From positions 749,942 to 813,941 of the forward strand of contig JBMOKY010000001.1 in NCBI GenBank assembly GCA_049325535.1: DNA of 64,000 bases, read 5' to 3'. A program made the translations under genes and the position numbers. Source of the stretch: Patescibacteria group bacterium (GTDB taxonomy: Bacteria; Patescibacteriota; Patescibacteriia; UBA10025; JAHIVO01). Positions 1 to 64,000 of the stretch are shown here, piece after piece (positions within the stretch are counted from its first letter, which is position 1; the number at the start of each line of letters is the position of its first letter). The notes beneath the pieces are model-generated. The model made no database searches and was not told the origin of the DNA. It was given only the letters and a program-made list of their open reading frames with translations.

Positions 1-1645
1 CACGATTTACGCAAAAAATGCTTCACTCATCTATAAAGGCACGAAAATAAACATCGTGGATACTCCCGGCCACGCTGATTTCAGTTCGGAAGTCGAGCGA
101 GTGCTGCGCTCCATCGATTCAGTACTACTCATCGTCGACGCTCAAGAAGGACCCATGCCCCAGACCCGCTTTGTCCTAAAAAAATCCCTGCAGATCGGAC
201 TGCACCCCATCGTGGTGCTCAATAAAATCGATAAACCCGCAGCTGATACTGACCGTGCCCACGACCAGGTGCTGGAATTATTCATGGATCTCGGCGCCAA
301 TGATACGCAGCTAGATTTCGTCACACTGTATGCCATCGGCATCGACGGAATCGCCAAGAAAAAACTGACAGATGAAAGCACGGATATGACTCCGCTGCTC
401 GACGCCATCCTGGAGCACGTACCACCTGCGCCGCATGACACCTCGCTGCCCCTGCGTATGCAACCATTTAATCTCGCATATGACGACTACTTGGGGCGTA
501 TGGCAATCGGGCGGATGTATGAAGGTGTGATCACCCAGGGCCAAACGGTGACTATACTGAACACCGGCGGAAACCATCGTCGTGCCACCATCACTAAACT
601 ATTCACCTTCAATGGCTTCGACCGCCAAGTCGTCCAAACCGCCGAAGCCGGCGATATCATCATGATCGCCGGAATCGCTGACATAGACATCGGAGAAACC
701 ATCTGCGCCTCAGAAACGCAGGAACCTCTGCCGGCCATCCTCATCGACGAACCGACCATCGCCCTGGATGTACTGGTAAACAATTCTCCTTTCGCCGGCA
801 GAGAAGGCACCTATGTGACCAATAGCCAGCTTCGCGAGCGTCTGCGCAAAGAGCTCGAAGTAAACGTCGGACTGGCTATTGATTTTTCCGCCAGCGACCG
901 CTACCGCGTCCACGGCCGCGGCGAAATGCATATCGCCATCCTCCTGGAAAACATGCGCCGCGAGGGATATGAAATGCAAATTTCCCAGCCGCAGGTCATC
1001 AGTAAAGAAGTCGACGGTATCCTCTCGGAGCCGTTTGAGGAGGTCACTATCGACATTCCCAGTGAATACGCCGGTACGATCATCGAAAAATTGTCCCAGC
1101 GCGGGGGCGCCATGACCGATCTGCGGCAGCACCAGACGCAATCCCGACTTCTCTTCGAAATCCCCACCCGCGGTCTGCTCGGATATCGTGGGGAATTTGT
1201 GGTGGATACCCGGGGCGAGGGCATCATGGCCTCACGGCTGCTCGGGTTCCGCCCCTATGCCGGCGACATCCGTAAGCGCGCCACCGGTTCCATGGTTTCC
1301 ATGGCCACAGGCAAGGCGCTCGGCTTTTCATTGGACAATTTACAAACCCGGGGCCAGCTGTATATTGGCCCCAATATCGAGGTATATGAGGGTATGGTCA
1401 TCGGAAACGTGTCCAAAGGCGACGACATGACCGTGAATCCGATCAAAGGAAAGCAACTGACCAACATGCGGGCTTCGGGATCAGACGACGCCATCGCGCT
1501 CACCCCGCCGATTGAACTGACTATCGAACGGGGCATGGAAATAATGAATGACGACGAGTACCTGGAAATCACTCCGCGGAGCGTCCGGCTCCGGAAACAG
1601 TTTCTCAAAGCGGTCGACCGAGTACGCGCCTATCGCAAAAAATAA
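1..1645 (+). CDS. typA: Translational GTPase TypA/BipA, 5-prime truncated by window edge (in-frame TRINIVDTPGHADF continues upstream of the listed ATG at 56)
   Basis: G3 motif DTPGHADF and G4 motif NKID are present. Full-length collinear similarity to BipA family (EF-G-like domains II-V). The frame is open from position 2. Confidence 0.9.
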   Translation, partial: TIYAKNASLIYKGTKINIVDTPGHADFSSEVERVLRSIDSVLLIVDAQEGPMPQTRFVLKKSLQIGLHPIVVLNKIDKPAADTDRAHDQVLELFMDLGANDTQLDFVTLYAIGIDGIAKKKLTDESTDMTPLLDAILEHVPPAPHDTSLPLRMQPFNLAYDDYLGRMAIGRMYEGVITQGQTVTILNTGGNHRRATITKLFTFNGFDRQVVQTAEAGDIIMIAGIADIDIGETICASETQEPLPAILIDEPTIALDVLVNNSPFAGREGTYVTNSQLRERLRKELEVNVGLAIDFSASDRYRVHGRGEMHIAILLENMRREGYEMQISQPQVISKEVDGILSEPFEEVTIDIPSEYAGTIIEKLSQRGGAMTDLRQHQTQSRLLFEIPTRGLLGYRGEFVVDTRGEGIMASRLLGFRPYAGDIRKRATGSMVSMATGKALGFSLDNLQTRGQLYIGPNIEVYEGMVIGNVSKGDDMTVNPIKGKQLTNMRASGSDDAIALTPPIELTIERGMEIMNDDEYLEITPRSVRLRKQFLKAVDRVRAYRKK

Positions 1646-1716
1646 TCATGCTCAATAAAAAAAGGGCGGGATGCGGACATCCAACCCTTCCGGTATGCGC
1701 TTGCGCATACCACCGG

Positions 1717-2202
1717 CTATTTACCGAACTGATACGAGTCAGCCGGCAGCTCGACGTACCAATCAGCCGGCAGTTCCATGAGCTCAGGAAACTCCTGGAG
1801 CCCGAGAAAATCATAGTCACTGAGCGTGCGGAGCACCAGCGTGTCATGGTCATACACGCTCTCATACAGCTCCACATACACACAGGTGTACGTGGAATCT
1901 TCGTGGAGCTTGCTCCATAGATCCTCGCGCTCAACTACGAAGCTGCCGTGCGGGCACTCAAACACGATCGCCCGCTTCTCCCGCGTACGGACCGAGGTAA
2001 CGGCCAAGCCGACTCCGATGCCGTCACTTGTCGGATTAAATGTCGGGCCGACGGCGCTGCCGTGAGTAGCGGGGGTATACACCAGCTGTTTGACGACTAC
2101 CGGTTCAGTGAGCAGCGGCGACCGCTCATGTTTTGACTGCCGACAGCCCATACACAGCAGCATACCACTCACCAACGCGACAGAAATCATGATCCGAAAC
2201 AT
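1717..2202 (-). CDS. Hypothetical lipoprotein (signal peptide with lipobox LLCMGC)
   Basis: ORF with GGAGGG SD 4 nt upstream of the internal ATG (MFRIMISV...). Hydrophobic leader ends in L-x-x-C. No recognisable catalytic motif. Confidence 0.5.
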   Translation of the reverse strand: MFRIMISVALVSGMLLCMGCRQSKHERSPLLTEPVVVKQLVYTPATHGSAVGPTFNPTSDGIGVGLAVTSVRTREKRAIVFECPHGSFVVEREDLWSKLHEDSTYTCVYVELYESVYDHDTLVLRTLSDYDFLGLQEFPELMELPADWYVELPADSYQFGK

Positions 2203-2406
2203 ACATCCCTCCAGTGCAGAGTTAATAGGATACGATCGAACAATTGCCAATGAACGGTAAAACATAAAAGTCTATCCTAAAATTGCACTTATGTCAAGGG
2301 AAACTCCAGCGACACCCCGCTGGCACGCCATTTGACTACCATCTTTTTTCTATGGCAAGATTGGATTCATCCGGACTAATGTCCTTAACTGCGTTCGTTG
2401 AAGTAT

Positions 2407-3252
2407 ATGGTATCCCTAAAATTCTTATACAAAGTCACCCGCATAGAGCAGTGCCTCATCGTCAGTTTGAGCACCTGGCTTATTGCCCTGCTCTCGGACG
2501 GGCCGCTGTGGTTTAACCAGCCGAAAATAGCCGCTGGCGTCAGCATGTTTTTCAGTTGCCTCGGCGCCAGCCTCTACCACTACGGACGACGACATGACGT
2601 CTACGCCAAAAAATGGTATGACTTGGTGCTCGTCAACCGTCCGATGTTGCTCATCCTATCCGGAACAATTTCCTTCTGCTGTTCCATCGTCACCGCCGCC
2701 GCATTTCTACCCCCGTTTTGCACATGGATAGCGATTGCCAATTTCATGATTATCATGCTCTACGCGAATTTCCTGGATCAGTACTGGCCATTTAAAAACA
2801 TCGCTATCGCGCTCGTCTGTGTCACCCCGATCATCATGGGTTGGTATTCGGGTCACCGGCTGCACCCTATCGTTCCATTCCTTATCGCGGCAATATTCTG
2901 CGCCTATCTCGCCCGGGAAATCCTCAAGGATATCCAGGATCGCTCGGCAAACCACGGAAAACGATTTACCATGGTGATGTCAATCGGCATCACCGCTTCC
3001 CAGCGGATAGCAGCCGCACTGCTCAGTCTGGCCGCCCTATTTCTCATCGGCGGACTGGTACCACTCGTTGATTCTTCATCCATCGTGCTGACGATCATTG
3101 CCATCCCCTACCTCTGGGGCATTTTCCTGCTCTTCCGCTATGCCCGCTATCTCCTGGCTCCAGCGCCGATCGCCCATCAGTACCGAACCATTGATTTCGG
3201 CATGCTGGCGCTGATGATCTCAACGCTGGGTTTGCGCGTACTGCTGCATTAA
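2407..3252 (+). CDS. Polytopic membrane protein, possibly a divergent UbiA-family prenyltransferase
   Basis: 8-9 predicted TM helices. The motif KDIQDRSANHGKRFT resembles the second Asp-rich motif of UbiA prenyltransferases (DxxGD...G..T). The first NDxxDxxxD motif is not evident. The listed ORF starts at TTG 2398; the first ATG is 2407. Confidence 0.4.
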   Translation: MVSLKFLYKVTRIEQCLIVSLSTWLIALLSDGPLWFNQPKIAAGVSMFFSCLGASLYHYGRRHDVYAKKWYDLVLVNRPMLLILSGTISFCCSIVTAAAFLPPFCTWIAIANFMIIMLYANFLDQYWPFKNIAIALVCVTPIIMGWYSGHRLHPIVPFLIAAIFCAYLAREILKDIQDRSANHGKRFTMVMSIGITASQRIAAALLSLAALFLIGGLVPLVDSSSIVLTIIAIPYLWGIFLLFRYARYLLAPAPIAHQYRTIDFGMLALMISTLGLRVLLH

Positions 3253-3261
3253 CCACAAAAA

Positions 3262-3293
3262 AGAGGGGCATCGTCCGATGCCCCTTCTCACCT
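3262..3293. terminator. Hairpin GAGGGGCAT-cgtccg-ATGCCCCTT; strong T-run on minus strand (terminates 3314..3538), weak U-tail on plus strand
   Basis: Perfect 8-9 bp GC-rich stem seen in sequence, flanked by AAAAAA (plus) = UUUUUU (minus). Confidence 0.6.
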
Positions 3294-3313
3294 CCACTGA
3301 TAAACAGATGGCG

Positions 3314-3538
3314 CTACCGTTCCCGGTCGAGACTTTCTGCATCAGCATGAGTCGCGGCGGGCGGTTTGATCTCCGGTTCGGCGGCCAGCTCCGCCGCTGA
3401 CTGGCCACGTTCCTGGCCAATCGTCTCCACGAGACTGCGACAGAGCGCATTGAGCGACAGGGCGATACTTGCCATAGGATGCGTCTCAGCACATACATGC
3501 GCTTTTTTGAGCGTGTCTTCGATGCTCGATTCTGACAT
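3314..3538 (-). CDS. Small hypothetical protein (74 aa)
   Basis: AAGGAG SD 7 nt upstream of ATG. Terminator hairpin lies immediately downstream (3262-3293). No recognisable domain. Confidence 0.5.
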   Translation of the reverse strand: MSESSIEDTLKKAHVCAETHPMASIALSLNALCRSLVETIGQERGQSAAELAAEPEIKPPAATHADAESLDRER

Positions 3539-3636
3539 ACTCGACTCCTTCTCTCCTATAGGATGTGTGCGATAATATTCATGTACATGTCATCAGTCGT
3601 GCCTCACACTACTCCAGTCCAACCATGCTGTCAATA

Positions 3637-3673
3637 TAAAAAAATACCCGTCGTCCGATGTGCGAACGACGGG
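3637..3673 (-). terminator. Rho-independent terminator, copy 1 of a recurrent module (CCCGTCGT-ccgatgtgcga-ACGACGGG + U-run)
   Basis: 8 bp stem, followed on the minus strand by UAUUUUUUUAU. Lies just 3-prime of the minus-strand gene 3694..4542. Confidence 0.7.
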
Positions 3674-3693
3674 AAAAGTGCTCTCATGAACTA

Positions 3694-4542
3694 TTATATC
3701 CGGTATTTCCCGTAGAAAACACCCAGAAACTCCATGATGCCCTGCAGTGCCTGCTCCGTACCGGCTCCTGCATACCGCTCGACATTCGTAACATTGGCAT
3801 CGACGGTCAGCTGCGTCAGGAGGAAGGAAATGTCGCTGTATGACAGCGAATCAAACAGCTCAGCTACCCTGACCGAATCGTTTGGCAGCGCATTCAGCGT
3901 AAATGCTTCCGGACGTCGACCCATGGACAGGACAAGCTGTTCCCGCTCGTCACGGCTCAGAGACACAATCTCTTCCCAGCGACCATCGGTAAACTGATCG
4001 AGGATAATCCGTACCACCATGTGCGCCCGCAGCTCCCCATAGAGCCACTCCGGCGACAGCGGTTCGGAATACGGTTCCTGCCCGGTCACCCAATCAGACG
4101 CGTGCTGCAGCTCGTGCGCCAGAAACAGTCCCCGGGAAATGCGGGAGAAATCACCATCACAGAGCGAAAGCGCCCGCGTATCCATGTCAAAAGTTGCGGC
4201 GACCACAGCGGTATTGTGAGCTACAGACACTGATTCAGGATGCACCCACACATAGAAATACGTCAGCGCCCGACTCGAATCCACAGTGAGCAGATCGCCA
4301 TTTGCCAGACGGGTCGCCGGCACGGCATTCAAATCGTAGAATGCCAATATTGATTTCGCCACCTCGCTCTGGTGCGCCAGCCAAACCAGACTTTCATGTG
4401 CCCGAGTGAGCACAGCTCGCTCATGCGCAGTCAGCGTCGGCTGTACTGGCACTTCGGGCAGGTCAGGCTGATCAGAGCTGCATCCGGCCATGATAACCAC
4501 GGCCACCACACAGAGTAAACACATGACAACGTGCTTTTTCAA
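3694..4542 (-). CDS. Lipoprotein with HExxH motif (HELQH), putative secreted zinc metallopeptidase
   Basis: Signal peptide plus lipobox (IMAGC). A single HELQH motif in the C-terminal half. No closer family assignment is possible by eye. Confidence 0.55.
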   Translation of the reverse strand: MKKHVVMCLLCVVAVVIMAGCSSDQPDLPEVPVQPTLTAHERAVLTRAHESLVWLAHQSEVAKSILAFYDLNAVPATRLANGDLLTVDSSRALTYFYVWVHPESVSVAHNTAVVAATFDMDTRALSLCDGDFSRISRGLFLAHELQHASDWVTGQEPYSEPLSPEWLYGELRAHMVVRIILDQFTDGRWEEIVSLSRDEREQLVLSMGRRPEAFTLNALPNDSVRVAELFDSLSYSDISFLLTQLTVDANVTNVERYAGAGTEQALQGIMEFLGVFYGKYRI

Positions 4543-4635
4543 AGATACCTCCGGATAAAACGGTTGTTTTGGTTTTATTTTTTACACCCGAGTCTAGCAC
4601 AAAGTGCAAAAAAGTCAAGGCTGTCGCTTGCCATA

Positions 4636-4669
4636 GAAAATACCCGTCGTCCGATGTGCGAACGACGGG
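4636..4669 (-). terminator. Rho-independent terminator, copy 2 of the same module (33-nt repeat aaaatacccgtcgtccgatgtgcgaacgacggg, identical to 3641-3673)
   Basis: Hairpin identical to copy 1, followed on the minus strand by UAUUUUCUAU. Lies 3-prime of gene 4696..5835. Confidence 0.7.
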
Positions 4670-4695
4670 TAAAACTCACTGAACGATATGCGAGA

Positions 4696-5835
4696 TCAAA
4701 CCTTCACCAGCTGATCAGGATTCAAGCCCTGCAGCCGCTCCGGGACAAAAATGCCATCCTTTCGGATGAGCACCCCATCGAGCCAGATCTCGCCTCCGCC
4801 GAATTCCGGGCGCTGGATGCAGACGATATCCCAATGAATAGCGCTGTTGTTCCCGTTTTCGGCGGGCGTACCGGTATAGGACTGGCCGGGAGTGAGATGA
4901 AACGACCCGGCGATCTTCTCATCGAAGAGCGTCTCACCGATCGGCAGCCGGATGTGGGGATTCAACCCGAAGGCAAACTCCCCGAAATACCGCGCGCCAG
5001 CATCGGTATCCAGGAAGTCATTCAGACGACGTACGTCGCCCGAACCACAGGTCGCTTCCATGATCCGACCCTTTTCCACCACGAAACGGACATTCTCGAA
5101 GCGCTGACCCTCCTTGGTCACGGTCACGGTATTGTACTGAATGACACCCTCCATCGACTCGCGCACCGGAGCGGTATAGACCTCCCCATCGGGAATGTTC
5201 CGCTTGCCGTCACACTTGACGGCACCGATACCGGCGATACTGAATCGCAGGTCAGTCTCGCCCGGACCCTTGATCTGTACCTCTGCGGCCTCATTCACCA
5301 GGTCAAACAGCGGATCCATGGCCCGGGACATGCGATCGTAGTCGAGCAGGACGGTATTCATGTAGTAATCGTAGAAAGCCGACTGGCTCATGCCGGCCAG
5401 CTGGGCCATTCCCGGCGTCCACATACGCGTCAGTATCCAACGCGTATGCTGAATGCGCTGATCCTGCAGATGCTTGCCCATGCCGGTCGACACCATACGC
5501 ATCTGCTCCTTCGGCACATCGGCCAATTCGTACATGTTGTCAAAACCCCGGAAGACAATGAACACCTGCGTGGCCATCGCCTGATTCAGGGGGCCGACGT
5601 GACACACCCGCTCAGCATGGGGCGTCAGCTGCATGTTCACCTTCCGGGTAATCCGGTCGTTACCGAGCCAGACCGAGGCAACGGTTCCACCAGCCCGGTT
5701 GACCGAATCGATGACCGCCTCGATCATCTCGATCGGCGTGCCGTCATTCGCCTGAATGATGACCAGTTCGCCCTTTTTCACCTCGGTGCAATAATTGACC
5801 AATTGGTCGGCGAATTGTGAAATCCTCGAATCCAT
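4696..5835 (-). CDS. M29-family aminopeptidase (AmpS/PepS, aminopeptidase T-like)
   Basis: Collinear similarity to the thermophilic aminopeptidase T family (…EVYTAPVRESMEGV…, …DTDAGARYFGE…, …NNSAIHWDIV…). Start moved to the internal ATG (MDSRISQF...), which has a purine-rich RBS. The listed ORF start at 5982 adds 49 aa with no support. Confidence 0.8.
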   Translation of the reverse strand: MDSRISQFADQLVNYCTEVKKGELVIIQANDGTPIEMIEAVIDSVNRAGGTVASVWLGNDRITRKVNMQLTPHAERVCHVGPLNQAMATQVFIVFRGFDNMYELADVPKEQMRMVSTGMGKHLQDQRIQHTRWILTRMWTPGMAQLAGMSQSAFYDYYMNTVLLDYDRMSRAMDPLFDLVNEAAEVQIKGPGETDLRFSIAGIGAVKCDGKRNIPDGEVYTAPVRESMEGVIQYNTVTVTKEGQRFENVRFVVEKGRIMEATCGSGDVRRLNDFLDTDAGARYFGEFAFGLNPHIRLPIGETLFDEKIAGSFHLTPGQSYTGTPAENGNNSAIHWDIVCIQRPEFGGGEIWLDGVLIRKDGIFVPERLQGLNPDQLVKV

Positions 5836-5953
5836 GAAATACACTCTCTTTCCCCTCTCGTCATGAGAGGTGTTTTTTGTATAAATAACCCTTTTGATTG
5901 TTGGTTTTTCTAATCCTGCTATCTTATACCACCACTTCCCCGCTGGCAAGTAT

Positions 5954-5988
5954 AAAAAAACCGCTCGCAGACACGTGTCCACGAGCGG
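5954..5988 (-). terminator. Terminator for lipoprotein gene 6017..7078 (CCGCTCG-loop-CGAGCGG + U-run on minus strand)
   Basis: 7 bp stem. A7 on the plus strand gives U7 on the minus strand. Confidence 0.6.
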
Positions 5989-6016
5989 GTAATAGGGTTT
6001 GGTAGAAGGAACAAAT

Positions 6017-7078
6017 TTACTTGTTTTTTGGGACGAGCCACCAATAGCAGCCCGACAGATAATAGTGGCAGAGCTCCCCGGCCACTTTCGGCAGGTACTC
6101 CGGTTTTTTCAGCCGGATAGTGATAACGGCGTTTTCCTCCAGATACACGCCCTGATCCCCCACCCACTCGACCAGATACTTCTGGCCATAGGTGGAGAAG
6201 TAGAATTCCTGACCACCGGCAGTGATCGAGAATTCTTTATCCGTTGGTTTCGGATCCTTCCGCAATCGGTCGAATCCGATCACGCGGTACCACCCGGCGG
6301 GATTTCGTAACTGAACGGTCGCACTATAGTGCTCCCAATCAATTTCCCAGCAGGCCGTATCGCAGAACGCGTCCACCGGGACATAGATCGTGATAGTCAC
6401 CGTATCGACTATCGGCACGTAAATGGTGTCCGGCGGCAAATACAACGTATCTGTCTCATGGACAAATACGGTATCGTGTACCACGTACGGTACAAGTACC
6501 GTGTCGATCACGATAATCGTGTCGAAGACATGGGTAGTGTCGTGCGCCCACTGCCAGACAGTATCACCCGGCAGAAACACGATGACGGTATCATGGATAT
6601 ACATGGGTACAAACGTAGTGTCGATCAGCGTAACCGTATCGACCACTACCACTGTCACGGTGTCCGGCGGTACAGTAACCGTAATCGTGTCGGGAGGCAA
6701 TACCACCGTATCCGGGGGCAAATAGACGCTGTCCAGCGGCACGCACTGCATGGCCACGAGGACAGAATCACGCGCTCCGGCAGCGTCCTGGACATATGCC
6801 CAAAACGGATATCGGCCGACTTCGGTAGGGACAAATGTCGCCGCCAGCTTTTCACTGACCGTTTCATGGCCGTATTTCCATACGGTCTGGTAGGGGGCTT
6901 TTCCGCCCTCCGGCTGCATGTACAGCCCGACGCCATACCCCACCGGAATAGTGTCCGGCAAAGCAAAGGCGCGAAGCTGCAGTGGCGTCGCCGTCGGTGC
7001 GGTCGGCAGTTTCTCGGCACAGCTGACGATGATAATCGCCAGTACGGCAATCACGAGTACGGCATACATGCGCTTCAC
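6017..7078 (-). CDS. Repeat-containing lipoprotein (tandem PPDTVTV / DTV repeats)
   Basis: Signal peptide plus lipobox (VSCAE). The central region is built from about 15 degenerate DTV(x)V/PPDT repeats, visible as a DNA tandem repeat at about 6400-6750. No enzymatic motif. Confidence 0.6.
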   Translation of the reverse strand: MKRMYAVLVIAVLAIIIVSCAEKLPTAPTATPLQLRAFALPDTIPVGYGVGLYMQPEGGKAPYQTVWKYGHETVSEKLAATFVPTEVGRYPFWAYVQDAAGARDSVLVAMQCVPLDSVYLPPDTVVLPPDTITVTVPPDTVTVVVVDTVTLIDTTFVPMYIHDTVIVFLPGDTVWQWAHDTTHVFDTIIVIDTVLVPYVVHDTVFVHETDTLYLPPDTIYVPIVDTVTITIYVPVDAFCDTACWEIDWEHYSATVQLRNPAGWYRVIGFDRLRKDPKPTDKEFSITAGGQEFYFSTYGQKYLVEWVGDQGVYLEENAVITIRLKKPEYLPKVAGELCHYYLSGCYWWLVPKNK

Positions 7079-8049
7079 TGGTCACCTCCTTTGACGGCGG
7101 TGAAGAGCGAAACCCCGAGATAGACCCCGTGGTCCCAGTCGACACGATCGACGCCTCGGACGGAAATTTCCGCCAGGGCGTATTTCGCGGTGACGCCGAG
7201 ATGTCGGTAGACATAGCGCAATCCGAATGTCGGACCCTCGCGCTTCTCGGCATAGCGACCGTATGCGGTCGCATACGCCTCAAACCGCTGCCAGCCGACG
7301 AGCGCGTCCCAATGATGATTGAGCCACGGACGCCAGGCGAGTCCGACGTGCACATACCGGTAGTGAAGCTTCAGTTTTTCCTGAAAAGTCCGATCGTGCC
7401 GATACAGGGAATGACCGCCTTCAGCTTCAAAGCGCAAGCGGTCGTTCCCGAGCTGACCAAAAACGAACGGCACAAATTCCTCGCCGACATATGCCAGTCC
7501 GAGCCCGAGCCAGGCATTTGAGATGATGCGGTGGTGCGGTGTCGTATCACACACATAGACTGTGTCAGGCTCCGACACATCAGCCACTGCTCCGTGTTCC
7601 AGTCCAGAGACGCTCGCCGCCATCAGACGGATAGTCACATACCGTCGGACGGTACCCGTATCGTTCTCCACGGCCGTCGCGGTACTGTAGACTCTGGCCA
7701 TGTCGGCACCGTATAACTCCAGAATCGTGGAACCCGTGACGTTTCGTTCCTCCGAAACAACCACATTGTTCTTGATGTGGTTTGCGCGATAGCGGACGCC
7801 GTCGGCGTTGCTCTTCACGCTGATCAGCAGTGACTGATTTGCATTGAACCGATCGACGATCCGCCGGATGTCCGCATCTTGCCCCTGCATGATGCGATCG
7901 AGCGCCCCCATACCTTCGTTCCGACCGAAAGTGACCGTCACCGAATCGATGGCGGAGAACTCGATCATGGGAGAATCGGCTCTGGCCGGCTCCGGACTGA
8001 TCAATGTGATGATGCACAACATACCGACGGCGCATGCCAAACGTTTCAT
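7075..8049 (-). CDS. Secreted hypothetical protein, beta-rich C-terminal half
   Basis: N-terminal signal peptide (cleavage near ARA-DS). 4-bp overlap (ATGA) with the downstream lipoprotein gene suggests an operon. Confidence 0.55.
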   Translation of the reverse strand: MKRLACAVGMLCIITLISPEPARADSPMIEFSAIDSVTVTFGRNEGMGALDRIMQGQDADIRRIVDRFNANQSLLISVKSNADGVRYRANHIKNNVVVSEERNVTGSTILELYGADMARVYSTATAVENDTGTVRRYVTIRLMAASVSGLEHGAVADVSEPDTVYVCDTTPHHRIISNAWLGLGLAYVGEEFVPFVFGQLGNDRLRFEAEGGHSLYRHDRTFQEKLKLHYRYVHVGLAWRPWLNHHWDALVGWQRFEAYATAYGRYAEKREGPTFGLRYVYRHLGVTAKYALAEISVRGVDRVDWDHGVYLGVSLFTAVKGGDQ

Positions 8050-8173
8050 GAACTACCTCCTTGGTAGATTTGATGGGTGAACAGGTTGTCAAAGTAACAT
8101 ATACTAGTCTAAGTATCCCAATCTGTTTGGATTGGAATATCGAAGTGTACTCCAATCGGTGAAAATGTCAAGA

Positions 8174-8209
8174 TAAAAAACACCCGCCGCTCGATGAACG
8201 AACGACGGG
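8174..8209 (-). terminator. Rho-independent terminator, copy 3 (divergent) of the recurrent module (…cgatgaacgaacgacggg; stem with one G-U wobble + UGUUUUUU)
   Basis: Shares the 3-prime arm and loop core with copies 1 and 2. Lies 3-prime of gene 8228..8434. Confidence 0.6.
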
Positions 8210-8227
8210 ATGAGTAAGAAGAACGGG

Positions 8228-8434
8228 TCACCCGTGGATGATCTCGACCTGATGGTGGTCGAGGATCCGGGCGATTTGCCGCTGCTGGTCGGCTGTCAGT
8301 TGAACGGCCGAAAGCTCGGCGATCACCGCGGTGGTTTCCGGAACGGAAACCAATTTCGAGAACAGATTGACAACCGTGACCAGGTCAGCGGGTGTCCGCT
8401 CTGCCTCGGAACCAACGATACAAAGGGACATATG
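8228..8434 (-). CDS. Small hypothetical protein (68 aa)
   Basis: GGAGG SD 4 nt upstream of the internal ATG (MSLCIVGS...). Terminator lies downstream. The competing plus-strand ORF 8210..8482 lacks any signal. Confidence 0.5.
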   Translation of the reverse strand, partial: HMSLCIVGSEAERTPADLVTVVNLFSKLVSVPETTAVIAELSAVQLTADQQRQIARILDHHQVEIIHG

Positions 8435-8560
8435 TCCTCCGATGAAGATGTGATGTGCGCAACTGTCAATGACGTGAGATGATAGCACGACTGGCATAGA
8501 CTGTCAATATCGCTGATAGCCACGGACGATGTCGCTCGGAAAATCCAGTGCGACTGGCGG

Positions 8561-9211
8561 TCAGTCGGACTGACGCAGACGAAAAATTACATCTGCATAG
8601 TCGGTGGCGCCGAAAATGACGCTCCCGGCTACGAGCATATCAGCTCCTGCAGTAATTATCTGACTGGCGTTATCCGGCTTCACCCCGCCATCGACGGAGA
8701 TGAGTGTGGCCAGCCCGCGCTGGTTGATACCCTGGCGGAGTTTCCGGATTTTCTCGACACAGCCGGGGATGAGCGCCTGACCGCCAAAACCAGGATTGAC
8801 GGTCATGACCAGCACCAGATCGATCAGCGGCAGTACCTCATCCAGAACCCCGATCGGTGTGGCTGGATTGATAGCCACGCCTGCCTGCGTACCAGCCTCC
8901 CTGATGCGCTGGATGGTCCGATGCAGATGCGGACATCGTTCCTGATGGACTGTCACATAGTCTGAACCAGCCTTGAGGTACTCATCGAGCAGATAATCCG
9001 GATTATCCACCATCAGATGGACGTCCAATGGCAGCCGGGTAAACTCTCGAACCGAACGGATCACCGGCGGGCCAAATGTCAGATTCGGCACAAAATGCCC
9101 ATCCATCACATCCAGATGCAGTAGATCGGCTCCGGCCCGTTCAATTGCCGAGATTTCTTCGGCGAGCCGGACGAAATTCGCCGACAGTAACGACGGAGCA
9201 ATGCGTACCAT
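8561..9211 (-). CDS. rpe: Ribulose-phosphate 3-epimerase
   Basis: Full-length match to the Rpe family (…HLDVMDGHFVPN…, …MTVNPGFGGQ…, …VDGG…). Confidence 0.92.
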   Translation of the reverse strand: MVRIAPSLLSANFVRLAEEISAIERAGADLLHLDVMDGHFVPNLTFGPPVIRSVREFTRLPLDVHLMVDNPDYLLDEYLKAGSDYVTVHQERCPHLHRTIQRIREAGTQAGVAINPATPIGVLDEVLPLIDLVLVMTVNPGFGGQALIPGCVEKIRKLRQGINQRGLATLISVDGGVKPDNASQIITAGADMLVAGSVIFGATDYADVIFRLRQSD

Positions 9212-9287
9212 AGGTACACCTCCTCTTCAAAAAGTGAAAAAGTGCTTTATTCAATTTAGTCTATTACCGTACCCCACTTTAATCTCT

Positions 9288-9322
9288 TTGGCAAATGATA
9301 AAAAATCCCCCACTCCGATTGC
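9288..9322 (-). terminator. Terminator for 9360..9965 (CCCCCA-c-TCCG attg CGGA-a-TGGGGG + AUUUUUUAU)
   Basis: Seen in sequence. Confidence 0.6.
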
Positions 9323-9359
9323 GGAATGGGGGCGATAGTAGCGGCGGCTGTCACGGAGG

Positions 9360-9965
9360 TCAGTCCGGTATGCCGTGTTCGAAATAGTTGGCGATGGCCT
9401 GATCATAGGCCTGGGTCAGGGCAAATGCCTTGGCCGCCAGTTCCCGCCGGTACTCCAGGTGCGTCTGTCCATCGAAAGAATCCAGGTGTGTGATCAGTGA
9501 CTGATAATCCGACGGTGACGTGATGACCACCACATCCCGGTGGTTCTTTGCGGCGGCGCGAATCAGCGAGGGTCCTCCGATATCGATGTTCTCGATGAGC
9601 TCAGCATCCGTGATGCCCGGCTGCCGGAGCTTTTCCTGGAACGGATACAGATTGACCACCACCAGATCGATGGGTGTGCCGCCGAGCTGTCCCAGCGCGT
9701 ACCAATCCTCCGTCTCCTCCCGACGGAAGAGGATCCCACCCGCGATACGCGGATGGATGGTTTTGACCCGACCGCCCATCACTTCCGGGGATCCGGTTAC
9801 CTCGCTGATCTTCGTGACCGGCAGACCGAGTTGCGTGATGGCGGCATACGTGCCCCCAGTCGATATGAGCTTGACCGGGCGGATGGCCAGAGCGGCTGTT
9901 AATGCGGTCAAATTGCTCTTTTCCGATACGGATATGAGCGCTGTCTTGATTGTCCGCAATTCCAT
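9360..9965 (-). CDS. purH: Stand-alone IMP cyclohydrolase (MGS-like) domain = N-terminal half of PurH; AICAR formyltransferase domain absent
   Basis: Very strong similarity to the PurH N-terminal domain (ALISVS.K, KLISTGGT, GGRVKTIHP, DLVVVNLYPF, ENIDIGGP, AAKNH), including the interdomain linker (RRELAAKAFALTQAYD). The ORF then stops and a terminator follows. Confidence 0.75.
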   Translation of the reverse strand: MELRTIKTALISVSEKSNLTALTAALAIRPVKLISTGGTYAAITQLGLPVTKISEVTGSPEVMGGRVKTIHPRIAGGILFRREETEDWYALGQLGGTPIDLVVVNLYPFQEKLRQPGITDAELIENIDIGGPSLIRAAAKNHRDVVVITSPSDYQSLITHLDSFDGQTHLEYRRELAAKAFALTQAYDQAIANYFEHGIPD

Positions 9966-10065
9966 GACGATTCCTCCATGGGAATAGGGTGTGTACGATG
10001 TATGTTTTTAATTTTATATTTCAGGTAATTGAATAACCTTAACCGATATGTATTTTTTATGCAAA

Positions 10066-10093
10066 TATAAAAAACCCTCGCCTTCAAGCGAGG
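10066..10093 (-). terminator. Terminator for HD-domain gene (CCTCGC-cttcaa-GCGAGG + GUUUUUUAUA)
   Basis: Seen in sequence. Confidence 0.6.
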
Positions 10094-10104
10094 AACGATA
10101 GCGA

Positions 10105-10695
10105 CTACTCCAATCCCAGTGCTTGATTTGTTTCCCGATACACTCGGCTCAGCTCCTCTGGCAGCGGACCATCCAGTTTGGCATTGACCAGATCCACCAC
10201 CTGTCCGTGGAACCACTGCCGGCGCGCGATTGGCGCATTGAATTTCTGGAAAATATCCTGGCCATGGCGCTGGTAAGCATCCACCATGGAAATCATGTTG
10301 TGCAGTTTATCGGCGGCTACGATCATCAGCGCATCGGGACTGGCTTTGCGCAGGTGATTGATGAAATGGGACTTGCGTACCTCCCAGGTAGCGCGCTCAT
10401 CGGCCTGGCTCATATTGGGAATTTTTTCCGGTTCACTGACCTGCAGCACCAGACTGGCCACCCGCTTACCAAAATCACGGGCCATATCCGCGGATGAATA
10501 CCCGGCGACGTCTTCGATCACATCATGCAGTATGGTCGCCACGATGATATCCTCGTCCTGAGTGTGCTGGGAGATGATAAACGCAGCCGCATACGGATGA
10601 GTCACATACGGGATGTCGTCTGTTTTTCGCCGCTGTCCTTCGTGGAGCCGGGCAGCGGTCATAAACGCGCGATGGAGACGGAGGGTGAATTGCAT
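10105..10695 (-). CDS. HD-domain (p)ppGpp hydrolase-like protein (RelA/SpoT-type HD domain, small alarmone hydrolase-like)
   Basis: Motifs HEGQRRK…PYVTHP…LHDVIEDV are typical of the RelA/SpoT HD hydrolase domain. Start placed at the internal ATG (MQFTLRL), because the listed start at 10764 would overlap the upstream terminator. Confidence 0.65.
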   Translation of the reverse strand: MQFTLRLHRAFMTAARLHEGQRRKTDDIPYVTHPYAAAFIISQHTQDEDIIVATILHDVIEDVAGYSSADMARDFGKRVASLVLQVSEPEKIPNMSQADERATWEVRKSHFINHLRKASPDALMIVAADKLHNMISMVDAYQRHGQDIFQKFNAPIARRQWFHGQVVDLVNAKLDGPLPEELSRVYRETNQALGLE

Positions 10696-10723
10696 GCTCT
10701 CAGTATACGACGCTTTGGAAAAT

Positions 10724-10762
10724 AAAAAAAGTGGCGCCTCTGCATATTGCATAACGCGCCAC
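10724..10762 (-). terminator. Strong Rho-independent terminator ending the radical-SAM operon (GTGGCGC-18 nt loop-GCGCCAC + U7)
   Basis: 7 bp GC stem plus inner palindrome. Lies 24 nt downstream of the small peptide stop codon. Confidence 0.7.
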
Positions 10763-10785
10763 ACTAGAAATTCGAGACCGGCGAC

Positions 10786-10881
10786 TTACTGCTTCGTGGC
10801 ACTTTTGGGCGGATTGCCCGGCTTCGTGACGACGACCTTAGTCACCTTCTTGCCGTCCAAGACGGCTTTACACTTGCTCAT
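10786..10881 (-). CDS. 31-aa Lys-rich peptide MSKCKAVLDGKKVTKVVVTKPGNPPKSATKQ; candidate RiPP precursor/substrate, translationally coupled to the upstream radical-SAM gene
   Basis: ATG overlaps the TGA of the 10878..12353 gene (ATGA). A perfect AAGGAGGTGA SD lies 4-13 nt upstream. Terminator lies immediately downstream. The peptide is below the ORF-track size cutoff. Confidence 0.5.
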   Translation of the reverse strand: MSKCKAVLDGKKVTKVVVTKPGNPPKSATKQ

Positions 10882-12353
10882 GCCTTCACCTCCTTCAAAG
10901 AGCTGATGTTATTGTTCCCATCGGGGAACGTCGCGAGATCCTGTACCCTGCGGTACGTCTCGATTATTCGAGCATACAATTCCGGATTGATTCTGTCTAG
11001 TACCTGCAGCGCCCGACGCCGGAACTCATCGAGCATACCGGACCGCTCCAGGAAGCGAATGATCAGGCAATCGTGATGAATAGCCCAGATCAATTTCCCG
11101 TTGTCTTGCTCCTCAAACCCGATCGGATAGAGGCGGCAGGAAAAGGGGCGATCAGTATATACTCGGCACCGGCGCGGTTGCAGCGAACAAAGCTGGCTGC
11201 ACAGCGGTGACGGGACGGACACGTCGATGGATCCATCCGGCTTTTCCGGAAAAGAATGGATGTAATGGGCAGCATCGTTGACTGTAATGGTTTCGACGCC
11301 GCTTTCCTGCATCCGAGCCAATTCCTCGGGCATCAGCCAGACGTATCCCTGGCAGCATTTGTCCGTGCAGGTCCGGCATACCTCGGCAAACGGCGCGTAC
11401 AACGCGTCGAACGCCTGGTTGCATTCGTCCAATGATCGGATTTCCGGTTCCGGCGGGACCAGCGGACACCGAACCGGATGATTGACGATCAGTGTCACGT
11501 TCGGACTGGCCAGCACACGGTAGGAACACATGCTGTCCGCGCACCTGCCAACCAGATCGGTCTGTAACAGTTCATCCAGTGGCCGCTCCAGGATATGCCC
11601 CAGTGCGGCGCTGTGCGCGTGCTGCACCTGCTCACTGCAGAGGAACACCTGACCGTCAGAGCGCAGATATACAGCCGTACCGTCGGCCCAGCAACCGTCC
11701 GGTTCCCACGCAAGCGTTTCGCCGAAGTGTTCCTGCGCCGCACCGCTCACCCGGGTGACCAGTTCCTGACGCTGCACCTCAGACAGTCCGAGCCACGGCC
11801 AGAGCCGCGCCGCCCGTCCCGCCAGCGACACTTCGTTGATATGCAATCGCAGTCCGCGCTGATGCGCGTACGCAATGATATCATCAATGTCGCTCAGGGT
11901 CCGACGAATGACCGTCGTGTACACTGTCACCGGCACGCGATGAATGATTGCCCAATCGATCACTTTGACCACCTGGGAGTACGTCTGTCCGCCACGCACT
12001 GAATCATGCACCCGCGCCGTGGTCCCATCGAGACTGATTCCCATGGGTATATCGTACGACGCCAGGGTTCTGACATCCAATTCGGTTATCAGTGTGGCAT
12101 TGGTGATGACCGCTTGGGCGAGACCGATGGCGGCCGCTCGTTTCACTAGGGAAAAGAAATCCCGGCGTACGAACGGATCTCCTCCGGTCCAGCAGATGCG
12201 GCTCACGCCAGCAGCGAATAGGTGATCGATGACGGTATACGCTTCGACGGTCGTCAGCTCACCGACGCGGGGTAAACCGGAACACTGCACACAATGTGGG
12301 CAATGTAGATTACACCCATTGGTGACTTCCCAGTGGACATCACCTACCGGCAT
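10878..12353 (-). CDS. Radical SAM/SPASM-domain protein with C-terminal CxxCxxxCC (YkgJ/FliB-like, PF03692-type) domain
   Basis: CNLHCPHC (CxxxCxxC) radical-SAM motif and a SPASM/twitch-like Cys region (C…G.VFLC, GHILERPLDEL). The C-terminal CRTCTDKCC…C…C segment resembles the zinc/iron-chelating YkgJ/FliB domain. Start set at the ATG with a GGAGGTG SD (MPVGDVHW). Confidence 0.8.
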   Translation of the reverse strand: MPVGDVHWEVTNGCNLHCPHCVQCSGLPRVGELTTVEAYTVIDHLFAAGVSRICWTGGDPFVRRDFFSLVKRAAAIGLAQAVITNATLITELDVRTLASYDIPMGISLDGTTARVHDSVRGGQTYSQVVKVIDWAIIHRVPVTVYTTVIRRTLSDIDDIIAYAHQRGLRLHINEVSLAGRAARLWPWLGLSEVQRQELVTRVSGAAQEHFGETLAWEPDGCWADGTAVYLRSDGQVFLCSEQVQHAHSAALGHILERPLDELLQTDLVGRCADSMCSYRVLASPNVTLIVNHPVRCPLVPPEPEIRSLDECNQAFDALYAPFAEVCRTCTDKCCQGYVWLMPEELARMQESGVETITVNDAAHYIHSFPEKPDGSIDVSVPSPLCSQLCSLQPRRCRVYTDRPFSCRLYPIGFEEQDNGKLIWAIHHDCLIIRFLERSGMLDEFRRRALQVLDRINPELYARIIETYRRVQDLATFPDGNNNISSLKEVKA

Positions 12354-13695
12354 AGGCCACCTCCGATTCATCGAGCGCGCCTGCCAGAATAAACTGGGTC
12401 AGCGCGCAGCGAATCTCGAGTTCCGCGATGTCGGGAAACCGGGAAATAACCGATTGCTCGGTCGTAAGCCCCTCGTCGATGATGGCGCGCAGCACTTCCA
12501 GCGCGCCGTCGTTGAGGGTGACCGTCTGATACCGGGTCACCAGGAACTTTTCCGGATGACGGTCCAGTACCTTGGTATACCGATTGACGGTAAACTGCCG
12601 ATACGCATCGGGCACCTCAATCGACGGTTCCGGCCGTATCACGTTCGATACGTCGATGGGCGGTTTGGTCAGGCCGCGTACCGCATAATCGATGCAAAAT
12701 CGATCACTGCAGTTCGCGTCGACCTTACAACCACAGACGCATTCGCTCAGAAGCGGACATGAACGGCACGGTTCATCGACCCAGGACAGATCCCGAAAAA
12801 CACCCAGCGACCGTTTCCGCCAGATCACCTCGATCGGCTCGTCCAGCACATTGCCGAAGACCAGTTGGGACTGGTTGCACAGCCGGAAATCGCCCATCGG
12901 ATTGACCGCGCAAAACGTACTCCCGACGCCGCAATTGGACGTCATGCCCTCGCGCAGCAGCCGTTCATCGATGCAGTACGGTATAGCCGTGCCAAATCCG
13001 ACGCGGCCCCCGAGTGACGGAAAATCGTCACGAGCACGCAGCATCTGCGTCACTGCATCGCGAAACTGCTCCACGGTCGGTTTGAGCCGGGGGTCACTCG
13101 CGGAATGCTGGGCGCCGATACCGCCGTCCTCATACCGGTCGACGAATACCGACTCCATGCCGTGTTCCACGGCAACGCAGATGATATCGTAGATCTGGTG
13201 GGCATTGTACCCCGTCAAAACCGGGATGCACCGGACATCATGGCCGGCACCGACATAGTAATCGATCGAGCGAAGCGCCTGATCGAAACTACGCGGACGC
13301 TGGGTGATGAAATCATGGGCAGCCGCGGTCGCCCCGTGAATCGGAACGCCGAAACAGGCCAGACGGCAAGAAATGCCGCGCAGGGTGATGCGCCCATTGG
13401 TGACGATAGTCACCGACGAGTGGTCGCTCAAAAGCTCGATGTACTCATTGAGCTTGGCAACGCCCAGGAGACTCGGCTCACCGCCGATGAGATACACGTG
13501 CGGAATGTGGCTTGTGGACACTGACCGCACGATGCGATCGACCAGTTCCAGATTTGGCGGCTGGTCACGCAACGGATTGTAGCAGAAAATACAATCCGAA
13601 TTGCATTGGTACGTCAGCTCGATGTGGCACAGGTGCGGCACCGAATCATGCGGTACACACGCCAGTCCACATCCGGCGCAATTTTCTCTGTCCAT
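12340..13695 (-). CDS. Radical SAM/SPASM-domain protein with N-terminal extra Cys cluster and C-terminal PqqD-like (RiPP-recognition-element-like) segment
   Basis: CNSDCIFC radical-SAM motif and a full SPASM motif (CGVGSTFC…GNVLDEPIEVIW…CRSCPLLSECVCGC). A C-terminal segment of about 90 aa (LNDGALEVLRAIIDEGLTTEQ…) resembles PqqD/RRE. AGGAG SD before the ATG. Confidence 0.8.
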   Translation of the reverse strand: MDRENCAGCGLACVPHDSVPHLCHIELTYQCNSDCIFCYNPLRDQPPNLELVDRIVRSVSTSHIPHVYLIGGEPSLLGVAKLNEYIELLSDHSSVTIVTNGRITLRGISCRLACFGVPIHGATAAAHDFITQRPRSFDQALRSIDYYVGAGHDVRCIPVLTGYNAHQIYDIICVAVEHGMESVFVDRYEDGGIGAQHSASDPRLKPTVEQFRDAVTQMLRARDDFPSLGGRVGFGTAIPYCIDERLLREGMTSNCGVGSTFCAVNPMGDFRLCNQSQLVFGNVLDEPIEVIWRKRSLGVFRDLSWVDEPCRSCPLLSECVCGCKVDANCSDRFCIDYAVRGLTKPPIDVSNVIRPEPSIEVPDAYRQFTVNRYTKVLDRHPEKFLVTRYQTVTLNDGALEVLRAIIDEGLTTEQSVISRFPDIAELEIRCALTQFILAGALDESEVAYAGR

Positions 13696-13771
13696 GACGG
13701 ACTCCTTTCAGTATATCATCAAAAGTTTCATGTGCTCCAAAAAAGGAGGGGGCAGCGCTGTTTCCACACCG

Positions 13772-14080
13772 CTACCCCGTGACTCCGTGCGACGAGATAC
13801 GAATAATTTCGTCCATGTCGTCCTCCGGCGCGGCCTTGTTTTTTCGTACATGACCGCACGTTTGACAACGCTGGACGATAACGAAATCGCCGCGTTTTTG
13901 CTCGATCGAGATCGGCTCCATCATGCCGAGACACTCGGCCTGACGGTCACCCGGATTGACGTCGACATGCTTCGACCACAAACACTTCGGACAGTGGTTG
14001 GTATACCCCGTACCGACGACTTCATGGCCACAATGTTCGCACGTAAAATCCTCGATCGTGCGGGTGAATTGTTTGGTCAT
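13772..14080 (-). CDS. RNHCP-domain zinc-ribbon protein
   Basis: Literal TNHCPKC motif plus flanking CxxC pairs (CEHCGH…CPKC…CQTCGH). First gene of the radical-SAM operon. GGAGGT SD lies upstream. Confidence 0.65.
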   Translation of the reverse strand: MTKQFTRTIEDFTCEHCGHEVVGTGYTNHCPKCLWSKHVDVNPGDRQAECLGMMEPISIEQKRGDFVIVQRCQTCGHVRKNKAAPEDDMDEIIRISSHGVTG

Positions 14081-14200
14081 TTGTTCGATTAAACCTCCGT
14101 ATTTCTCATTGTACTAAATTGTCAATGAGCTTCATAGTATATGCATATGGCTCACCATTGTCAAGCCCGCTTCCACCCGGAGGAAAATATGGAGCGGCAT

Positions 14201-14231
14201 AAAAAAGGGGGCTCAAACTTTTGAGCTCCCC
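14201..14231 (-). terminator. Orphan minus-strand terminator (GGGGGCTCAAA…TTTGAGCTCCCC + U6) with no confident upstream gene
   Basis: Roughly 10 bp stem with one bulge. A6 on the plus strand gives U6 on the minus strand. Confidence 0.5.
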
Positions 14232-14569
14232 GGCATATTCACAGGAAAGATGTCATGGCATCTGAGACAGACGGCTCCTCGGCCATCCCGTAATTCATCC
14301 AGCAGATGACCTTTTTCCATGCACTCGTTTTTCCCCTTATACACGTACCGTTTTCTCCTGCGAAAGAAGGTAAGTAATCGCATATACCTCCATGGAAAGA
14401 ACACATCCCTATGTATGATTTACCGGCCAGTATAGCGCTGTACCGTACGGATGTCAATAGGTACTGAGGTAAATACGACCCAAGCATTGACACGGTCAAA
14501 TAGATGTGGTACCATCATTCGCTACGCAAAAAAACAGCGTAGTGTTCATACCCAATAAGGAGGTATCCT

Positions 14570-14941
14570 GTGCAGCATCCAGACTGGATTTCTCAATTAC
14601 TTGAGCGGGCGGATATAGGAAAAACAGCCCGGAGTCTGAAGCCGCGCGCTTCGACCGAATCGGTCATCGGACGACTGCCACAGCGGCTCCAGAAACTCTG
14701 GGCCGCCTATACCCTCCAGGCCGACGGTGTGGCGAGTATTCTACGCGCCCTTGATGCGCAGCATGACTACACCCGGCCCATCTCTGGCGCAGAGCCACTG
14801 GAATGCCCGACCCTGACACACGAGACGAATAAACTTCGGCTCATGTACTGGGCATTCTGGCTCGCCGTTCACGACGAGTTCCGCATGTGCGGCAATCTCG
14901 GCGTACGCCAACACTGGCAGTTGGTCAGCATCCCTGACTAG
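14570..14941 (+). CDS. Hypothetical protein (123 aa), GTG start
   Basis: AAGGAGGT SD 5 nt upstream of GTG. A plus-strand terminator lies downstream (14966-15004). Confidence 0.5.
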   Translation: MQHPDWISQLLERADIGKTARSLKPRASTESVIGRLPQRLQKLWAAYTLQADGVASILRALDAQHDYTRPISGAEPLECPTLTHETNKLRLMYWAFWLAVHDEFRMCGNLGVRQHWQLVSIPD

Positions 14942-14965
14942 CGCACCAAAGCGCCACTGTCACCC

Positions 14966-15004
14966 GCCCCCACTGTTGCACCGCATCAGTCGGGGGCTTT
15001 TTTT
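14966..15004 (+). terminator. Rho-independent terminator (GCCCCCACTG…CAGTCGGGGGC + T7)
   Basis: Seen in sequence. Convergent with the end of the CaCA gene. Confidence 0.6.
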
Positions 15005-15962
15005 ATCCACGGCCAATGACGTAGGCCATATACCCGGCAAAAAGGATCAAATAGCCGACCCCCTGCCAGCGCTGCACCGTGTGTTTTTTACCGATGAACA
15101 TGGTGGCAAACAGCGCCAGGGTAGCTACGACGGCTACGCCTACGTCGACATTGATATTGGTATTGAATGGCAGCGGCAAAATGGTACTCGTCAACCCGAG
15201 TATCCAGAAAATATTAAATATGTTTGAACCAACGATATTCCCCACAGCTATGTCGTTTTGTTTGTGGATGGCGGCCACCACCGAAGTGGCCAGTTCCGGC
15301 AGCGAGGTGCCGATAGCCACGATGGTCAGGCCGATCAGCGCCTCTGACATGCCCACCAGCCGCGCCATGATCACTGCCTGATCGACTAATAGTTTTCCGC
15401 CAAAAAATAATGCCAGCAATCCGCCGATGATCATCGCACCGGCAACCAATCCGGAATACATTTTGATATTTTCAGTATCCTCCGGGGTATCACTGCGCGC
15501 CATACCGACCGTATAGTACATGAAAATAATAAACATGCTTATCAACAAAAACCCGTCCGTCCGGCTGAGTAAATCACGCGCTGCGCCATCAGTCGTGACG
15601 TCATTTCCCATTACCAGCACGAGTACTACCGCCAACAAGGCAAATGGTATTTCTTTCCAGGTGGTGCTTTTCTTGACGGCTAAGGGAGTGATGACGGCTG
15701 CCACCCCGAGAATCAATAAAATATTGGAAATATTGCTGCCGATGACATTCCCTACCGCCAGGTCGGCGCTGCCGCGTGCCGCGGAAAAAATGTTGACCAC
15801 CAGCTCCGGCATAGATGTACCAAAAGCCACGATCGTCAAACCGATGACCAGACTGGAAATGCCATACTTCTTGGCTACCGACGACGCACCACGCACCAAA
15901 AATTCTGCCCCACCAATCAGAATTCCCAGCCCTATCAATAGTAAGAGAACGTGAATAAACAT
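15003..15962 (-). CDS. CaCA-family Na+/Ca2+ exchanger (YrbG-like)
   Basis: Two alpha-repeat signatures (GTSxPE…GNxxGSNIxN), one in each half, across 10 TM segments. Confidence 0.85.
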   Translation of the reverse strand: MFIHVLLLLIGLGILIGGAEFLVRGASSVAKKYGISSLVIGLTIVAFGTSMPELVVNIFSAARGSADLAVGNVIGSNISNILLILGVAAVITPLAVKKSTTWKEIPFALLAVVLVLVMGNDVTTDGAARDLLSRTDGFLLISMFIIFMYYTVGMARSDTPEDTENIKMYSGLVAGAMIIGGLLALFFGGKLLVDQAVIMARLVGMSEALIGLTIVAIGTSLPELATSVVAAIHKQNDIAVGNIVGSNIFNIFWILGLTSTILPLPFNTNINVDVGVAVVATLALFATMFIGKKHTVQRWQGVGYLILFAGYMAYVIGRG

Positions 15963-16049
15963 GATACCGACACCAATGGATTATTATTAATTAGTATACC
16001 ATATCCTTCGGGCTGCTGTCCGAATAACCGCACCTACCACGTACCCAAT

Positions 16050-16436
16050 TCACGGCCGATATCTCCGTCCTTGTTCCCACCGGCGAACAGTCCTCTCATC
16101 CATACCCAGATAATGGCCTATCTCATGAAATACTACTTCGTGTACCTGCTGCCGCTGCAATTTGAGATCTGAGCCGGCGACCGCTTCGATTGCATCTTTA
16201 AATATCGTAATCTTATCCGGTAATACACCTGAATAATAAGCGCTCCGGTCTGGTAATGGCACCCCCTCATACAAACCAAGCAGGATGCCATGAGCTTGTA
16301 TTTCCTGCTCTTGCTGACGGGCCCGACGGGGCGTGTCCTCGATGACAAACGCGACGTTTTCGATTCGCTGCCGCACCGGAGCCGGCACCATGCGGATCGC
16401 TTCCTGGATATATTCTTCGCACTGTGTTCTGGTCAT
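16050..16436 (-). CDS. Zincin-like metallopeptidase family protein (DUF1025-type, HEIGHYLG)
   Basis: HExxH embedded as HEIGHYLGMDE near the C-terminus, characteristic of the small putative zinc metallopeptidase family. The listed start is TTG; the first ATG (MTRTQCEE) is used. Confidence 0.6.
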   Translation of the reverse strand: MTRTQCEEYIQEAIRMVPAPVRQRIENVAFVIEDTPRRARQQEQEIQAHGILLGLYEGVPLPDRSAYYSGVLPDKITIFKDAIEAVAGSDLKLQRQQVHEVVFHEIGHYLGMDERTVRRWEQGRRYRP

Positions 16437-16535
16437 AGCACTAGCAAGTATACCATACCGCAGGGTGCTCAAAAAAAAATACGGACCTGAGGGGGTCGGG
16501 TCCGTATGAATGGTGGGTACATAAGGGCGGATGGT

Positions 16536-16694
16536 TTATGTTGGCATTTGTGTTTTCGACGGTGAAACTGGTTCACCGCAGGTCCGACCGCCGAGACACG
16601 GAGCGGTAAAACCATTCAAATGCGGGGGCAATACGGTTTCTTCGGTTCCGTGAAAGAGCTGGTTGCAGAATAGGCACCGTACGGATTCGGTCAT
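16536..16694 (-). CDS. Small zinc-ribbon-like protein (52 aa: MTESVRCLFCNQLFHGTEETVLPPHLNGFTAPCLGGRTCGEP…)
   Basis: GGGAG SD 6 nt upstream of ATG. CxxC…C…C spacing. Not in the ORF track (below 60 aa). Overlaps the listed ORF 16573..16797 in another frame, and that ORF has no start signal. Confidence 0.4.
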   Translation of the reverse strand: MTESVRCLFCNQLFHGTEETVLPPHLNGFTAPCLGGRTCGEPVSPSKTQMPT

Positions 16695-16839
16695 CGATAC
16701 TCCCAATGGTGAGGCTTTTTATTTTTTTATTAGGATGAGTATAGCGTAGTATCGCAATCATATCAAGCCCCAGGGAAGTGCATGAAGTGTCAGGCATTGA
16801 CAGATGCCATTCTATATCCTAGGGTTAGGTGAAAATGAT

Positions 16840-17748
16840 ATGCTCATTGAATCAATACGATACAAGAAAACCAAGAAGGAGGTTCTGGTGAGTACACATT
16901 TGGAACATGCGGAAATCAGGCGTCGGTTGGCAATCGTACTGGACTGCCTCCCTGCCCTGATGAACAGTGTTGCGGCCGCTTTTTACCGTGACATGCAGGT
17001 CATTTTCAAAGGCGGCAATCCGGGGGATCCGGTGACAAAAACCGATTCAGAGGTCCAGCAGACGCTGCTCAATCGAATCATGCCTGAATGTCCGCACGAC
17101 GGCGTACTGGGCGAAGAAGACGGCGTCGACACCCGTGCCGACCAGCGCTACATCTGGCTGATCGACCCGATCGACGGCACAACCAATTTCACCCGGCGGA
17201 ACCCGTGTTTCGTTATCTCGGTCGCCTGTTTCGATTCGGTCGCCCAGGATTTCGTACTGGGGGTCATCGCCATGCCTATCACCGGGGAAATCTTCTACGC
17301 CATGCGCGGAGAGGGTACTCGACTGCGCCAGCTCGGCCACGCGCCCGAAAACCCGGCTGACATCCGCATATCGGTGGATCTCCAGCTGCCCGCTCTGGCG
17401 CTGGCAACTGCCTCAGTTGGTTTCCACAGTCGCTCGGACGCCGGCAGAAAGGAAGGTCTCCCCTTCGTATCCCGTTTCGGACTCCTGGCCGGCAAACTGC
17501 GGGTCGAGGGCAGCGTCGCTTTTGCCATGACTCACGTCGCCTGGGGCAAACTCGGCCTGGCATCGTACAATACGAACATCTGGGACATGGCGGCTGCGGT
17601 CATTCTAGTGGAGGAAGCCGGCGGTCTCGTCACCGATATCGCTGGGCAGCCCATCCGATCGCTTCCCGATCGGCGGACGCGTATCTTCGCCACCACGCCC
17701 GCGCTCCATGCGGAAGTGCTGACGATCGCCCGGTCAGTGTCCGGCTAG
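16840..17748 (+). CDS. Inositol monophosphatase family protein (SuhB/IMPase-like)
   Basis: Motifs EED…WLIDPIDGTTNF…WD are typical of the IMPase/FIG superfamily. AGGTGA SD before the ATG at 16840 (MLIESIRY). Confidence 0.8.
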   Translation: MLIESIRYKKTKKEVLVSTHLEHAEIRRRLAIVLDCLPALMNSVAAAFYRDMQVIFKGGNPGDPVTKTDSEVQQTLLNRIMPECPHDGVLGEEDGVDTRADQRYIWLIDPIDGTTNFTRRNPCFVISVACFDSVAQDFVLGVIAMPITGEIFYAMRGEGTRLRQLGHAPENPADIRISVDLQLPALALATASVGFHSRSDAGRKEGLPFVSRFGLLAGKLRVEGSVAFAMTHVAWGKLGLASYNTNIWDMAAAVILVEEAGGLVTDIAGQPIRSLPDRRTRIFATTPALHAEVLTIARSVSG

Positions 17749-17810
17749 ATATCCGCACACCCCAAACCACGACTCCCGAGCATCTCGTCGGGAGTCTTTT
17801 TTTTACACGA

Positions 17811-18512
17811 CTAGACGATCCCTTTTGCCAGCGAGCCGACGATAAGCCCGATGGCCATGGCCACGCCGCCAAGTATCATGATGCGTAATCCCGCCTTGAC
17901 CCAGTTCACCTTGGTCAATTTGGTCGTCGCCGCGCCTAATCCAAATAACCCGATGAGTGTGATTCCGATCGAAATCGGCAATGCCTGCGCTACCCCGAGC
18001 AACAAATACGCTACCAAGGGGACCGTGCCACCGATGATATACGCGCCAAACATGTAAAACCCATTGCGCAGTGGCGCGGCGCGCATCGTGCCTGCAATAT
18101 TCAGCTCCCGATATGCCATCTCCTGAAGCATGAGGTGGCGATCCCCCGCTGCCGTTTCGGTCATCTGTCGCGCGAGGTGTGGCGGCCAGCCGTCACGGAT
18201 GAACATACGCTCCAGCTCATGCTGCTCCTCATGCGGATAGTCTTTTATTTCTTCCCGTTCCTCATGTAAATAGCGGTGGTGCAGCTCTGACTGCGAACGG
18301 TTCGATAAATACGAACCGACACCCATAGAGATCGACTCCACGGCAATGATCACCAACCCCGCCAATACGATCGTGAAATGATCCTGGCTACCAATAGCGA
18401 TACCGGTCACGGCTCCCAGTGTAGAAACCATGCCGTCCTCCATGCCAAATACAATCTCACGGAGTGATGCGCCGATCGCCTGAACGGATTGATGATTATA
18501 TTTCGTCATCAA
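17811..18512 (-). CDS. VIT1/CCC1-family iron/manganese transporter
   Basis: N-terminal REIVFGMEDGMVSTLG signature and a C-terminal 3-TM block typical of the VIT family. Confidence 0.8.
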   Translation of the reverse strand: MMTKYNHQSVQAIGASLREIVFGMEDGMVSTLGAVTGIAIGSQDHFTIVLAGLVIIAVESISMGVGSYLSNRSQSELHHRYLHEEREEIKDYPHEEQHELERMFIRDGWPPHLARQMTETAAGDRHLMLQEMAYRELNIAGTMRAAPLRNGFYMFGAYIIGGTVPLVAYLLLGVAQALPISIGITLIGLFGLGAATTKLTKVNWVKAGLRIMILGGVAMAIGLIVGSLAKGIV

Positions 18513-18519
18513 CGGTACA

Positions 18520-19317
18520 TCAAACTGGTCGGAGGGTGCCCGCCCAGACCTGCCATGCCAACAATGACTTGGCGACCAAGCTCAAGATGATATACGCGCG
18601 CTCTCCATACAGGTAATCCTGCCACTTTCCTGTTTTTTTGTACTGCAGCACCATGTTCAGTGCAAACACATTGAAAAAGAGGAAAATGGAAAAATATATC
18701 CAGTAAACAAACGTCGGTGCCTTCATGTCCCCTGATCCGGCAAAAAACAGATAGAACGCCACAGCCACCCAGGGCACGGCACCGGCGATGCACCCAAACA
18801 AATACGAGGTCCAATCTGTTTTTTGAGTCGCCTGATTGTGGAGCTCCATCATCCAGCCAAACAGGATCATCATGGCATTCAGAAAAAATATCAAAAGTAA
18901 ACTGATACCATCATACATGCCGACGAGCATGGCGATGACGATAATCATCAGTGACGAGCTAAACGAATACTCAATCCACCGCGCTTTATTGATTCCCTTG
19001 AGCAGATGACGGTTATACCAGCTATTGATTGCAGGCACCATCGATATTGCAGCATGAGCGATTGCCGAGAGAAATAAAAATCCTGCAACGAGCGGCCCGA
19101 TCGGGATTTCAAATATCGTCTTCAGTACTGGTTCGAGCTTCATTGACACAGAATTAAACTCGACAAAGGCGGTCGTCACGGGCAATGTGAATGACGAGCT
19201 GAAAACCAGCATGACCACACCCTGTATTGCATGCAGCAGAGCCATGATGACATTGAAACGGCGCAATCGGCGCAATTTGTCATCGGGCGTTACGGAAACG
19301 GGCGCATTGTTCTCCAT
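18520..19317 (-). CDS. Heliorhodopsin
   Basis: 7-TM protein of 265 aa with strong collinear similarity to heliorhodopsin 48C12 as recalled. TM3 has RWIEYSFSSSLM (counterion Glu). TM4-5 have MILFGWMME…FGCIAGAVPW. TM6-7 have VYWIYFSIFLFFN…QYKKTGKWQDYLYGERAYIILSLVAKSLLAWQ (retinal Schiff-base Lys in SLVAKS). The conserved His residues are present in TM1 and TM2. Confidence 0.85.
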   Translation of the reverse strand: MENNAPVSVTPDDKLRRLRRFNVIMALLHAIQGVVMLVFSSSFTLPVTTAFVEFNSVSMKLEPVLKTIFEIPIGPLVAGFLFLSAIAHAAISMVPAINSWYNRHLLKGINKARWIEYSFSSSLMIIVIAMLVGMYDGISLLLIFFLNAMMILFGWMMELHNQATQKTDWTSYLFGCIAGAVPWVAVAFYLFFAGSGDMKAPTFVYWIYFSIFLFFNVFALNMVLQYKKTGKWQDYLYGERAYIILSLVAKSLLAWQVWAGTLRPV

Positions 19318-19343
19318 ATGTGTTTGTCAGTTATTAAATATTA

Positions 19344-20102
19344 TCATTCAACCAATAAAGCACTCCAACCGCGATCATGTGAGCGGGCCGTGGCCGGCAG
19401 GGTGCCAACAAAATCCCCGTAGCCAGAATGGTACTCAAGCGTCTCAATCGAAAACCCTTCGATGCTGGCCATGCGCGTATTTATCTGATCCTCAAAAAAT
19501 CTCTCTATATCATCCAAATACTGATCCGGCACAGCAATTCGCCCAACCTTCGCGTCATGGATGATGAGATCAATGGATTTGGGTGATGTGGCGGTGACGC
19601 TTGCCTTGACATACCCGGGGGCTTGGATGTACTCATTCACCATTCCGGAAACCTCCATGCCGCCCTCAATCATATTCACTTGCACGTCGCTGAAAACCGG
19701 ATTATCCCCCTCAAATCGTTTTAACCATGCGGTAATCTCCTCTGAGGTACCACGCATATCAACTGCGATTTCACCATCAAACATATTTGCTACTGAATCC
19801 GTCCGTGTACCGGAAATCTGCAGGGGCACTTGTGCGTACAACGTTTCGAGATGCTTCGGGTCATTGCTGACTCCCAGGTCTATTGGTTGGTCGGTTTTGA
19901 ATATGCTGCTCAACACGGGTATGGTATAAAGTCCGGTGGCGGAAATGCCCAGCGCAATTCCCAGCACAATAACAGCGAAGACAATCAAGGTAATCAGCCA
20001 TCCTCGCCGTTTCTTCGGTTTTGCAATCGACGATTTTGCCTCTGGCGTGGGCGCGATATCGGCGGGCATGTCGGTCTTTACTTGTTTTTGCGTTTGTTCC
20101 AT
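19344..20102 (-). CDS. Membrane-anchored hypothetical protein (single TM, extracytoplasmic domain)
   Basis: ORF directly upstream of the heliorhodopsin gene, co-oriented with it. Start set at the internal ATG (MEQTQKQV). Confidence 0.45.
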   Translation of the reverse strand: MEQTQKQVKTDMPADIAPTPEAKSSIAKPKKRRGWLITLIVFAVIVLGIALGISATGLYTIPVLSSIFKTDQPIDLGVSNDPKHLETLYAQVPLQISGTRTDSVANMFDGEIAVDMRGTSEEITAWLKRFEGDNPVFSDVQVNMIEGGMEVSGMVNEYIQAPGYVKASVTATSPKSIDLIIHDAKVGRIAVPDQYLDDIERFFEDQINTRMASIEGFSIETLEYHSGYGDFVGTLPATARSHDRGWSALLVE

Positions 20103-20281
20103 ATGACAGATAATCATTAACAATATGTGCTCAGTATAGCATATTTTTATTTTCTGGAGCTGTGCTGCATATATCCTTTCCACATAATAGTAATCATTAC
20201 TAGCGCCAACTTGCCCAAAAATACTCAGTAACGGTACACTATATTGAAGCGTACCTCATGCCATAGGAAGGAGGTGAGAGC

Positions 20282-20443
20282 ATGACGACGGTACGTGGTC
20301 GGCCACTCTGGCTGGTGGTCATCAGATGGGTCATGATTGCATGCGCAATCATCATTGTCTGGTTTTCACCAAGTCTGGCGGTGGCATGTGCGCTCATTGG
20401 TATCGGGCTGCCGATGATACTGTCACCGAGTCGGAGACGGTGA
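20282..20443 (+). CDS. Small membrane protein (53 aa, two predicted TM helices)
   Basis: Perfect GGAAGGAGGTGA SD 5 nt upstream of ATG. Plausible -35/-10 upstream and a plus-strand terminator downstream (20470-20505). Not in the ORF track. Confidence 0.5.
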   Translation: MTTVRGRPLWLVVIRWVMIACAIIIVWFSPSLAVACALIGIGLPMILSPSRRR

Positions 20444-20469
20444 TATGGTTGGGAATTCGTGTAACGTGA

Positions 20470-20505
20470 CCCTGTGGAATGATAGCCACGGGGTTTCTTT
20501 TATTT
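20470..20505 (+). terminator. Plus-strand terminator (CCCTGTGG…CCACGGGG + TTTCTTTTATTT)
   Basis: Seen in sequence. Confidence 0.55.
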
Positions 20506-20537
20506 AAAAAAATCCTGGCAAGCAAGCGCTTGCCAGG
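20506..20537 (-). terminator. Minus-strand terminator (CCTGGCAAGC-aagc-GCTTGCCAGG + U7)
   Basis: Perfect 10 bp stem. Confidence 0.65.
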
Positions 20538-20563
20538 AAAAAAAACGGAAAACAGCTACGTGG

Positions 20564-20803
20564 CTAGATCGGATGACACATGACGACCGGTGCAGTACTG
20601 CGATCTTTGAAAACGGCGACCATGCCACCGTTCACGCTCTGCAGCTGGCGAAGATCCGCCACCCCTGCTGAAGTGACTGCCGCTGATAAATCAGCGTTAA
20701 CGCCAGATACCGTGGCGATAGTTCGGTTGACGCCGTCTCGTCGCTGACAGCCCGGCAACACCAATTCAATGAGGTACTTAGACCCCGTGGAAAACACGAT
20801 CAT
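20564..20803 (-). CDS. Hypothetical protein (79 aa)
   Basis: GGAGG SD 7 nt before the internal ATG (MIVFSTGS). Terminator lies downstream. Confidence 0.45.
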   Translation of the reverse strand: MIVFSTGSKYLIELVLPGCQRRDGVNRTIATVSGVNADLSAAVTSAGVADLRQLQSVNGGMVAVFKDRSTAPVVMCHPI

Positions 20804-20957
20804 GCGAAACCTCCAAGGTATGATTGTGCAATCGTTAAGGAGCAAAAATTACTCATCATTCTAACTGATCAAGCCCGCCATGTCAATCCCCTCTAGGGTT
20901 ATCGCCAAATAAATAAGCTCCCTGAAGTCCGGTCGGACTTCAGGGAACAAGGGTCGG

Positions 20958-21467
20958 CTATTCATTCTGACCGACCTGAAATGCGCCTGAGGCATTGGGG
21001 AATCGTTTGGTGAAGTGGTACTTCACCGGCAGAATTCCGACAAAGCCGCCAAGTACAATCAGCGTCGTCGCAACCATTTGCGGTGGCATTTGGAAATGGT
21101 GTCCATCCCATGCCATAACCACAAAAAATTCGATTGCCGAGAACAGCCAGAGGGCTACGAGAATACTTCCGCGGCGACTGAGCATTTCCAGTCGTTCCCA
21201 CCGGACCTTTTCCTTGATGGCCAGATACATGACCAGGACGGCCCAGCAGAATTCAGGCATTTCATCCGGAACGGCGTGCAAGCCGTTTGAATAAAAATGC
21301 CAATGGAAAAGCCCAAGCAGCGAAATTGTTGGCGAGTCTACCCACCAGCCCCGGTACCGATACAGGGTATGTACAAACCGGGACCATCTCGAGCGTTTGG
21401 CATGTTGTTGCTGTGCCACCGTACTCACCTCCTTTATACAGCCGTGTGTGCTCTTGGAAACGAGCAT
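20958..21467 (-). CDS. Hypothetical membrane protein (about 4 TM)
   Basis: ORF with hydrophobic segments. No recognisable family. Confidence 0.4.
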   Translation of the reverse strand: MLVSKSTHGCIKEVSTVAQQQHAKRSRWSRFVHTLYRYRGWWVDSPTISLLGLFHWHFYSNGLHAVPDEMPEFCWAVLVMYLAIKEKVRWERLEMLSRRGSILVALWLFSAIEFFVVMAWDGHHFQMPPQMVATTLIVLGGFVGILPVKYHFTKRFPNASGAFQVGQNE

Positions 21468-21580
21468 TTTTTAGGATGCCAAAGTAGGTTACCTTCTCAC
21501 CGCAAGTAAAATTTGTCAAGCCACAAATCAGCCCGGCTACCGCCGTGCCGCGAGCACACCCGGGAGGATGCTCGGAGTAT

Positions 21581-22612
21581 CTAACTGGACGATTGTATAT
21601 ACTGATCAAAAAAATCACCAGTCCGCTCCAGCGCCAAATCCGCTGCTGCCGCGAAATCATGCCCCTGGTCCAGATATTTATCAAAAATAACTTTGACGTT
21701 ATTAGCCGCTTCCAATTCAGTTACCAGCTGTTCGGAAAATTCTATCGGCACGTAGTCATCGGCAGTTCCATGATGGATGAGGACCGGTGCGCGCATCTGG
21801 CTAAGGAAATGCAACGGGGAAGCGTTTTCCCAAAAGATGGGATTGGAGTCCTTCGTGCCGTACCGCGCAATAATCGCTTCCGCCGCCGGTATGTCACTCA
21901 TCCAGCGCTGGTAGTCCACCCAGAGATCCGGGCTGATCGGCGCATATAATACAAAGGCATCAACCAGTGTGGGCTGGGAAACAGCTACCGCCAGGGCGAT
22001 GCCGCCACCCATAGCATAACCAATCATGCCCACCCGATCAGTGTCGATAAATGCCAGATTAGCCTGCCGCACCGCCTGGATGGCATTGATTACGTCGATG
22101 ACATACCCGTACCGCAGATTGAGATCAACATCCGTATCAGTATCAGAACCACCCAAGTTTCGATAATCCGGTACCAGCGATACGTACCCACGCTTTGCCA
22201 AATACACTTGCTCTTTTTTGAATAACGATCCAGTTTGGTATGACGAAGAGTCAACCAGACCATGATTGATGACTACGACCGGAAAAGGACCTTCACCCGT
22301 AGGCGCTACCAGCGTACCAGTAATGGTCAAATCATCACTCTGATAGGTAATAAAATAGCGCACATGGCCTTCACCCGTATCCAGTACCGGCCCCAATACT
22401 AAATCACCTCCCGTGTAGGAGCGCTGCATCAGCGCCGGAATGGAAATTTCGTCTGGCAAAACGCTCTGCGCTGCCAGTTTATCCGGGTTTACTAATTGAT
22501 TGGTGTCAGCGGGCGGGACATAGGTATTCTGGTAGTTGATAGCTGCCCAGCCCGCAGCAACTAAGGCGATGACCGCCACAACTGGTAAAAAATGAGACCA
22601 GTGGAGTTTCAT
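21581..22612 (-). CDS. Secreted alpha/beta-hydrolase fold protein (dienelactone hydrolase / S9-like) with atypical GYAMGG elbow
   Basis: Signal peptide/TM. The hydrolase fold is supported by HG…GYAMGGG…D…HG(T)ADD order. The nucleophile position of GxSxG/GxCxG is Ala. Confidence 0.6.
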   Translation of the reverse strand: MKLHWSHFLPVVAVIALVAAGWAAINYQNTYVPPADTNQLVNPDKLAAQSVLPDEISIPALMQRSYTGGDLVLGPVLDTGEGHVRYFITYQSDDLTITGTLVAPTGEGPFPVVVINHGLVDSSSYQTGSLFKKEQVYLAKRGYVSLVPDYRNLGGSDTDTDVDLNLRYGYVIDVINAIQAVRQANLAFIDTDRVGMIGYAMGGGIALAVAVSQPTLVDAFVLYAPISPDLWVDYQRWMSDIPAAEAIIARYGTKDSNPIFWENASPLHFLSQMRAPVLIHHGTADDYVPIEFSEQLVTELEAANNVKVIFDKYLDQGHDFAAAADLALERTGDFFDQYIQSSS

Positions 22613-22621
22613 GAGGATGAA

Positions 22622-22894
22622 TTACTGCGCCGCCGCTTGAAGTCGCTCAAATACCCCTTCGATCTGCTGTTTTTTTTCCGGTGACGCCGTGACAAACGCA
22701 TCAGTTGCATTCGCATCCATCACCATAGTAATCAGCTCCTGTTCATCCCCGTTCAATCCAGCGGCGGCGACTATGTCCTCATACCGCTCGCGGTGCGCCT
22801 GCAGCCACGTGGCCATATGTTGAGCTCGTTCGCGCGCGGCCAGCGCTTCATCGGTTTCACGATACTGTTGTCCTTCTCCTCTTTCCATATGCAT
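22622..22894 (-). CDS. Hypothetical protein (90 aa), upstream of and co-oriented with the hydrolase
   Basis: ORF only. Confidence 0.4.
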   Translation of the reverse strand: MHMERGEGQQYRETDEALAARERAQHMATWLQAHRERYEDIVAAAGLNGDEQELITMVMDANATDAFVTASPEKKQQIEGVFERLQAAAQ

Positions 22895-22984
22895 TTGTAT
22901 TAAATGATTAATCTAGTATAATCATACCATTTCAAAACTAACTACTCCAGCATCTGTCATACTTGAGGATTTAATGCCACCATG

Positions 22985-23422
22985 CTACTCGTGCTGCGAA
23001 TTTGAATACTCAAAGTCAACTTGATCGTGCTCGTCTATGCGTGCCAACACGAAATGATAGGTTAGGTCGGGATACTGCTCGCGCAATACATCCGCGGCCC
23101 GATGCATGTCTGCCAAATGTCGTTCACGCTCTTCGTTCGCCGAGGTAAATGCCGCTCGTCCACCGTACGCCCCACAATCAGTATGATGCATGAGAAACAC
23201 ATCCTGGATACCGTGTAAATCATGGGCGGTTTTAATCTGTTTGAGGATCACATCGGTGATTTCCGAATCACCATCAGCGATCCCCTTGGCCGCACCAGCT
23301 AAACTGACTTCGTCATATTGATCGCGGAGATCAAGTGAACCCAAAAAATCATGGATTGATTCGGTCAGACGATAATCCATGCAATGTATGACTAATGCCC
23401 GACACGCATGTGGTTTACTCAT
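22985..23422 (-). CDS. Short beta-class carbonic anhydrase-like protein
   Basis: Cys-x-Asp-x-Arg (HCMDYR) and His-x-x-Cys-Gly (HHTDCGA) zinc-ligand motifs. At 145 aa it is shorter than canonical beta-CAs. Confidence 0.45.
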   Translation of the reverse strand: MSKPHACRALVIHCMDYRLTESIHDFLGSLDLRDQYDEVSLAGAAKGIADGDSEITDVILKQIKTAHDLHGIQDVFLMHHTDCGAYGGRAAFTSANEERERHLADMHRAADVLREQYPDLTYHFVLARIDEHDQVDFEYSNSQHE

Positions 23423-23862
23423 GGTTGTGGTCGAGTTGCGTCGACGCGTCGCGTGGTACGACGTTTGGCAACCCGTAATCGCGCTAATTCTTTCTCAATC
23501 TTAGCTGACAGTGCGGCGAACTCTTCTGAATCCACCCGTTTATCCTGCATTAATTGCGCTGCCCGAGCACGGGCTTCCTCGGCACGTTGTTCGTCAATCT
23601 GCTCAGCGCGCTCCGCTGAATCGGCCAAGGCAACCACTTTATCTGGATGCACCTGCAGTAATCCACTTGAAACCGCCAGATACGTCACCTGATCATCCAT
23701 GCGAATACGCACCTCACCAGCCTGCAACAATGAAACCAACGGCACGTGGTGCGGTAATACGCCAATCTCCCCATCCGGCGTGGGAATCACCACCTCATCC
23801 ACTGCTTCAGAAAATACCGTGCCATCCGGGGTAATGATTTCAAATTGTAATTTATCGGACAT
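23419..23862 (-). CDS. atpC: F1 ATP synthase epsilon subunit
   Basis: N-terminal beta-sandwich similarity (…IITPDG…GVLP.H.P…) and position after atpD. Confidence 0.85.
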   Translation of the reverse strand: MSDKLQFEIITPDGTVFSEAVDEVVIPTPDGEIGVLPHHVPLVSLLQAGEVRIRMDDQVTYLAVSSGLLQVHPDKVVALADSAERAEQIDEQRAEEARARAAQLMQDKRVDSEEFAALSAKIEKELARLRVAKRRTTRRVDATRPQP

Positions 23863-23884
23863 ATGGGAGAGTCTTCATCATTGG

Positions 23885-25285
<1,401 letters not shown>

Positions 25286-25318
25286 TTACGGTAACAAAAT
25301 TAATAATATCGAAATAAG

Positions 25319-26206
25319 TTAAGTGATTGCCGCGCGGCTAGCACTGATTTCGGCAAGTTCACTGGTGATACTTTGTTGGCGGGCTTGGTTAAAGGTAAGC
25401 GTCAAATCTTTAATCATATCAGTGGCCGCATCAGACGCATTGCGCATCGAGAACATACGTGCGGAATGCTCAGACGCATTTGACTCGAGTAATGCTTGGT
25501 ACACTTGCAGTTCGGTCAATCGATAGAGCATCGCGTTCAACACTGCAGCAGGTGACGGTTCAAACATGTATTCAAATTCTTGTTTCGTTTCTATCTCGGC
25601 TGCGCCCTGTGTCTGCCCTAATTCGGTATCCTCTTTGACAATCGGTAATAACTGACTGATACGCGGGGTTTGCTTAATCGCCGATTTATAATCAGTATAC
25701 GCAATGGCGATCTTGTCATATTTCCCATCCAGATAATCAGTGATAACCAAGCGCGCCATAGCTTGTACATCCCGGACACTCTCTGCCACATCTAATTTTT
25801 CGAAATCAGCCACGATAGTGTGCCCCTGCCGTTGGATGGTGCTTCCCTTTTTCCCCATCAGAATCACATCGACGGGCACACCTTGGGCGGATGCATAGTT
25901 ACCAGCAGTTTCCACTAATTCCCGATTAAATCCCCCGCACAATCCCCGATTTGAAGCAATCACAATCAAACCTATTCGCTGAATTTTTTCCCGCGTCTGC
26001 AGGAGCTGGTGTTGCTCTGGGTCTGTCTTGGCTGCTAAATCCTGCACGATATTCCAGGCAGTACGCGCATACTGACGTGTCGCTAAAACTGCTTGCACCG
26101 CACGGCGCATTTTTGCAGCCGAAACAAGCTCCATCGCCTTGGTAATTTTTTTGGTGTTGGTGACGGAACGGATGCGTCGTTGAATTTCTTTTGTGCCTGA
26201 AGGCAT
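25319..26206 (-). CDS. atpG: F1 ATP synthase gamma subunit
   Basis: Full-length gamma similarity and operon position. Confidence 0.9.
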   Translation of the reverse strand: MPSGTKEIQRRIRSVTNTKKITKAMELVSAAKMRRAVQAVLATRQYARTAWNIVQDLAAKTDPEQHQLLQTREKIQRIGLIVIASNRGLCGGFNRELVETAGNYASAQGVPVDVILMGKKGSTIQRQGHTIVADFEKLDVAESVRDVQAMARLVITDYLDGKYDKIAIAYTDYKSAIKQTPRISQLLPIVKEDTELGQTQGAAEIETKQEFEYMFEPSPAAVLNAMLYRLTELQVYQALLESNASEHSARMFSMRNASDAATDMIKDLTLTFNQARQQSITSELAEISASRAAIT

Positions 26207-26223
26207 GGTAACGTTGTAACTAA

Positions 26224-27744
26224 TTATGCAGCTGGCGTAACAAACGCGGTCGTCTTTTTAAAGTCTTCAATCGCGCCTACCAACTGTTTTTCTATATCCT
26301 CTTTCATTTCTTTTTCCGTCACAATCCGTTTCATGAGATCAGCATGCGAGGCATTGAGGTACTGATGGAATGCTTCTTCAAATTCACGAATTTTTTCTGG
26401 CGCCACGTCATCCAGATGGCCATTGACGGCAGTATAAATAATAGCGACTTGGTGCTCGACCGGCATGGGTTGATACTGATTCTGTTTCAAAATCTCGGTT
26501 AATCGCTTGCCCCGTTCGAGTTGCTTGCGGGTTGCTTCATCGAGATCAGAGCCAAATTGGGCAAAAGCAGCCAGTTCTCGGTATTGGGCGAGGTCCAAAC
26601 GTAATTTTCCAGCGACTTTCTTCATGGCTTTGATCTGTGCTGCTGAACCGACACGCGAAACTGACAAACCGACGTTCAAGGCTGGACGGATACCCTGATA
26701 GAACAAATCTGGTTCAAGGTAAATCTGACCGTCGGTGATGGAAATGACATTGGTAGGAATGTACGCCGAAATATCACCCGCTTGTGTTTCAATAATTGGT
26801 AATGCGGTTAAGCTGCCACCGCCATATTTTTCATTGAGACGAGCGGCTCGTTCGAGTAGTCGTGAGTGGAGATAAAAGACATCGCCGGGATAAGCTTCAC
26901 GACCTGGTGGCCGTCGGAGTAACAACGAAATTTCGCGATACGCCCAAGCGTGTTTAGATAAATCATCATAAATGATCAAAGCGTCTTTGCCTTGGTCCAT
27001 GAAGTATTCACCCATAGCGCAGCCAGCATACGGCGCGATATAGGCCAATGACGCTGGATCAGATGCGCCAGCCACAACGACGATGGTATGATCCATGGCG
27101 CCGGCTTGCTCAAGTTCAGCCACAATCTTCGCAATCTTGGATTCTTTCTGGCCAATCGCCACATAGATACAAATAACGCCAGTACCCTTCTGATTGACAA
27201 TGGTATCAATACCGATGGCTGTTTTACCTACCTGGCGGTCGCCAATGATCAATTCACGCTGGCCGCGGCCAATCGGAATCATTGAATCTATTGCTTTCAC
27301 GCCTGTTTGCAGTGGAGTATCAACTGATTTTCGAGTAATAACACGTGGCGCAATCTTTTCGACCGGATAATACATATCGGTCTTGATATCACCTTTGCCA
27401 TCAATCGCCTGACCTAACGGGTTCACCACCCGGCCAACCATTGCATTGCCAACTGGTACTTCCAGAATACGACCAGTGCTCTTGGCTGTATCACCTTCTT
27501 TGATACCTTCCTGATCGCCCAAGATTATGGCGCCGACAGTATCAGTTTCGAGGTTCAATGCCACGCCGTATTTATTGCCGGGCAATTCGATCATTTCTGA
27601 TGCTTGTACATCGGACAAGCCGGACAAACGGACAATGCCATCCCCAATCTCCTCGACCGTACCCACTTTTTCGGTTTTGGTATCAGCCCGAAAATCAGCG
27701 ATCCGCTTTTTCAATTCTTCGATAATGTAATCGGTATTTGACAT
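26224..27744 (-). CDS. atpA: F1 ATP synthase alpha subunit
   Basis: P-loop GDRQVGKT and full-length alpha similarity. Confidence 0.95.
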
Positions 27745-27822
27745 ATTTTTTAGCTATGCTAGGGTATTAGGTAAAATATTGATTAAAATAGTTCTTCAAC
27801 GAATATATCAGAGGAGTAAATC

Positions 27823-27951
27823 ATGTCTGACTCATGCCATTGTCCGCTCTGCAAAACTGTATGCACCGGGGTTGGTTGGCTCGAATGCGTCAACCTCTTG
27901 TGCCGGCACTGGTTCGTCTATCTGCCCAAACCGGGCACTCTCAAATCATAG
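27823..27951 (+). CDS. Speculative small Cys-rich ORF (42 aa, MSDSCHCPLCKTVCTGVGWLECVNLLCRHWFVYLPKPGTLKS) antisense within the atpH-atpA intergenic gap
   Basis: GAGGAG SD 5 nt upstream of ATG. AT-rich promoter-like sequence upstream. Six Cys. No homology support. Confidence 0.25.
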   Translation: MSDSCHCPLCKTVCTGVGWLECVNLLCRHWFVYLPKPGTLKS

Positions 27952-28001
27952 TGGACTCTCGACAGTCTACACACGTTGGTCGCTGTGGCGATCAACGTTT
28001 T

Positions 28002-28403
28002 TTATTTCTGCAAATGATCTTTCAGAGCCGCCAATCGGGTACGGATACTCCCGTCAACCACCACATCGCCAAATCGTACTTTCAATCCACCCATCTGCTC
28101 CGAATCAACCGCTGACCGCAATACTACCTTCTTGCCCAATACATTCTCCAAACTTTTGATAATCGATGCGGTCGTAACATGATCCATCTCCTGTGCCGTT
28201 GTCGCCGTCACTGCCACGATACCCTCCTGTTCATACGCGTACTGGCGAAACGCCGTCACAATCTTATCGGCCTGCGACAGCACACGATGTTCCTGCAGCA
28301 GTGCGACAAATGATTGCACGAGCGGGCTCACCTCAGACGACTTCTTTCCGGCAACCGATTCATATAAACTGACGGCGTATTGTCGTGGCGTGATTTTAGT
28401 CAT
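28002..28403 (-). CDS. atpH: F1 ATP synthase delta subunit (short, 133 aa)
   Basis: N- and C-terminal delta similarity (C-terminal …GGLKVRFGDVVVDGSIR.RL…). The middle region is shortened. Confidence 0.7.
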   Translation of the reverse strand: MTKITPRQYAVSLYESVAGKKSSEVSPLVQSFVALLQEHRVLSQADKIVTAFRQYAYEQEGIVAVTATTAQEMDHVTTASIIKSLENVLGKKVVLRSAVDSEQMGGLKVRFGDVVVDGSIRTRLAALKDHLQK

Positions 28404-28905
28404 TACTGTCAGAAGCTTTAGATATCGTATTCTGGATCAATGTCTGGTGCGTTTTGGGGTCCAATTCCTTTCCGATTACTTTCGCGCTGGCAGTCACGAC
28501 CAATTCAGCTAATTCTTGCTTAGCGTCTTTGAGCATCTGATCCTTCTCGGACAAAATCTCCTGCTTGGCGCGCTCGGTCATGCGTTCCATTTCTTCCCGA
28601 GTCTGGTGGAGTTTCGTCTCGCGGATTTTTTCCGCTTCAGTCATGGCTTGAGCCGCGATGATCTGCGCTTCCTTTTTCGCTTCGGTGACGATCTTTTCCT
28701 TTTCGACTTCAGCTGATTTCAGCTGTTCCTCGATGCGTTTCGCATCCGATAAGCTCCGTTCAATATCCGAAGATCGTTTATTCATCATCCGCATGATCGG
28801 CTTCAGGGCGAAAAAATACAGCACCGCCAGCACGATACCAAAATTGACGATCTGCGCGATCAGTAATTTCCAGTCGATGTGAAATGTTTGGACAAGTTCT
28901 TCCAT
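28396..28905 (-). CDS. atpF: Fo ATP synthase b subunit
   Basis: Single N-terminal TM plus long charged coiled coil. Operon position. Confidence 0.85.
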   Translation of the reverse strand: MEELVQTFHIDWKLLIAQIVNFGIVLAVLYFFALKPIMRMMNKRSSDIERSLSDAKRIEEQLKSAEVEKEKIVTEAKKEAQIIAAQAMTEAEKIRETKLHQTREEMERMTERAKQEILSEKDQMLKDAKQELAELVVTASAKVIGKELDPKTHQTLIQNTISKASDSND

Positions 28906-28985
28906 ATGAAATGTGATAATGATGGTAAATAATCAACCCACTGCAGCTGCCCAGACATTCATCTGAACAACTGCCAGTCAATCGA

Positions 28986-29285
<300 letters not shown>

Positions 29286-29297
29286 TTAATTAATCAC

Positions 29298-30194
29298 TTA
29301 ATGCTCGTCAGCGGCGGCGGCAACTGAGAAATACACCAGGGTCAGCATGGCAAATATCAGCGCCTGAATCAGTCCGACAACTACTTCCAGAAAGATAAAA
29401 GGTATCGGCAGGACAAATGCAAACAGTACTGCCATCGATGACAATAACACTTCACCGGCAAACACATTGCCAAACAACCGGAATGACAGCGAAGCGACCT
29501 TGGCGATTTCGCCGATAATCTCTATCAATCCGACAAAAAACTTTATCGGATTGACAAAAATCGTCGTCGGCTCCTTGCGTATCTTCATCGGCACTTCAAC
29601 CAGCGCCCGCACATTGATAAATTTATTGAAGTACTTCCACGCGCCCACAATAATAATGCCGAAAATATTTGAAGCAACCACCGAAAACAGTGCCAGTGCT
29701 AGCGTGGTATTCAGATCTGCGGTGGCCCCCCGGAAAAACGGAACAAATACCTCGTGGCCATCGTGCATCTCCAAAAAACCAATTGAGCCGATACCCGGAA
29801 TCAATCCCAGCCAGTTATTAACCAGAATAAACAAAAAAATGGAAAAAATAAACGGAAATACCTTTTGCGAGAGCACACGGCTACCAGTTACCGAATCGGT
29901 TAATTTCAGTGCGCCTTCAACGATAATTTCGAATGCGTTCTGGAGGCCGGCGGGAATGCGACGGATTTTCTTGCCAATGACAAATGCCAACACCGCTATG
30001 ATCAAAACGGTCATCCACGAATTGATCAGTGAATTGGTAATGGTGAAGCCGCCGACATGGGCAATCGGCTCGGCAAAAATTGTTACTTCGTGAGTGGTTT
30101 CTGTCTCTGCTGCGGCTGCGGAATCATGGCTACTCGTTTCCGTGGATACCGGTACTGCAGCATCATCATGAATTGTCGTCTCTGTTTCGGTCAT
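29298..30194 (-). CDS. atpB: Fo ATP synthase a subunit
   Basis: Subunit-a similarity including the conserved Arg region (…LSFRLFGN…). The N-terminal roughly 40 aa is acidic/Thr-rich. Confidence 0.88.
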   Translation of the reverse strand: MTETETTIHDDAAVPVSTETSSHDSAAAAETETTHEVTIFAEPIAHVGGFTITNSLINSWMTVLIIAVLAFVIGKKIRRIPAGLQNAFEIIVEGALKLTDSVTGSRVLSQKVFPFIFSIFLFILVNNWLGLIPGIGSIGFLEMHDGHEVFVPFFRGATADLNTTLALALFSVVASNIFGIIIVGAWKYFNKFINVRALVEVPMKIRKEPTTIFVNPIKFFVGLIEIIGEIAKVASLSFRLFGNVFAGEVLLSSMAVLFAFVLPIPFIFLEVVVGLIQALIFAMLTLVYFSVAAAADEH

Positions 30195-30468
30195 GCGTAA
30201 TTTTTTTCTTGATAACGTCTTTCTTCGTTCCTTCTACCTGCTTGATATATTTAGTACCGATACGAACTAAACCGGCCATAGTAAACATGAATGCCAATGC
30301 CGTCAATCCGAGATAAAACCACGGCGCGGAATCATATTTTTCATCCAGCCATTTCCCGAGAAACAACGCAGCGACGATCGGTACCACAATCCACCCGGTC
30401 ACTTCGGCAAAAACTGCCAGTGCTGGCTGCCACCAAGCCTTATCTGGTTGCTGTTTCGTTGTTTGCAT
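30166..30468 (-). CDS. AtpZ/AtpI-like small membrane protein preceding atpB
   Basis: Two TM helices. Position 5-prime of atpB as in many atp operons. Overlaps the atpB start by 29 nt. Confidence 0.5.
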   Translation of the reverse strand: MQTTKQQPDKAWWQPALAVFAEVTGWIVVPIVAALFLGKWLDEKYDSAPWFYLGLTALAFMFTMAGLVRIGTKYIKQVEGTKKDVIKKKITHDRNRDDNS

Positions 30469-30625
30469 CGGTCAAGTCAGGTAAAAAGAACAATTCTTCG
30501 CTAATATTAGTGAAATAATGTGGACAGATATCCACAATTTGGCCTTCATACTAGTACAATACACCAAATAAATCAAGACCCCCACTTTTTCAGAACGGCA
30601 AAAAAGACACCATTTGGCTAACCTT

Positions 30626-30643
30626 AGTACAATTCATATTGTA
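30626..30643. promoter_or_regulatory. Perfect inverted repeat GTACAAT-tcat-ATTGTAC in the divergent promoter region between the atp operon and gene 30725; second TAGTACAAT copy at 30552-30560
   Basis: Seen in sequence. TACAAT also fits a -10 hexamer. Confidence 0.35.
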
Positions 30644-30724
30644 CCAAATTGACTGACGATTTAATTATGGTACCGTTGGGTAATATCAAAAACAAAACTA
30701 CGACAAACCATTGGAGGTGGCACC

Positions 30725-31255
30725 TTGCACAAACAACCAAACTATTATCTGATCTGTATCCTGCTGGCATTCGCGGCAGGGATGCTCCTGGCGGCTATCT
30801 TCGGCATGCAACCGGTCGACATGACCAAACAGATCCTGCTTCTTGCCAGTGTATGCGTTATCGGTTCCGCAGTTGAATTGTTTCGAGCGCACGGTTGGCG
30901 AAAAAAACGGAAAAAGGAGTTTGCGTCAAACAAACTGACCATTACCGCTCATCCGGGCGGCGATATCCGCGTCATCCCCGCTCATGGCACGGCATGGACC
31001 TGTGCCAATTACAGCCGGGCGCTGACCATCACTGAAGCTGACGGTCGCTGTACCTACGCACTGATCGTCAGTAAACTCGATCAACAAGGGAAGTCGCTGC
31101 AGGCTCTCAGTATCGACGGCAACTGTCCGCCGGGTGATGACTGGACTACCGGTGAAATCTCAAATGTTTGTCTCACAGCCGGCGGCATCAGTTATACCGT
31201 CACCCATGAACGAAACGGTGTAAAAGAACAAGAAACCATCACCGTCAGCCGGTGA
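30725..31255 (+). CDS. Membrane-anchored hypothetical protein (TTG start)
   Basis: GGAGGTG SD 5 nt upstream of TTG. Two N-terminal TM helices. Confidence 0.5.
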   Translation: MHKQPNYYLICILLAFAAGMLLAAIFGMQPVDMTKQILLLASVCVIGSAVELFRAHGWRKKRKKEFASNKLTITAHPGGDIRVIPAHGTAWTCANYSRALTITEADGRCTYALIVSKLDQQGKSLQALSIDGNCPPGDDWTTGEISNVCLTAGGISYTVTHERNGVKEQETITVSR

Positions 31256-31268
31256 AGCAAGGAGGATC

Positions 31269-31529
31269 ATGTCATTCCGCACTACCACTCGGCCCTATCG
31301 GCTCCGTATCGACCGCCAGCACCAGCTGGCGCCCGAAACCCTCACCCCCAGTGCGCTGACGCGCATCCGCATCACTGCCGTTCAGGCGCGGCGCATCGAC
31401 ACTGGCATTCGCGTCAGTATCCGGAATGGAACGGAACATGCCATGGCTACCGCGCGGATTACCGCGCTGCATAGCTGTGGGAAAACGCACACGCTCCACC
31501 TGGAAATACTCCCCGCTCCGGAGCGGTAA
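31269..31529 (+). CDS. Hypothetical protein (86 aa)
   Basis: AAGGAGG SD before ATG. Co-oriented with 30725..31255. Confidence 0.5.
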   Translation: MSFRTTTRPYRLRIDRQHQLAPETLTPSALTRIRITAVQARRIDTGIRVSIRNGTEHAMATARITALHSCGKTHTLHLEILPAPER

Positions 31530-31552
31530 ACAACCATTTGTACAAACTATAT

Positions 31553-31598
31553 AAAAAACCCCACGCTGATCACATGAACAACGTGGGGTGAATTTTAT
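31553..31598. terminator. Bidirectional terminator (CCCCACG-16 nt-CGTGGGG; U-runs on both strands)
   Basis: Seen in sequence, between convergent genes. Confidence 0.65.
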
Positions 31599-31612
31599 CT
31601 GACGACGCCAGA

Positions 31613-32050
31613 TTAGGCTGCCTGCAGCCGCTCCAGGACTGCGGGATGATTTCTTTTCAGCCAAGTGGCTAAACCGCGAGAAAACTCGAGAATCGTCATC
31701 TCCAGATCCGCCCGAGGGTCGCCCAGAATCTGTATGTCCTGAAGATTATCGGTAGTGGGTATACGGGCAATCCGTCGCCGTGGAATTTTCGGAAGATTGA
31801 GCGCGTCTTCCAGAAACATGCACAGCGCAATCGGATCAGATGTACCGAATGAAATATCAATGAAGCGGTCGTCAGGAATACGAATGACCACCTGGTGAAA
31901 CGCCAAGGGCCTAAGCATCTGCATGCCAAAGCGCCTGCGCGGACGTGAATTGGTTGCCTGATTTTCCTGGCGAAAAAGGTAGCCGATAATAGCGCGAGCA
32001 ATGGCGCACTGCGCACCATGCACTGATTGATTCATGGCATATCGATGCAT
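31613..32050 (-). CDS. Hypothetical protein (145 aa)
   Basis: AGAGGT SD before ATG. Terminator lies downstream. Confidence 0.45.
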   Translation of the reverse strand: MHRYAMNQSVHGAQCAIARAIIGYLFRQENQATNSRPRRRFGMQMLRPLAFHQVVIRIPDDRFIDISFGTSDPIALCMFLEDALNLPKIPRRRIARIPTTDNLQDIQILGDPRADLEMTILEFSRGLATWLKRNHPAVLERLQAA

Positions 32051-32162
32051 GAAATGACCTCTTTCTTTTTGGGTACTTGCTTACTTTTCCTAGCGCCACC
32101 ATAGCGAAATCAGCGCAGCCCGTCAAGGCGGACCGCGTATCTGGAAACATGCTCAAGGTAGA

Positions 32163-33350
32163 CTAATCCCGAAAGAGAATCCCCTCTTTTGAATATATCC
32201 TGCCTGCCACAAAAATACCGGCAACAGCGAACACTAATAAGGAAATAAATGTAACGGCAACATGTGGCCAGTCATAAATTCCGAGTAGCACCTCTTTCAT
32301 GACAAATACGGCGTTCATGCCCGGTACGAGAAACATGATCAGACTCGGCTGAAAACTGGGAAGTGAATTGGCTATACCCACCGGCAACACCGCCAATAAA
32401 TAGAACGGTGAAATATAATTTTGCGCTTCTTTATAGCTTTTAGCAAATATTGCTACCGAGAGAAGTAAACCGGAAAACATGACGGCGAGTATCGCGCCGA
32501 TCCCCAGCATCACGCCGATCGCGCCTGGTGTCAGATTGATGACAATCTCACCTTCCATTCCCAGACTCGGGGTATAAAACCGAAACGAGGCGTACAATGA
32601 CGCCAGAGAAAGCACAATCGTCAGTACTGCCATCACGGTAACCGCCAGATATTTTCCCATGACGATTTTAAACCGGGAAATAGGTACCAACAGCAATGCC
32701 TCCAGTGTCTTGCGCTCCTTTTCCCCTGCTGATACGTCGATGGCCACATACATGCCGCCGACGATGGCAAAAATGACGATAAACATGGGCAGCAGAAACC
32801 CGACGAAGAAACCGCCGCGCTCCTCTGCCGTCGCGATGTCCTCAGGCTGCGGTGTGACACTCGTCATGATCTGAGGATCTACGCCCTTTTCCGTCAGCCG
32901 GCTGACCGCCTCGACCTGGTTAAATGTCTGCAGCACGGCCATCACTTTTGCCAGCGCCGTGCTCGAGTCAACTTTTGAGCTTTTATGCTTCACGACAAGC
33001 GTCGCGGGGACTTCGGCGTCAAGTGATGTTTGGAATCCATCGGGAACTTCGATGTAGATGGACACTGCCCCAGATTCAATATCAGCGGCGTAATCATCAG
33101 TTTCGACAAGTTCGATCTTGTCCTGCGCCATGAGATACTCCGTCAATGTCGGCGATACGATTTGGCTGCTTAATGCGACAACCGCTACTTTTTCCTCCGC
33201 TTGCGTGATCTGGTATTCCTGCAGTTTGAATGACCCGATCAGGATGATCGGCATGAGGATGATTGGCATGAGGATAGCCGTAGCAAGCGTGCGGCGATCG
33301 CGGATGTTATCCAGTAATTCTTTTTTACAAACGGTAAAAATCTCTTTCAT
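32163..33350 (-). CDS. ABC-2 family transporter permease (NatB-like)
   Basis: N-terminal TM, large extracytoplasmic loop and C-terminal 5-TM ABC-2 block. Follows the ABC ATPase gene. Confidence 0.8.
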   Translation of the reverse strand: MKEIFTVCKKELLDNIRDRRTLATAILMPIILMPIILIGSFKLQEYQITQAEEKVAVVALSSQIVSPTLTEYLMAQDKIELVETDDYAADIESGAVSIYIEVPDGFQTSLDAEVPATLVVKHKSSKVDSSTALAKVMAVLQTFNQVEAVSRLTEKGVDPQIMTSVTPQPEDIATAEERGGFFVGFLLPMFIVIFAIVGGMYVAIDVSAGEKERKTLEALLLVPISRFKIVMGKYLAVTVMAVLTIVLSLASLYASFRFYTPSLGMEGEIVINLTPGAIGVMLGIGAILAVMFSGLLLSVAIFAKSYKEAQNYISPFYLLAVLPVGIANSLPSFQPSLIMFLVPGMNAVFVMKEVLLGIYDWPHVAVTFISLLVFAVAGIFVAGRIYSKEGILFRD

Positions 33351-33351
33351 A

Positions 33352-34158
33352 TTATTTCCACCGGCTCAATAATCCTTTCTTTTTCGCGTTCATCAACGCG
33401 ATCTGTTTTTCTTCGGCCGCCGCTTGAGCCTCAAACATCGCCTCAGTGCCCACGATGCTGGTAAAGGCCGCCTCAAGATTTGACTGCTGGGTCTGGGCTA
33501 ACAGCTCTTTGACCGTGCCGACTGCTACCACCCGCGCACGGTGTATGATGGCCACCCGGTCGCACAATTTTTCCGCGTCAAACATATCATGGGTGGACAG
33601 CACCACCAATTTCTTCATAGTTCGCGCCTCCCGCATAAATGCGATAACCGTTTGTGCAGCTAATACGTCGAGGCCCGCCGTCGGCTCATCAAACATGATT
33701 ACTTTTGGGTCGTGGATGATAGAACGGCCAATGGCAACTTTCTGCTTCATACCGGTAGAAAATTTACCTGCCCGGCGGTCGGCAAACCGCTCCATATGCA
33801 AAATCCGAATCAATTCATCAATCCGATTCTCGAGTGACTCCCCACCCATGCCATACAGCTGGCCGAAGTACCGGAGGTTTTCTCGTGCCGTAAAGCGGTC
33901 ATACAGACCAATATCGGCGGTCAGTAAACCAATATTCCGCCGCACGTCTTCGGGCTGCTTCACGATGTCAAAACCAGCTACGGTTGCGGTGCCTGACGTG
34001 GGCTGCAGCACCGTCGCGATCACCCGGATGGTGGTTGTCTTCCCGGCGCCGTTTGGCCCCAATAATCCAAAAATTTCACCAGCATGCGCCTCAAACGACA
34101 CATTATTGACGGCGGTAAAATCGTTGAATTTCTTGGTTAATCCTTGTACTGAGAGCAT
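33352..34158 (-). CDS. ABC transporter ATP-binding protein (NatA-like)
   Basis: Walker A GPNGAGKTT, signature sequence FSTGMKQK, Walker B MFDEPT. Confidence 0.9.
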   Translation of the reverse strand: MLSVQGLTKKFNDFTAVNNVSFEAHAGEIFGLLGPNGAGKTTTIRVIATVLQPTSGTATVAGFDIVKQPEDVRRNIGLLTADIGLYDRFTARENLRYFGQLYGMGGESLENRIDELIRILHMERFADRRAGKFSTGMKQKVAIGRSIIHDPKVIMFDEPTAGLDVLAAQTVIAFMREARTMKKLVVLSTHDMFDAEKLCDRVAIIHRARVVAVGTVKELLAQTQQSNLEAAFTSIVGTEAMFEAQAAAEEKQIALMNAKKKGLLSRWK

Positions 34159-34161
34159 ACC

Positions 34162-34557
34162 CTACATGTTGAACATTTGATAAGGAAACCCATTAAACGT
34201 ATCGCCGATTAACTCGCGTATACTTCTACCCTGGCTGTGCGTGCCATAATAGATTTGAATAACGGCTTTTCCGACGCAATCCGGCCGGGGATGTACCGTC
34301 ACCTCAGTTCCGCCGCGCGCACCGATACCATCAACTAATGCCTGGGATTGATATACCAGTGCGGTTGTCTCTGCAGAACTGTGGAGCGCATCGCAGGCCG
34401 GTACCTGTGCCCAGGCGTTTGCTTGGAAATATACCACAGCCATCCAGATGATAAAAACGATGATGCCGACTCCCAGTGTACCCGTCACGCCAATCACCAC
34501 CCGCCAAAAAAATATCTGGCGCGGCGCTGGGTGAGACTGGATCGGCTTCTGTTCCAT
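34162..34557 (-). CDS. Small membrane-anchored hypothetical protein
   Basis: ORF in an operon between rmuC and the ABC genes. Confidence 0.45.
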   Translation of the reverse strand: MEQKPIQSHPAPRQIFFWRVVIGVTGTLGVGIIVFIIWMAVVYFQANAWAQVPACDALHSSAETTALVYQSQALVDGIGARGGTEVTVHPRPDCVGKAVIQIYYGTHSQGRSIRELIGDTFNGFPYQMFNM

Positions 34558-34563
34558 AGTAAT

Positions 34564-35637
34564 TTACTCATCCTTTGGCTTCGCTACCTCAAGCGGTTCA
34601 ATGCTCCCGCCGACTTCAGCGATTTTGAGCATATCCTTATCGACCTTTTTGAATTCTTTATAGGCAAAATTGTAGCTGCTGACGGTGGTGCCGAGATGCT
34701 GACCCAGCTTCTGCATGTACGTATCATAATTCGATAAATGCTTAGAAAGCAGCTCGACATTTTGACGGATTTCCTTGGCTGACTCTTCGATCTGCATAGC
34801 GCGCAAACCCTGCAGAACGGTTTGCAAATACGCTAAAAAGGAAGTTGGCGAAACTATAATAACATGGTATTTCCCCGCGGCTCGCTGTATAAGATTTTCC
34901 GTATCTTCTGCGACGGCGCCAACTTTATTTATCAATAAATCATAATAAATCGCTTCGTGCGGAATAAACATGAAGGCAAAATCCATTGTTCCCTCATTCG
35001 GCCGTACGTACTTGGCGGTCTCGGTAATGCGAAGTTTCAGATCATTCACAAACACCTTTTCCAAACGCTGATGTTCTGACGGGTCAGCTGTCGCCGCCAT
35101 GCGATTATAGTTTTCGAGGCTAAATTTTGAGTCTACGGGGATGATTTTATCCTTGACGAAAACAACGGCGTCAACAATCTCACCATCTTGAAATTTATAC
35201 TGCATCTGATAGGCATTCGGCGGCATGACATTTTTTAGAAGGGTTTCTAAATAATACTCCCCTAATACGCCCCGTTGTTTTGGATTTTTTAAAATATCCT
35301 GGAGATTACGCAGCTGATCAGCAAAACCAACCACCTGACGATTTGTTTCGTCCAGCCGGGTTAATTTCTCAGTCACTTGCTGGACTATTTTTGCCGATTC
35401 GCCGAATTGAGCCTGGATTGCCCGCGTCGAATCGGCCAATTTTAAGTCAACCGTTTTGGTCAGCTCCCCGCTCTGTTGGTGCAGCTGCGCGATACGCTCC
35501 TCCAGCCGCACCATTTTTTCATGCAAATCCTTGTCGATGCTCATATTGCCGCTGCCTTTGCGCAAGCTGAAATAAATCGACACCATGCCGCCTAAAATGA
35601 GGACCCCAATGATAATGGTAATGATATCCATGCCCAT
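34564..35637 (-). CDS. rmuC: DNA recombination protein RmuC
   Basis: N-terminal TM plus coiled coil. C-terminal RmuC signature (…GEYYLE.LL…MPPN…QYKF.DGEIVDAVVFV.DKIIPVDSKFSLENY…). The listed start is TTG; the first ATG is used. Confidence 0.8.
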   Translation of the reverse strand: MGMDIITIIIGVLILGGMVSIYFSLRKGSGNMSIDKDLHEKMVRLEERIAQLHQQSGELTKTVDLKLADSTRAIQAQFGESAKIVQQVTEKLTRLDETNRQVVGFADQLRNLQDILKNPKQRGVLGEYYLETLLKNVMPPNAYQMQYKFQDGEIVDAVVFVKDKIIPVDSKFSLENYNRMAATADPSEHQRLEKVFVNDLKLRITETAKYVRPNEGTMDFAFMFIPHEAIYYDLLINKVGAVAEDTENLIQRAAGKYHVIIVSPTSFLAYLQTVLQGLRAMQIEESAKEIRQNVELLSKHLSNYDTYMQKLGQHLGTTVSSYNFAYKEFKKVDKDMLKIAEVGGSIEPLEVAKPKDE

Positions 35638-35895
35638 AGTGTAGCGCTTTTCCTCCAATAAAACAATAAAAAAACCAGTTAAACCTATCTAAACTATTGA
35701 TAATAGTTATCCACAGTGGCTGACTTGTACCAGACCCACAATCAAGCTATACTGTAGTCACATTTCCCCCCTCCCTCAATCTTCTCTCCCCAACACACAA
35801 CAAAAAAACCAAAATCTCCCTCCCCTTCGCTCCTTCTCACACATCTCACACTCGTACACACACTCCCCTTCGTTCATTCTCTATCCAAATATATC

Positions 35896-35931
35896 GGCCA
35901 CCCTGCATATGCAACGGTGGCCACTTTTTTT
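35896..35931 (+). terminator. Orphan plus-strand terminator-like hairpin (GGCCACC-ctgcatatgcaac-GGTGGCC + T7) inside a 500-bp noncoding region
   Basis: Seen in sequence. No plus-strand gene lies upstream. Confidence 0.45.
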
Positions 35932-36159
35932 GTACCATGGTTCCGCGGCAAAAAAAAGCCCGCGGCGGGAGTGCCGTCGCGAGACTTAGGTTTTAAAGAA
36001 AATCACGTTCGATTCGAATGAACGATAGGGCGCGCGTCCGACATGTCGGACAGCCGCATATGTGTGCCATGAGTAGCGCTAATGTACAGCGCGGAAGCGG
36101 ACCGATTGTCGTCAGCAATCGGATGCTAGTGCCACACTCCATATGAACCTCCTCACGTC

Positions 36160-37005
36160 TCAGGCCTTCGGTAATCCAAAGAATTTTTCCGCATTTGCGG
36201 TAGTGATCGATGCTACTTCTTCAAATGTAACCCCCTTGATTTCAGCGACACGATCCGCCACATACCGCACATAGCGCGGCTCATTGCGCTTGCCGCGCAC
36301 CAGCTGCGGCGCTAAATACGGCGCGTCAGTTTCCACCATCATCCGGTCGAGCGGTGTTTTTTTGACGACTTCTTCCAGTTTGCGTGTTTTAGGAAAAGTG
36401 ATGATACCAGTAAAGGAAATCATCAGACCAGCGTCAAGGATTTTCTTCGCGATCGCCCAATCTTCAGTAAAACAATGCACCACCGCATTCGTGAAGCTCG
36501 CCTCTTTGACCAATTCCAGCATATCCGTGTACGCCCGCGATGGATCGGCTTTGGCTCCCCGCGTATGGATAATAATAGGTTTATTGATTTTCTGTGCCAG
36601 TTGGATCGCCTTGATAAATGTCCATTTTTGTTTCTGGATAAATTCATCATCGGCAATGCCCGCGGGTTTGTGAAAATAATCGATTCCCATTTCACCGATC
36701 GCCACTACGCCAGATTCCTGTGCCAGCTCGGCATAGTCATCCGCTTTGAATTCTTCCCGACGCGTATGAAACGAATCCTCACCCTCGTCCACATCCATAT
36801 CAAATAAATGGATCGGGTGCAGTCCGACCGCCGCATACATTTTGCCTGGATGTTCTGTGGCGAGTTTTACCGCCCGCTGGCTGGTGGAGTACTGAGAGCC
36901 GACATTGATCACCCGCAGACCTTCGGCAAGCGTACGATCGACTACCTCATCAAAATCGTACTTATATGCGGCAAAATTCAGATGGCAATGGGTGTCTATC
37001 AACAT
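36160..37005 (-). CDS. tatD: TatD-family metal-dependent hydrolase/DNase
   Basis: N-terminal DTHCH motif and TIM-barrel metal-ligand pattern. Contains an acidic insertion of about 30 aa. Confidence 0.85.
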   Translation of the reverse strand: MLIDTHCHLNFAAYKYDFDEVVDRTLAEGLRVINVGSQYSTSQRAVKLATEHPGKMYAAVGLHPIHLFDMDVDEGEDSFHTRREEFKADDYAELAQESGVVAIGEMGIDYFHKPAGIADDEFIQKQKWTFIKAIQLAQKINKPIIIHTRGAKADPSRAYTDMLELVKEASFTNAVVHCFTEDWAIAKKILDAGLMISFTGIITFPKTRKLEEVVKKTPLDRMMVETDAPYLAPQLVRGKRNEPRYVRYVADRVAEIKGVTFEEVASITTANAEKFFGLPKA

Positions 37006-37117
37006 GATTCTACGGTGGTACTAACCAATAACTTTACTTAATTAAGAATACCTTTGAATTCTAACACATCTCGCCCCATACCTACGCACAGCGACATGGT
37101 ATGGGTCGATCAGCATG

Positions 37118-37624
37118 CTAACCTACGATTTCTATCTTCAATGATTCGGGAACAAGCGGCGATAGTATACTGGCAATGGCCATAAAAAGTCCGGCAAGAA
37201 TTGAATTGTCGATGGCCTCATTGACCGTGGGCGACAACTGGAAATGGCTGGCGACGAAAAGCACCGTACCAATAACCAGCGCTCCTTCCACGAACCCCAG
37301 CATGGCTCCGCCCAGGCGATTTGCCGAACTGACGAACGGAAAGAATCGGAGCAATTTAAACCCGCGGTCAAACATTTTGGCTACCCAGCCCACCAGCTGT
37401 GTCGCGGCGATAAAGAGGACGGCAAATGCCGCGAATTCAGCCACATCGGGTTTGAGCAAAAATAGCTCAAAGAATGACGCTACTCCTTGATACAAACTCC
37501 CTGCCGCCAAAATACCCACGACCACTCCGATGATCGTGCCCAACGTATGGATAAATCCAAACCAAAAACCAGAGCCGATAAAACCGAGAAAAAGTAGCAG
37601 AATGATGAGATCAAGTGTGCCCAT
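37118..37624 (-). CDS. cvpA: CvpA-family membrane protein
   Basis: N-terminal DLIILLLFLGFIGSGFWFGFI pattern and 4 TM helices typical of CvpA. Confidence 0.65.
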   Translation of the reverse strand: MGTLDLIILLLFLGFIGSGFWFGFIHTLGTIIGVVVGILAAGSLYQGVASFFELFLLKPDVAEFAAFAVLFIAATQLVGWVAKMFDRGFKLLRFFPFVSSANRLGGAMLGFVEGALVIGTVLFVASHFQLSPTVNEAIDNSILAGLFMAIASILSPLVPESLKIEIVG

Positions 37625-37625
37625 A

Positions 37626-39056
37626 TTATTTCCTCATAAATAATGGGGTACCTTTAGTTATTTTTTCTGCTGAAAACGCCCCGACGATTTGGGCGGCGGT
37701 ATTGGGCATGAATGGCTCGAGTACTTTCACTAGATCCAGCAAAAATCGTGCCAGCTGTGACAGAAGCAGCTCCAGTGCTTCGCGCTGAGCCGGGTCTTTT
37801 ACCAGCACCCAGGGTTTTTGATCATCAATCATGTGGTTCGCGTCATCAATAGCCGCCCACATTTTTTTCAATGCCACGTCAAATGCTAATCTCTCAATAT
37901 GCGCTTCTACTTCGTCCAAAAATATTGGCGACTCAACATCGCGCGGGATCCGGCCTCCACAGTACTGCTCAATCATATTGAGCACCCGGCTCACCAAATT
38001 GCCCAGGTTATTTGCCAGATCAGCATTATATTTCTCTTTAAATAATTCTTGCTTAATATCCCCGTCCTGGCCAAAGGGAAACTGCGATAGCAGTAAATAG
38101 CGTGTGGCATCTGGACCAAACTCCCGCACTACATCATTTGGATCAATCACATTGCCCAATGACTTCGACATCTTCTGGCCGTTCAAACTGAAGAAGCCAT
38201 GGGCAAATATTTTTTTTGGAAGCTTTTCGCCAGCCGCCAATAGCATGGCCGGCCAATAAATGGCGTGGAATTTTACGATATCTTTTGCCATCAAGTGGAC
38301 ATCGGCGGGCCACCATTTCATGAATTGATTCTGATCCTGGCCATAACCGATTGCTGAAATGTAATTTTGCAGCGCCTCAACCCACACGTAAATTTTTTGC
38401 GTCGGGTAGATGGGGAAATCAATCCCCCATCGAACACGCTCACGCGTCACGGAAAAATCCTTCAGATCTTGTTTGAGAAGCCCGAGCACTTCGCTCCGTC
38501 GCGAGGCCGGTTCAACTACCAAAACATTGTCCTGTATCAATCGCTGTACCTCCGGTAGATACTGAGTTAATTTAAAAAACCAATTCTTCTCTTTAACCAC
38601 TTCTGGTTTTTGCTTGTGAATCGGGCATAGCCCGTCAATCAAATCTTTTTCAGTATAAAAATCCTCACACCCGCGACAATACAGCCCTTCGTAGGTACCT
38701 TGGTATAGAGCACCATGGGCATGTAATTTCTCCATAAAAATCTTCACCGCTGCCGCGTGCTCCTTCAGCGTCGTCCGCATGAAGATATCATGACTGATTT
38801 CTAGATTGGCAAATGCCTTTGAAAATTCACCGGCGTTGTGATCGACAAAAGCTTGGACTGACTGCCCGGCTTTTTCCGCGCTCTCAGCGACCTTGTCCCC
38901 GTGTTCATCCGTACCAGTCAGGAAAAAAACATCATACTCGCGCTGACGATAGTACCGCGCCAATACGTCAGCTGCAATCGTCGTATACGCATGACCAATA
39001 TGAGGACGGTCGTTTACATAATAAATTGGAGTGGTGATATAAAATCGTTTTGCCAT
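37626..39056 (-). CDS. metG: Methionyl-tRNA synthetase (short form, no C-terminal EMAP domain)
   Basis: HIGH (PHIGHAYT) and KMSKS motifs. Zinc-knuckle Cys. Full-length similarity. Confidence 0.95.
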   Translation of the reverse strand: MAKRFYITTPIYYVNDRPHIGHAYTTIAADVLARYYRQREYDVFFLTGTDEHGDKVAESAEKAGQSVQAFVDHNAGEFSKAFANLEISHDIFMRTTLKEHAAAVKIFMEKLHAHGALYQGTYEGLYCRGCEDFYTEKDLIDGLCPIHKQKPEVVKEKNWFFKLTQYLPEVQRLIQDNVLVVEPASRRSEVLGLLKQDLKDFSVTRERVRWGIDFPIYPTQKIYVWVEALQNYISAIGYGQDQNQFMKWWPADVHLMAKDIVKFHAIYWPAMLLAAGEKLPKKIFAHGFFSLNGQKMSKSLGNVIDPNDVVREFGPDATRYLLLSQFPFGQDGDIKQELFKEKYNADLANNLGNLVSRVLNMIEQYCGGRIPRDVESPIFLDEVEAHIERLAFDVALKKMWAAIDDANHMIDDQKPWVLVKDPAQREALELLLSQLARFLLDLVKVLEPFMPNTAAQIVGAFSAEKITKGTPLFMRK

Positions 39057-39080
39057 AATACCCTTAGTATAACAAAACTC

Positions 39081-39869
39081 CTACGTTTGCGATATCGGCG
39101 AATCGCCATCGGATGACTCTGCTGAGCCGCTGGGTGGAGAGAACTTCAGGCGTCGGATTTGCTCTTCCGGCACGCCATGGCGCTCATACATGTCACCCTC
39201 GGAAATATTCGCCATATCCTGCGGCTGAAACCCAAGTAAGCCGACTACCTGCTGCACTGCCTCCTGGCTGGGGCCCTCCACTTCCAGCCACGGTTTACCC
39301 GCCGGGCCTTCATTGATCTCGATCAGCGTCCCATTGAGATCATAGCTGGTACGGTATTTTTCTCGCTCCGAGCGTACCTGGTAGCCCATCCGCTGCAGCA
39401 ATTCGATCACTCCACCAGGGTCCTGCAGTGATGTCTCCAGCTCAATCCGATCATCTATCAGCTGCTCACGGTTGCGCGGCTCTTTTATGGTAAACGTGAG
39501 TGTATCGGCATCGCGACGCAACCGGGCCGAACGTTTCGGTAGTTCCGCCGGGCATTCCAATTGCATCTCACCATCCTGCTCACCAATGATGCGCAGTCCC
39601 AAAAATTCCATCATACCCTTGAACCGGTCAGGGTCATGTGCCGATGCAGTGCTGACGGTAATTGTTTGGGTCACGGCATCGCTATGCTTCGGCCGATTGT
39701 AGCTCTGGTCGCGCAGCAGCCGGCGCTCACGAACCAGCGTCGCTCCCAATGATACTATTTTCTGGCGCATCGCTTCCACGTCACCGATATCCAATATTTT
39801 TACTTCAATCTCATGCGGACGGACTTCCCGGCTCGGGTCCGCATCATGCGGGCTGTGTTCTGGATTCAT
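39081..39869 (-). CDS. CYTH-domain protein (triphosphate tunnel metalloenzyme family)
   Basis: N-terminal EIEVKILDI (ExExK) motif and length consistent with a CYTH domain plus a C-terminal extension. Confidence 0.55.
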   Translation of the reverse strand: MNPEHSPHDADPSREVRPHEIEVKILDIGDVEAMRQKIVSLGATLVRERRLLRDQSYNRPKHSDAVTQTITVSTASAHDPDRFKGMMEFLGLRIIGEQDGEMQLECPAELPKRSARLRRDADTLTFTIKEPRNREQLIDDRIELETSLQDPGGVIELLQRMGYQVRSEREKYRTSYDLNGTLIEINEGPAGKPWLEVEGPSQEAVQQVVGLLGFQPQDMANISEGDMYERHGVPEEQIRRLKFSPPSGSAESSDGDSPISQT

Positions 39870-39891
39870 ATAAAACTATTTTAATACATAA

Positions 39892-40578
39892 TTATTTTTT
39901 TCCTGCCACCGCCACCACGAATTCACCTTTTACCATATCCGCCTGGACTTTGTGTAAGACTTCACCGGCTGAACCGTGATAGATGGTTTCAAACTGTTTG
40001 GTCAGTTCCCGACCAACTACTACCAGCCTGTCTGGCGCGAGTACTTGTACGAGCGATTCCAGGGCTTTCAGTATGCGATGGGTGGATTCGTAAAAAATTA
40101 CCGTCCGTTCCGATTCGGCAATCTCCCGAAATAACGTCTGCCTCCCTTTTTTATGGGGCATAAAACCGAGGAATACAAATTTATCCATGGGCACCCCAGC
40201 TACGGATATCAGAGCGGTGAGCGCGGCAACGCCGGGAATCGGCACGATACGCACCTGATCGCCGAGGGTCGCTCGCACCTGATGGATCAAAACCCCGCCC
40301 GGGTCTGACAATCCAGGCGTGCCCGCATCCGAAACCAGCGCCAAGCATTTGCCTCGGCGCAATTGCTCAATGATCTCGTCGACTTTTTGTATGGTCGAGT
40401 GCTGGTGGTAACTCTGGAGCGGCCGCTGAATATCATACTGATGCAGGAGGTGCGCGGTATGACGGGTGTCCTCACAGAGGATCATATCCGCCTCCTTGAG
40501 TACGCGCAATGCCCGGAGAGTAATGTCCTCAAGGTTACCGATGGGGGTAGCGACGATGAAGAGACGACCGGTGGCCAT
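39892..40578 (-). CDS. rsmI: 16S rRNA 2-prime-O-methyltransferase RsmI (tetrapyrrole methylase fold)
   Basis: Motifs LFIVATPIGNLEDIT…ILCEDTR…SDAGTPG.SDPG are typical of RsmI. Confidence 0.85.
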   Translation of the reverse strand: MATGRLFIVATPIGNLEDITLRALRVLKEADMILCEDTRHTAHLLHQYDIQRPLQSYHQHSTIQKVDEIIEQLRRGKCLALVSDAGTPGLSDPGGVLIHQVRATLGDQVRIVPIPGVAALTALISVAGVPMDKFVFLGFMPHKKGRQTLFREIAESERTVIFYESTHRILKALESLVQVLAPDRLVVVGRELTKQFETIYHGSAGEVLHKVQADMVKGEFVVAVAGKK

Positions 40579-40661
40579 AGGGTTTATTGACGGATCATAT
40601 TCCTCCTGATAAGCTCCTCAAATAATAGCACATTACGTACTTAAAATACATGGAGGAAAAC

Positions 40662-40952
40662 ATGTATACCGATGCATTTTCCTACGGGTACTGTAGTACG
40701 CGCACTCGGGATTGGTGGGGTGTCAATTCGTGGCACACCATCCAGCGCTGCCCGCCGATTCAGTCAGCAAAACCCTCACACGGCGGGGTGCGCCGCCGGG
40801 ACGACGAATCGTTCGAGGCGATGCTGCATCGTTTCAATCAGTTCATGAAAAAATCGGGAACCAAAACCGACGTCCGCCGTACCACCGAACGGTACCTCAA
40901 ACCATCGCTCAAGCGGTACCGCCGCCGGAGTAAACGGAGAAATCTCCGATAG
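40662..40952 (+). CDS. rpsU: Ribosomal protein S21 with an unusual N-terminal extension of about 42 aa
   Basis: C-terminal 55 aa matches the S21 pattern (ESFE.ML.RF…KSG…RR…YLKPS.KR.RRRSKRR). GGAGG SD 5 nt before the ATG at 40662. An in-frame GTG at 40788 would give a canonical-length S21 but lacks an SD. Confidence 0.6.
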   Translation: MYTDAFSYGYCSTRTRDWWGVNSWHTIQRCPPIQSAKPSHGGVRRRDDESFEAMLHRFNQFMKKSGTKTDVRRTTERYLKPSLKRYRRRSKRRNLR

Positions 40953-41008
40953 CATTCGTCAGCAACTTATCCAGCTGCAGCAGGATCTCCCGTCCCGCTG
41001 CAGTTTTT

Positions 41009-42070
41009 TTAGGATTCGAGGGTGGCTTCCCGCTCTTCCTTCGAGGTCATAAAATCCTCGGCAAATGATTTGACAATCAGTCCAAACGGCACCGCTAGCA
41101 GCAAACCGACGATACCGGCCAGTTTGGCGCCGATCAACATCAGTATGATGACCACCAGCGGATTCATCCCGACAGCCTTTTGCATTACTTTCGGCACGAT
41201 CAGATGATTCTCCAGCTGTTGCACGATGATATAGAGAACCACGACCGCCAACGCCTGCACGAAATTACCTGTGGTCAGTGCGATAAATACCGCAGGGATA
41301 GCTCCAAGCAGTGGTCCTAGGTACGGTATGAATTCGGTCAGCGCCGCCCAGAGTGCCAGCACCAGGGCGTACTCCACGCCGAGCGACGTCAAACCAATAT
41401 AGGTCAATACACCGATGATCACGCTCAAGATCAGCTGTCCTTTCAGCCACATGCGCAGACGGTCCTGCGACCGATTGACCAGCTGGAACACATAGGGCTG
41501 ATACTTGACCGGCGTCACCGATCGAATAAATGCCTTCAGCGCCGAATCCTCCAGCAGCATGTAAAAAGTGATCACAACCACACCGATGAATGCGAAAAAC
41601 CCTCCGAATACGGTACCAACCGCATTGAAGATGCCGCTCGAGGTCTTACCCAGATTGGATTCGATGGATTGGATGATATTATCCAGATTGCCAAGTACCT
41701 TTTGCTGGAGTGAAAAATCCTGGAACTGTTGGAAATTTGAAATGACATTATTATAATACTCCGGGAAATGCTGAGCGATATCGGTTATCTGCGTAGCTAT
41801 CGGCGGCACCAGCAGCATCAAAACGATGGTAAATGAACCAAAAAACAAGACATAAATAAATAGGGTTGCCACGATGCGCGGGATACCGCGACGACGGAGG
41901 CTGTTGACCCAGGGATTGAGAGCGCTGGCAAGAATCGCAGAGACGACGATGATCATCAAAACATCACGGAGCAAATACAAAATCGCCAAAATACCTACGA
42001 TGAGGAATACCTTGAAAATCGTAGTAGTCGAAATGTTGATCGTTAGGTTTTTTCCCTGATGTTCTGCCAT
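41009..42070 (-). CDS. AI-2E family transporter (PerM/UPF0118)
   Basis: 8 TM helices with the conserved family core (…ILSVIIGVLTYIGL…FIPYLGPLLGAIP…). Confidence 0.8.
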   Translation of the reverse strand: MAEHQGKNLTINISTTTIFKVFLIVGILAILYLLRDVLMIIVVSAILASALNPWVNSLRRRGIPRIVATLFIYVLFFGSFTIVLMLLVPPIATQITDIAQHFPEYYNNVISNFQQFQDFSLQQKVLGNLDNIIQSIESNLGKTSSGIFNAVGTVFGGFFAFIGVVVITFYMLLEDSALKAFIRSVTPVKYQPYVFQLVNRSQDRLRMWLKGQLILSVIIGVLTYIGLTSLGVEYALVLALWAALTEFIPYLGPLLGAIPAVFIALTTGNFVQALAVVVLYIIVQQLENHLIVPKVMQKAVGMNPLVVIILMLIGAKLAGIVGLLLAVPFGLIVKSFAEDFMTSKEEREATLES

Positions 42071-42097
42071 ACTCAGTTAGCTGACAGAATGAGTATA

Positions 42098-43363
42098 CTA
42101 CAATCGAAGTAAACGGGAAAATGCCTCGGCTGCCCCGACCGGCCCGATCAGGGCCAGATTCAGCCGTCGCGGACGGAACAGATCCTTTGCGACGCGAATC
42201 AAATCAGTCGTATTTACCCGCTCTAATAGGCGTATCTGTTCAGCCGGAGTTTTTATCTTCCCATCGAAGAGCAGCTGCCGGCCCAGCCAGGCGGCTACCT
42301 GATCAGACGCTTCCAAATCCAGAATCAGTTTTCCCTTGAGAAATTCACGCGCCTTTTTCAGTTCTGCGGATGTCACCCCGTGCTGCCGGACTTTTTTCAG
42401 TTCGGCCAGAATGGCACTGATGGCCTCGTTGATCCGCCGTTTATCCAGACCGGCCTGGACCATAAATGCACCGGTATCCTGATACGGATTGACGCTGGTG
42501 CGTATAAAATAGCACAACCCTTTCTTTTCACGTATTGACATGAATAATCGGGAACTCATATTGCCTCCGAGAACGACGTTCAGCAGATAGAGCGGATACA
42601 GGCGTTTGTCGCCGTGCGGGTAAGCAGGGAATCCGAGTCCAAGCTGAACTTGCTCGGTCTCCTTTTGTTTGGTTACCACATGCGGCTCGTCCTGGACACC
42701 GCCGATTTTACGAAATGGAAATGACACGGTACGCGCCCGTTTCGGAGCAAATAATTCCGCTACCCGATCGACAATAGCATCCTGAACGTTGCCGGCGATG
42801 GTGACAATCATATTTGCGGGAACATAATACGTATGGTAGTAGTCGAGCAACTGCTGCCGGGTTACTTTTTGGATGACTGATTTGGGGCCGGCGATGTTCC
42901 AGCCCAGCGGATGGTCTCCCCACATCGCTTGCTCGAAGACGTCTTCCATCATCATCATCGGATTATCCTCGTACATATTGATCTCCTCGATGATGACGCC
43001 ACGCTCTCGCTCTATCTCTTTCTGATTAAATATCGAGTGCTGCAGCATATCCGCCAGCATATCCAGTAGCAGATCAACTGTATCCACGTGCGCTTTGATA
43101 TAGTAGCCCGTCACATCTTTCGACGTAAACGCGTTATACTCCGCGCCGATGCCATCGAGCTCTTTGGTAATCATCAGCGCCGTCGGCCGTTTGGTGGTGC
43201 CCTTGAACATGAGGTGCTCCACGAAATGCGAGACGCCATTGATCTGCCGGGTTTCGTACCGTGAGCCGACTTTGACCATGATCAATACCGTCACTGCCTT
43301 CGTATCACGAAGCGGAGAGACAATAACACGCATCCCATTGTTGAGTGTGTGGGTGGTAAACAT
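42098..43363 (-). CDS. M16-family zinc peptidase (insulinase-like)
   Basis: Inverted zinc-binding motif HxxEH (HFVEHLMFKG) plus a downstream E. Two-domain length. Confidence 0.8.
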   Translation of the reverse strand: MFTTHTLNNGMRVIVSPLRDTKAVTVLIMVKVGSRYETRQINGVSHFVEHLMFKGTTKRPTALMITKELDGIGAEYNAFTSKDVTGYYIKAHVDTVDLLLDMLADMLQHSIFNQKEIERERGVIIEEINMYEDNPMMMMEDVFEQAMWGDHPLGWNIAGPKSVIQKVTRQQLLDYYHTYYVPANMIVTIAGNVQDAIVDRVAELFAPKRARTVSFPFRKIGGVQDEPHVVTKQKETEQVQLGLGFPAYPHGDKRLYPLYLLNVVLGGNMSSRLFMSIREKKGLCYFIRTSVNPYQDTGAFMVQAGLDKRRINEAISAILAELKKVRQHGVTSAELKKAREFLKGKLILDLEASDQVAAWLGRQLLFDGKIKTPAEQIRLLERVNTTDLIRVAKDLFRPRRLNLALIGPVGAAEAFSRLLRL

Positions 43364-43368
43364 ATATG

Positions 43369-43806
43369 TTATAAATTGTGGATCATTTCATTTCCCCGCT
43401 TGGAAAAGCCGAGTTTTTCGTAAAATTTAACGTTTGTGTCGTGACAATCAAGCAGGACGCGGTAACAATCGGCCTGCTGCGCGGTTTTCATAGCCTTTTC
43501 CATCAGCGCCCGGCCGATGCCCTGCCCTTCATATCCGGGTCGTACCACCACATCCTCGACATGTGCCAAAAATCCGCAGTCATGGATGAATTTCGGCTCG
43601 ATGAGTACCGTGGTGGCACCAATTACTTCCCGTGTCTTTTTTTCCAGTGCCACAAAAATATAATGGTTCTTATTCTTCCTGATACGCTTAAATTGTTTCC
43701 GGCCTTTATCTACATTGTTGACCGTCGATGACGACAAATGCGCCAAGGTGGAAAACAACCCCGGGGTAATATATTTCTTTTTCAGCTCGACAATAGTGTA
43801 TTTCAT
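43369..43806 (-). CDS. GNAT-family N-acetyltransferase
   Basis: Acetyl-CoA binding motif (R)PGYEGQGIGRALM and GNAT fold length. Start set at the internal ATG (MKYTIVEL). Confidence 0.75.
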   Translation of the reverse strand: MKYTIVELKKKYITPGLFSTLAHLSSSTVNNVDKGRKQFKRIRKNKNHYIFVALEKKTREVIGATTVLIEPKFIHDCGFLAHVEDVVVRPGYEGQGIGRALMEKAMKTAQQADCYRVLLDCHDTNVKFYEKLGFSKRGNEMIHNL

Positions 43807-43807
43807 G

Positions 43808-44695
43808 CTACTTTCCAGTTGACTGAGTCGATACAACCGCATCAAATTGCATCATGATGACCGTTTCATATACTCCCTGTTGTTGCCTCGTCTGCCTGCC
43901 CAATTCCCGTCCGCCACGAAGCATGCCAGAGCTTTTTGTCGACACGCCATTTTCCATAATCGTAACCGTCTTGAAAATATCAGTAGCTACTCCGGCCGCA
44001 ACCATATCCGCTTTATCTACCGACATCTGCATATCTCGGCTTTGGGCTGAGGCTATCGCGATGACTTTTCCATCGCGCTGAAAAGCTTTGCCGACGTTCT
44101 GCCACATCCAATCATAATTCATTTCAGCGCTATCAGGTAATTGAGGAAGGTCGATTTCAAGCGTTGCCCGCGGACCAGCTTCAGCTTTTTTTTCCGGCTG
44201 AGCTTCTTTTTGAACGCTCCCATCCGTCTCCACATCGTGCTGACCCAATAGTGACTTATAAAACACCTGATACAAACCGTCGAGTTGTGCCTCAAAATCG
44301 GCAGTCGTGCCGCCTTGCGCGACAACAGCTTCTGCCATTTCCGATCCTTTTTTCTGAAATAGATCAACTACTCCGGTCGGTAGATTCTCCTGCGTCGCTG
44401 AAAAATAGGTCGAATCCAACTGCATTACCTTTTCATTCGCCATATTCCACATTCCCCGTAATTGGCGCTCCTGGCCCTCTGTCCACTGGCGCTCTTTTTG
44501 TTCGGTTTGTGGCTGAGCCCCTGCCTCAGCGCGAGCGTCAGTCGCCGCTCCCGCGCCCAGCATTGTTCCGCCAACGAGTACCCCCACTTTCAGCGCATAT
44601 TTAATTTGGTCGATTACACCCCGCTTCTTTTTCTGGTCACGCGCCTCATCGGTTTGCATCTCCTCCTGATTTGGAGCATAGCCTGATTCGCGCAT
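43808..44695 (-). CDS. Membrane-anchored hypothetical protein (295 aa)
   Basis: ORF with one TM near the N-terminus. No recognisable domain. Confidence 0.45.
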   Translation of the reverse strand: MRESGYAPNQEEMQTDEARDQKKKRGVIDQIKYALKVGVLVGGTMLGAGAATDARAEAGAQPQTEQKERQWTEGQERQLRGMWNMANEKVMQLDSTYFSATQENLPTGVVDLFQKKGSEMAEAVVAQGGTTADFEAQLDGLYQVFYKSLLGQHDVETDGSVQKEAQPEKKAEAGPRATLEIDLPQLPDSAEMNYDWMWQNVGKAFQRDGKVIAIASAQSRDMQMSVDKADMVAAGVATDIFKTVTIMENGVSTKSSGMLRGGRELGRQTRQQQGVYETVIMMQFDAVVSTQSTGK

Positions 44696-44698
44696 ATT

Positions 44699-46027
44699 TT
44701 ATGCTAGTTTATCATTTAAATAGTGAACTAAATCGTCAATCGCCACCCGCTCCTGCGTCATCGTATCCCGATCCCGGACAGTCACTTGTTTGTCAGTCGT
44801 ACTGTCAAAATCATAGGTGACACAATAAGGCGTGCCGATTTCATCCTGACGACGATACCGGCGGCCGATGGAGGCAATGTCGTCGTATTGGATCGTCCAG
44901 TGCTGACGTAGTGTCTGGGCAATTTCTTTGGCTGGACCTGATACTTCATCTTTTTTGGATAACGGCAACACCGCGACTTTGATCGGTGCTAATTCTTTAT
45001 GCAGACGCAACACGACTTCCTGTTCTTTGTTGCTCTCCGTGGTGGTACTGCGTCCACCGCTGATTTCGGTGTAGGCATCAATTAAGAATGCCAATGCCGC
45101 GCGATCCACGCCAGCTGACGGTTCGATGACGTACGGCACAAATGTTTCATTCGTTCCTTCATCACGATAAGATAAGCCGTGCGCCTTCAGGTCAAAATCC
45201 GTCCGATTGGCAATCCCCATCAGCTCTGACCAACCCTTATCGAAAGGGAAATTATATTCAATATCAGTAGTTGCTTTTGAATAGTGTGCCAGTTCTGATT
45301 TCGGCTGCTCAAAAAATCTCAGATTCTCTTTGCTGATGCCTAAATCAAGGAACCATTGCATGCTGGCATCGACCCAGGACTTGAACTCTTTTTCGTCTTC
45401 TTTAGGATTGATGAAATATTCGAGCTCCATTTGTTCGAACTCGCGCGAGCGGAAAATAAAATTACCCGGGGTAATTTCGTTGCGGAAGGCTTTGCCGATC
45501 TGCCCGATACCAAACGGTACTTTCAATCGCATTGATTGTCGCACTAAATCGAAATTCACAAAAATATTCTGCGCAGTCTCGGGTCGCAGGTACGCCACGC
45601 TAGCAGAATCCTCTGTGGGGCCGACGAATGTCTTGAACATGGTATTAAATTGTTTTGGTTCGGTTAGCCCCCCTCCACAATCCGGACATTTCTTGCTGTT
45701 GCCAGTGGACTGTAGTCCGTCGTCCAGTTTAAACCGATGATGACATTTTTTACATTCAACTAATGTATCGGCAAATCCACCGACGTGGCCGCTCCTCTGC
45801 CAGACGATCGGATTGGTGACGATGGCCGCATCCTGCCCGACTACATCTGCCCGCCCCTGCACAAACCGCTTCCACCATGACTTCTTGATGTTGTTTTTCA
45901 GTTCCACACCCAAGGGACCAAAATCCCAAAACCCCTGCAGGCCGCCGTACATTTCCCCGGACTGAAATATGAAACCTCGGCGTTTCGCCAGCGATATGAC
46001 TTTTTCCATGAGTGATACTTCTGCCAT
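44699..46027 (-). CDS. glyQS: Glycyl-tRNA synthetase, alpha2 homodimeric type
   Basis: Full-length class II GlyRS similarity (…FQSGEMYGGL.GFWDFGPLG…, zinc-knuckle CKKC…CPDCGG, C-terminal anticodon-binding domain). Confidence 0.95.
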   Translation of the reverse strand: MAEVSLMEKVISLAKRRGFIFQSGEMYGGLQGFWDFGPLGVELKNNIKKSWWKRFVQGRADVVGQDAAIVTNPIVWQRSGHVGGFADTLVECKKCHHRFKLDDGLQSTGNSKKCPDCGGGLTEPKQFNTMFKTFVGPTEDSASVAYLRPETAQNIFVNFDLVRQSMRLKVPFGIGQIGKAFRNEITPGNFIFRSREFEQMELEYFINPKEDEKEFKSWVDASMQWFLDLGISKENLRFFEQPKSELAHYSKATTDIEYNFPFDKGWSELMGIANRTDFDLKAHGLSYRDEGTNETFVPYVIEPSAGVDRAALAFLIDAYTEISGGRSTTTESNKEQEVVLRLHKELAPIKVAVLPLSKKDEVSGPAKEIAQTLRQHWTIQYDDIASIGRRYRRQDEIGTPYCVTYDFDSTTDKQVTVRDRDTMTQERVAIDDLVHYLNDKLA

Positions 46028-46078
46028 AATTGACCTCTAGTATAGCGTTTCCGGGGCTTTTTGGCAATGCGATTCTCG

Positions 46079-46108
46079 TTGACACTATCATAAAAACCGA
46101 GCTATACT
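46079..46108 (+). promoter_or_regulatory. Near-consensus sigma70-type promoter TTGACA-N18-TATACT placed 6 nt before the pilin ATG (leaderless-type transcript)
   Basis: Seen in sequence. No SD between -10 and ATG. Confidence 0.55.
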
Positions 46109-46114
46109 ATCCAC

Positions 46115-46492
46115 ATGAAACGTATCGCATTCATTTCATTGGGAACGCTGACACTGCTCGCCACCACGGTGGAAACCGCGCTCGCGCAGACATTTTATGG
46201 CGTGCAGTTTGACCCAGAAGGGAAAATCAAAAAGGCTACCAACCTTCCTGACGAAAGTCCAACCAATATCACGGTCAACGTGATCAAATGGGTGCTGGGA
46301 TTCCTCGGGCTGGTGGCCGTCATCATGATCATCTGGGGCGGCGTCACCTGGATGACGTCAGCTGGCAATGAAGAAAAGGTGCGCAAAGCAAAGGACATCC
46401 TCCGGGCGGCCATCATCGGACTGGTCGTTGTTTTGCTCTCCTGGGCTATGGTTACGTTCGTCTTCACCCAGACCACCGAATTAGCGAGCTAA
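46115..46492 (+). CDS. TrbC/VirB2-like pilin (type IV secretion-type pilin-like protein)
   Basis: Signal peptide, then a two-helix hydrophobic hairpin with the characteristic …LGLVAVIMIIWGGVTWMTSAGNEEKVRKAKDILRAAIIGLVVVLL… pattern shared by VirB2/TrbC-family pilins and common CPR pilin-like proteins. Confidence 0.6.
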   Translation: MKRIAFISLGTLTLLATTVETALAQTFYGVQFDPEGKIKKATNLPDESPTNITVNVIKWVLGFLGLVAVIMIIWGGVTWMTSAGNEEKVRKAKDILRAAIIGLVVVLLSWAMVTFVFTQTTELAS

Positions 46493-46571
46493 GCAAGCTG
46501 CGCACTGCATATCAAAACATCCCCAGCCAATACTGCGGACGGTGTTTGTCGTGGTGCCCGGAAATAGATCG

Positions 46572-47048
46572 TCAGTTTTTTGTTTCAACCAAAACACGCG
46601 TCATCACATCTCCGACCATGATGTGCCGCACCACATCCATTCCTTCTGTCACTATTCCGAAAATGGTATACGCCTTCGGCAGGCTGTCATTATCTTCCAG
46701 CATGATGAAAAACTGCGAGCCATTCGTATCCGGGCCGGCATTGGCCATGGCGACGATGCCCGCATCATACGCCCGCCGTACCGGCTCATCAGCGAATTGA
46801 TAGCCCGGTCCACCAGCGCCCGTACCCGTCGGATCCCCACCCTGAATGACAAACCCCGGCACCACCCGATGAAAAGTAAGACCGTCATAGTACCCGGCTT
46901 CGGCCAAATACACAAAATTGCTCACCGTCTCTGGCGCCTCATCGGAAAACAGCTCAAATACAATAGTGCCTTTATTAGTCTGCAAGCGAATCTGTTTATT
47001 TTTTATTTTTTCATCAGGCAATACACCCGGATGACGATAGGTAGTCAT
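46572..47048 (-). CDS. Cyclophilin-type peptidyl-prolyl cis-trans isomerase
   Basis: Motifs FHRVVPGFVIQGGDP…FFI are typical of PpiB-like cyclophilins. Confidence 0.9.
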   Translation of the reverse strand: MTTYRHPGVLPDEKIKNKQIRLQTNKGTIVFELFSDEAPETVSNFVYLAEAGYYDGLTFHRVVPGFVIQGGDPTGTGAGGPGYQFADEPVRRAYDAGIVAMANAGPDTNGSQFFIMLEDNDSLPKAYTIFGIVTEGMDVVRHIMVGDVMTRVLVETKN

Positions 47049-47066
47049 GGTAATACTGTTACATAA

Positions 47067-49802
47067 TTATATAGCTTCGGCTCGACGCACAGAAATCTGT
47101 CCGCCCGGCTCAAGTATGGCTACATCACGGCGGCCGATTTTACCCTGCAGTAAATAGGTGGCCAGCGCATTATCCACCGTATCCTGGATGGCCCGCCTGA
47201 GCGGCCGGGCGCCAAACACCGGATCAAAACCGGTCCGGGCCAACTCCTCTTTGGCTGCTTGACTAGCCTCGATCCTGATGCCTTTTGGTTCCAGGCGTTT
47301 GGCCACCTGCCGGAGCATCAGGTCCACGATCTGGACGATCTCCGGGAAACCGAGCGGTTTAAACACCACAATATTATCAAACCGGTTCAGAAATTCCGGA
47401 CGGAAATAGGGCTTTAATTCTTTATTGATCAGCTCGTCTTTGATGGCGTCCACTCCCGCTCCCTCGCGAATCCGATCCTGGATGACTTGCGATCCGGCAT
47501 TTGAGGTAGCGATGATAATCGTATTGGTAAAATCGATCGTCCGTCCCAGCGTATCGGTCAACCGTCCATCATCCATCACCTGCAAAAATATATTGAGTAT
47601 ATCCGGATGCGCCTTCTCGATTTCATCGAGCAGCACCAGTGAAAAAGGCTGGCTGCGCACGGCTTCGGTCAGATATCCCCCCTGGGTGCTGCTGCTCATG
47701 CCCGGCGGCGCGCCGATCAGCCGATTGATCGACATCTGTTCCTGATATTCGGACATGTCCAGACGGATCATATTTTGCTCTGCCCCAAAATAAATATCCG
47801 CGACCGTCTTGGCTAGTTCGGTTTTACCCACGCCGGTCGGACCGAGGAACAGCAGATTGACGATGGGACGGTTCATGTCCCGCAATTCAGCCCGCGCCCG
47901 CCGGAGCGCGGTGGCCACGGCCGATACCGCCTCCTCCTGATCCACCATCCGTTCGTGAATCAGCGACTCCATGTTCAGCAACCGTTCCGTCTCCTTCTGG
48001 GAAATCTTGGTTACCGGCACGTTGGTTTTATTGGACACGATTTCAGCCACGTCCTCAGCGGACACAATGGCGTTTTTTCCTTTTTTCTTGCGCACGTACA
48101 CGGCGATTTCCTCAAGCAATGAAATCGCCTTTTCCGGCAAATACCGATCGTGTATGTAGCGCTCTGATAATTGTACCGTCCGGCTGATCGATTGGTAGGA
48201 AAAGAAAATTTCATTTTTCGCCTCGATGCTGGAAGCCTTCCCCTGCAATATCTGGATAGCGCCGTTTGTATCCGGTTCATTGATCGTCACTTTCTGAAAC
48301 ACGGAGGTCAGTGAACTGGACGACTCAATATGCTGACGATAATCCAACGGCGTCGTGGTGGCAATGGCATAAAACAAACGCTTGGACAGTGCGTTGGCCA
48401 GCATGTCAGATATATCCAAATTCTCCGCGCCCTGAGTAGATACGCCTACCATATTCTGGATATTATCGATGAACAAGACAATGTTTCCCGATCGAACAAT
48501 CTCGTTGATGATTTCCAGCAACAGCGCTTCCAATTCTCCCTGCCGCCCGGCGGCGCCCACCAGCGACGCTACGGACAAACTGACAAACCGACGGTCCTGG
48601 AGCACTCCCGGCACTTCTTCGGTGGCCATCAATTCTGCGATACCCTCGACCACGCTTGATTTGCCCACGCCGGGATTGCCGGACAGGATGACATTTTTAC
48701 CGCCCTCAATGATACGCAGCACCTCCTCGATTTCACGGTCACGGCCGATGGTCGGCGGCAGCATGCCACGGCGGGCGAGCTGCGTCAGGTCATTTGAAAA
48801 ACGATCCAGGAGCGGTGTGGCCTGCGCGGTCATGGATTTATTCATCACGCCTTTCGATTTATAGGCAGCTTTGGTTCGCTGTTTATGCCAGCGCTCCGAC
48901 AGCCGATGCTGGATATTGATCCACTCCACGACATTGATGATATCCTGTTGTTCTATCTCCAAATCGAAAAATATTTCCTTGGTCAGGTCGTCCACCTGAA
49001 TGAGCGCCGTGATGAGCTGGGCAACATCTACCCTCTCCCGACGGCCATAGTACGCCTCAGCATAAGCGCGCAGGAGTACAGCCATAAATCCCTGGGACAC
49101 GCCTACTCGCCCGTCGCTTGCCGGTACACGCTGCAGCATCCGGGTAATCCGCTCAACGAGTGCCTGGCCATTCACACCGAGTCGCCCGAGCACCACCTGC
49201 ATATCCACATGACGCAGCAACGACGCGAGTATATGGAGCGGGGCCACATAGGCATGGCCAAATCGCCGTGCCAATTGCCAGGCATCCTCCACCTGCCGCG
49301 CGGCCACCGGTGTGTAGGAACCGGATACGTCTACCCAGGTATTTCGCCCGGCCGCTTCCGCATGCTGGAGCAACGAGCCTGGTTCTTCCTCAGTCAATAG
49401 TGGGTCAAACGGCCGATCAGCCACAGATCGTTCTAAGAGTGACTCCCTGGTCATGCGGTAATACGCATATAGATCGGATAGGATGCTCAGAGCAAAGATG
49501 CCCATGAGCCCATTGCGCACCAGGAACGCATCCCATACCGCGCCACCCTCGTCCAGCGTGACATATACAGTGACCCCCAGCGCCGCCAAGCCCATGATGC
49601 CAAAAAAAACAAGAAAACCATTGATCAGGGCCCGTACCGTTCGTTCGATCGTTTCTTCGAATATGTGCAGTGTGTCTAATTTCTTCTTCCAGTGCAGGAC
49701 TGACCCCTCGAGCCAAGCGTATATCGGATATTCATCAACAAAAACCTGGGCACCAGGTTTACCCTCAAGGATGACAAAACTTTTTCCGCGTGGTTCGGGC
49801 AT
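47067..49802 (-). CDS. Membrane-anchored ClpC/ClpB-like AAA+ chaperone (two TM helices N-terminal to Clp_N repeats and two AAA modules)
   Basis: First Walker A GNPGVGKSS, second Walker A GPTGVGKTE, Clp signature …LLDEIEKAHPD…, C-terminal D2-small domain. The N-terminal 120 aa contain two hydrophobic helices. Confidence 0.8.
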   Translation of the reverse strand: MPEPRGKSFVILEGKPGAQVFVDEYPIYAWLEGSVLHWKKKLDTLHIFEETIERTVRALINGFLVFFGIMGLAALGVTVYVTLDEGGAVWDAFLVRNGLMGIFALSILSDLYAYYRMTRESLLERSVADRPFDPLLTEEEPGSLLQHAEAAGRNTWVDVSGSYTPVAARQVEDAWQLARRFGHAYVAPLHILASLLRHVDMQVVLGRLGVNGQALVERITRMLQRVPASDGRVGVSQGFMAVLLRAYAEAYYGRRERVDVAQLITALIQVDDLTKEIFFDLEIEQQDIINVVEWINIQHRLSERWHKQRTKAAYKSKGVMNKSMTAQATPLLDRFSNDLTQLARRGMLPPTIGRDREIEEVLRIIEGGKNVILSGNPGVGKSSVVEGIAELMATEEVPGVLQDRRFVSLSVASLVGAAGRQGELEALLLEIINEIVRSGNIVLFIDNIQNMVGVSTQGAENLDISDMLANALSKRLFYAIATTTPLDYRQHIESSSSLTSVFQKVTINEPDTNGAIQILQGKASSIEAKNEIFFSYQSISRTVQLSERYIHDRYLPEKAISLLEEIAVYVRKKKGKNAIVSAEDVAEIVSNKTNVPVTKISQKETERLLNMESLIHERMVDQEEAVSAVATALRRARAELRDMNRPIVNLLFLGPTGVGKTELAKTVADIYFGAEQNMIRLDMSEYQEQMSINRLIGAPPGMSSSTQGGYLTEAVRSQPFSLVLLDEIEKAHPDILNIFLQVMDDGRLTDTLGRTIDFTNTIIIATSNAGSQVIQDRIREGAGVDAIKDELINKELKPYFRPEFLNRFDNIVVFKPLGFPEIVQIVDLMLRQVAKRLEPKGIRIEASQAAKEELARTGFDPVFGARPLRRAIQDTVDNALATYLLQGKIGRRDVAILEPGGQISVRRAEAI

Positions 49803-49805
49803 GGA

Positions 49806-50198
49806 TCAGGTCAGCCACATAAATGGCATATCGGTTATTTGGTAGACGATATAATAGATAACCACCAGTGGGAATACTATCCATAGAACGACCGCACAAA
49901 AAAGTACCACCAGCCAGAGTCCGGCTGCCAGCAATTTCCAGAATAAAATGATAATGCGAAAAACGATGCTTATGATCCGCCCTTCACGGGTCATATCACC
50001 GTACATCGGCTTAAACATGTTTTTCAGCCAGATGCCGAGTGCCACCCGCCGTTGCAGGTGAAATGTCGCGCTTTCTGATGCAAACCTGATCACGCGAAGC
50101 AACCCCTTCGAATACCACCAGATGGGGAAATAGAGGATATCCCAGAGGACGTCAACTAAAATGTATTTGATTGTAGCCAGTATGATATTTTGAGACAT
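49806..50198 (-). CDS. Small polytopic membrane protein upstream of the Clp-like gene
   Basis: ORF 4 nt from the clp-like start, co-oriented. Hydrophobic. Confidence 0.45.
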   Translation of the reverse strand: MSQNIILATIKYILVDVLWDILYFPIWWYSKGLLRVIRFASESATFHLQRRVALGIWLKNMFKPMYGDMTREGRIISIVFRIIILFWKLLAAGLWLVVLFCAVVLWIVFPLVVIYYIVYQITDMPFMWLT

Positions 50199-50295
50199 GA
50201 ATGTATCTCAATGTGCACTGATAATAACATTTTTTTCAGCTTTTGTAAAGGAAACAAACGCAAAAAAAATCAGCCACCCCATCTTCTCGGTGATA

Positions 50296-50676
50296 TCACA
50301 TGCCAAGTGTTTCTCGAATACGTCCGATGATATCCGTGAGTTTGACTTTTTCTTTTTCCATCATCTCGCACTGGCCGGCATCAACTGCTTGCCGTACCCG
50401 AGGATCCTCGGCATAGTTGGTCAGGAGTATTACCGGAACCAGCGCCCCCCAGCTATCCTTGCGCAACCGGTCTAATACCTCAATCCCATGCATCTTTGGC
50501 ATCATAATATCGAGCAAAATCAAATCCGGTCGCTGCGCCAATGCCGCACCGAGGCCCTCTTCACCATTTTGCGCCTCATATACGGAAAAATTCTGCTTTT
50601 CCAGCTCCTGGCGCAGTACCTGACGAATAGGCAATTCATCTTCTATGATCAAAATTCGTTTTGATGGAGTCCCCAT
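50296..50676 (-). CDS. Single-domain response regulator (REC only), paralog A
   Basis: Acidic pair EDE, phospho-Asp in LILLDIMMP, and conserved T (VILLTN). Confidence 0.8.
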   Translation of the reverse strand: MGTPSKRILIIEDELPIRQVLRQELEKQNFSVYEAQNGEEGLGAALAQRPDLILLDIMMPKMHGIEVLDRLRKDSWGALVPVILLTNYAEDPRVRQAVDAGQCEMMEKEKVKLTDIIGRIRETLGM

Positions 50677-50699
50677 ACAGACGTAGTGTAGCGCGACCG

Positions 50700-51899
50700 C
50701 TATTTATCCGCAAGCGTGCGACCCCGGGGATTATTTTTTTCCATTTTCCGTGCCGCTGCCTGTTGCTCGTTTTTCAATACTACTTCTTTAAATTTGCGAA
50801 ATGAATAAGCCATCTCATCAAATGCCCGCGAAAGTTCCCCGATCTCGTCAGCATCCTTCGTTCCGACCATATATTCCAGATTTCCCTTGCGGATGATGTC
50901 CACCCCTTCTTTCAATTTCACGATTGGTCGGCTGATCCGGCGACCCAGCCAGAGCGATAAAAGATACACGATGACGATAACTATCAGCGAAACCACGGAA
51001 ATAAATCCCAACATAGCCCGGATGGGTTGGGTGGCCTCCTGGTCCTCAATCTCAGTCATCAGGCACCACTGAAGCCGCGGCACGTAATTATGGGTGCTGA
51101 GCACTCGGACATTCCGATAATTGTATATCCTGAATATTGGCTCAGCGTGATCCTCAATGATCCCTCCCTCGCCGGCGTATTCGCGCATATCTTTGAAACA
51201 ATCACGAGTACCCTCGGAATTGACAGTCTGCTTCAGCGCCGAGTCAGGATTGAATCGCGAGGGACTGACCATGACATTGCCCGCACCAACCAGATACGCC
51301 TCACCGGTTTCTCCCAATAAATTCGTATCGCTGACGATGTCATACAGCCGATCCGGGAGAAAAACAGCAACCATCACGCCGCTCGTTTGGCCTTCATGAC
51401 TGATTGGCACCGCAATGTGAAATGTATTTCGTCCGGACGTCTCCTCATAGAGGATATCGCCAATATGAGGCCGGACTGAACCAACGATAAATTCCTTCTC
51501 CAGTGCATAGTTCTGCTCAATCCGATCTGATACCGTCGCACCAACCACAAATCCCTCGGTATCCAGGATGTATACTTCGGATAATTCCTGGAATTGCTGC
51601 AACATATGGTTCCGTAGTAACTCAGATATGGCAGCAGAATCGCACGTCAGCCCCGCGTCGACTGGAGTCATACACTGCTGGATGGCGCTCCCACCGGCAA
51701 AATCAGCCACGCGGTCGACCGAAACATCGAGGTATGTATTGACCTCGTGGGCACGGCTATAGGCAATCGTTTTCAGATTGTCAAAAACCTGGGTTTTAAA
51801 ATTGAGGGCAGAAAACCAGTAAAAGGATATGGCAGCCAGCGCAGTCAGTAACACACCGGGAATAAGGTAAATAAGCGTAACGCGTGTCTTTATGGTCAT
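50700..51899 (-). CDS. Membrane sensor: TM - periplasmic Cache-like domain - TM - HAMP, with no kinase or other output domain
   Basis: Two TM helices bracket a roughly 270-aa extracytoplasmic domain. A HAMP-like amphipathic segment follows (ISRPIVKLKEGVDIIRKGNLEYMVGTKDADEIGELSRAFDEMAYSF), then only about 30 residues. Confidence 0.55.
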   Translation of the reverse strand: MTIKTRVTLIYLIPGVLLTALAAISFYWFSALNFKTQVFDNLKTIAYSRAHEVNTYLDVSVDRVADFAGGSAIQQCMTPVDAGLTCDSAAISELLRNHMLQQFQELSEVYILDTEGFVVGATVSDRIEQNYALEKEFIVGSVRPHIGDILYEETSGRNTFHIAVPISHEGQTSGVMVAVFLPDRLYDIVSDTNLLGETGEAYLVGAGNVMVSPSRFNPDSALKQTVNSEGTRDCFKDMREYAGEGGIIEDHAEPIFRIYNYRNVRVLSTHNYVPRLQWCLMTEIEDQEATQPIRAMLGFISVVSLIVIVIVYLLSLWLGRRISRPIVKLKEGVDIIRKGNLEYMVGTKDADEIGELSRAFDEMAYSFRKFKEVVLKNEQQAAARKMEKNNPRGRTLADK

Positions 51900-52276
51900 G
51901 CGATTTTTTCCCGTACAGCCTTAATAATATCTTCTAATTTAGTTTCCGCTTTACTGAGCAGCTGGGCCCGACCAGTCCGCACCGCGTCCTGAACCCGCGG
52001 GTCATCGGCCACATTGGTCAATAAAATGACGGGTACGTGCTTTCCCCAGGTATCCTCTTTCAGACGCTGCAGCATTTCCATGCCGTGCATTTTTGGCATC
52101 AATACATCGAGCAAAATTAATTGCGGTCGTTCCTGAAACGCAATCATTGTGGCCGTTTCACCATTATCCGCTTCCAGTACCCGCAAACCGGTTTTTTCCA
52201 GTTCACGTCGAATAATCCGACGGATTGGTTCTTCATCCTCTACCAGCAAGACAGTTTGCGGAGCAGCCATAGGCAT
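51896..52276 (-). CDS. Single-domain response regulator (REC only), paralog B
   Basis: REC motifs as in paralog A, to which it is very similar. 4-nt overlap with the sensor gene start. Confidence 0.8.
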   Translation of the reverse strand: MPMAAPQTVLLVEDEEPIRRIIRRELEKTGLRVLEADNGETATMIAFQERPQLILLDVLMPKMHGMEMLQRLKEDTWGKHVPVILLTNVADDPRVQDAVRTGRAQLLSKAETKLEDIIKAVREKIA

Positions 52277-52286
52277 GGGTAATTTT

Positions 52287-52487
52287 CTAAAAATTCTCAG
52301 GGCGTAATTTATCTACCGAAGCAAGCATCGTCGTGCTGGCTTTCGCGATTTCCTGTATATACTCCCGCTGTTCGTCCGTCAGCGAATCGGCCGATTCATG
52401 CAACAGCGCCTCAGTATACAGTCTGATCGTAGTCAGCGGCGTCTTGAGCTCGTGACGGATTTCAGTAAATGAATCGGCGGTTGGCAT
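52287..52487 (-). CDS. Stand-alone HisKA (dimerisation/phospho-acceptor) domain protein, 66 aa, without HATPase_c
   Basis: H-box EIRHELKTPLTTIRLY followed by a second helix (…EYIQEIAKASTTMLASV). No ATPase domain lies anywhere in the neighbourhood. Confidence 0.5.
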   Translation of the reverse strand: MPTADSFTEIRHELKTPLTTIRLYTEALLHESADSLTDEQREYIQEIAKASTTMLASVDKLRPENF

Positions 52488-52495
52488 AGATGTAA

Positions 52496-52987
52496 TTATT
52501 CTTCAATCGGGGTAAAACTATCCACGGTGCCGCAAAATGTAAAGAGGGTGCGGCAGCATCCCTCCGCAGAAGTGCGGCAGACACTGGAAAATGTCACTTC
52601 AACCTGATCTCCGACATACGGGCGAAATTGTTCGCGCATGGAATCATACTTGCCAAATCCGATTTCAAAACCTTCATTGCTCAGTATGCCGTATGATTCG
52701 CTCGGGGTCTTGTACCCTTTGATAAAAACGACACCCGTCGAGGTAATCGGCTCATTGGTGTTGAAATTTCCGGCTGGCTCAGCGGAATTAGTATTTGCTG
52801 CGGCATTTACATTTTGATTGTCAAGCCCTACCGTAGCATTCACCGTGGCATTGATGTTCGTCGTGGATACCGATTGATTGCTGTTTAGCTCATTGACTTT
52901 GCTGAAAAAAGAAAACCCAAAATACCCGATCACTCCGAGGACGACGACCGTGATCCCGATTAAAATAAACTTTTTTGACATATTCAT
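52496..52987 (-). CDS. Membrane-anchored secreted hypothetical protein with Asn/Thr-rich low-complexity linker
   Basis: N-terminal TM/signal anchor. The C-terminal domain has 4 Cys. Confidence 0.45.
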   Translation of the reverse strand: MNMSKKFILIGITVVVLGVIGYFGFSFFSKVNELNSNQSVSTTNINATVNATVGLDNQNVNAAANTNSAEPAGNFNTNEPITSTGVVFIKGYKTPSESYGILSNEGFEIGFGKYDSMREQFRPYVGDQVEVTFSSVCRTSAEGCCRTLFTFCGTVDSFTPIEE

Positions 52988-52998
52988 AGAGATATAAA

Positions 52999-53685
52999 TT
53001 ATGGCTGCGGGATGGTATTAATAATGTCCGCGGCCGAATTGAAAAAATGTAGTTGCGTCACAAATTCCTTCGGCAATGTGCCGAGATTCATCATGGTATT
53101 CAGCAGTCCGATCCAATAATTACTGACGAAAAGTAGCTGCGGCGGCTGTTCGGTATGGTACTCGCGATTTTTCAAATGTACGATGGCGCGCATCAGTACC
53201 TGGAATGTGCCCAGTCCCCCACGGAACACGACGATAATCGGCGCGCAAGTCGCCAATATTTCATTGCGGGGTTGTGGGGAATTCACCACCGCCACCGGCG
53301 ATGTTCCGTCAATCTCTTTTTTCAGCTCGGTGAAAACTACTCCGATTGATTTTCCCTGTGCCGCGCTCGTGGTCGCCCCCATGATCCCGCCGGGACGACC
53401 GCCATTAATGATGATCCCGCCGGATTTTACTATCGTACCGACCAATGCCCGCGCTTCCTGGCACTGAGTGTGGGACTGCTCCAGGCTGCCGCCGCCGCTG
53501 ATCGCCACCACGAGACCCTCGCTCTCATAGGTGATCAGTTCGTCCTTGTGTGACTCGTGTATGGCGGCAAACCCATGGCTATGGCGCGCCGTCGCCGTGG
53601 AGATTGCCTCCCCGAGTAGCCGGCGTTTTTTCCGGGCGTACAACTCCTCTGGTTTGACAATTTGATTATTCATATCGAAGAGCAT
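52999..53685 (-). CDS. LOG-family (TIGR00730 / SLOG Rossmann) protein
   Basis: Motifs GGGxxGxMGA (NGGRPGGIMGA) and …FRGGLGTFQVL… are typical of the LOG / lysine-decarboxylase-like family. An N-terminal extension of about 50 aa is present. Confidence 0.55.
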   Translation of the reverse strand: MLFDMNNQIVKPEELYARKKRRLLGEAISTATARHSHGFAAIHESHKDELITYESEGLVVAISGGGSLEQSHTQCQEARALVGTIVKSGGIIINGGRPGGIMGATTSAAQGKSIGVVFTELKKEIDGTSPVAVVNSPQPRNEILATCAPIIVVFRGGLGTFQVLMRAIVHLKNREYHTEQPPQLLFVSNYWIGLLNTMMNLGTLPKEFVTQLHFFNSAADIINTIPQP

Positions 53686-54916
53686 CTAAAGCATTAATTT
53701 TCGCGGCACGGCGAGCTGGGTACACCCCGGTGATGACGCTGATGATAAATATAATCGCCGCGATCAGCAGTACAAAAATGAACGGGGTATAAAATATCTC
53801 CACCGGATCGCCTCCCAGGCGATTAGCCAGATACTTCATCAGGTAATTGAGCCCCTGGCCAGCCAGCCACCCAAGGCCGATACCGATCAAACCGCCGGTC
53901 ATACCGATGACGATCGCCTCGACCAGAAATAACCGATAAATGTCGACGGCGGTGGCACCGAGCGTTTTCATCAAGCCGATTTCACGGGTACGTTCGAGCA
54001 GGGAAACGGTCAGGGTGTTTAATGCGCCGATGGCGGCGACGAACATGGCGATAGCGCCAAAACCGGCGACAATCAATTCAAACACCACAAATATTTTATC
54101 GATCTGACCGACGGTGTCCGCCACAGAGTCCACCTGGTAGCCCATTGACTCGATCTGCTGGCGCACCTGGGGCAAGGCCGCTTCATCCTCCACTTTGATC
54201 CGGGCGACATTATACTCGGCATCTTCACCGTCATTGACCTTCACCCGAGCGGCGCTATAGTCCGGTTTGTACCCTAAACTTTTCAGGTATTCCAGCGGGA
54301 CGTAGGCCAGGCTCAATTCTTTGTCTTCATTGATGGCGCCGGCTACCGTGACTAATACATCGGTGGGAACCAGCTCTTCTTCAGTCGAACCCTCAATTTT
54401 CTTCGGCACCAGCAGCCGTAAATTCATCTTTTGATCGATTGACTCCTGGGGTGTCTCAAAACCGATCAGACTCAGCGCCGTTTTGGTCAGTACAATTTCC
54501 GGTTTGTCCTCGCCGCTAAATCCATTTCCATATGAAATCTTAACCCCTTCATAACTGAGAAATTTCGGATCGGTACCATATATCGCCACGTCAGTAACCG
54601 AAGCGCCATTGGTGATTTGACCGGACAAACTCAGTGACGGACTGACATCCTTCACGTTCTCTAGATTTTTAAAATCATCTACCACCTCATCATTGAGCTG
54701 GAGCAGCGTGGACTCACCTTTGGATACGTCCAGTATCGTCAGTGCCTCCACATTCGCGATCTGGCTCCGGACCAGGCGTTGCAGCCCAAATCCTATCGAT
54801 ACCAAAAAAACTATCAGCGAAATACCGACCGCCATGCCACCGATAGTCAGGAAACTGCGCAGCTTGCGGCGGCGGAGATTGGTACTGGATAATAATACGG
54901 TAAATCCTAATTGCAT
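53666..54916 (-). CDS. ABC transporter permease, MacB/FtsX-like (N-terminal TM, periplasmic domain, C-terminal FtsX 3-TM block)
   Basis: Topology and C-terminal FtsX-type signature. Follows the ATPase gene. Confidence 0.8.
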   Translation of the reverse strand: MQLGFTVLLSSTNLRRRKLRSFLTIGGMAVGISLIVFLVSIGFGLQRLVRSQIANVEALTILDVSKGESTLLQLNDEVVDDFKNLENVKDVSPSLSLSGQITNGASVTDVAIYGTDPKFLSYEGVKISYGNGFSGEDKPEIVLTKTALSLIGFETPQESIDQKMNLRLLVPKKIEGSTEEELVPTDVLVTVAGAINEDKELSLAYVPLEYLKSLGYKPDYSAARVKVNDGEDAEYNVARIKVEDEAALPQVRQQIESMGYQVDSVADTVGQIDKIFVVFELIVAGFGAIAMFVAAIGALNTLTVSLLERTREIGLMKTLGATAVDIYRLFLVEAIVIGMTGGLIGIGLGWLAGQGLNYLMKYLANRLGGDPVEIFYTPFIFVLLIAAIIFIISVITGVYPARRAAKINALDALRYE

Positions 54917-54918
54917 AG

Positions 54919-55779
54919 TTAGGCTGACAAAAATTGTTCGCTTCCCTGGATCACCCGTCCATCGCGAATATAGATAGTACGCGAGGCATACCGAACATAA
55001 TCAATATTGTGGGTGACCAGGATAATCGTTTTCTTGAATTTTTCGTTGAGCTCCTTAAATAAATTCATCACCCGATCGGCTGATTTACTGTCCAGATTAC
55101 CGGTCGGCTCATCAGCAATGATGATACCCGGATCATGTACCAGCGCCCGGGCAATAGTCACTTTTTGCTGCTGTCCACCGGACAGTTCCGTGGGAAAATA
55201 ATCCGCATGATCATCCATGCCGATTTCCCGCAAACGCTGCATGGCTATTTCGTGTCGTTTTTTCTTGTCCTCATTATTGATAGCCATCGGGAGTTCGACA
55301 TTTTGTACCACGGTCAGTGACCGCACCCATTCCGGCCGCTGAAACACGATACCGATTTTACTGTATCGGATTTTGGAAATTTTATCCGGTTTTTTAGTGG
55401 TCAAATCAATGCCACCAAGGATGACATGTCCGGAAGTCGGGGGCTCCAGCCCCAGCAGTGTATTGAGAACGGTTGATTTGCCGCTTCCTGACGGGCCCAG
55501 AATAACGATAAACTCCTCAGGATAAATACTAATGTTAATATCCTTCAAAACATGGATGACATTTTTACCCACCACGAATTTTTTCTGCACGTCTTTCACC
55601 TCAAGTAGCGGTTTTGATTTCTTGCCAGCTGGGGCTGCCGCCGCGGTCTGCTGTGCTAATTGCGCAATGGTCAAACCGCCACCTGTCTCGGCAGCTGGCA
55701 TACTCGTCCTCGCCAAAACCGCCGTCGGTTCGGTTATTTTCTTTTTTTGATTTTCGCTCGTGCTCGCCATACTACTCAT
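54919..55779 (-). CDS. ABC transporter ATP-binding protein, MacB/LolD-like
   Basis: Walker [10 protein letters not shown], signature LSGGQQQKV, Walker [12 protein letters not shown]. Start set at the ATG 1 nt downstream of the giant gene stop. The listed longer start is TTG. Confidence 0.85.
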
Positions 55780-55780
55780 T

Positions 55781-58700
55781 TTAAAATAAGCTTCCGACAT
55801 TGCCCAACCAGGAGAAGGTAGCCTCAAGATTAGAAATAATCAACTGAAGGAACGACTCGCGCTCACGGGACGTCAGCACCGTGTGTGAATCCGATTTGGT
55901 CACGTTACCGGCCTTATCAGTCGACACCACCCGAAAATGATATGTTTTTGCCGGAGCGAGATTGGTCACTACCACCAAATGATCGAGTACGAGCTCGGCA
56001 TTCTCTTCTGTTTCATCGGTATAATCAGTACCACCCAACCCAACGCCATACTCTACCTTTGAAGTCGTGGCTTCATTTGTTTTCCAGGAAATGACGATTT
56101 GGATCTTTGAGGCATCCCCGGAACCGATCGTGTTTGACTCAGATGCGACGCCAAATATTTCCGGGGGGGTAGTGTCTTCCAGTGTAGTAAATTCCAATTC
56201 AGCGGATTCTGCCTGATACCCAAATTCGTCATTCCCCCTGACGATATATTTATACAGCGTGGCATCCTCCAGCCCGAAGAGTAGCACGGAATGATCGGTC
56301 TGTAGCGCGGCTGTTCCCTGCACCTTTGGAGCGATATTTTCATTGTAGTACTCCACTTCCGAGGTAGTGGGTACGTTTGTCTTCCATCGGATTTCAGTCT
56401 GCCCTTCGGCTTTATTTTCCGTAACCACATCGCTCACCTGAGGAAATGTCAGCGTCTGAAATGTGTAGTTGTCCGAGCTAATCGTATTGCCCGATTTATC
56501 CACGCCATTGATACGAAGATTGTACGTGGTACTGTCTGAAAGGTTTTCCAGCTTGACCGTATGAGTAAATGCAAATGAGCCGGACGTATCAGTATAAGTC
56601 AAGCCGTAATTGGTCGTGGTGCCGTACTCGATAACAGCCGTCGTCTCCTTGTTCGTTTCCCAGGAAATGATGGCATCAAACAGCCGGATATCCGACACCT
56701 CCAGATTGAGCACTCGCGGAGCCTCGAGAGTCGTAAATGACTGCACTGACGACAGGGCGACATTTTCATCCACGTCGATACTCTTCACTTGATAGTAATA
56801 TTTAGTCTGGGGTTTGAGGCCGGTGACTTTCACCGAGTGCGACTCGACCTGATCAGCGAGTCCCTGTTCAGTATCGAGCCCGCCCTCAGTCAGGCCGATC
56901 TCCACGAACGACGAAGCGATACGCTCAGTACGCCAGGTAATGGTCGCAGAATATGAATCGGCAACAGCAGTCGGCCCCTCGGTAATTTCCGGCGGCTGGG
57001 TGAAGCGGCCCTCTGGTTTCTCCGACACCACGTCGGTGGGGTCTGATGTAGCCGCGGCTTTGTCTTTGGCCGTAATCAGGTAAAAATACTCCTGCGTATT
57101 ATCGAGGCCGGTGTCGAGATACCCCGTCGAGGTGATGGTGGCGATATCTTCAAAGGTCTCATTATCCGTGGACCGGCTGATGGTATAGAATAATTCGTCA
57201 TCAGTGGTATACCCCTCCGGCGGATCCCAAGTGATGGTGATCGAGTAGCGCTTGGCGTCGCGATCCGACGAATCGGTGATGGTCACAGCCTGTGGCGGAC
57301 CCGGCGGGGTGGTGTGGGCTACAAATTCGACGGCGGCATAGTTATCATAGCTGAGGTTGCCGCCATCATCCACCGCCAAAACATAAAACGTATTCGTACC
57401 CTGCTGCGTAGCGGCATCAATCGGACCGACGCTCGTCGCTTCCGTGTACGTCACATTAGATTCATTCGGCAAATTATTGATGGAGTAATAATACCCCGCC
57501 ACCGTGACACCCTCATCCTGCGGCGCCTCCCATTCAAAAGTATAGCTATTAGTCGTATTGCTCAGTGGATCCACGGTCAGATTCAGCGGTGCCGATGGCG
57601 CGCCTTTGGTCAGGAACGTGAAATCGGTCGAATACCCAGTATTGCCGTCCTGATCCGTCCAACGCGTACGATAATGGTACTCGGTATCGGGCTGTAGATT
57701 AGTCAGAGTAACTTCGTGTTCATTGACCAGGTCGGGCGTGCCGGCTTCATTACCGTACGCCGTCGTCGTTCCATATTCCACGTAGGAAGACGCGTCGTGC
57801 TCGACGATATTACCGTACTGATCCTGATCATCCAGCGTCAACCATTCCACGATCGCCGAACGGATGAAGGGCGTGACAGTTGGCTGACCACTCATGAGTG
57901 GAGCAAATTTAAATTTACCCTCGGGTTTGATTTCCAAAACTGCTGAGTTACCCGACTGCACACCACCGGTACCGGCCGCGCGCGCAAAGTAGCTATAAGT
58001 GATATCAGTATCAAGGCTGGTATCCAAATATCCCAGGGTGTTGACCGTAGCAATCTTTGAATAATTCGCCGGCGGATCATCCACCGAATCAGGATTTTCA
58101 CAATCCGCTTCACAACGATATACATTGTACCCGGTCACTCCCGACCCGACATCAGCTGGTTCATCCCAGGTCAGCACCACGGAGTATTTTTGTGTGGCGC
58201 GATCGGACGTATCGGTCGCCGCGGCACTGGAAGGAACACCAGGCGCATTTGAAGAAAAATAGTAATTTTCCGATACGTAATTATCATAGTCAATATTATT
58301 GATCGCGTCAGCGGCGACGATGTAAATGGTGTTTTCTCCCTGCTGCGTGGCCGCAGAAAACGACAACAATGACCGTGAACTGGTTTGCGTACTGGTCGTC
58401 CAGCCGCCATCAGGCGACGGCGTGGCGCTGCCGGCCAAATTAATTCCGCATGTTTCCGCCGAAGGCAGCTCATTGATGGTATAGCAATAACGAAGTATAT
58501 CAGCTGAATCGCAATCCCCAGCTCCAGAACCGAGACACGTACTCGGCAAATCCCACGTCACGGTAAACGAATTGACGTCCTCCTGGGGACTGAGCGCGCT
58601 CGTCACCGGATCGATAACGATATTCTGCGGCGCTGAAGGTGCGTCGCCGGCATAGTAAAAAATTCTTTCCCGGCAGGTGACGGAAACATTATCAGCATTG

Positions 58701-61700
58701 TCCACCGAGTATACGCAAAATGAATTTTCTCGGGTCTGCGTGGCGAGCTCATCATTGACCGCGTTGGTCGGCACGCAGGTCTGCGCCCCTTCATTGATTG
58801 CATAACAATACTCCTTGATCCCCGAACCGCCGGTATCGGTCGCTACTGGCCATGAAAAATCAAAATTATTGACCGATGTCCAGCTGGCGGGCGTGGCCGT
58901 CACTGACGAAGGTCGCGACGGCGCAATGGTATCCAATTTATAGGTAAAAAGCGTGCCGCTCGAAACAGACGTATTATTATTTCGATCCTTCGTCCGGATG
59001 ATCAGATAGTATTCGTCAGACGTCAAAGCTGAAGCCGCCTGAGTGGTGACGTCCCATGATCCAGCCGATCCGTCAGGTGAGGCATAAAAATTCGTTCCGC
59101 CGACATAGGCGAGATTGGTTGGATCATCGGCATCGTCAATCGGATCTTTGGTATCGTCACTGCCAAAATATACGTAAAACCCGTCTATGCCGATACCGCC
59201 GGCATTATCAGCGGCAGACCAGTCGAAATACGGCGTTGTTTCATTTGTCCATGTATCATCGGCGATGCCGGTACCCATCCCACTATCAGTATAGCCAAGG
59301 ACCACCGCTGGATTGCTCGGCGCCGACAGGTCACTATAGTACGTCCAGCTGATATCATCGATCGACGGGGTGTACACTTGGTCGGAGGCAAAGCTGAGAC
59401 GCACCTGGCCGTACTGGGATACATCCGATTCCACTGAATAATATGTCGTGCCGCCGATCGTACGGACGTTCCCCGCCTCTTCCCATTCCCCGGGCGTGGT
59501 GCAACTAGCGTCATCACAGGTCCGCGTCTCTACCGCCAGCGAGGTATTGTCAGCTAATGTGCTGGTCACCGCCAGGGTGCCATACCCAAAAACACCTGCG
59601 GTGAAATCATTCACTTGCGATATCCATGATCCGTTTGCCTGGAAACCGGTCGATGCCGTCGAAACCACATACCGCTCCATGGCCGACGTGGACTCACCGC
59701 GAAAACCCAATATGATATTATTATCGGTCATCACCAAGGAACCGTATTCATAATACTGAAGCACGGTTCTCGTCGTCCACGAATCCCCCGACAAATCATA
59801 AACATACATTTCATCGGTATTATTACCCCGAGGCACCAGAATATTGCCCTGGCCATCCAGTACGCAGGCATCACCATAATACAAAGCAGCCGGCGCCAAC
59901 GCCATTGTTTCCCAAGTCAAACCCGGATTATCCGCCGGATCGGTATTAAACCGATATATATTCCTCGTATTATTACTTTGTACATAATACACATAATTAT
60001 CTCCACCGACAGAAGCGTACACCGCGCAAGAACCAAGATACGCTGCTGCGGTCAAGTTCGTACTCGTACCGATTTGTGTCCAGACATCATCAGTGATGTC
60101 ATATGAATAAAAGTACCGCGTGTTAGCACCCGTAATGAGGTATATCGTATCATTGCCGTCATACACCAAATCAGCGCCATAACCCGGTTCTGTAATATTT
60201 GCCGGCGCGCTTGTACGATGATTCAGTCGTGTCCATAAATCTGTTTTCGGATCATAGCGGTAAAAATACGCGATGTTATCCCCCAGGCCATCATCGCCAC
60301 TCAGCAAATATACTCCATCGAGCGCGTCAGTGGCATGATCAATATACTCCGCGTCAGCTCCGAATCGGACATAGTGCGGCACGCTGGCGCGCTTTTCCCA
60401 TCGCTCCAATTCCGGATAGTACGCATAGAAATCGGGGGTATTCAAACCGCGCGCCACAAACATCGCATCCTTCGTATCCTCAGCGTCATCATAAAAAGCC
60501 GTAGCGCCATAATAAAACCCTGCCCGGTTCAGGCCGGTTGGCAGTGCTTGCGTCCGCCAGCGGTTATCCGACACGTCATACGCCAATAAAGTGTATTCAG
60601 CCTCGCCACGCAGCACGTACAGCGTATCGGTTTCTTCGACATAGAACATGGAATTGGAGCTACCCAGGTATTTACTGGTCGGGATGTCAGCCAGGTATTC
60701 CCACTTATTTTGGGCGATGTCATAGCGCAGAAAATCGTTTGACACGTGACCCCGCAGCAGATAAATGTATCCGTCGATGTAATATGACGTCGCGCCATAC
60801 GATGTCCAGAGCGGAACGTTGTTGCCGTATGACCAGCTGCCACCTACTTCATATTTATAGAAATCGTTATCATTGTACCCCCGCGTCGCATACACACAGC
60901 CGCCGGCCGTTCCACAATAATCGCCATTGGGCACATAGGTCAGTGTGTGTCCATAGTACGCTGTTTGATCCATGTCAGGCACCGCCGGATCGCTCCAGAT
61001 ACCGGTGGAAATGGTATACTTCATGAAATAATATTGGGCGTTCCCGCTGGAAGCATAGATAGTGTCATTGCCGTCATACACTAGGCTGCCACCGTAACTC
61101 ACGATCTGCGAAACAGGATTCATCGTATCCCACGTTTTGGCGCTAATATTGTACCGCTTAAACGTCGTGCCATTGCCGGCCGTCGCAAATAAACATCCTG
61201 AGGCGTCTGTACAACCGAGGGTAACACCGTTGGGCACATACACCATAGCAGCACCACGGGTGACATTCACCGTCCCGTATGCCGTGTGTGTCTCGTCATA
61301 TGTTTTATTGGAAATAGAATACGCCCACAGGTTTTGCGAGTTATTGCCGCGTAATATAAATAATGTATCGTTGCCGTCGTAGGCGATGGTCGACCCGTCA
61401 TTGGCCGTAGTGGCAGATAGCTGCAGCGGTGTCGGAGCCTCATGCGTCCACACGCCATCGGCCACCGAGTCTAATTTCATGGTATCACCCGAATCGGCAT
61501 TGGTATTGATATTCGTTTCCGTGATTCCAACCGCCCCAAAATCCGCGCTGTCATCCCAGTCGACGGATGCCGACGGTGAAATGCCGCTGTACTCATAAGT
61601 AAATACCGTCTGCGCGGCAGCGACATTTCCCGCTTGATCTTTGGCGGCCACGCGCAAGTGGTAAATGCCCGAAGATATCTGATTGCCGTCCTTGTCTACC

Positions 61701-64000
61701 GTCACCACGTACGTATCATCAGTCTGAAAATAATCCTCACTGGTGGACGGATCAAACGCGACGTCGGCGTCCGTCACCCAGGCTACATAATACCCGGCCA
61801 GTCCGGACTCGCCGTCACTGCCACCGGAAAATTCGAAGTAAGGATTGACGTAATAATAATTTTCCCCGTCCACCAGGACGGATGTCTCGGCAGCATCGGA
61901 ATACCCGTCAGCCGACGGATTAGTCGGATCAGTGGAATCTTTTTCGTAATTGATGGTGAAACTATTGACGATCGGCGTGCTGGTATTATCGGAATGAAGC
62001 TCGACCTTCACCTGAATATACCTTCCTACCGTCGAATCGATCTCCCAGTCTATATCCTCTACCTGATCCCAGGCGGTCCAGGATACCTGGTCATCCGACG
62101 TCCGAGTATAGAAATCCACCGTGGTCGTACCCGGCGTAGTCACTGAGGCGGAAAATCCGTTGAAAGCAGTGGCATACGTCAGATCAATAGTATCGGAAAT
62201 CCAGGTGGCCGACGGAATATATTCATCCGTTTCCGTGGCATATGCATAAATGGCGAACGTATCACTTCCGCGACGTACATACATAGTATCGTTCGCGTCA
62301 TCATGCGCCATGGACTGGCCCCGGATAAATTCAGTTGGTAATTCACTCACTTTCGTCCACTCATCTTCGGAAATGTCATACCGATAATAATTCTTATTGA
62401 ATCCGCTGGAAATGGCGTAGATATTATCGACACCATCAAATTCCAAGACGGTATTATAGTACGCTGCCGCCGGAAAATCATTCAGGGTCGACCAGGTATC
62501 GGTGTCGGGATCATACCGGTAAAAATTACCGCGCCAGTAACCCGGCATGACAAACACGTCATCACCATTATCGGTGATGGCTCCGCCATAAAACGCGGCG
62601 TTTGTTGCAGGAATGTCCGGGATAGTTTCCGTGGTCCAGCCAGCACTATACCGAAATACATTGCGCGTGCCATTGCCCTGCAGCACGTAAAATTCATTAT
62701 CAGCCAAACAGGTAATCCCGGCGCCTTCTTCCGGATTTCCCGGTATGCTGCCGATAGTACTCCAGGTGCCGGCCGATATGTCATAGTTTGCTACCGTAGC
62801 AGTATTGCGCGCACGAATATAATAAATATTATCATTTCCGTCGTAGCACATGGACGACCCGATCTGCGGACGGTAATCAGTCGGGGTAGTAGCTAGATCG
62901 GTCAAACTATTCCATACTTTTGCGGCGATGTCATACCGATAAAAAGTTACTGATGTATCACCGCGCATGATAAAAAGACAGCCAGTGGCATCAGCGCAGT
63001 CTACTCCATTGGGCACAAATACCATTTCATTGCCATCGTACGAACCCGAAGCATCGGCATTTAATGTGATGGAATCCCACTTACCCTCCGTCACATCATA
63101 TTTCAGGAGCTCGGGCCGATTGATACCGGGCAGGGCATATACATACCCATCCAGATATTCCAGCGAGCCGCCTTCATTCACCGTCACGTTCATATCCGGC
63201 GTATCGGCCGACAGCGCATCCCAGGTATTTGCCTCCACATCGTATTGGGCAAATTCATCGTTCGACCCGCCGGTGACCATGTATATAGTTTCAGTATCAT
63301 CGTTGTAGGCCATCGCACTTCCGTAATTGATGCGACCAGAAGTACCCAAATCAGTGTCTACTGTGGCCGCCTGGACCCAAGTGCCGTCTTTTATTTCATA
63401 ACGAAAAAAACGAACATTGTTATTTCCCTGAAAGGCGTAAATACAACCCTGCTCGCAATAGGTCGTCTCCCCAACGGTCCAGCTTTTGCTGGAGTACTCG
63501 AGGGCGTGCCCATTCGTCGTATAAATCTGATATGGTGACGGAATGCTATTCTCATTGTCCTTCCATATACCGGTGGCGATATTGTACGACCAAAACTTGT
63601 CAAAATTTTTACCCTGCACCGCGTACAATTTTCCATTTTCCCCGCTGACGATGTCCGAACCCAGGCCCCATGTGTCTGGCGCGTCAGCCAGCCGGTCCCA
63701 GGTGTCCGCGGCAATGTCATAGCGGAAAAAATCTTTTCTGGCATCTGTTGAATCATCGCCATCCTGACCGTTGATGGCATAGAGATATCCATCGTAGTAC
63801 GCCAGGCTGCCACCATAATGAAATCCAGTTGGCGCATCCGCCAGTTGTTTCCACGTCGCCAGCTCAGGATTGTAGCGAAACAAATCAGGCTGACGGCCGC
63901 CGATGATCATGTACAGATAGGTACCGTCAGTGACCAGGTCAGCGCCATAGGTGGCCCCATCGTGGTTATTGAACCCCGTGTACGCGTTGCTATACACCAT
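55781..64000 (-). CDS. Giant repetitive surface/secreted protein, N-terminus beyond the window end (>2739 aa): long array of Kelch-type beta-propeller-like blades followed by several fibronectin-III-like domains
   Basis: Continuous ORF of 8.2 kb. At least 40 degenerate repeats of about 50 aa have a Y(D/E)GNDTIY…W…(L/M) pattern. The C-terminal 700 aa contain FN3-like units (…VEYGTTTAYG…TEYHYRTRWTDQDGNTGYS…, …KTYHFRVVSTDKAGNVTKS…). Confidence 0.8.
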   Translation of the reverse strand: MVYSNAYTGFNNHDGATYGADLVTDGTYLYMIIGGRQPDLFRYNPELATWKQLADAPTGFHYGGSLAYYDGYLYAINGQDGDDSTDARKDFFRYDIAADTWDRLADAPDTWGLGSDIVSGENGKLYAVQGKNFDKFWSYNIATGIWKDNENSIPSPYQIYTTNGHALEYSSKSWTVGETTYCEQGCIYAFQGNNNVRFFRYEIKDGTWVQAATVDTDLGTSGRINYGSAMAYNDDTETIYMVTGGSNDEFAQYDVEANTWDALSADTPDMNVTVNEGGSLEYLDGYVYALPGINRPELLKYDVTEGKWDSITLNADASGSYDGNEMVFVPNGVDCADATGCLFIMRGDTSVTFYRYDIAAKVWNSLTDLATTPTDYRPQIGSSMCYDGNDNIYYIRARNTATVANYDISAGTWSTIGSIPGNPEEGAGITCLADNEFYVLQGNGTRNVFRYSAGWTTETIPDIPATNAAFYGGAITDNGDDVFVMPGYWRGNFYRYDPDTDTWSTLNDFPAAAYYNTVLEFDGVDNIYAISSGFNKNYYRYDISEDEWTKVSELPTEFIRGQSMAHDDANDTMYVRRGSDTFAIYAYATETDEYIPSATWISDTIDLTYATAFNGFSASVTTPGTTTVDFYTRTSDDQVSWTAWDQVEDIDWEIDSTVGRYIQVKVELHSDNTSTPIVNSFTINYEKDSTDPTNPSADGYSDAAETSVLVDGENYYYVNPYFEFSGGSDGESGLAGYYVAWVTDADVAFDPSTSEDYFQTDDTYVVTVDKDGNQISSGIYHLRVAAKDQAGNVAAAQTVFTYEYSGISPSASVDWDDSADFGAVGITETNINTNADSGDTMKLDSVADGVWTHEAPTPLQLSATTANDGSTIAYDGNDTLFILRGNNSQNLWAYSISNKTYDETHTAYGTVNVTRGAAMVYVPNGVTLGCTDASGCLFATAGNGTTFKRYNISAKTWDTMNPVSQIVSYGGSLVYDGNDTIYASSGNAQYYFMKYTISTGIWSDPAVPDMDQTAYYGHTLTYVPNGDYCGTAGGCVYATRGYNDNDFYKYEVGGSWSYGNNVPLWTSYGATSYYIDGYIYLLRGHVSNDFLRYDIAQNKWEYLADIPTSKYLGSSNSMFYVEETDTLYVLRGEAEYTLLAYDVSDNRWRTQALPTGLNRAGFYYGATAFYDDAEDTKDAMFVARGLNTPDFYAYYPELERWEKRASVPHYVRFGADAEYIDHATDALDGVYLLSGDDGLGDNIAYFYRYDPKTDLWTRLNHRTSAPANITEPGYGADLVYDGNDTIYLITGANTRYFYSYDITDDVWTQIGTSTNLTAAAYLGSCAVYASVGGDNYVYYVQSNNTRNIYRFNTDPADNPGLTWETMALAPAALYYGDACVLDGQGNILVPRGNNTDEMYVYDLSGDSWTTRTVLQYYEYGSLVMTDNNIILGFRGESTSAMERYVVSTASTGFQANGSWISQVNDFTAGVFGYGTLAVTSTLADNTSLAVETRTCDDASCTTPGEWEEAGNVRTIGGTTYYSVESDVSQYGQVRLSFASDQVYTPSIDDISWTYYSDLSAPSNPAVVLGYTDSGMGTGIADDTWTNETTPYFDWSAADNAGGIGIDGFYVYFGSDDTKDPIDDADDPTNLAYVGGTNFYASPDGSAGSWDVTTQAASALTSDEYYLIIRTKDRNNNTSVSSGTLFTYKLDTIAPSRPSSVTATPASWTSVNNFDFSWPVATDTGGSGIKEYCYAINEGAQTCVPTNAVNDELATQTRENSFCVYSVDNADNVSVTCRERIFYYAGDAPSAPQNIVIDPVTSALSPQEDVNSFTVTWDLPSTCLGSGAGDCDSADILRYCYTINELPSAETCGINLAGSATPSPDGGWTTSTQTSSRSLLSFSAATQQGENTIYIVAADAINNIDYDNYVSENYYFSSNAPGVPSSAAATDTSDRATQKYSVVLTWDEPADVGSGVTGYNVYRCEADCENPDSVDDPPANYSKIATVNTLGYLDTSLDTDITYSYFARAAGTGGVQSGNSAVLEIKPEGKFKFAPLMSGQPTVTPFIRSAIVEWLTLDDQDQYGNIVEHDASSYVEYGTTTAYGNEAGTPDLVNEHEVTLTNLQPDTEYHYRTRWTDQDGNTGYSTDFTFLTKGAPSAPLNLTVDPLSNTTNSYTFEWEAPQDEGVTVAGYYYSINNLPNESNVTYTEATSVGPIDAATQQGTNTFYVLAVDDGGNLSYDNYAAVEFVAHTTPPGPPQAVTITDSSDRDAKRYSITITWDPPEGYTTDDELFYTISRSTDNETFEDIATITSTGYLDTGLDNTQEYFYLITAKDKAAATSDPTDVVSEKPEGRFTQPPEITEGPTAVADSYSATITWRTERIASSFVEIGLTEGGLDTEQGLADQVESHSVKVTGLKPQTKYYYQVKSIDVDENVALSSVQSFTTLEAPRVLNLEVSDIRLFDAIISWETNKETTAVIEYGTTTNYGLTYTDTSGSFAFTHTVKLENLSDSTTYNLRINGVDKSGNTISSDNYTFQTLTFPQVSDVVTENKAEGQTEIRWKTNVPTTSEVEYYNENIAPKVQGTAALQTDHSVLLFGLEDATLYKYIVRGNDEFGYQAESAELEFTTLEDTTPPEIFGVASESNTIGSGDASKIQIVISWKTNEATTSKVEYGVGLGGTDYTDETEENAELVLDHLVVVTNLAPAKTYHFRVVSTDKAGNVTKSDSHTVLTSRERESFLQLIISNLEATFSWLGNVGSLF

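Follow-up and report, generated by a model that had tools for sequence, protein, structure and literature searches.

The window, the 64,000-nt stretch of patescibacterial DNA analysed here, carries a compact run of genes on its minus strand, on which all features described below lie. A promoter-like site (TTGACA-17-TATACT, 11 of 12 matches in a consensus scan only; 14136..14164) just upstream of the first gene likely marks the start of an operon. This first gene encodes a 102-aa RNHCP zinc-ribbon protein (13772..14080; PF12647, 107 bits) and is followed by that of a 451-aa radical-SAM/SPASM enzyme, rSAM1 (12340..13695; Radical_SAM, 46.6 bits), whose coding sequence shares its last 14 nt with the next gene. 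That next gene is the ORF singled out by an earlier note on this DNA. The ORF listing of the window gives it as 10878-12371, encoding 497 aa; homologue starts match Met7 of this version, at position 12353, and we refer to the gene as 10878-12353 while keeping the residue numbers of the 497-aa version. Finally, a gene for a 31-aa peptide, MSKCKAVLDGKKVTKVVVTKPGNPPKSATKQ (10786..10881), begins with an ATG that overlaps the TGA of the flagged ORF (ATGA).

These genes form a conserved cassette. Its unit comprises four to five genes, namely the RNHCP protein, rSAM1, a YkgJ-like PF03692 domain (YkgJL) and the peptide, arranged in the order RNHCP, rSAM1, YkgJL (optionally preceded by and fused to a second radical-SAM enzyme, rSAM2) and peptide, and it is kept in almost all of the loci with a cassette, roughly 55 in number, that were recovered from genomes and metagenomes. 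The hosts are Patescibacteria, DPANN and other archaea, and Mollicutes-like Firmicutes from among gut bacteria. We found no description of the cassette in the literature on RNHCP, PF03692/YkgJ/DUF3109, CPR radical-SAM RiPPs or the peptide sequence, and no curated model covering it; it is previously undescribed.

rSAM1 and RNHCP are the universal core of the cassette. Almost all loci whose flank is long enough have an RNHCP gene directly upstream of the rSAM1 homologue (51–94% identity). Homologues of rSAM1 itself exceed 400 in number, and over 120 of them, archaeal ones included, reach at least 54% identity. For a SPASM domain we required a full-length match and the seven-Cys pattern of two auxiliary clusters, of which CX2CX5CX3C is a part; rSAM1 qualifies on this basis, with a 33.4-bit match over model positions 1–67 of 67. 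Its C-terminal extension has no Pfam match, and a profile of that extension gives only non-significant winged-helix matches in the PDB (E 0.5). By contrast, rSAM2 is an optional accessory, present in about a quarter of the family clusters. That the radical-SAM half of the flagged ORF is optional, with a universal core elsewhere, was absent from the earlier note.

The flagged ORF reads as a radical-SAM core and a twitch-like region followed by a separate YkgJ/FliB-type Cys-cluster domain, so that the earlier description of a radical-SAM/SPASM enzyme fused to such a domain holds for the radical-SAM and PF03692 parts but not for a full SPASM domain. The N-terminal half, rSAM2 (11460..12353), matches Radical_SAM PF04055 over residues 15–167 (81.6 bits versus a cut-off of 29.5, Pfam search of the whole protein), and its CX3CX2C cluster motif (C20-X3-C24-X2-C27; 12291-12314) is kept in every full-length homologue, the lone exception being N-terminally truncated. 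The SPASM match (PF13186 / TIGR04085) is partial and below threshold (19.9 versus 21.5 bits, model positions 1–46 of 67), the CX2CX5CX3C motif was not found in the ORF, and the auxiliary region has just four invariant Cys (227, 245, 282 and 302; 11466-11693), all of which point to a twitch-like region with a single auxiliary cluster.

The solved protein closest to rSAM2 is SkfB (PDB 6EFN), the thioether-forming sporulation-killing-factor sactisynthase (phmmer 6.6e-14, Foldseek 4.8e-16, about 305 aligned columns). Both combine a radical-SAM core with a single-cluster twitch domain, and SkfB acts on a small Cys-containing peptide; however, the two share only 24% identity, and SkfB carries a recognition domain at its N terminus but lacks a PF03692 domain. 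The radical-SAM motif of rSAM2 begins at residue 20, which leaves no room for an N-terminal domain. Scores against the sactisynthase models (score/cut-off: SkfB TIGR04403, 63/300; AlbA NF012164, 60/850; StsB NF045574, 107/625 bits) place rSAM2, as far as profiles can tell, outside the sactisynthases at equivalog level. The AF2 model of the flagged protein has a mean pLDDT of 83.

The C-terminal half, YkgJL (residues 305–497; 10881..11459), is, on profile and Cys-conservation evidence, an independent domain of the CxxCxxCC/YkgJ superfamily PF03692. The earlier note had named the right family but allotted it 120 aa; the domain spans about 190 aa (residues ~305–497). PF03692 matches residues 332–418 of the whole protein (11118-11378; 26.7 bits, cut-off 23, E 9e-6) and scores 28.9 bits on the isolated C-terminal 190 aa, and it is the top match for all six stand-alone homologues tested (15.5–24.1 bits). 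The forward score is only about 4–6 bits over the cut-off, as might occur had the match arisen by chance and were the Cys-rich region the auxiliary Fe–S part of an ordinary SPASM/twitch domain, the assignment that the earlier note had named as fatal to its proposal. Several lines of evidence refute this assignment and leave it practically no chance.

First, the twitch-like region stops at Cys302, and the C-terminal domain is a separate gene in most family clusters, free-standing at about 190 aa in 63 of 90. Second, a reverse search with the YkgJL family profile against 1.84 billion representatives retrieves PF03692 proteins: all ten proteins sampled from its weak tail belong to the family (25–59 bits). 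Third, hhalign aligns YkgJL with bona fide PF03692 proteins at 99.7% probability (E 1.7e-26, 161 columns, taking in the C.IY..RP..CRL[FY]P signature), and this result and the free-standing genes therefore assign the region to PF03692, not to SPASM/twitch. Fourth, solved radical-SAM structures align over at most about 332 columns (SkfB about 305), leaving the C-terminal ~190 residues unmatched.

The conserved residues of YkgJL agree with this assignment. About eight Cys are conserved (332, 335, 340, 391, 395, 402, 412 and 435), and the domain shows both the family signature and an N-terminal Cys motif. The window clade has CX2CX3CC at this place and the other clades have CX2CX3DC, so the spacing is one residue longer than in canonical CxxCxxCC; C391/C395, C402, C412 and C435 align with the later Cys of the PF03692 family. 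The motifs quoted in the earlier note (CRTCTDKCC, CSQLC and CRVYTDRPFSCRLYP) are all present, with Cys that are invariant or nearly so in 17–19 homologues. Many non-Cys residues are also invariant, including W345, the IHSFP motif, R408, P409, Y415, H432 and D434, and the domain carries a helical C-terminal extension. No solved relative of YkgJL was found by sequence or by fold, and model confidence is low in the Cys-rich loops (pLDDT < 50 at residues 380–401).

PF03692 is a large, widespread family (E. coli YkgJ and others), most of whose members, to our knowledge, have no known function; the only characterised members of the superfamily that we know of are FliB and DpdM. FliB is a SAM-dependent enzyme that methylates the Lys epsilon-N of flagellin in Salmonella, and DpdM N-methylates the aminomethyl group of preQ1. 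FliB binds a [4Fe-4S] cluster on a CX4CX3CC motif, converts SAM to SAH and contains 8 conserved Cys (PMC8598068), and DpdM, a YkgJ/DUF3109 homologue with a CxxxCxxCC motif and two predicted four-Cys pockets, N-methylates a primary amine (bioRxiv 10.1101/2023.04.13.536721).

YkgJL resembles both without belonging to either. With FliB (PF03692; NF038110) it shares the superfamily, an N-terminal CxnCxnCC-type motif, about 8 conserved Cys and a genetically linked substrate with essential-looking lysines. However, FliB is about 370–400 aa long, with CX4CX3CC, whereas YkgJL has about 190 aa and CX2CX3[C/D]C; FliB works without a radical-SAM partner, on a folded protein of 50 kDa, whereas YkgJL is always paired with radical-SAM enzymes and a 21–60-aa peptide. 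The FliB equivalog NF038110 (cut-off 85 bits) gave no match at E ≤ 1 with three YkgJL family members, whereas a generic PF03692 protein scores 22.7 bits, so that a generic PF03692 protein is at least as close to FliB as YkgJL, which, on these profiles, is not a FliB orthologue. With DpdM, a phage dPreQ1 N-methyltransferase (DUF3109/PF11307), the likeness lies in the superfamily, the predicted pair of four-Cys metal pockets and primary-amine methylation; its substrate is instead a modified DNA base, and DUF3109/PF11307 matches on the YkgJL family stay below the 33.5-bit cut-off (of seven proteins, two score, at 12.7 and 18.4 bits).

The Lys-rich ORF that the earlier note had placed beside the enzyme turned out to be widely conserved. 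It has 47 distinct homologues of 21–60 aa (the shortest, of 21 aa, from a Theionarchaea locus), which share MSKC...LD..K[IV]..I.V.K and the consensus MSKCKAVLD[GS]xK[IV]TxIxVKxK; the conserved part is the 21-mer MSKCKAVLDSKKIKEIKVKKK. All 47 peptides have Ser2, Lys3, Cys4 and Lys12, and 46 have Asp9. Entropy is concentrated at third codon positions (0.69, 0.45 and 1.34 for the three positions), and the ORF is accordingly a real gene under protein-level purifying selection. Its Shine-Dalgarno sequence, AAGGAGGTGA (10886..10895), lies within the last codons (LKEV) of the enzyme gene, and a purine-rich Shine-Dalgarno-like stretch precedes all 18 peptide starts checked (AGGAGG in most, weaker variants in a few); with the start–stop overlap, this arrangement couples the peptide gene translationally to YkgJL. 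The lysine content stressed by the earlier note (8 of 31 residues, 26%) is correct but uninformative, given that the tail rich in Lys varies; the telling feature is the invariance of Lys3 and Lys12 together with Ser2 and Cys4. A programmed frameshift joining enzyme and peptide was considered and rejected: the overlaps at four loci are 4, 8, 14 and 32 nt, in two different frames, and each of the 18 listed starts has its own start codon besides the Shine-Dalgarno-like stretch.

Gene fusions connect all parts of the cassette. As the earlier note had asked, we looked for the rSAM2–YkgJL fusion in other genomes, and 21 clusters carry it; our literature and NCBIfam searches returned no paper or curated model that describes it. 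YkgJL is also fused to rSAM1 (P0032, P0074, P0105, P0198, L019 and L021) and, in frame, to the peptide (the cluster representatives P0161, P0168, P0171, P0177 and P0180, and L022), and RNHCP is fused to the rSAM1 N terminus in P0122/L069. The occurrence of YkgJL in free form, in fusions and with other partners is a pattern that non-catalytic recognition domains of peptide-maturation systems typically show as well.

On this basis we tentatively favour, at somewhat short of even confidence, a reading in which the flagged ORF is a two-module maturase within a conserved peptide-modification cassette. The peptide MSKCKAVLD[GS]xK[IV]TxIxVKxK would be the common substrate, rSAM1 would perform the universal radical step, and the RNHCP protein would act as the peptide-docking domain of rSAM1. 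No version of the cassette is without YkgJL, even where rSAM2 is missing (as in the 63 stand-alone clusters), and for this reason we regard YkgJL as itself a metal-cluster enzyme with catalytic activity. By analogy with FliB and DpdM, it would most likely transfer methyl groups to Lys3 and/or Lys12; such lysine-directed chemistry, as the earlier note had suspected, is plausible because both lysines are invariant and the characterised relatives N-methylate primary amines. The SkfB-like rSAM2 would add an accessory radical step, probably abstracting hydrogen next to Cys4, in the Ala6–Val7 segment, with an outcome such as a thioether cross-link or epimerisation. At loci with rSAM2, Ala6 and Val7 each occur in 30 of 31 peptides, versus 4 of 10 and 5 of 10, respectively, at loci without it (Fisher p 3e-4 and 2e-3, uncorrected for phylogeny).

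YkgJL might instead be non-catalytic, a metal-cluster docking domain that replaces the RiPP recognition element or an electron relay, with all peptide chemistry left to the radical-SAM enzymes; it would hand the peptide, or electrons, to the radical-SAM enzyme that is its fusion or separate partner. Neither of these enzymes has an N-terminal recognition domain like those of SkfB, CteB and SuiB: the SkfB alignment with the flagged protein begins at SkfB residue 113, and Pfam shows no PqqD-like recognition element in either. Further, the domain occurs free or fused to rSAM1, rSAM2 or the peptide, as recognition domains typically do, and the translationally coupled peptide gene always directly follows it. 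However, the position and fusion pattern of an rSAM1 docking domain are already filled by RNHCP, the eight or so Cys and the other invariant residues of YkgJL exceed what a docking surface needs, and both characterised superfamily members are enzymes. We regard a docking or relay role as a possibility of some weight, though a doubtful one.

That the peptide is the substrate may also be questioned. The enzymes could act on, for example, the RNHCP protein, tRNA/rRNA or a metabolite, with the Lys-rich peptide as a structural subunit or a nucleic-acid-binding accessory, and its basic tail could bind RNA. The first 21 residues are conserved from Met1 across bacteria and archaea, which is unusual for a natural-product precursor, and rSAM1 is conserved like a housekeeping enzyme (54–82% identity). 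We found no conserved protease, peptidase, oxidase or exporter/transporter in the cassette flanks, and the cassette is therefore not a textbook leader/core system. Against such an accessory role, precursors are classically encoded in just this way, by a short, conserved, co-oriented ORF beside radical-SAM/SPASM relatives of PqqE, MftC and SkfB; two loci (L003/L004) hold a second, identical peptide copy after an accessory B12-radical-SAM gene, and another (L023) holds two divergent tandem copies, a substrate-like duplication and divergence. We judge it distinctly unlikely that the peptide is not the substrate. SCIFF, the ranthipeptide precursor of Clostridia matured by CteB, offers a parallel, being a short, unusually conserved peptide beside a radical-SAM maturase, wide in anaerobes and free of obvious export or immunity genes; it differs in having six Cys and a C-terminal core, whereas the cassette peptide has one invariant Cys, at position 4, and N-terminal conservation, and in lacking the two to three radical-SAM enzymes and the RNHCP and PF03692 partners of the cassette.

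The extreme conservation of the peptide, the lack of export genes and the metabolically minimal hosts would also suit synthesis of a redox cofactor like PQQ or mycofactocin, in which a cross-linked Ser-Lys-Cys (with Asp9 or Lys12) would be cut out of the peptide and the PF03692 domain would serve as a tailoring enzyme. Among NCBIfam models, both radical-SAM enzymes find their best partial matches in MftC and PqqE; the closest solved protein to rSAM1 is PqqE (E 3.9e-9), and the small partner of such enzymes is sometimes fused N-terminally, as RNHCP is in P0122/L069. By contrast, the scores fall far below the equivalog cut-offs (116 versus 265 and 54 versus 381 bits), RNHCP is a zinc ribbon and not a PqqD fold, and the cassette has no conserved downstream tailoring genes comparable to PqqB/C/F or MftD/E/F. 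We consider this kind of cofactor synthesis very unlikely.

Neither FliB, which acts on a flagellar filament protein, nor DpdM, which acts on phage DNA, has a substrate that is easy to handle. In the cassette a PF03692 domain is genetically, and in some versions covalently, joined to a peptide of 21 residues, four of them invariant, which offers a simple assay that could settle how these Cys-cluster enzymes work. The cassette is among the few peptide-maturation systems common to Patescibacteria, DPANN and other archaea, and Mollicutes-like gut bacteria; rSAM1 and the peptide, the latter almost unchanged between bacteria and archaea, are conserved in the manner of a core function and not of a variable natural product, which makes the cassette a candidate lineage-spanning trait of reduced-genome symbionts. 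A bolder version, which we think improbable, holds that the product is one conserved modified peptide or peptide-derived cofactor, bearing N-methyl-lysine and a Cys4-derived cross-link, with a housekeeping role in these ultra-small, host-dependent prokaryotes, and that the PF03692 domain represents a new class of Fe–S-dependent peptide lysine N-methyltransferases. This would be the first general biochemical function for the YkgJ/YcgN/YeiW superfamily.

Other contexts for the cassette found no support. An anti-phage defence system was rejected: PADLOC gives only partial pVip radical-SAM-core matches, in the N-terminal half (24–52 bits), and none for the RNHCP, peptide or HD proteins. A phage-borne origin was likewise rejected, IMG/VR holding no relatives. 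A word-indexed protein search returned 16 relatives with the full-length flagged protein and none with the C-terminal domain alone, a result that we read as a limit of the index and replaced by the exhaustive profile search. Downstream of the peptide gene, the window encodes a 219-aa HD_4 (RelA/SpoT-type HD) protein (10105..10764; PF13328, 80 bits), followed by a terminator-like hairpin and T-run (10075..10094, consensus scan only) that likely marks the end of the operon. The HD_4 gene lies beside the cassette only in the window and in a 99%-identical contig (L070), and we therefore do not count it as a cassette part; in the window genome it is apparently co-transcribed with the cassette.

The enzyme gene lies on the minus strand, where the ORF listing of the window gives 10878-12371 (497 aa). 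Because 16 of 16 full-length homologues begin at the position of Met7 of this ORF, its true start is almost certainly 12353, the coordinate of the earlier note, which had described a radical-SAM/SPASM enzyme fused to a C-terminal CxxCxxCC-type module of 120 aa. The radical-SAM part of that description is borne out (Radical_SAM, residues 15-167, Pfam 81.6 bits), with C20, C24 and C27, invariant among homologues, as its cluster, but a full SPASM domain is not. The SPASM match at residues 227-272 is partial (model positions 1-46 of 67) and sub-threshold (19.9 versus 21.5 bits), the equally invariant C227, C245, C282 and C302 make up one auxiliary cluster, and the ORF lacks a CX2CX5CX3C motif, so the auxiliary region is of the twitch type. 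Among solved proteins, the sactisynthase SkfB is nearest to the N-terminal ~305 residues, hereafter rSAM2 (phmmer 6.6e-14; Foldseek 4.8e-16), and SuiB, anSME, MoaA and CteB come next; no solved structure matching the ORF aligned past about 332 columns. The C-terminal module was correctly recognized (PF03692, residues 332-418, 26.7 bits versus a cut-off of 23) but spans ~190 residues rather than 120, with invariant C332, C335, C340, C391, C395, C402, C412 and C435.

Four independent lines of evidence concur that this C-terminal, YkgJ-like domain is a PF03692 domain. First, PF03692 is the top Pfam match of the isolated domain (28.9 bits) and of six free-standing homologues (15.5-24.1 bits). Second, an exhaustive search of 1.84 billion representative proteins using a domain profile built on alignment A3 returned 287 proteins, including 87 at E<=1e-10, and 10 of 10 proteins sampled from its weak tail were bona fide PF03692 members (25-59 bits). 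Third, hhalign of the family (A2) against these generic PF03692 proteins (A4) gave 99.7% probability (E 1.7e-26, 161 columns), bringing into register both the CxxCxxCC motif and the C.IY..RP..CRL[FY]P signature as well as the late Cys. Fourth, the domain occurs as a separate gene: many loci have no rSAM2 and encode the domain on its own, in an ORF of about 190-200 aa (L015-L017, L020, L022, L023, L071, L080, L087 and L092). The opposing reading considered in the earlier note, that the Cys-rich region is a mere Fe-S part of a SPASM/twitch domain unrelated to PF03692, is excluded; the reading as a SPASM domain alone is refuted.

We also rejected a FliB orthologue, as the NF038110 model does not match the domain at E<=1, whereas it gives a generic PF03692 protein 22.7 bits. 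The DUF3109/DpdM match stays sub-threshold, and neither sequence nor fold searches found a solved relative of the domain. Among the proteins retrieved with the A3 profile, P0286 (345 aa) carries, fused to its generic PF03692 domain, a SAM methyltransferase domain of class I (Methyltransf_24, 84 bits), an independent link from the superfamily to methyl transfer. The nearest generic outgroup, the stand-alone proteins P0232 and P0234, has very Lys/Arg-rich C-terminal tails (for example, KEKLKRKLKEKKKKDKKEKEKHKKE) that recall the fusions of the YkgJ-like domain to the peptide described below.

In the window, the gene sits in a minus-strand cassette: an RNHCP zinc-ribbon protein (13772-14080; PF12647, 107 bits), a downstream radical-SAM/SPASM enzyme, rSAM1 (12340-13695), the rSAM2-YkgJ-like fusion and, after it, a 31-aa ORF encoding the peptide (10786-10881), with a promoter-like site upstream and a terminator-like hairpin downstream. 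A small stand-alone gene for a RelA/SpoT-type HD_4 hydrolase (10105-10764, minus strand) begins 22 nt past the peptide stop and has the same apparent terminator; it is not conserved, adjoining the cassette only here and in a 99%-identical metagenome contig, L070. Looking up exact proteins and scanning genomes and metagenomes yielded ~55 cassette-bearing loci, nearly all of which keep the order RNHCP, rSAM1, optional rSAM2, YkgJ-like domain, peptide; the layout is rearranged in L012, L098, L102 and the Theionarchaea locus L067. Identity to the window across loci ranks rSAM1 first (56-81%), then RNHCP (51-94%), the YkgJ-like domain (32-68%) and rSAM2 (24-59%).

Across the YkgJ-like family (90 representative clusters), the domain stands alone in 63, is fused to rSAM2 as in the window in 21 and to rSAM1 in 1, and its reading frame runs on into the peptide in 5 (P0161, P0168, P0171, P0177 and P0180). 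Further rSAM1 fusions occur in P0032, P0074, P0105/L021 and L019, domain and peptide are likewise fused in frame in L022, and RNHCP is joined to the N-terminus of rSAM1 in P0122/L069. These fusions bind all four components together as one functional unit, and they show that the rSAM2 fusion flagged in the earlier note is one arrangement among several rather than the system's core.

A B12-binding radical-SAM protein of ~440 aa, absent from the window, is a recurrent accessory (L003 2514-4014, minus strand; L004; L069 4746-6059; L091; L067 1-1070; L072; 37-65% identity between loci); in L003 and L004 a second, identical peptide gene follows it. The 11.3-kb contig L067 carries an enlarged archaeal cassette, with a 21-aa minimal peptide upstream of rSAM1, two more radical-SAM/SPASM genes, the B12-radical-SAM gene, a PEMT-family methyltransferase, and the YkgJ-like domain twice, once in a radical-SAM fusion and once as a separate gene standing alone; gene calling gave no RNHCP gene there.

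The window peptide's ATG overlaps the TGA of the enzyme gene (ATGA), and its start is preceded by AAGGAGGTGA within the enzyme's last codons, LKEV. A purine-rich Shine-Dalgarno-like stretch, mostly AGGAGG, precedes 18 of 18 distinct peptide starts examined, and its position inside those codons accounts for the L[KQ]EV ending of the enzyme family. Across 47 distinct peptides of 21-60 aa, Met1, Ser2, Lys3, Cys4 and Lys12 are invariant (47/47), Asp9 is replaced once, by Glu (46/47), and Leu8 (44/47), Val18 (44/47), Lys21 (43/47) and Lys5 (41/47) come next; past residue ~21 the peptide is variable and often Lys- or Gln-rich. In the Theionarchaea locus, the entire gene is the 21-residue conserved part, MSKCKAVLDSKKIKEIKVKKK. 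Entropy at codon positions 1, 2 and 3 (0.69, 0.45 and 1.34) and the use of both TCN and AGY codons for Ser2 show that selection acts on protein rather than on an RNA element. Peptide conservation is about equal in Firmicutes bacterium CAG:822 and Acholeplasmataceae, where the enzyme is only 28% identical. The peptide ORF is a genuine gene, and selection on it is strong. The 26% lysine content emphasized in the earlier note comes partly from the variable tail and is a poor clue; judged by conservation, the informative lysines are Lys3 and Lys12. In L023 (5536-5900), two divergent peptide genes, MSKCKSSLDQNKVKEIKIQKK... and MSKCLPILDAEKIKELKVVRK...., lie in tandem behind a stand-alone YkgJ-like gene.

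The identities of the domains, their synteny and fusions, the translational coupling and the conservation of the peptide are established; from them we infer a mechanism in which the peptide would be the common substrate of the cassette enzymes. It occupies the classic precursor place beside PqqE-, MftC- and SkfB-related enzymes, is duplicated after the B12-radical-SAM gene or in divergent tandem copies, and in several lineages forms a single protein with the YkgJ-like domain; that it is not the substrate is improbable, and a PQQ- or mycofactocin-like cofactor as the cassette product seems more improbable still. rSAM1 would be the enzyme of the universal radical step. RNHCP may be a peptide-docking protein; it sits, at times fused, exactly where SkfB-type enzymes have their recognition domain.

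Retention of the YkgJ-like domain both with and without rSAM2 suggests that it has its own role. To our knowledge, only two members of the PF03692 superfamily, FliB and DpdM, have been characterized, and both methylate primary amines. FliB has eight conserved Cys and, with SAM and a [4Fe-4S] cluster carried by its Cys motif, methylates the Lys epsilon-N (PMC8598068); DpdM, a YkgJ/DUF3109 homologue with a CxxxCxxCC motif and, by prediction, two four-Cys pockets, acts on dPreQ1, whose aminomethyl group it N-methylates (10.1101/2023.04.13.536721). By analogy, the module may N-methylate the invariant Lys3 and/or Lys12. The main rival, a non-catalytic docking or electron-relay domain, is somewhat less probable: occurrence free, fused or re-fused is usual for recognition domains, and none is recognisable in rSAM1 or rSAM2. 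Alongside the proposed N-methylation, rSAM2 could install a Cys4 thioether or an epimerisation in the Ala6/Val7 segment, in keeping with its relatives. Of the 31 peptides whose loci carry rSAM2, 30 conserve Ala6 and 30 conserve Val7, but where rSAM2 is missing the counts are only 4/10 and 5/10, respectively (p 3e-4 and 2e-3, uncorrected for phylogeny), which suggests that the fused SkfB-like module acts at the segment beside Cys4.

Cassette hosts are labelled as Patescibacteria (Kerfeld-, Pace-, Taylor-, Magasanik- and Sungbacteria, Minisyncoccia and bins labelled Saccharibacteria), Woesearchaeota, Theionarchaea, Firmicutes CAG:822 and Acholeplasmataceae; some few labels are probably mis-binned. 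The closest genome is a Candidatus Kerfeldbacteria (RNHCP 94%, rSAM1 81% and the fusion 63% identical), and rSAM1 has >400 relatives at E<=1e-10. No cassette relatives were found in viral contigs, and defence-system models matched nothing but the generic radical-SAM core. Maturation of peptides by radical-SAM enzymes is a familiar process; a PF03692 domain as partner or fused module, RNHCP as a partner and this peptide family are not known to have been described. Neither the peptide nor the YkgJ-like domain has an NCBIfam match, both radical-SAM enzymes fall far under every NCBIfam equivalog cut-off, and a literature search found neither the peptide sequence nor a description of a radical-SAM/PF03692 system.

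Past its SPASM domain, rSAM1 ends in a conserved ~115-residue extension (FLVTRYQTV.L...A.E......); its pattern of helices recalls a winged-helix recognition element, with no significant Pfam or PDB-profile support (E 0.5). Elsewhere, ARAGORN found no tRNA or tmRNA in the 64-kb window, and all Rfam families stayed below their gathering scores there. Two neighbouring minus-strand ORFs at 6017-8049, overlapping by 4 nt and without a Pfam match, encode a 353-aa protein with repeated PPDT[VI]/DTV motifs after a lipoprotein-like N-terminus and a 324-aa protein with a signal-like N-terminus. GC skew is below 0 in almost all 2-kb bins of the window.

Follow-up and report, generated by a model that had tools for sequence, protein, structure and literature searches.

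To our knowledge, the few heliorhodopsin (HeR) functions that have been solved were all reached through the operon neighbours of the gene. HeR binds or regulates operon-encoded glutamine synthetase (GS), photolyase and ABC transporter (PMC9529153, PMC9769723, PMC11109279). OcHeR up-regulates the OmrDE ABC transporter, and positively charged residues on the cytoplasmic side of HeR matter in partner binding; ten HeR neighbour groups have been listed, TerC among them (PMC11109279). A hypothesis of oxidative-stress mitigation, which has also been invoked for CPR bacteria (PMC9166423), was drawn from HeR gene context (PMC8612252). It has also been proposed that the inverted topology of HeR and its restriction to monoderms serve the acquisition of exogenous chromophore (10.1101/2025.11.27.691015).

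The locus described here is a new variant of this theme of HeR with operon partners. It lies in a 64-kb window (the whole stretch of DNA that was analysed) from a Patescibacteria (CPR) MAG of ~1.15 Mb. As in the AbHeR-glutamine synthetase, TfHeR-photolyase and OcHeR-OmrDE systems, HeR stands tightly beside co-oriented genes, and as in OcHeR-OmrDE, one of the neighbours is a membrane transporter. In contrast to the ten published groups, the neighbours are a VIT1-family transporter, a probable TULIP-like extracytoplasmic protein (UNK) and, in relatives, the pyrimidine-dimer DNA glycosylase Pyr_excise; none of the three is found in the main text or supplements of that survey (PMC11109279), and no VIT1, pyrimidine dimer or LmeA entry beside HeR was found in the literature and supplements. 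The features of the locus are as follows.

20282..20443, plus strand: small hydrophobic ORF of 53 aa that diverges from UNK and has a strong Shine-Dalgarno, GGAGGTGA
20103..20281, minus strand: intergenic region between divergent genes; read from the sequence, it probably holds the promoter of the cluster
19344..20102, minus strand: UNK, 252 aa (NCBI call), type-II membrane-anchored, TM at about residues 33-56
18520..19317, minus strand: HeR, 265 aa, contains NKARWIEYSFSSS and GERAYIILSLVAKSLLAWQ
17811..18509, minus strand: VIT1/CCC1-family Fe2+/Mn2+ transporter, 232 aa, alternative TTG start at 18512
17771..17796, no strand assigned: GC-rich hairpin on which the VIT1 and inositol-monophosphatase genes converge

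The middle gene, judged by its sequence, is a true heliorhodopsin with all retinal-binding residues present. Residues 18-262 match the Pfam profile PF18761 over positions 1-242 of 242 (E=3.2e-99; 331.6 bits, with the cutoff at 26.7), and the best PDB match is TaHeR (6is6, E=1.8e-76). In the alignment to the 48C12-type chain 9ljj, H29, H88, E116 and K250 fall on H23, H80, E107 and K241, respectively; the 6su3 alignment covers the same residue range, and K250 is also aligned to the equivalent lysine of TaHeR. The two histidines, the counterion E116 and the Schiff-base K250 are unchanged in all 31 relatives compared. The Schiff-base motif, S246-L-V-A-K250 (SLVAK), is the commonest one in CPR HeRs (PMC9166423). 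The preliminary description had recognised HeR from its conserved Lys, Glu and His residues, and both the full-length profile match and the alignment to 48C12, with the TM7 lysine on the Schiff-base position, bear this out. NCBI lists a protein 100% identical to it under the name 'heliorhodopsin HeR' and already has HeR annotated in this MAG. HeR shares with TaHeR (6IS6) and 48C12 (6SU3) the full-length PF18761 domain, Schiff-base lysine, counterion glutamate, both histidines and SLVAK. It differs from them in being clustered with a probable TULIP-like protein and VIT1 and in being known here from sequence alone, and from TaHeR in being patescibacterial, with about half of the residues identical as estimated by eye. 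The residues at the columns of the proposed fenestration/carotenoid site are Y172/F215, C176/A219 and G179. The stretch KLRRLRR before TM1 is a positive-inside cue, which together with family homology makes up the only topology cues; this positive N-terminus is consistent with the inverted topology, in which the N-terminus would be cytoplasmic.

The sequence of the downstream gene identifies it as a VIT1/CCC1 Fe2+/Mn2+ transporter, as first described, with a match to PF01988 over 213 of 214 profile positions (E=1.4e-53) and a full-length alignment to EgVIT1 (6iu3, E=2e-22, residues 12-221). The alignment matches G-x-x-DG in TM1, ISMG-x-G-x-YL in TM2 and the Glu-rich cytoplasmic helices to those of EgVIT1 (6IU3); we take these motifs, from the EgVIT1 structure work, to be the transport pathway and the metal-binding domain. 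Within the VIT1/CCC1 family, this protein is set apart as a bacterial stand-alone form, without a ferritin-like domain, encoded directly after a rhodopsin gene. Many of the 834 homologues found are ~230-240 aa long, with 97-100% query coverage. The N-terminal codons (MTKYNHQ) are kept in the related locus L081, and in the sister species the start directly follows the HeR stop. Some assemblies call a 206-aa protein starting at M27, with GGAGGA upstream. This call would lose the conserved TM1 start, R-x-x-V-x-G-x-x-DG, and was rejected because the removed segment aligns with EgVIT1 and most homologues. A candidate internal promoter at the HeR/VIT1 junction (18523..18495) was also rejected: its TATAAT consists of the conserved VIT1 codons K-Y-N, and in L081 the -35 is not preserved.

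On the minus strand, the gene order is UNK (20102..19344), HeR (19317..18520) and VIT1 (18509..17811), and this co-orientation agrees with what had been reported. The UNK stop and the HeR ATG are separated by 26 nt, and the HeR stop is followed by VIT1 after 7 nt (TTG 18512) or 10 nt (conserved ATG 18509). Thus the near-contiguity stands, while the spacings given earlier, 27 and 8 nt, were off by one or two. The same three-gene arrangement is found in contigs of three independent sequencing runs, so that it is not an assembly artefact. DNA of the organism is present in runs such as SRR28264343, SRR12487018 and SRR8357215. A terminator scan found no terminator-like site on the minus strand between 20102 and 17811, also in line with the earlier reading. 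In the divergent intergenic region, an extended -10-like TGcTATACT (20141..20133) can be read ~30 nt upstream of the UNK ATG at 20102; it was omitted by the consensus promoter scan because no -35 hexamer matches. Terminator-like hairpins further upstream, at 20538..20513 (minus) and 20468..20495 (plus), close neighbouring genes. On the plus strand, the terminator scan finds the hairpin 17771..17796 to be terminator-like, with a 9-bp stem and a T8 tail; on the minus strand it lies ~15 nt after the VIT1 stop, where an A-run precedes it and only a weak T-run follows. From its sequence it is likely the end of the transcription unit, possibly on both strands ("bidirectional"). The 53-aa ORF is 72% identical in L081, and gene calls of 53-55 aa occur at the matching place in L081, L092, L097, L098 and L100; it is a conserved neighbour, probably outside the unit. 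Searching the entire window against Rfam with gathering thresholds gave no match, and thus no Mn or other riboswitch ahead of VIT1. Within the window, 64 kb of a ~1.15 Mb genome, the scanned subset of ORFs contains no Pfam domain of retinal or carotenoid biosynthesis, which agrees with the preliminary description.

In UNK, a K/R-rich N-terminus leads into a single hydrophobic helix (~33-56) and then an alpha/beta domain of ~190 aa. This layout fits the single-TM extracytoplasmic protein originally described, with the domain predicted to be outside and the N-terminus in the cytoplasm. In this respect it would differ from all characterised HeR partners, which are on the cytoplasmic side or in the membrane. 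A role as sensory-rhodopsin transducer was considered unlikely, the cytoplasmic part being a variable tail of ~32 residues without an output domain. UNK has no match in Pfam. Its predicted structure, of high confidence (pLDDT 89), resembles tubular lipid-binding proteins of bacteria and eukaryotes and is most like YceB and takeout-type lipid/carotenoid binders, suggesting that UNK is a probable TULIP-like lipid-binding protein. The bacterial TULIP-like lipid binders comprise YceB/DUF1439, DUF2140 and DUF2993/LmeA, of which DUF2140 is the YpmS-type, monoderm form with an N-terminal anchor (PMC6791001, PMC7643837). UNK falls within none of these three family profiles; when the UNK family alignment is compared with E. 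coli YceB by hhalign, no similarity emerges (probability 1.7%), and the family profile gives only chance matches to PDB sequences. Weak LmeA matches are seen in only 4 of 71 UNK relatives (best E=1.1e-5), and Pfam scans of 20 distant relatives give only one DUF2140 match (19.6 bits, cutoff 34.3) and one TamB match, both below threshold.

The explanation that we prefer, tentatively and a little short of calling it probable, takes UNK, HeR and VIT1 as one probable three-gene transcription unit. By analogy with characterised cases, HeR would be a slow-cycling, non-pumping photoreceptor, expressed with its operon neighbours and possibly binding them. The variable cargo genes would serve photoprotection, either by repair of UV lesions or, as here, by export of cytoplasmic Fe2+/Mn2+, through which VIT1 would limit light-driven Fenton chemistry. 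UNK would face outward from the single membrane, on the side that exposes the long extracellular loop of HeR, and from its modelled fold would most likely handle a hydrophobic ligand for or with HeR. VIT1 would be a recent, lineage-specific recruit, co-transcribed but not a defining partner of HeR, and may be translationally coupled to it, given the gap of 3-10 nt and the lack of a Shine-Dalgarno of its own.

The position after HeR is a variable slot, occupied by VIT1 in this lineage only, by the pyrimidine-dimer DNA glycosylase in several relatives, and empty in others. Pyr_excise (PF03013) starts 0-12 nt after HeR in L002, L003, L004, L040 and L083 and 83-500 nt after it in L032, L029 and L017, and it is placed divergently upstream of HeR in L019. 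Other contents are an IMPase (window), a 94-aa ORF (L081), a 190-aa reverse gene (L097) and the latter with a ferritin-family gene, two genes downstream of HeR (L098). This suggests a photoprotection cluster with variable cargo, the dimer-repair enzyme of the relatives being a functional parallel to TfHeR-photolyase. VIT1 itself is missing within 6 kb of HeR at all 80 related loci of GTDB species representatives. The linkage is limited to the lineage of the window and one sister species (L081/L092/L093), in which the whole region is syntenic and the junction is kept although the proteins of the two species are only 62-83% identical. The syntenic relatives L097 and L098 have UNK-HeR with VIT1 absent from the slot. 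The L097 genome carries VIT1 on a separate contig (L090), in a flavodoxin/Cu-oxidase context, and the closest VIT1 homologues in other CPR genomes are likewise found in flavodoxin/copper contexts. Since VIT1 is present in one lineage and its sister and missing in other relatives, the linkage is recent and lineage-specific; on this sequence comparison it is compatible with a photoprotective add-on and is not evidence for a conserved HeR-metal module. As a recurrent partner of the kind seen in HeR-partner operons, VIT1 scores 0 of 80 loci, against four contexts for UNK. The 'light-linked metal-homeostasis module' of the preliminary description therefore largely fails the check proposed with it, conservation of the linkage in relatives.

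These observations also favour an incidental adjacency, in which a compact genome gained VIT1 in a rearrangement-prone slot flanked by HeR and a zincin gene, and VIT1 is an ordinary Fe2+/Mn2+ exporter, constitutive or metal-regulated, with no tie to light or HeR. The absence from related loci, the differing slot content among syntenic relatives, the separate contig in L097, the metal/redox contexts of the closest homologues and the missing VIT1 class in published surveys can all be counted for it. However, the junction is very tight, without a Shine-Dalgarno or a conserved promoter for VIT1, and it has persisted through the divergence of two species; whatever its origin, VIT1 is now, from its sequence context, most likely expressed with HeR. 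For the alternative cargo of the slot, a CPD glycosylase, the link to light damage is obvious. TerC, one of the listed neighbour groups, has been associated with Mn export. We regard incidental adjacency as a substantial possibility that still falls somewhat below an even chance.

Across relatives, it is the pair of UNK and HeR that is kept. The two genes adjoin in either order and in four genomic contexts that have no further gene in common:

Context A: window, L081, L097, L098
Context B: L001, L003, L004, L083, with the pair split by 2.5 kb in L002
Context C: L005, L009, order reversed
Context D: L029

Flanking synteny with the window is wholly lost outside lineage A. Among 87 HeR loci, a set that includes targeted look-ups, clustering of close co-oriented neighbours gives UNK 10 members, Pyr_excise 6, VIT1 4 and any other cluster at most 2. 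With a broad HMM of the UNK family, no distant member turned up near the remaining HeR loci, and the window showed no paralogue. The membrane-anchored unknown, first treated as a bystander, is thus the neighbour that stays with HeR, in a single patescibacterial clade. It may instead be a general envelope or lipid-scavenging protein of a lipid-auxotrophic CPR bacterium, whose place beside HeR was inherited from the common ancestor of a single clade and has no HeR-specific function. The UNK family, with 786 representatives at E<=1e-3, far exceeds the HeR-linked subset, close orthologues are also found away from HeR, and the linked cases are all among the HeRs nearest to that of the window (67-80% identity). 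Against such a general role are the persistence of the pair in contexts without other common genes, the loss of synteny around it, its rank as the largest neighbour cluster and the two testable unlinked cases, where HeR is present in the genome all the same (L085/L018 sharing a contig, L096/L017 sharing a SAG). We consider a purely general role of UNK unlikely, though it deserves to be kept in view.

A bolder form of the ligand-handling role would make UNK a dedicated extracellular capture-and-delivery factor that hands exogenous retinal, xanthophyll or both to HeR, with the downstream slot (CPD glycosylase, VIT1) as the photoprotective output; we judge this distinctly improbable as it stands. 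Less probable still, and hardly to be expected, is direct light gating, in which HeR would bind VIT1 in the membrane and modulate Fe2+/Mn2+ export on illumination, by analogy with OcHeR-OmrDE: one membrane transporter encoded in a HeR operon is already known to be modulated by HeR (PMC11109279), probable translational coupling would favour co-insertion at equal stoichiometry, and the Glu-rich cytoplasmic helices of VIT1 are on the side of the positively charged loops of HeR, but the pairing is not conserved beyond one narrow lineage and no specialised interface is evident, because the HeR is 70-80% identical to HeRs without a VIT1 neighbour.

The HeR-VIT1 link, emphasised in the preliminary description, is lineage-specific and should not be generalised to a light-metal module at this stage. 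With this locus, three candidates not included in the published classes that were examined join the HeR neighbours, and through Pyr_excise in the relatives the tie of HeR to photolyase is widened to a second UV-repair enzyme, unrelated to the first. If the delivery role were true, UNK would supply the missing 'delivery' step of the exogenous-chromophore proposal (10.1101/2025.11.27.691015), and these bacteria, on this view unable to make isoprenoid chromophores, would obtain theirs from the host cell or the environment. UNK is a testable candidate for rhodopsin loading in chromophore-auxotrophic, host-dependent bacteria, or for the first extracellular partner of HeR.

The cluster lies on the reverse strand of the window and comprises the following genes.

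Genes of the heliorhodopsin cluster
20102..19344 (-): UNK, single-TM membrane-anchored protein, 252 aa (ORF listing and translation)
19317..18520 (-): HeR, heliorhodopsin, 265 aa (PF18761)
18509/18512..17811 (-): VIT1, VIT1/CCC1-family Fe2+/Mn2+ transporter, 232/233 aa (PF01988)

ORF listing, Pfam and alignment to PDB sequences bear out the preliminary description of three co-oriented, nearly contiguous genes. The gaps of 26 nt (UNK/HeR) and 7-10 nt (HeR/VIT1) agree with the reported spacings to within one or two nucleotides, and a consensus scan of the minus strand found no terminator inside the cluster, as had been claimed. Directly after VIT1 there is a GC-rich hairpin (17771-17796), common to a convergent inositol monophosphatase gene. 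The longest UNK ORF begins at GTG 20183; the ATG at 20102 is backed by NCBI and by homologues. The gene order is repeated in contigs of three independent sequencing runs. Divergent from UNK, a 53-aa hydrophobic ORF (20282-20443, +) is preceded by GGAGGTGA, a strong ribosome-binding site, is followed by a terminator-like hairpin of its own (20468-20495) and matches no family; it is conserved in place in L081, where identity is 72%, and L092, L097 and L098 have gene calls of 53-55 aa there (L numbers are our handles for related loci or contigs from other genomes).

HeR matches the Pfam heliorhodopsin family over its full length (PF18761, E=3.2e-99) and aligns end to end, among PDB sequences, with TaHeR (6is6, E=1.8e-76) and 48C12-type chains. 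Residues H29, H88, E116 and K250 align with 48C12 H23, H80, E107 (counterion) and K241 (Schiff base), which confirms all the Lys, Glu and His positions originally singled out, and none of the four varies across 31 HeR relatives. A 100% identical protein in an NCBI Patescibacteria MAG (1.15 Mb contig) carries the annotation 'heliorhodopsin HeR'. HeR is an already annotated, ordinary member of its family, and VIT1 is an ordinary member of its own (PF01988, E=1.4e-53).

These identities and the anatomy stand, but the proposed HeR-VIT1 module is not conserved, which leaves the earlier interpretation partly supported. From an alignment of the 31 HeRs, one genome per GTDB species was scanned, yielding 80 loci (flanks of up to 6 kb on each side) with HeRs 61-80% identical to the window HeR; in none of them was VIT1 found beside HeR by tblastn with the window proteins, even at E<=0.01. 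Targeted look-ups added a single further lineage with the UNK-HeR-VIT1 triad, represented by the Kerfeldbacteria-like L081 (= L092/L093), where the region is wholly syntenic with the window (ATP synthase, S9 hydrolase, a 150-170-aa ORF, a small reverse ORF and a zincin). In L097 and L098, also syntenic, UNK-HeR is followed by a reverse-strand gene and VIT1 is missing. In the L097 genome (GCA_964419765.1) a different contig carries the VIT1 orthologue (67% identical), where a flavodoxin and a 164-aa ORF precede it and a multicopper oxidase is close by; a related contig repeats this context, there with a Cu-ATPase. Because VIT1 is absent from all 80 loci, the triad is confined to L081 outside the window, and VIT1 lies elsewhere in the L097 genome, the HeR-VIT1 junction is derived and specific to one narrow lineage, and the adjacency may have come about incidentally or as a recent addition.

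Within the window/L081 lineage the junction is tight, and the VIT1 start codon is conserved together with the codons right after it; a promoter-like match overlapping the junction is not conserved. VIT1 is therefore most probably co-transcribed with HeR; it is perhaps also translationally coupled to it. Public gene calls differ in the VIT1 start: some assemblies have a 232-aa product, others one of 206 aa that begins at M27 behind GGAGGA. The shorter form is disfavoured, as the conserved N-terminus and the DG motif of TM1 point to the long form. L098, a syntenic locus lacking VIT1, has a ferritin-family gene (PF00210, 140 aa; L098:6411-6833) two genes downstream of HeR, so that the variable slot carries a gene for iron handling here too, perhaps by coincidence. 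In the window, a putative carbonic anhydrase gene (Pro_CA_2, PF20393; 22985-23422, -) directly follows the ATP synthase epsilon gene; it keeps this position in L097 and L098 and is missing from L081.

Genes close to HeR and co-oriented with it were clustered across 87 HeR loci, those from targeted look-ups included. No more than three families exceeded two members, namely UNK with 10, a 110-aa protein with 6 and VIT1 with 4 (from two species); the other 109 neighbours were singletons. UNK adjoins HeR in four contexts that have no other gene in common.

Contexts in which UNK adjoins HeR
Context A: window, L081, L097, L098
Context B: L001, L003, L004, L083; in L002 the pair is 2.5 kb apart
Context C: L005, L009 (order HeR then UNK)
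Context D: L029

UNK orthologues also occur away from HeR (L082, L085, L086, L096, L099). HeR is still in the same genome in both testable cases of this kind: L085 (UNK) and L018 (HeR) share a contig at a distance of 110 kb, and the same single-cell genome contains L096 (UNK) and L017 (HeR). Near the remaining HeR loci, a broad family HMM picked up no more distant UNK-family members. Shared descent may explain part of the UNK-HeR linkage, since all UNK-linked HeRs fall among those most similar to the window HeR. In lineage B, the gene before UNK invariably encodes a secreted, lipoprotein-like protein of ~170-200 aa (L001:4523-5056, L002:8393-8905, L003:4478-5080, L004:4528-5073), and it travels with UNK in L002, where the two are apart from HeR.

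Pfam identifies the 110-aa neighbour, which the window lacks, as a pyrimidine-dimer DNA glycosylase (Pyr_excise, PF03013, E about 1e-27). It joins photolyase, already published, as the second enzyme for repair of UV lesions with a link to HeR.

Pyr_excise genes by position relative to HeR
0-12 nt downstream: L002:6811-7146, L003:6802-7134, L004:6799-7131, L083:6669-7007, L040:2859-3188
83-500 nt downstream: L032:6879-7202, L017:7275-7595, L029:6012-6332
Divergent, upstream: L019:4398-4724 (reverse strand)

At its N-terminus UNK has a tail rich in K/R, followed by a single hydrophobic helix (about residues 33-56) and a ~190-aa domain expected on the outside. Its homologues number 13 by word-based search and 786 representatives by exhaustive profile search (E<=1e-3). 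Among 71 family members scanned one by one, weak Pfam matches were four to LmeA (DUF2993; best E=1.1e-5), one to DUF2140 and one to TamB. YceB, DUF2140 and DUF2993 are bacterial families of tubular lipid-binding (TULIP) proteins, described by Levine (PMC6791001), and LmeA is a phospholipid binder (PMC7643837). UNK is called TULIP-like by its predicted fold; because the window protein has no Pfam match and hhalign against YceB was negative, it is filed under no named family at the sequence level.

Characterised HeRs, except some viral ones, do not pump ions; they bind and regulate proteins of the same operon. Such partners include glutamine synthetase (PMC9529153), photolyase (PMC9769723) and an ABC exporter (PMC11109279), and gene context led to the proposal that HeR mitigates light-induced oxidative stress in monoderms (PMC8612252), later extended to CPR (PMC9166423). 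For the present cluster, every statement on function is inferred. The best-supported reading is a UNK-HeR pair that persists across relatives, with a variable, photoprotection-flavoured slot downstream of HeR in which VIT1 is the cargo of the window's lineage. Export of Fe2+/Mn2+ when light raises ROS would be a sensible rationale for VIT1. Direct gating of VIT1 by HeR is possible by analogy with OcHeR-OmrDE, but the comparative data lend it no support. In the persistent pair, UNK would handle a hydrophobic molecule at the outer leaflet, because its extracellular location and lipid-binder-like fold point there.

A 2025 preprint (10.1101/2025.11.27.691015) argues that >90% of HeRs carry a fenestration/carotenoid-binding site, with an aromatic residue at 162/206, a small residue at 166/210 and Gly169, and proposes that these proteins acquire exogenous xanthophylls from the cell exterior. 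Mapped by hand from the PDB-sequence alignment, the window HeR has Y172/F215, C176/A219 and G179 at these columns, and a 48C12-type chain has F162, C166, G169, F206 and A210. Among the window ORFs scanned (part of 64 kb), no domain for making retinal or carotenoids, blh/crt-type included, was found, in line with the earlier remark that this 64 kb of the genome shows no retinal-biosynthesis gene. The outer-leaflet UNK, the site residues and the lack of such domains in the scanned ORFs make supply of retinal or xanthophyll to HeR by UNK an attractive, unproven idea, which we consider rather improbable.

The only isoprenoid-related enzyme among the scanned ORFs is a UbiA-family prenyltransferase (2398-3252, +; E=5e-10). 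Elsewhere in the window, two adjacent radical-SAM/SPASM proteins (10878-14080, -; 497 and 451 aa, the first also with a CxxCxxCC domain), adjoined upstream on the same strand by a 102-aa Cys-rich protein, look like a peptide-modification (RiPP-type) cluster. At 50296-52276 (-), a 399-aa dCache_1+HAMP membrane protein, with no kinase or other output domain by Pfam, lies between two single-domain response-regulator-like proteins. A very large ORF (55781-64000, -; at least 2739 aa) continues past the window end.

The ten published groups of HeR neighbours are GS, NAD+ synthetase, photolyase, MerR, TerC, ABC transporter, SDR, alpha/beta hydrolase, DUF2177 and DUF2238 (PMC11109279). Two findings have no counterpart in the searchable literature and supplements: that a TULIP-like extracytoplasmic protein repeatedly accompanies the HeRs of one Patescibacterial subclade, and that VIT1 was recruited beside HeR in a single lineage. 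The recurrent HeR-Pyr_excise junction is likewise absent from the searchable HeR literature and supplements. The locus is a variant of the same kind as the known systems of HeR plus operon partner, and UNK, listed in the preliminary description as a membrane-anchored unknown, is a more interesting lead than VIT1.

Follow-up and report, generated by a model that had tools for sequence, protein, structure and literature searches.

To our knowledge, the phosphorelays known so far rely on HPt domains or else on DHp proteins with a dead catalytic domain, Spo0B and ChpT being examples of the latter. Spo0B of Bacillus subtilis is built from a DHp-like hairpin, which carries a phosphorylatable histidine and does not undergo ATP-dependent autophosphorylation, and from a C-terminal alpha/beta pseudo-catalytic domain; it has Pfam families of its own and acts between the receivers Spo0F and Spo0A. 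EnvZ domain A, a 67-aa laboratory fragment of a full kinase (1JOY), forms dimers and can accept phosphate in trans; it both passes phosphate on to OmpR and removes it from OmpR~P. In the Caulobacter CckA-ChpT-CtrA/CpdR pathway, the dimeric DHp-type phosphotransferase ChpT keeps a degenerate CA-like domain, is fed by a hybrid kinase and serves two receivers, including the Rec-only CpdR (PMC9981736). In the 'four-component' RedCDEF system of Myxococcus, RedE is a kinase-like, non-autophosphorylating protein, which takes phosphate from the receiver RedD and acts on the single-domain receiver RedF (PMC2755868). Finally, in surveys of the P2CS type, HisKA proteins that stand alone are counted among the phosphotransfer proteins (PMC4618731).

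The locus studied here lies in a window of 64 kb (the whole stretch of 64,000 nucleotides that was analysed) from a Patescibacteria group bacterium, and encodes a stand-alone HisKA/DHp protein of 66 aa, hereafter mini-HisKA, two receiver-only proteins, REC-A and REC-B, and a Cache-HAMP membrane sensor without an output domain. As far as we know, regulation in Patescibacteria is almost unstudied. Like Spo0B, mini-HisKA combines a DHp-like hairpin and a candidate phospho-accepting histidine with the absence of a kinase domain, and the two receivers between which Spo0B acts are mirrored by a receiver paralogue on each side. Unlike Spo0B, it has neither a pseudo-catalytic domain nor a match to the Spo0B families, and the degenerate CA-like domain and the hybrid kinase of the ChpT pathway are both missing from the cluster. 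In size and fold it is essentially the same as EnvZ domain A; however, the latter is a laboratory construct, whereas mini-HisKA is a natural, conserved gene. A natural protein of 60-odd residues, consisting of the DHp hairpin alone and accompanied by receiver-only partners, would represent the minimal form of such a relay, and our literature searches returned no description of a DHp-only family of this kind. What is more, the four small proteins offer a compact, testable system for asking how much of a histidine kinase specific phosphotransfer needs, and bear on how signalling is wired in reduced genomes.

Organization of the locus

All four genes lie on the minus strand, in the order mini-HisKA (52287..52487), REC-B (51896..52276), sensor (50700..51899) and REC-A (50296..50676). 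The ORFs, domain make-up and coordinates given in a first-pass annotation of this DNA were confirmed, with the sensor ending 35 aa past its HAMP domain. Mini-HisKA and REC-B are separated by 10 nt, REC-B and the sensor overlap by 4 nt, and the sensor and REC-A are 23 nt apart, a spacing so tight that it leaves no room for relics of a kinase. The overlap is an ATGA (51896..51899, minus strand), in which the stop codon of REC-B sits on the start codon of the sensor; it suggests translational coupling of the two genes, and the same 4-nt overlap is found in a related lineage, L013 (genes at 7001-7375 and 7372-8565).

All four ORFs are intact, and no frameshifts, premature stops or spacer DNA were found across them. 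When they are compared with L013, pN is 0.30 for mini-HisKA, 0.21 for REC-B, 0.37 for the sensor and 0.25 for REC-A, well below a pS of 0.68-0.78 that is itself saturated; in this comparison all four genes are under purifying selection. No HATPase_c domain was found in any of the four cluster proteins with Pfam, nor in the 64-kb window by tblastn with five full kinases. Custom HMMs, run with --max against all six-frame ORFs of at least 30 aa in the window, likewise gave no HATPase_c, their only matches being two REC domains and one HisKA, that of the 66-aa ORF. The earlier description of the cluster as kinase-less is correct for the cluster and for the window; it applies to these 64 kb and not to the genome. 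The argument that the cluster is not a simple frameshifted kinase also stands, as the HisKA ORF lies upstream of the sensor, with REC-B between them, and no frameshift is present.

The gene directly upstream (52496..52987, minus strand) encodes a membrane protein of 163 aa that spans the membrane once and has four Cys residues in its C-terminal domain; it is a conserved neighbour by synteny and has no Pfam or NCBIfam match. The idea that this gene and mini-HisKA are one frameshifted gene was rejected: prediction places the C-terminus of the 163-aa protein outside the cell, and in L014, L016, L023 and L106 the two are separated by a REC gene. A promoter scan performed no better than on shuffled sequence, and Rfam gave no match in the window. 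The promoter/terminator scan placed one candidate promoter after REC-A.

Mini-HisKA as a stand-alone DHp domain

The Pfam HisKA profile (PF00512) covers residues 8-61 of the 66 residues of mini-HisKA (E=1.7e-13; 50.8 bits, cutoff 26.9), in support of the assignment first made from the sequence alone, and the Pfam scan finds no domain beyond it. The H-box reads RHELKTPLTT, and the predicted phospho-accepting residue, His12, is encoded by a CAC codon at 52452..52454 (minus strand). A single-chain AF2 model (pLDDT 90.8) shows helices at residues 4-31 and 38-60, i.e. the two-helix hairpin of the HisKA/DHp fold, with the chain ending 5-6 residues past alpha2. The top PDB fold matches are the DHp domains of RetS, GacS and ERS1 (rmsd 1.3 A over approximately 57 residues), the RetS-GacS DHp co-complex 7N0E is among the best matches in both fold and sequence, and the family profile matches HK853 and EnvZ domain A (1JOY, E=8.6e-7). 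The sequence is identical to NCBI MFZ6036325.1. There is no Pfam match to Hpt (PF01627), and the model consists of two helices, not of a monomeric four-helix bundle; similarly, the Pfam families of Spo0B and ChpT do not match, HisKA being the only signalling family at E<=1. NCBIfam gives no family-level assignment for mini-HisKA, REC-A, REC-B or the sensor. Altogether, these sequence and model data are best explained by a functional, conserved stand-alone DHp domain that serves the adjacent receiver-only proteins, and we infer that it probably forms a homodimeric four-helix bundle with a phosphorylatable His12.

Mini-HisKA is 42% identical over 50 aa (E=7e-11) to the DHp domain of a PAS kinase in lineage L014, while its matches to the DHp domains of the kinases related to the window sensor range from E=3e-4 to 0.3. 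We considered and rejected the idea that sensor and mini-HisKA are halves of one kinase: mini-HisKA is far closer to the L014 PAS kinase, and it lies upstream of the sensor, on the far side of REC-B.

A family of DHp-only proteins

An exhaustive phmmer search of cluster representatives recovered at least 15 clusters (at 50% identity) whose members are themselves 64-88 aa long. It took this search to bring the family to light: a word-indexed search for homologues of the 66-aa protein gave back its own cluster alone, and scans of genomes and metagenomes with five sequences returned mostly ordinary full-length kinases, with mini-ORFs in L022, L023, L030 and L106 only. The window's own species was absent from the matches of these locus scans. 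Mini-HisKA is a gene family, not the remnant of a kinase, and annotators should take care not to discard short HisKA-only ORFs of this type as pieces of kinases.

All 18 of the 18 aligned family members have His12, as do the additional loci; E26 and Q40 are likewise invariant in the family alignment, and the best-conserved part is the alpha1 segment PLTTIxLYxEALL below the histidine, which is the receiver-docking part. In the H-E/D-x-x-T/N motif, the acidic residue at H+1 is needed for kinase activity only and the T/N at H+4 for phosphatase activity only (Willett and Kirby, PMC3510030). T or N occupies H+4 in 146 of the 160 DHp domains of full-length hits as opposed to 5 of 16 minis (Fisher p=1.4e-7, related sequences being treated as independent), the other minis carrying G, A, S or Q, while Lys occurs at H+1 in 4 of 16 minis and in none of the 160 full-length domains (Fisher p=4.7e-5, with the same treatment of related sequences). 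In other words, the family retains the histidine and the receiver-docking helix, with the kinase-only and phosphatase-only residues relaxed. That the histidine and receiver docking alone are kept fits a phosphoryl carrier. That said, the relaxation at H+1 and H+4 could instead reflect a generally looser constraint on the minis.

The same positions bear on the possibility that mini-HisKA is a phosphatase or phosphate sink, i.e. that a DHp-only dimer docks REC~P, hydrolyses it and so resets receivers that acetyl phosphate or a distant kinase has charged. Bifunctional HisKA kinases hydrolyse REC~P through their DHp, and the isolated DHp of EnvZ (domain A, 67 aa, 1JOY) reportedly retains phosphatase activity on OmpR~P, which speaks for such a role. 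The window copy, moreover, retains the full, canonical H-E-x-x-T in its HELKT box, including the phosphatase-specific residue at H+4 (PMC3510030), so that this particular copy could have phosphatase activity, and RedE acts as a phosphatase on RedF (PMC2755868). However, with T/N at H+4 in only 5 of 16 family members and the histidine invariant, the canonical phosphatase residue is not what selection maintains, and the conservation of two different REC paralogues together with mini-HisKA is explained more naturally by transfer than by resetting. For these reasons, we regard the phosphatase reading as unlikely.

A different possibility is that mini-HisKA is a decoy or modulator, which forms a heterodimer with the DHp of a true histidine kinase from another locus, thereby inhibiting that kinase or shifting its activity, or is phosphorylated in trans by the catalytic domain of that kinase. 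The interaction between the DHp domains of RetS and GacS is a precedent for such a mode, and both the presence of 7N0E among the best PDB matches and the closeness of mini-HisKA to the DHp of the L014 cluster kinase are in keeping with it. Nevertheless, an invariant histidine is needless in a purely steric decoy, surface conservation is highest in the part of alpha1 on which receivers dock, and nine of ten lineages have no kinase in the locus, while REC genes are almost always there. Given this, a decoy role appears decidedly improbable to us.

The receiver-only proteins

Both receivers are 126 aa long (REC-B would be 124 aa if translation started at Met3) and match Pfam Response_reg (PF00072) with E=1.1e-24 for REC-A and E=6.9e-24 for REC-B, Pfam finding no other domain in either. 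The complete catalytic set of a receiver (acidic pair, phospho-Asp, Thr, Lys) is present in both, the phospho-site residues being D13, D56, T86 and K108 in REC-A and D14, D57, T87 and K109 in REC-B. The two are 52% identical by BLASTP, which makes the initial description of them as very similar an overstatement and marks them as old paralogues. REC-B is 49-71% identical to its orthologues and groups with the RECs directly downstream of mini-HisKA in every relative. REC-A is slightly nearer than REC-B to the RECs upstream of mini-HisKA in relatives, by 0.3 to 8 percentage points (2-8 in four of five comparisons), and a neighbour-joining tree does not place it together with them.

An aromatic switch on beta5 and a Lys-Pro cis-peptide are typical of allosteric regulators (PMC9981736). 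Both are absent here: the residue three positions before the Lys is Leu106 in REC-B and Met in REC-A, the residue after the Lys is Ala in REC-B and Glu in REC-A, and all orthologues show this pattern. After beta4, these receivers have a T-N-Y/F motif. The Rec-only intermediaries of PMC9981736 likewise lack the beta5 aromatic and have T-x-Y/F after beta4, so that, as far as sequence traits go, REC-A and REC-B resemble such intermediaries.

The Cache-HAMP sensor

The 399-aa sensor has the profiles, the two TM helices and the fold of a dCache_1-HAMP transmembrane sensor, with the order TM1-dCache-TM2-HAMP, and it ends in a free stub of helix with a short charged tail behind it. The dCache_1 match covers residues 35-232 (E=1.9e-13, 51 bits against a cutoff of 45) and the HAMP match residues 317-364 (50808..50951, minus strand; E=7.7e-11, 42.6 bits against a cutoff of 25). 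In the AF2 model (pLDDT 88), a helix at residues 3-68 is followed by an alpha/beta domain at 106-285 and by helices at 291-337 and 352-389, meaning that the AS2 helix runs to about residue 389, approximately 25 residues past HAMP. The C-terminus (residues 365-399; 50703..50807, minus strand) has no transmitter domain according to Pfam, the AF2 model and the alignment with L013; in particular, Pfam and NCBIfam find no kinase, cyclase, MCP or GGDEF output domain in these last 35 residues, which form the helical stub and tail and include a conserved motif, YSFRKFxE, followed by a variable charged stretch. The L013 sensor is 46% identical and has the same end point, and HAMP is the most conserved stretch between the two.

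The nearest non-self homologues of the sensor are full Cache-HAMP-HisKA-HATPase kinases, four of which (P0003, P0005, P0007 and P0008) align with it over TM1, dCache, TM2 and HAMP at 28-37% identity. Unlike them, the window sensor stops approximately 35 aa past HAMP, without DHp and CA domains. Because its nearest non-self homologues are full kinases, truncation of such a kinase is a plausible origin for it. These features also raise the possibility of a split sensor, in which the sensor's free C-terminal helix would dock on REC-B or on a dimer of mini-HisKA, and an extracellular ligand would gate phosphotransfer or phosphatase activity with no transmitter covalently attached. The conserved end point and YSFRKFxE motif, the extension of the AS2 helix, the REC-B/sensor stop-start overlap kept in L013, and the fact that in the nearest relatives, which are kinases, this very helix leads into the DHp all favour such an arrangement. 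On the other hand, the sensor is present in two of ten lineages only and mini-HisKA does not come from the sensor's own kinase lineage, and we hold the split-sensor arrangement to be improbable.

Gene context in relatives

Gene context was compared in 10 distinct lineages that hold mini-HisKA. In eight of them, a common backbone of ABC, FtsX, LOG and TM protein genes is followed by the REC and mini-HisKA genes. The 163-aa membrane protein is directly upstream of the latter in seven (L013, L014, L016, L020, L023, L102 and L106). A REC-containing gene adjoins mini-HisKA in 9/10 lineages, at least two REC genes are present in 8/10, and receivers flank mini-HisKA on both sides in 5/10; L103, where it sits between two OmpR-type regulators, is one of these five. 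A HATPase_c gene falls within the fetched locus in a single lineage out of the 10. The conserved unit consists of a REC-A-type gene, mini-HisKA and a REC-B-type gene. What varies is the sensor/kinase slot, which holds the Cache-HAMP protein in the window and in L013, a PAS kinase in L014, and nothing in L016, L023, L102 and L106. As the Cache-HAMP sensor accompanies the mini-HisKA and REC unit in only two of ten lineages, it is not part of the core, and it is best read as a lineage-specific accessory that may have a signalling role.

The L014 locus deserves a closer look, for the corresponding position is occupied there by an intact PAS-HisKA-HATPase kinase. The first-pass annotation had named an intact kinase at this position in relatives, with frameshifts or stops here, as the mark of a pseudogene remnant. 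The intact kinase is there indeed, but it is not homologous to the window sensor, mini-HisKA coexists with it, and there are no frameshifts. The reading at stake is that the ORFs are functionless leftovers of a two-component kinase broken in genome reduction, and several observations are compatible with it: the genome is small (the NCBI record of the 66-aa protein is on a 1.15-Mb contig), the sensor's closest homologues other than itself are complete kinases, and 64 kb contain no catalytic domain. Against this stand the four intact ORFs without stop codons, frameshifts or spacer DNA, the low pN relative to the saturated pS in L013, the recurrence of a mini-ORF of 64-88 aa in at least 15 clusters and 10 genomic lineages, and its presence beside an intact kinase in L014. 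Decay is, in our judgement, already close to refuted as an account of the cluster and most improbable. It fails for mini-HisKA and the receivers, and what survives of it is the plausible origin of the sensor by truncation.

Function of the cluster

Mini-HisKA is best read as a minimal Spo0B/ChpT-like phosphotransfer protein between two receiver paralogues, with the phosphodonor encoded elsewhere, a reading to which we give roughly an even chance of being right. The Spo0B-like relay was also the first of the readings proposed initially, and it is favoured by the conserved family, the invariant histidine, the adjacent REC genes, the rarity of a kinase and the relaxed H+1 and H+4 positions. In such a relay, a phosphoryl group would move from the Asp of one receiver paralogue onto His12, which would hand it reversibly to the second paralogue, following the logic of Spo0F-Spo0B-Spo0A or CckA-ChpT-CpdR, minus the pseudo-catalytic domain. 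An ATP-dependent kinase or some other phosphodonor outside this cluster would supply the phosphoryl group, and the sensor, if indeed co-translated with REC-B, would presumably modulate the relay through protein contacts. What counts against the relay is that both presumed partners are receiver-only, whereas the Spo0B relay has a DNA-binding end point.

A more radical possibility, which we find quite unlikely, is a His-Asp relay that operates without any histidine kinase. Namely, in these ultra-small bacteria REC-A and REC-B would take phosphate directly from acetyl phosphate or other acyl phosphates, the DHp-only dimer would balance it between the two paralogues, and the Cache-HAMP protein, which has no output domain, would control the DHp through the docking of its own free signalling helix. 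If true, this would amount to a sensor kinase whose parts are no longer covalently joined and whose ATPase has been lost. The hints in this direction are the presence of a kinase in one of ten loci, the relaxed H+1 position and the neighbouring PGK, enolase and PTAC genes. As to these neighbours, PGK and enolase genes lie directly downstream in two lineages, and a PTAC (phosphotransacylase-type) gene lies further downstream in one.

Cluster architecture and the catalytic domain

Four closely packed ORFs run on the minus strand from 52487 to 50296. The first (52287-52487) encodes a 66-aa protein with HisKA as its sole domain (Pfam E=1.7e-13, residues 8-61) and His12 as predicted phospho-acceptor; the second, REC-B (51896-52276), and the fourth, REC-A (50296-50676), encode 126-aa proteins consisting of a receiver domain only; the third (50700-51899) encodes a 399-aa sensor with a dCache_1 domain (residues 35-232), a HAMP domain (residues 317-364) and no later domain. 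The Pfam results thus bear out the first-pass annotation, which had described a HisKA-only protein, two REC-only proteins and a Cache-HAMP sensor without output. That said, the receivers, which it had called very similar, are only 52% identical, and are therefore old paralogues rather than recent copies. The ORFs are separated, in cluster order, by 10 nt, a 4-nt ATGA overlap (REC-B/sensor) and 23 nt, which leaves no room for relics of a catalytic domain.

Neither tblastn nor custom HMMs detected a HATPase_c domain in the 64-kb window. Namely, tblastn queries comprising four full kinases related to the sensor, plus the kinase from a relative's cluster (locus L014), matched just the Cache-HAMP part of the sensor and the 66-aa ORF. 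Moreover, HMMs for HisKA+HATPase, HisKA_3+HATPase, HATPase alone, REC and the family of the 66-aa mini-protein, run with --max on six-frame ORFs of at least 30 aa, yielded one DHp (dimerization and histidine-phosphotransfer) domain, two RECs and zero catalytic domains, while a Pfam sweep of 30 further window ORFs revealed no other signalling genes. The earlier claim that HATPase_c is absent in or near the cluster consequently holds for the 64-kb window, and it is in this sense that the cluster can be called kinase-less. The 66-aa sequence is identical to NCBI MFZ6036325.1 ('MAG: histidine kinase dimerization/phospho-acceptor domain-containing protein'), encoded on a 1,147,868-bp contig, an identical REC-B sequence is annotated as from 'Patescibacteria group bacterium', and the same gene arrangement recurs on twelve contigs from separate sequencing runs at 98-100% identity.

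Could the cluster be a two-component system in decay, as had also been suggested? Between the window and L013, a locus from a relative, synonymous sites are saturated (pS 0.68-0.81), and pN is far lower (mini-protein 0.30, REC-B 0.21, sensor 0.37, REC-A 0.25; ClpB, for comparison, 0.125). The sensor end point is the same in both loci: HAMP is well conserved, the YSFRKFxE motif is retained and the tail that follows is charged and variable. The REC-B/sensor stop-start overlap is also conserved in L013. Judging by these comparisons, all four are genuine genes, not pseudogenes, and we find decay hardly credible.

The mini-protein family and its genomic context

When 1.84 billion representatives were searched exhaustively with phmmer, the 66-aa protein matched 207 of them. 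Of the best 150 matches, at least 15, each representing a 50%-identity cluster, are likewise short proteins of 64-88 aa, with 37-57% identity to the query. An 18-sequence alignment gives the consensus H-x-LK-x-PLTTI-x-LY-x-EALL-x-G-x-x-G-x-LT-x-EQ-x-EYL-x-EI, with His12, Glu26 and Gln40 invariant. The AlphaFold2 model is a helical hairpin (helices 4-31 and 38-60, pLDDT 90.8), its closest structural matches being the DHp domains of RetS, GacS and ERS1 (rmsd ~1.3 A over 56-57 residues), and the family profile matches HK853, GacS, DivL and the 67-residue EnvZ 'domain A' (1JOY). The latter is a laboratory fragment, of which the mini-protein is the natural physical equivalent. The likeness to RetS, which heterodimerizes with GacS, brings to mind a decoy that would pair in this way with a genuine kinase, a role that we consider quite improbable here. 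The best phmmer match, P0139 (556 aa, outside the window, E=7e-14), is a His-less protein of six tandem DHp-like repeats with Phe at the His position (SFNLRTAL, SFKLRTLL).

Ten distinct lineages with the mini-ORF were obtained, the window included. The window and L013 (REC-B 68% identical) have the order mini, REC, Cache-HAMP, REC; L014/L015 (62%) have REC, mini, REC, REC, an 867-aa TM-PAS-PAS-PAS-HisKA-HATPase kinase, REC, REC; and L016/L017 (49%) have REC, mini, REC. The order is mini, REC in L020, REC, mini, REC in L023, mini, REC, REC in L102, and REC, mini, REC, REC on the 680-kb contig L106. In L103 (4925-6519) a 68-aa mini-HisKA lies between full OmpR-type response regulators (229 and 227 aa), the same sandwich with DNA-binding regulators instead, and there is no kinase on this 10.8-kb contig; L104 carries the mini-gene without a REC. 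In other words, a receiver gene adjoins the mini-gene in 9/10 lineages, at least two receiver genes are present in 8/10, and receivers flank it on both sides in 5/10. An intact kinase at this locus, envisaged in the first-pass annotation, does occur in L014, yet a catalytic domain lies within the fetched locus in just one of the ten lineages.

Receivers directly downstream of the mini-gene, REC-B included, form one clade, those upstream another, and REC-A with its L013 orthologue a third. By a small margin, the upstream receivers and the second one of L102 resemble REC-A more than REC-B; orthology of REC-A to the upstream receivers is weakly supported. Together, these clades and affinities argue that the conserved unit is a REC-A-type receiver, a mini-DHp and a REC-B-type receiver. 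The slot between REC-B and a downstream gene for a 130-aa protein is variable: it holds Cache-HAMP here and the PAS kinase in L014, and is otherwise empty or nearly so.

PGK and enolase genes directly follow mini-HisKA/REC in two separate lineages (L016 7457-9903 and L017 917-3363; L104 6367-8809), in L104 with two iPGM genes and a phosphotransacylase-type (PTAC) gene beyond. Despite Patescibacteria-type synteny (ABC, FtsX, LOG, TM protein, mini-HisKA, REC), L022 and L023 carry the record label 'uncultured Gammaproteobacteria bacterium', probably a binning or labelling error.

Origin and role of the sensor

The closest non-self homologues of the sensor are Cache-HAMP-HisKA-HATPase kinases of 630-660 aa (28-37% identity); in a few Patescibacteria relatives, too, the kinase module is missing and a coiled coil forms the C-terminus. 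The mini-HisKA was considered as the missing DHp of the sensor and rejected: against the DHp domains of kinases related to the sensor it scores just E=3e-4 to 0.3. With the DHp of the PAS kinase from L014 it shares 42% identity (E=7e-11), and tblastn found no counterpart of that kinase in the window besides the mini-ORF. In the AF2 model (pLDDT 88), TM1, an alpha/beta Cache domain, TM2 and HAMP are followed by an AS2 helix, which in full kinases would lead into the DHp, whereas here it runs to ~residue 389 as a free stub. The Cache-HAMP protein is an accessory, conserved yet specific to its lineage, and its probable translational coupling with REC-B, along with the free signalling-helix stub, suggests that it works by protein contact. 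A non-covalent split sensor, which could coexist with phosphotransfer by the mini-protein, seems rather improbable.

Other Patescibacteria Cache-HAMP proteins without kinase (P0009, L012 5001-6320; P0011; P0013) have a C-terminal coiled coil bearing a conserved GRE(L/M)KMIELKKE motif, an output-less type different from the window sensor.

A candidate phosphotransfer protein

In the HisKA motif H-E/D-x-x-T/N, the acidic residue at H+1 is indispensable for the kinase but not the phosphatase reaction, and the reverse holds for T/N at H+4 (Willett and Kirby, PMC3510030). Among 160 DHp domains of full-length matches, 146 have T/N at H+4 and none has Lys at H+1; among 16 mini-proteins, T/N at H+4 is found in five (all T; the others have S, G, A or Q) and Lys at H+1 in four, while His is present in every one. 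For the mini-proteins, the Fisher test gives p=1.4e-7 for rarer H+4 T/N and p=4.7e-5 for commoner H+1 Lys, the sequences being non-independent. The alpha1 surface just below the His is the receiver-docking region in kinase-regulator complexes such as HK853-RR468. An invariant His with relaxed H+1 and H+4 points to selection in the family that keeps the His and this surface, and not the kinase-only or phosphatase-only residue, a pattern that would be what a phosphoryl carrier needs. It bears also on a dedicated REC~P phosphatase or sink, which we regard as unlikely; the window copy itself is canonical (HELKT), a caveat on the family-wide argument.

The receivers have complete phospho-sites (REC-B: D14, D57, T87, K109; REC-A: D13, D56, T86, K108). 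All members of these clades have T-N-Y/F after beta4, no Pro after the Lys, and Leu or Met at the beta5 position at which allosteric regulators have an aromatic switch residue. Such traits have been discussed for the Rec-only intermediaries MrrA, SdrG, Sma0114 and CpdR (PMC9981736), a resemblance and not a test.

It is very probable that the mini-protein functions as a stand-alone DHp on the neighbouring receivers, as opposed to being a remnant. The Spo0B-like relay proposed initially remains the best-supported model, given the conserved His, the receiver sandwich and the residue pattern, although whether the mini-protein is specifically a phosphotransfer carrier we consider an even call. As a minimal DHp-type histidine phosphotransfer protein, it would shuttle phosphate between the two receiver-only paralogues, with a Spo0B- or ChpT-like logic minus the pseudo-catalytic domain; unlike Spo0B and ChpT, it has no C-terminal alpha/beta domain and matches HisKA only. 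The phosphodonor would be encoded elsewhere: it may be a kinase such as the one in L014, or might even be an acyl phosphate, and kinase-free operation is a possibility. Similar logic is known from RedCDEF, where a receiver phosphorylates the non-autophosphorylating kinase-like RedE, which acts on a single-domain receiver (PMC2755868); the mini-protein belongs to none of the Spo0B, ChpT and RedE families. P2CS-type censuses class stand-alone HisKA proteins as 'phosphotransfer proteins' (PMC4618731), census literature also speaks of 'incomplete HKs' (bioRxiv 10.64898/2026.02.27.708494), and our literature search found no description of the mini-family, receiver sandwich or residue pattern. Two-component dogma is not overturned; the cluster offers a clean, minimal, testable system in a poorly understood phylum.

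Neighbouring genes

Directly upstream of REC/mini-HisKA, 52999-55827 (minus strand) encodes an ABC ATPase, an FtsX/MacB-type permease (MacB periplasmic domain) and a LOG/SLOG-family protein in ORFs that overlap or nearly touch, in the same order in eight lineages. By tblastn, the backbone common to these eight continues with a membrane protein of 155-193 aa and then REC and mini-HisKA, and in four of them the 130-aa membrane protein (49806-50198, matching no known family) and a ClpB-like ATPase follow. The string recalls BceAB-BceS-type transporter-coupled signalling. Its first gene is a giant ORF (55781-64000, minus strand; >2,739 aa, leaving the window edge; 2,865 aa in relatives) with Kelch/beta-propeller, FN3 and purple-acid-phosphatase-N-like repeats. 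The 155-193-aa protein (52496-52987, minus strand; counterparts in L013, L014, L016, L020, L023, L102 and L106) is always flanked by the LOG/SLOG gene on one side and by REC and mini-HisKA on the other, has one N-terminal TM helix, an Asn/Thr-rich linker and a ~90-aa C-terminal domain with four Cys (…SSVCRTSAEGCCRTLFTFCG…), matches no Pfam or NCBIfam family and is possibly a partner of the signalling unit. The ClpB/ClpC-like ATPase (47067-49802, minus strand; 911 aa) has an N-terminal extension of ~150 aa, hydrophobic and TM-like by eye.

A heliorhodopsin gene (18520-19317, minus strand; PF18761 E=3.2e-99) lies ~31 kb from the cluster; heliorhodopsins have been found linked to two-component genes in several phyla, Patescibacteria included (PMC8612252). 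Finally, two adjacent radical SAM/SPASM-domain proteins (10878-13695, minus strand; 497 and 451 aa) have overlapping ORFs, which suggests a peptide-maturation locus.
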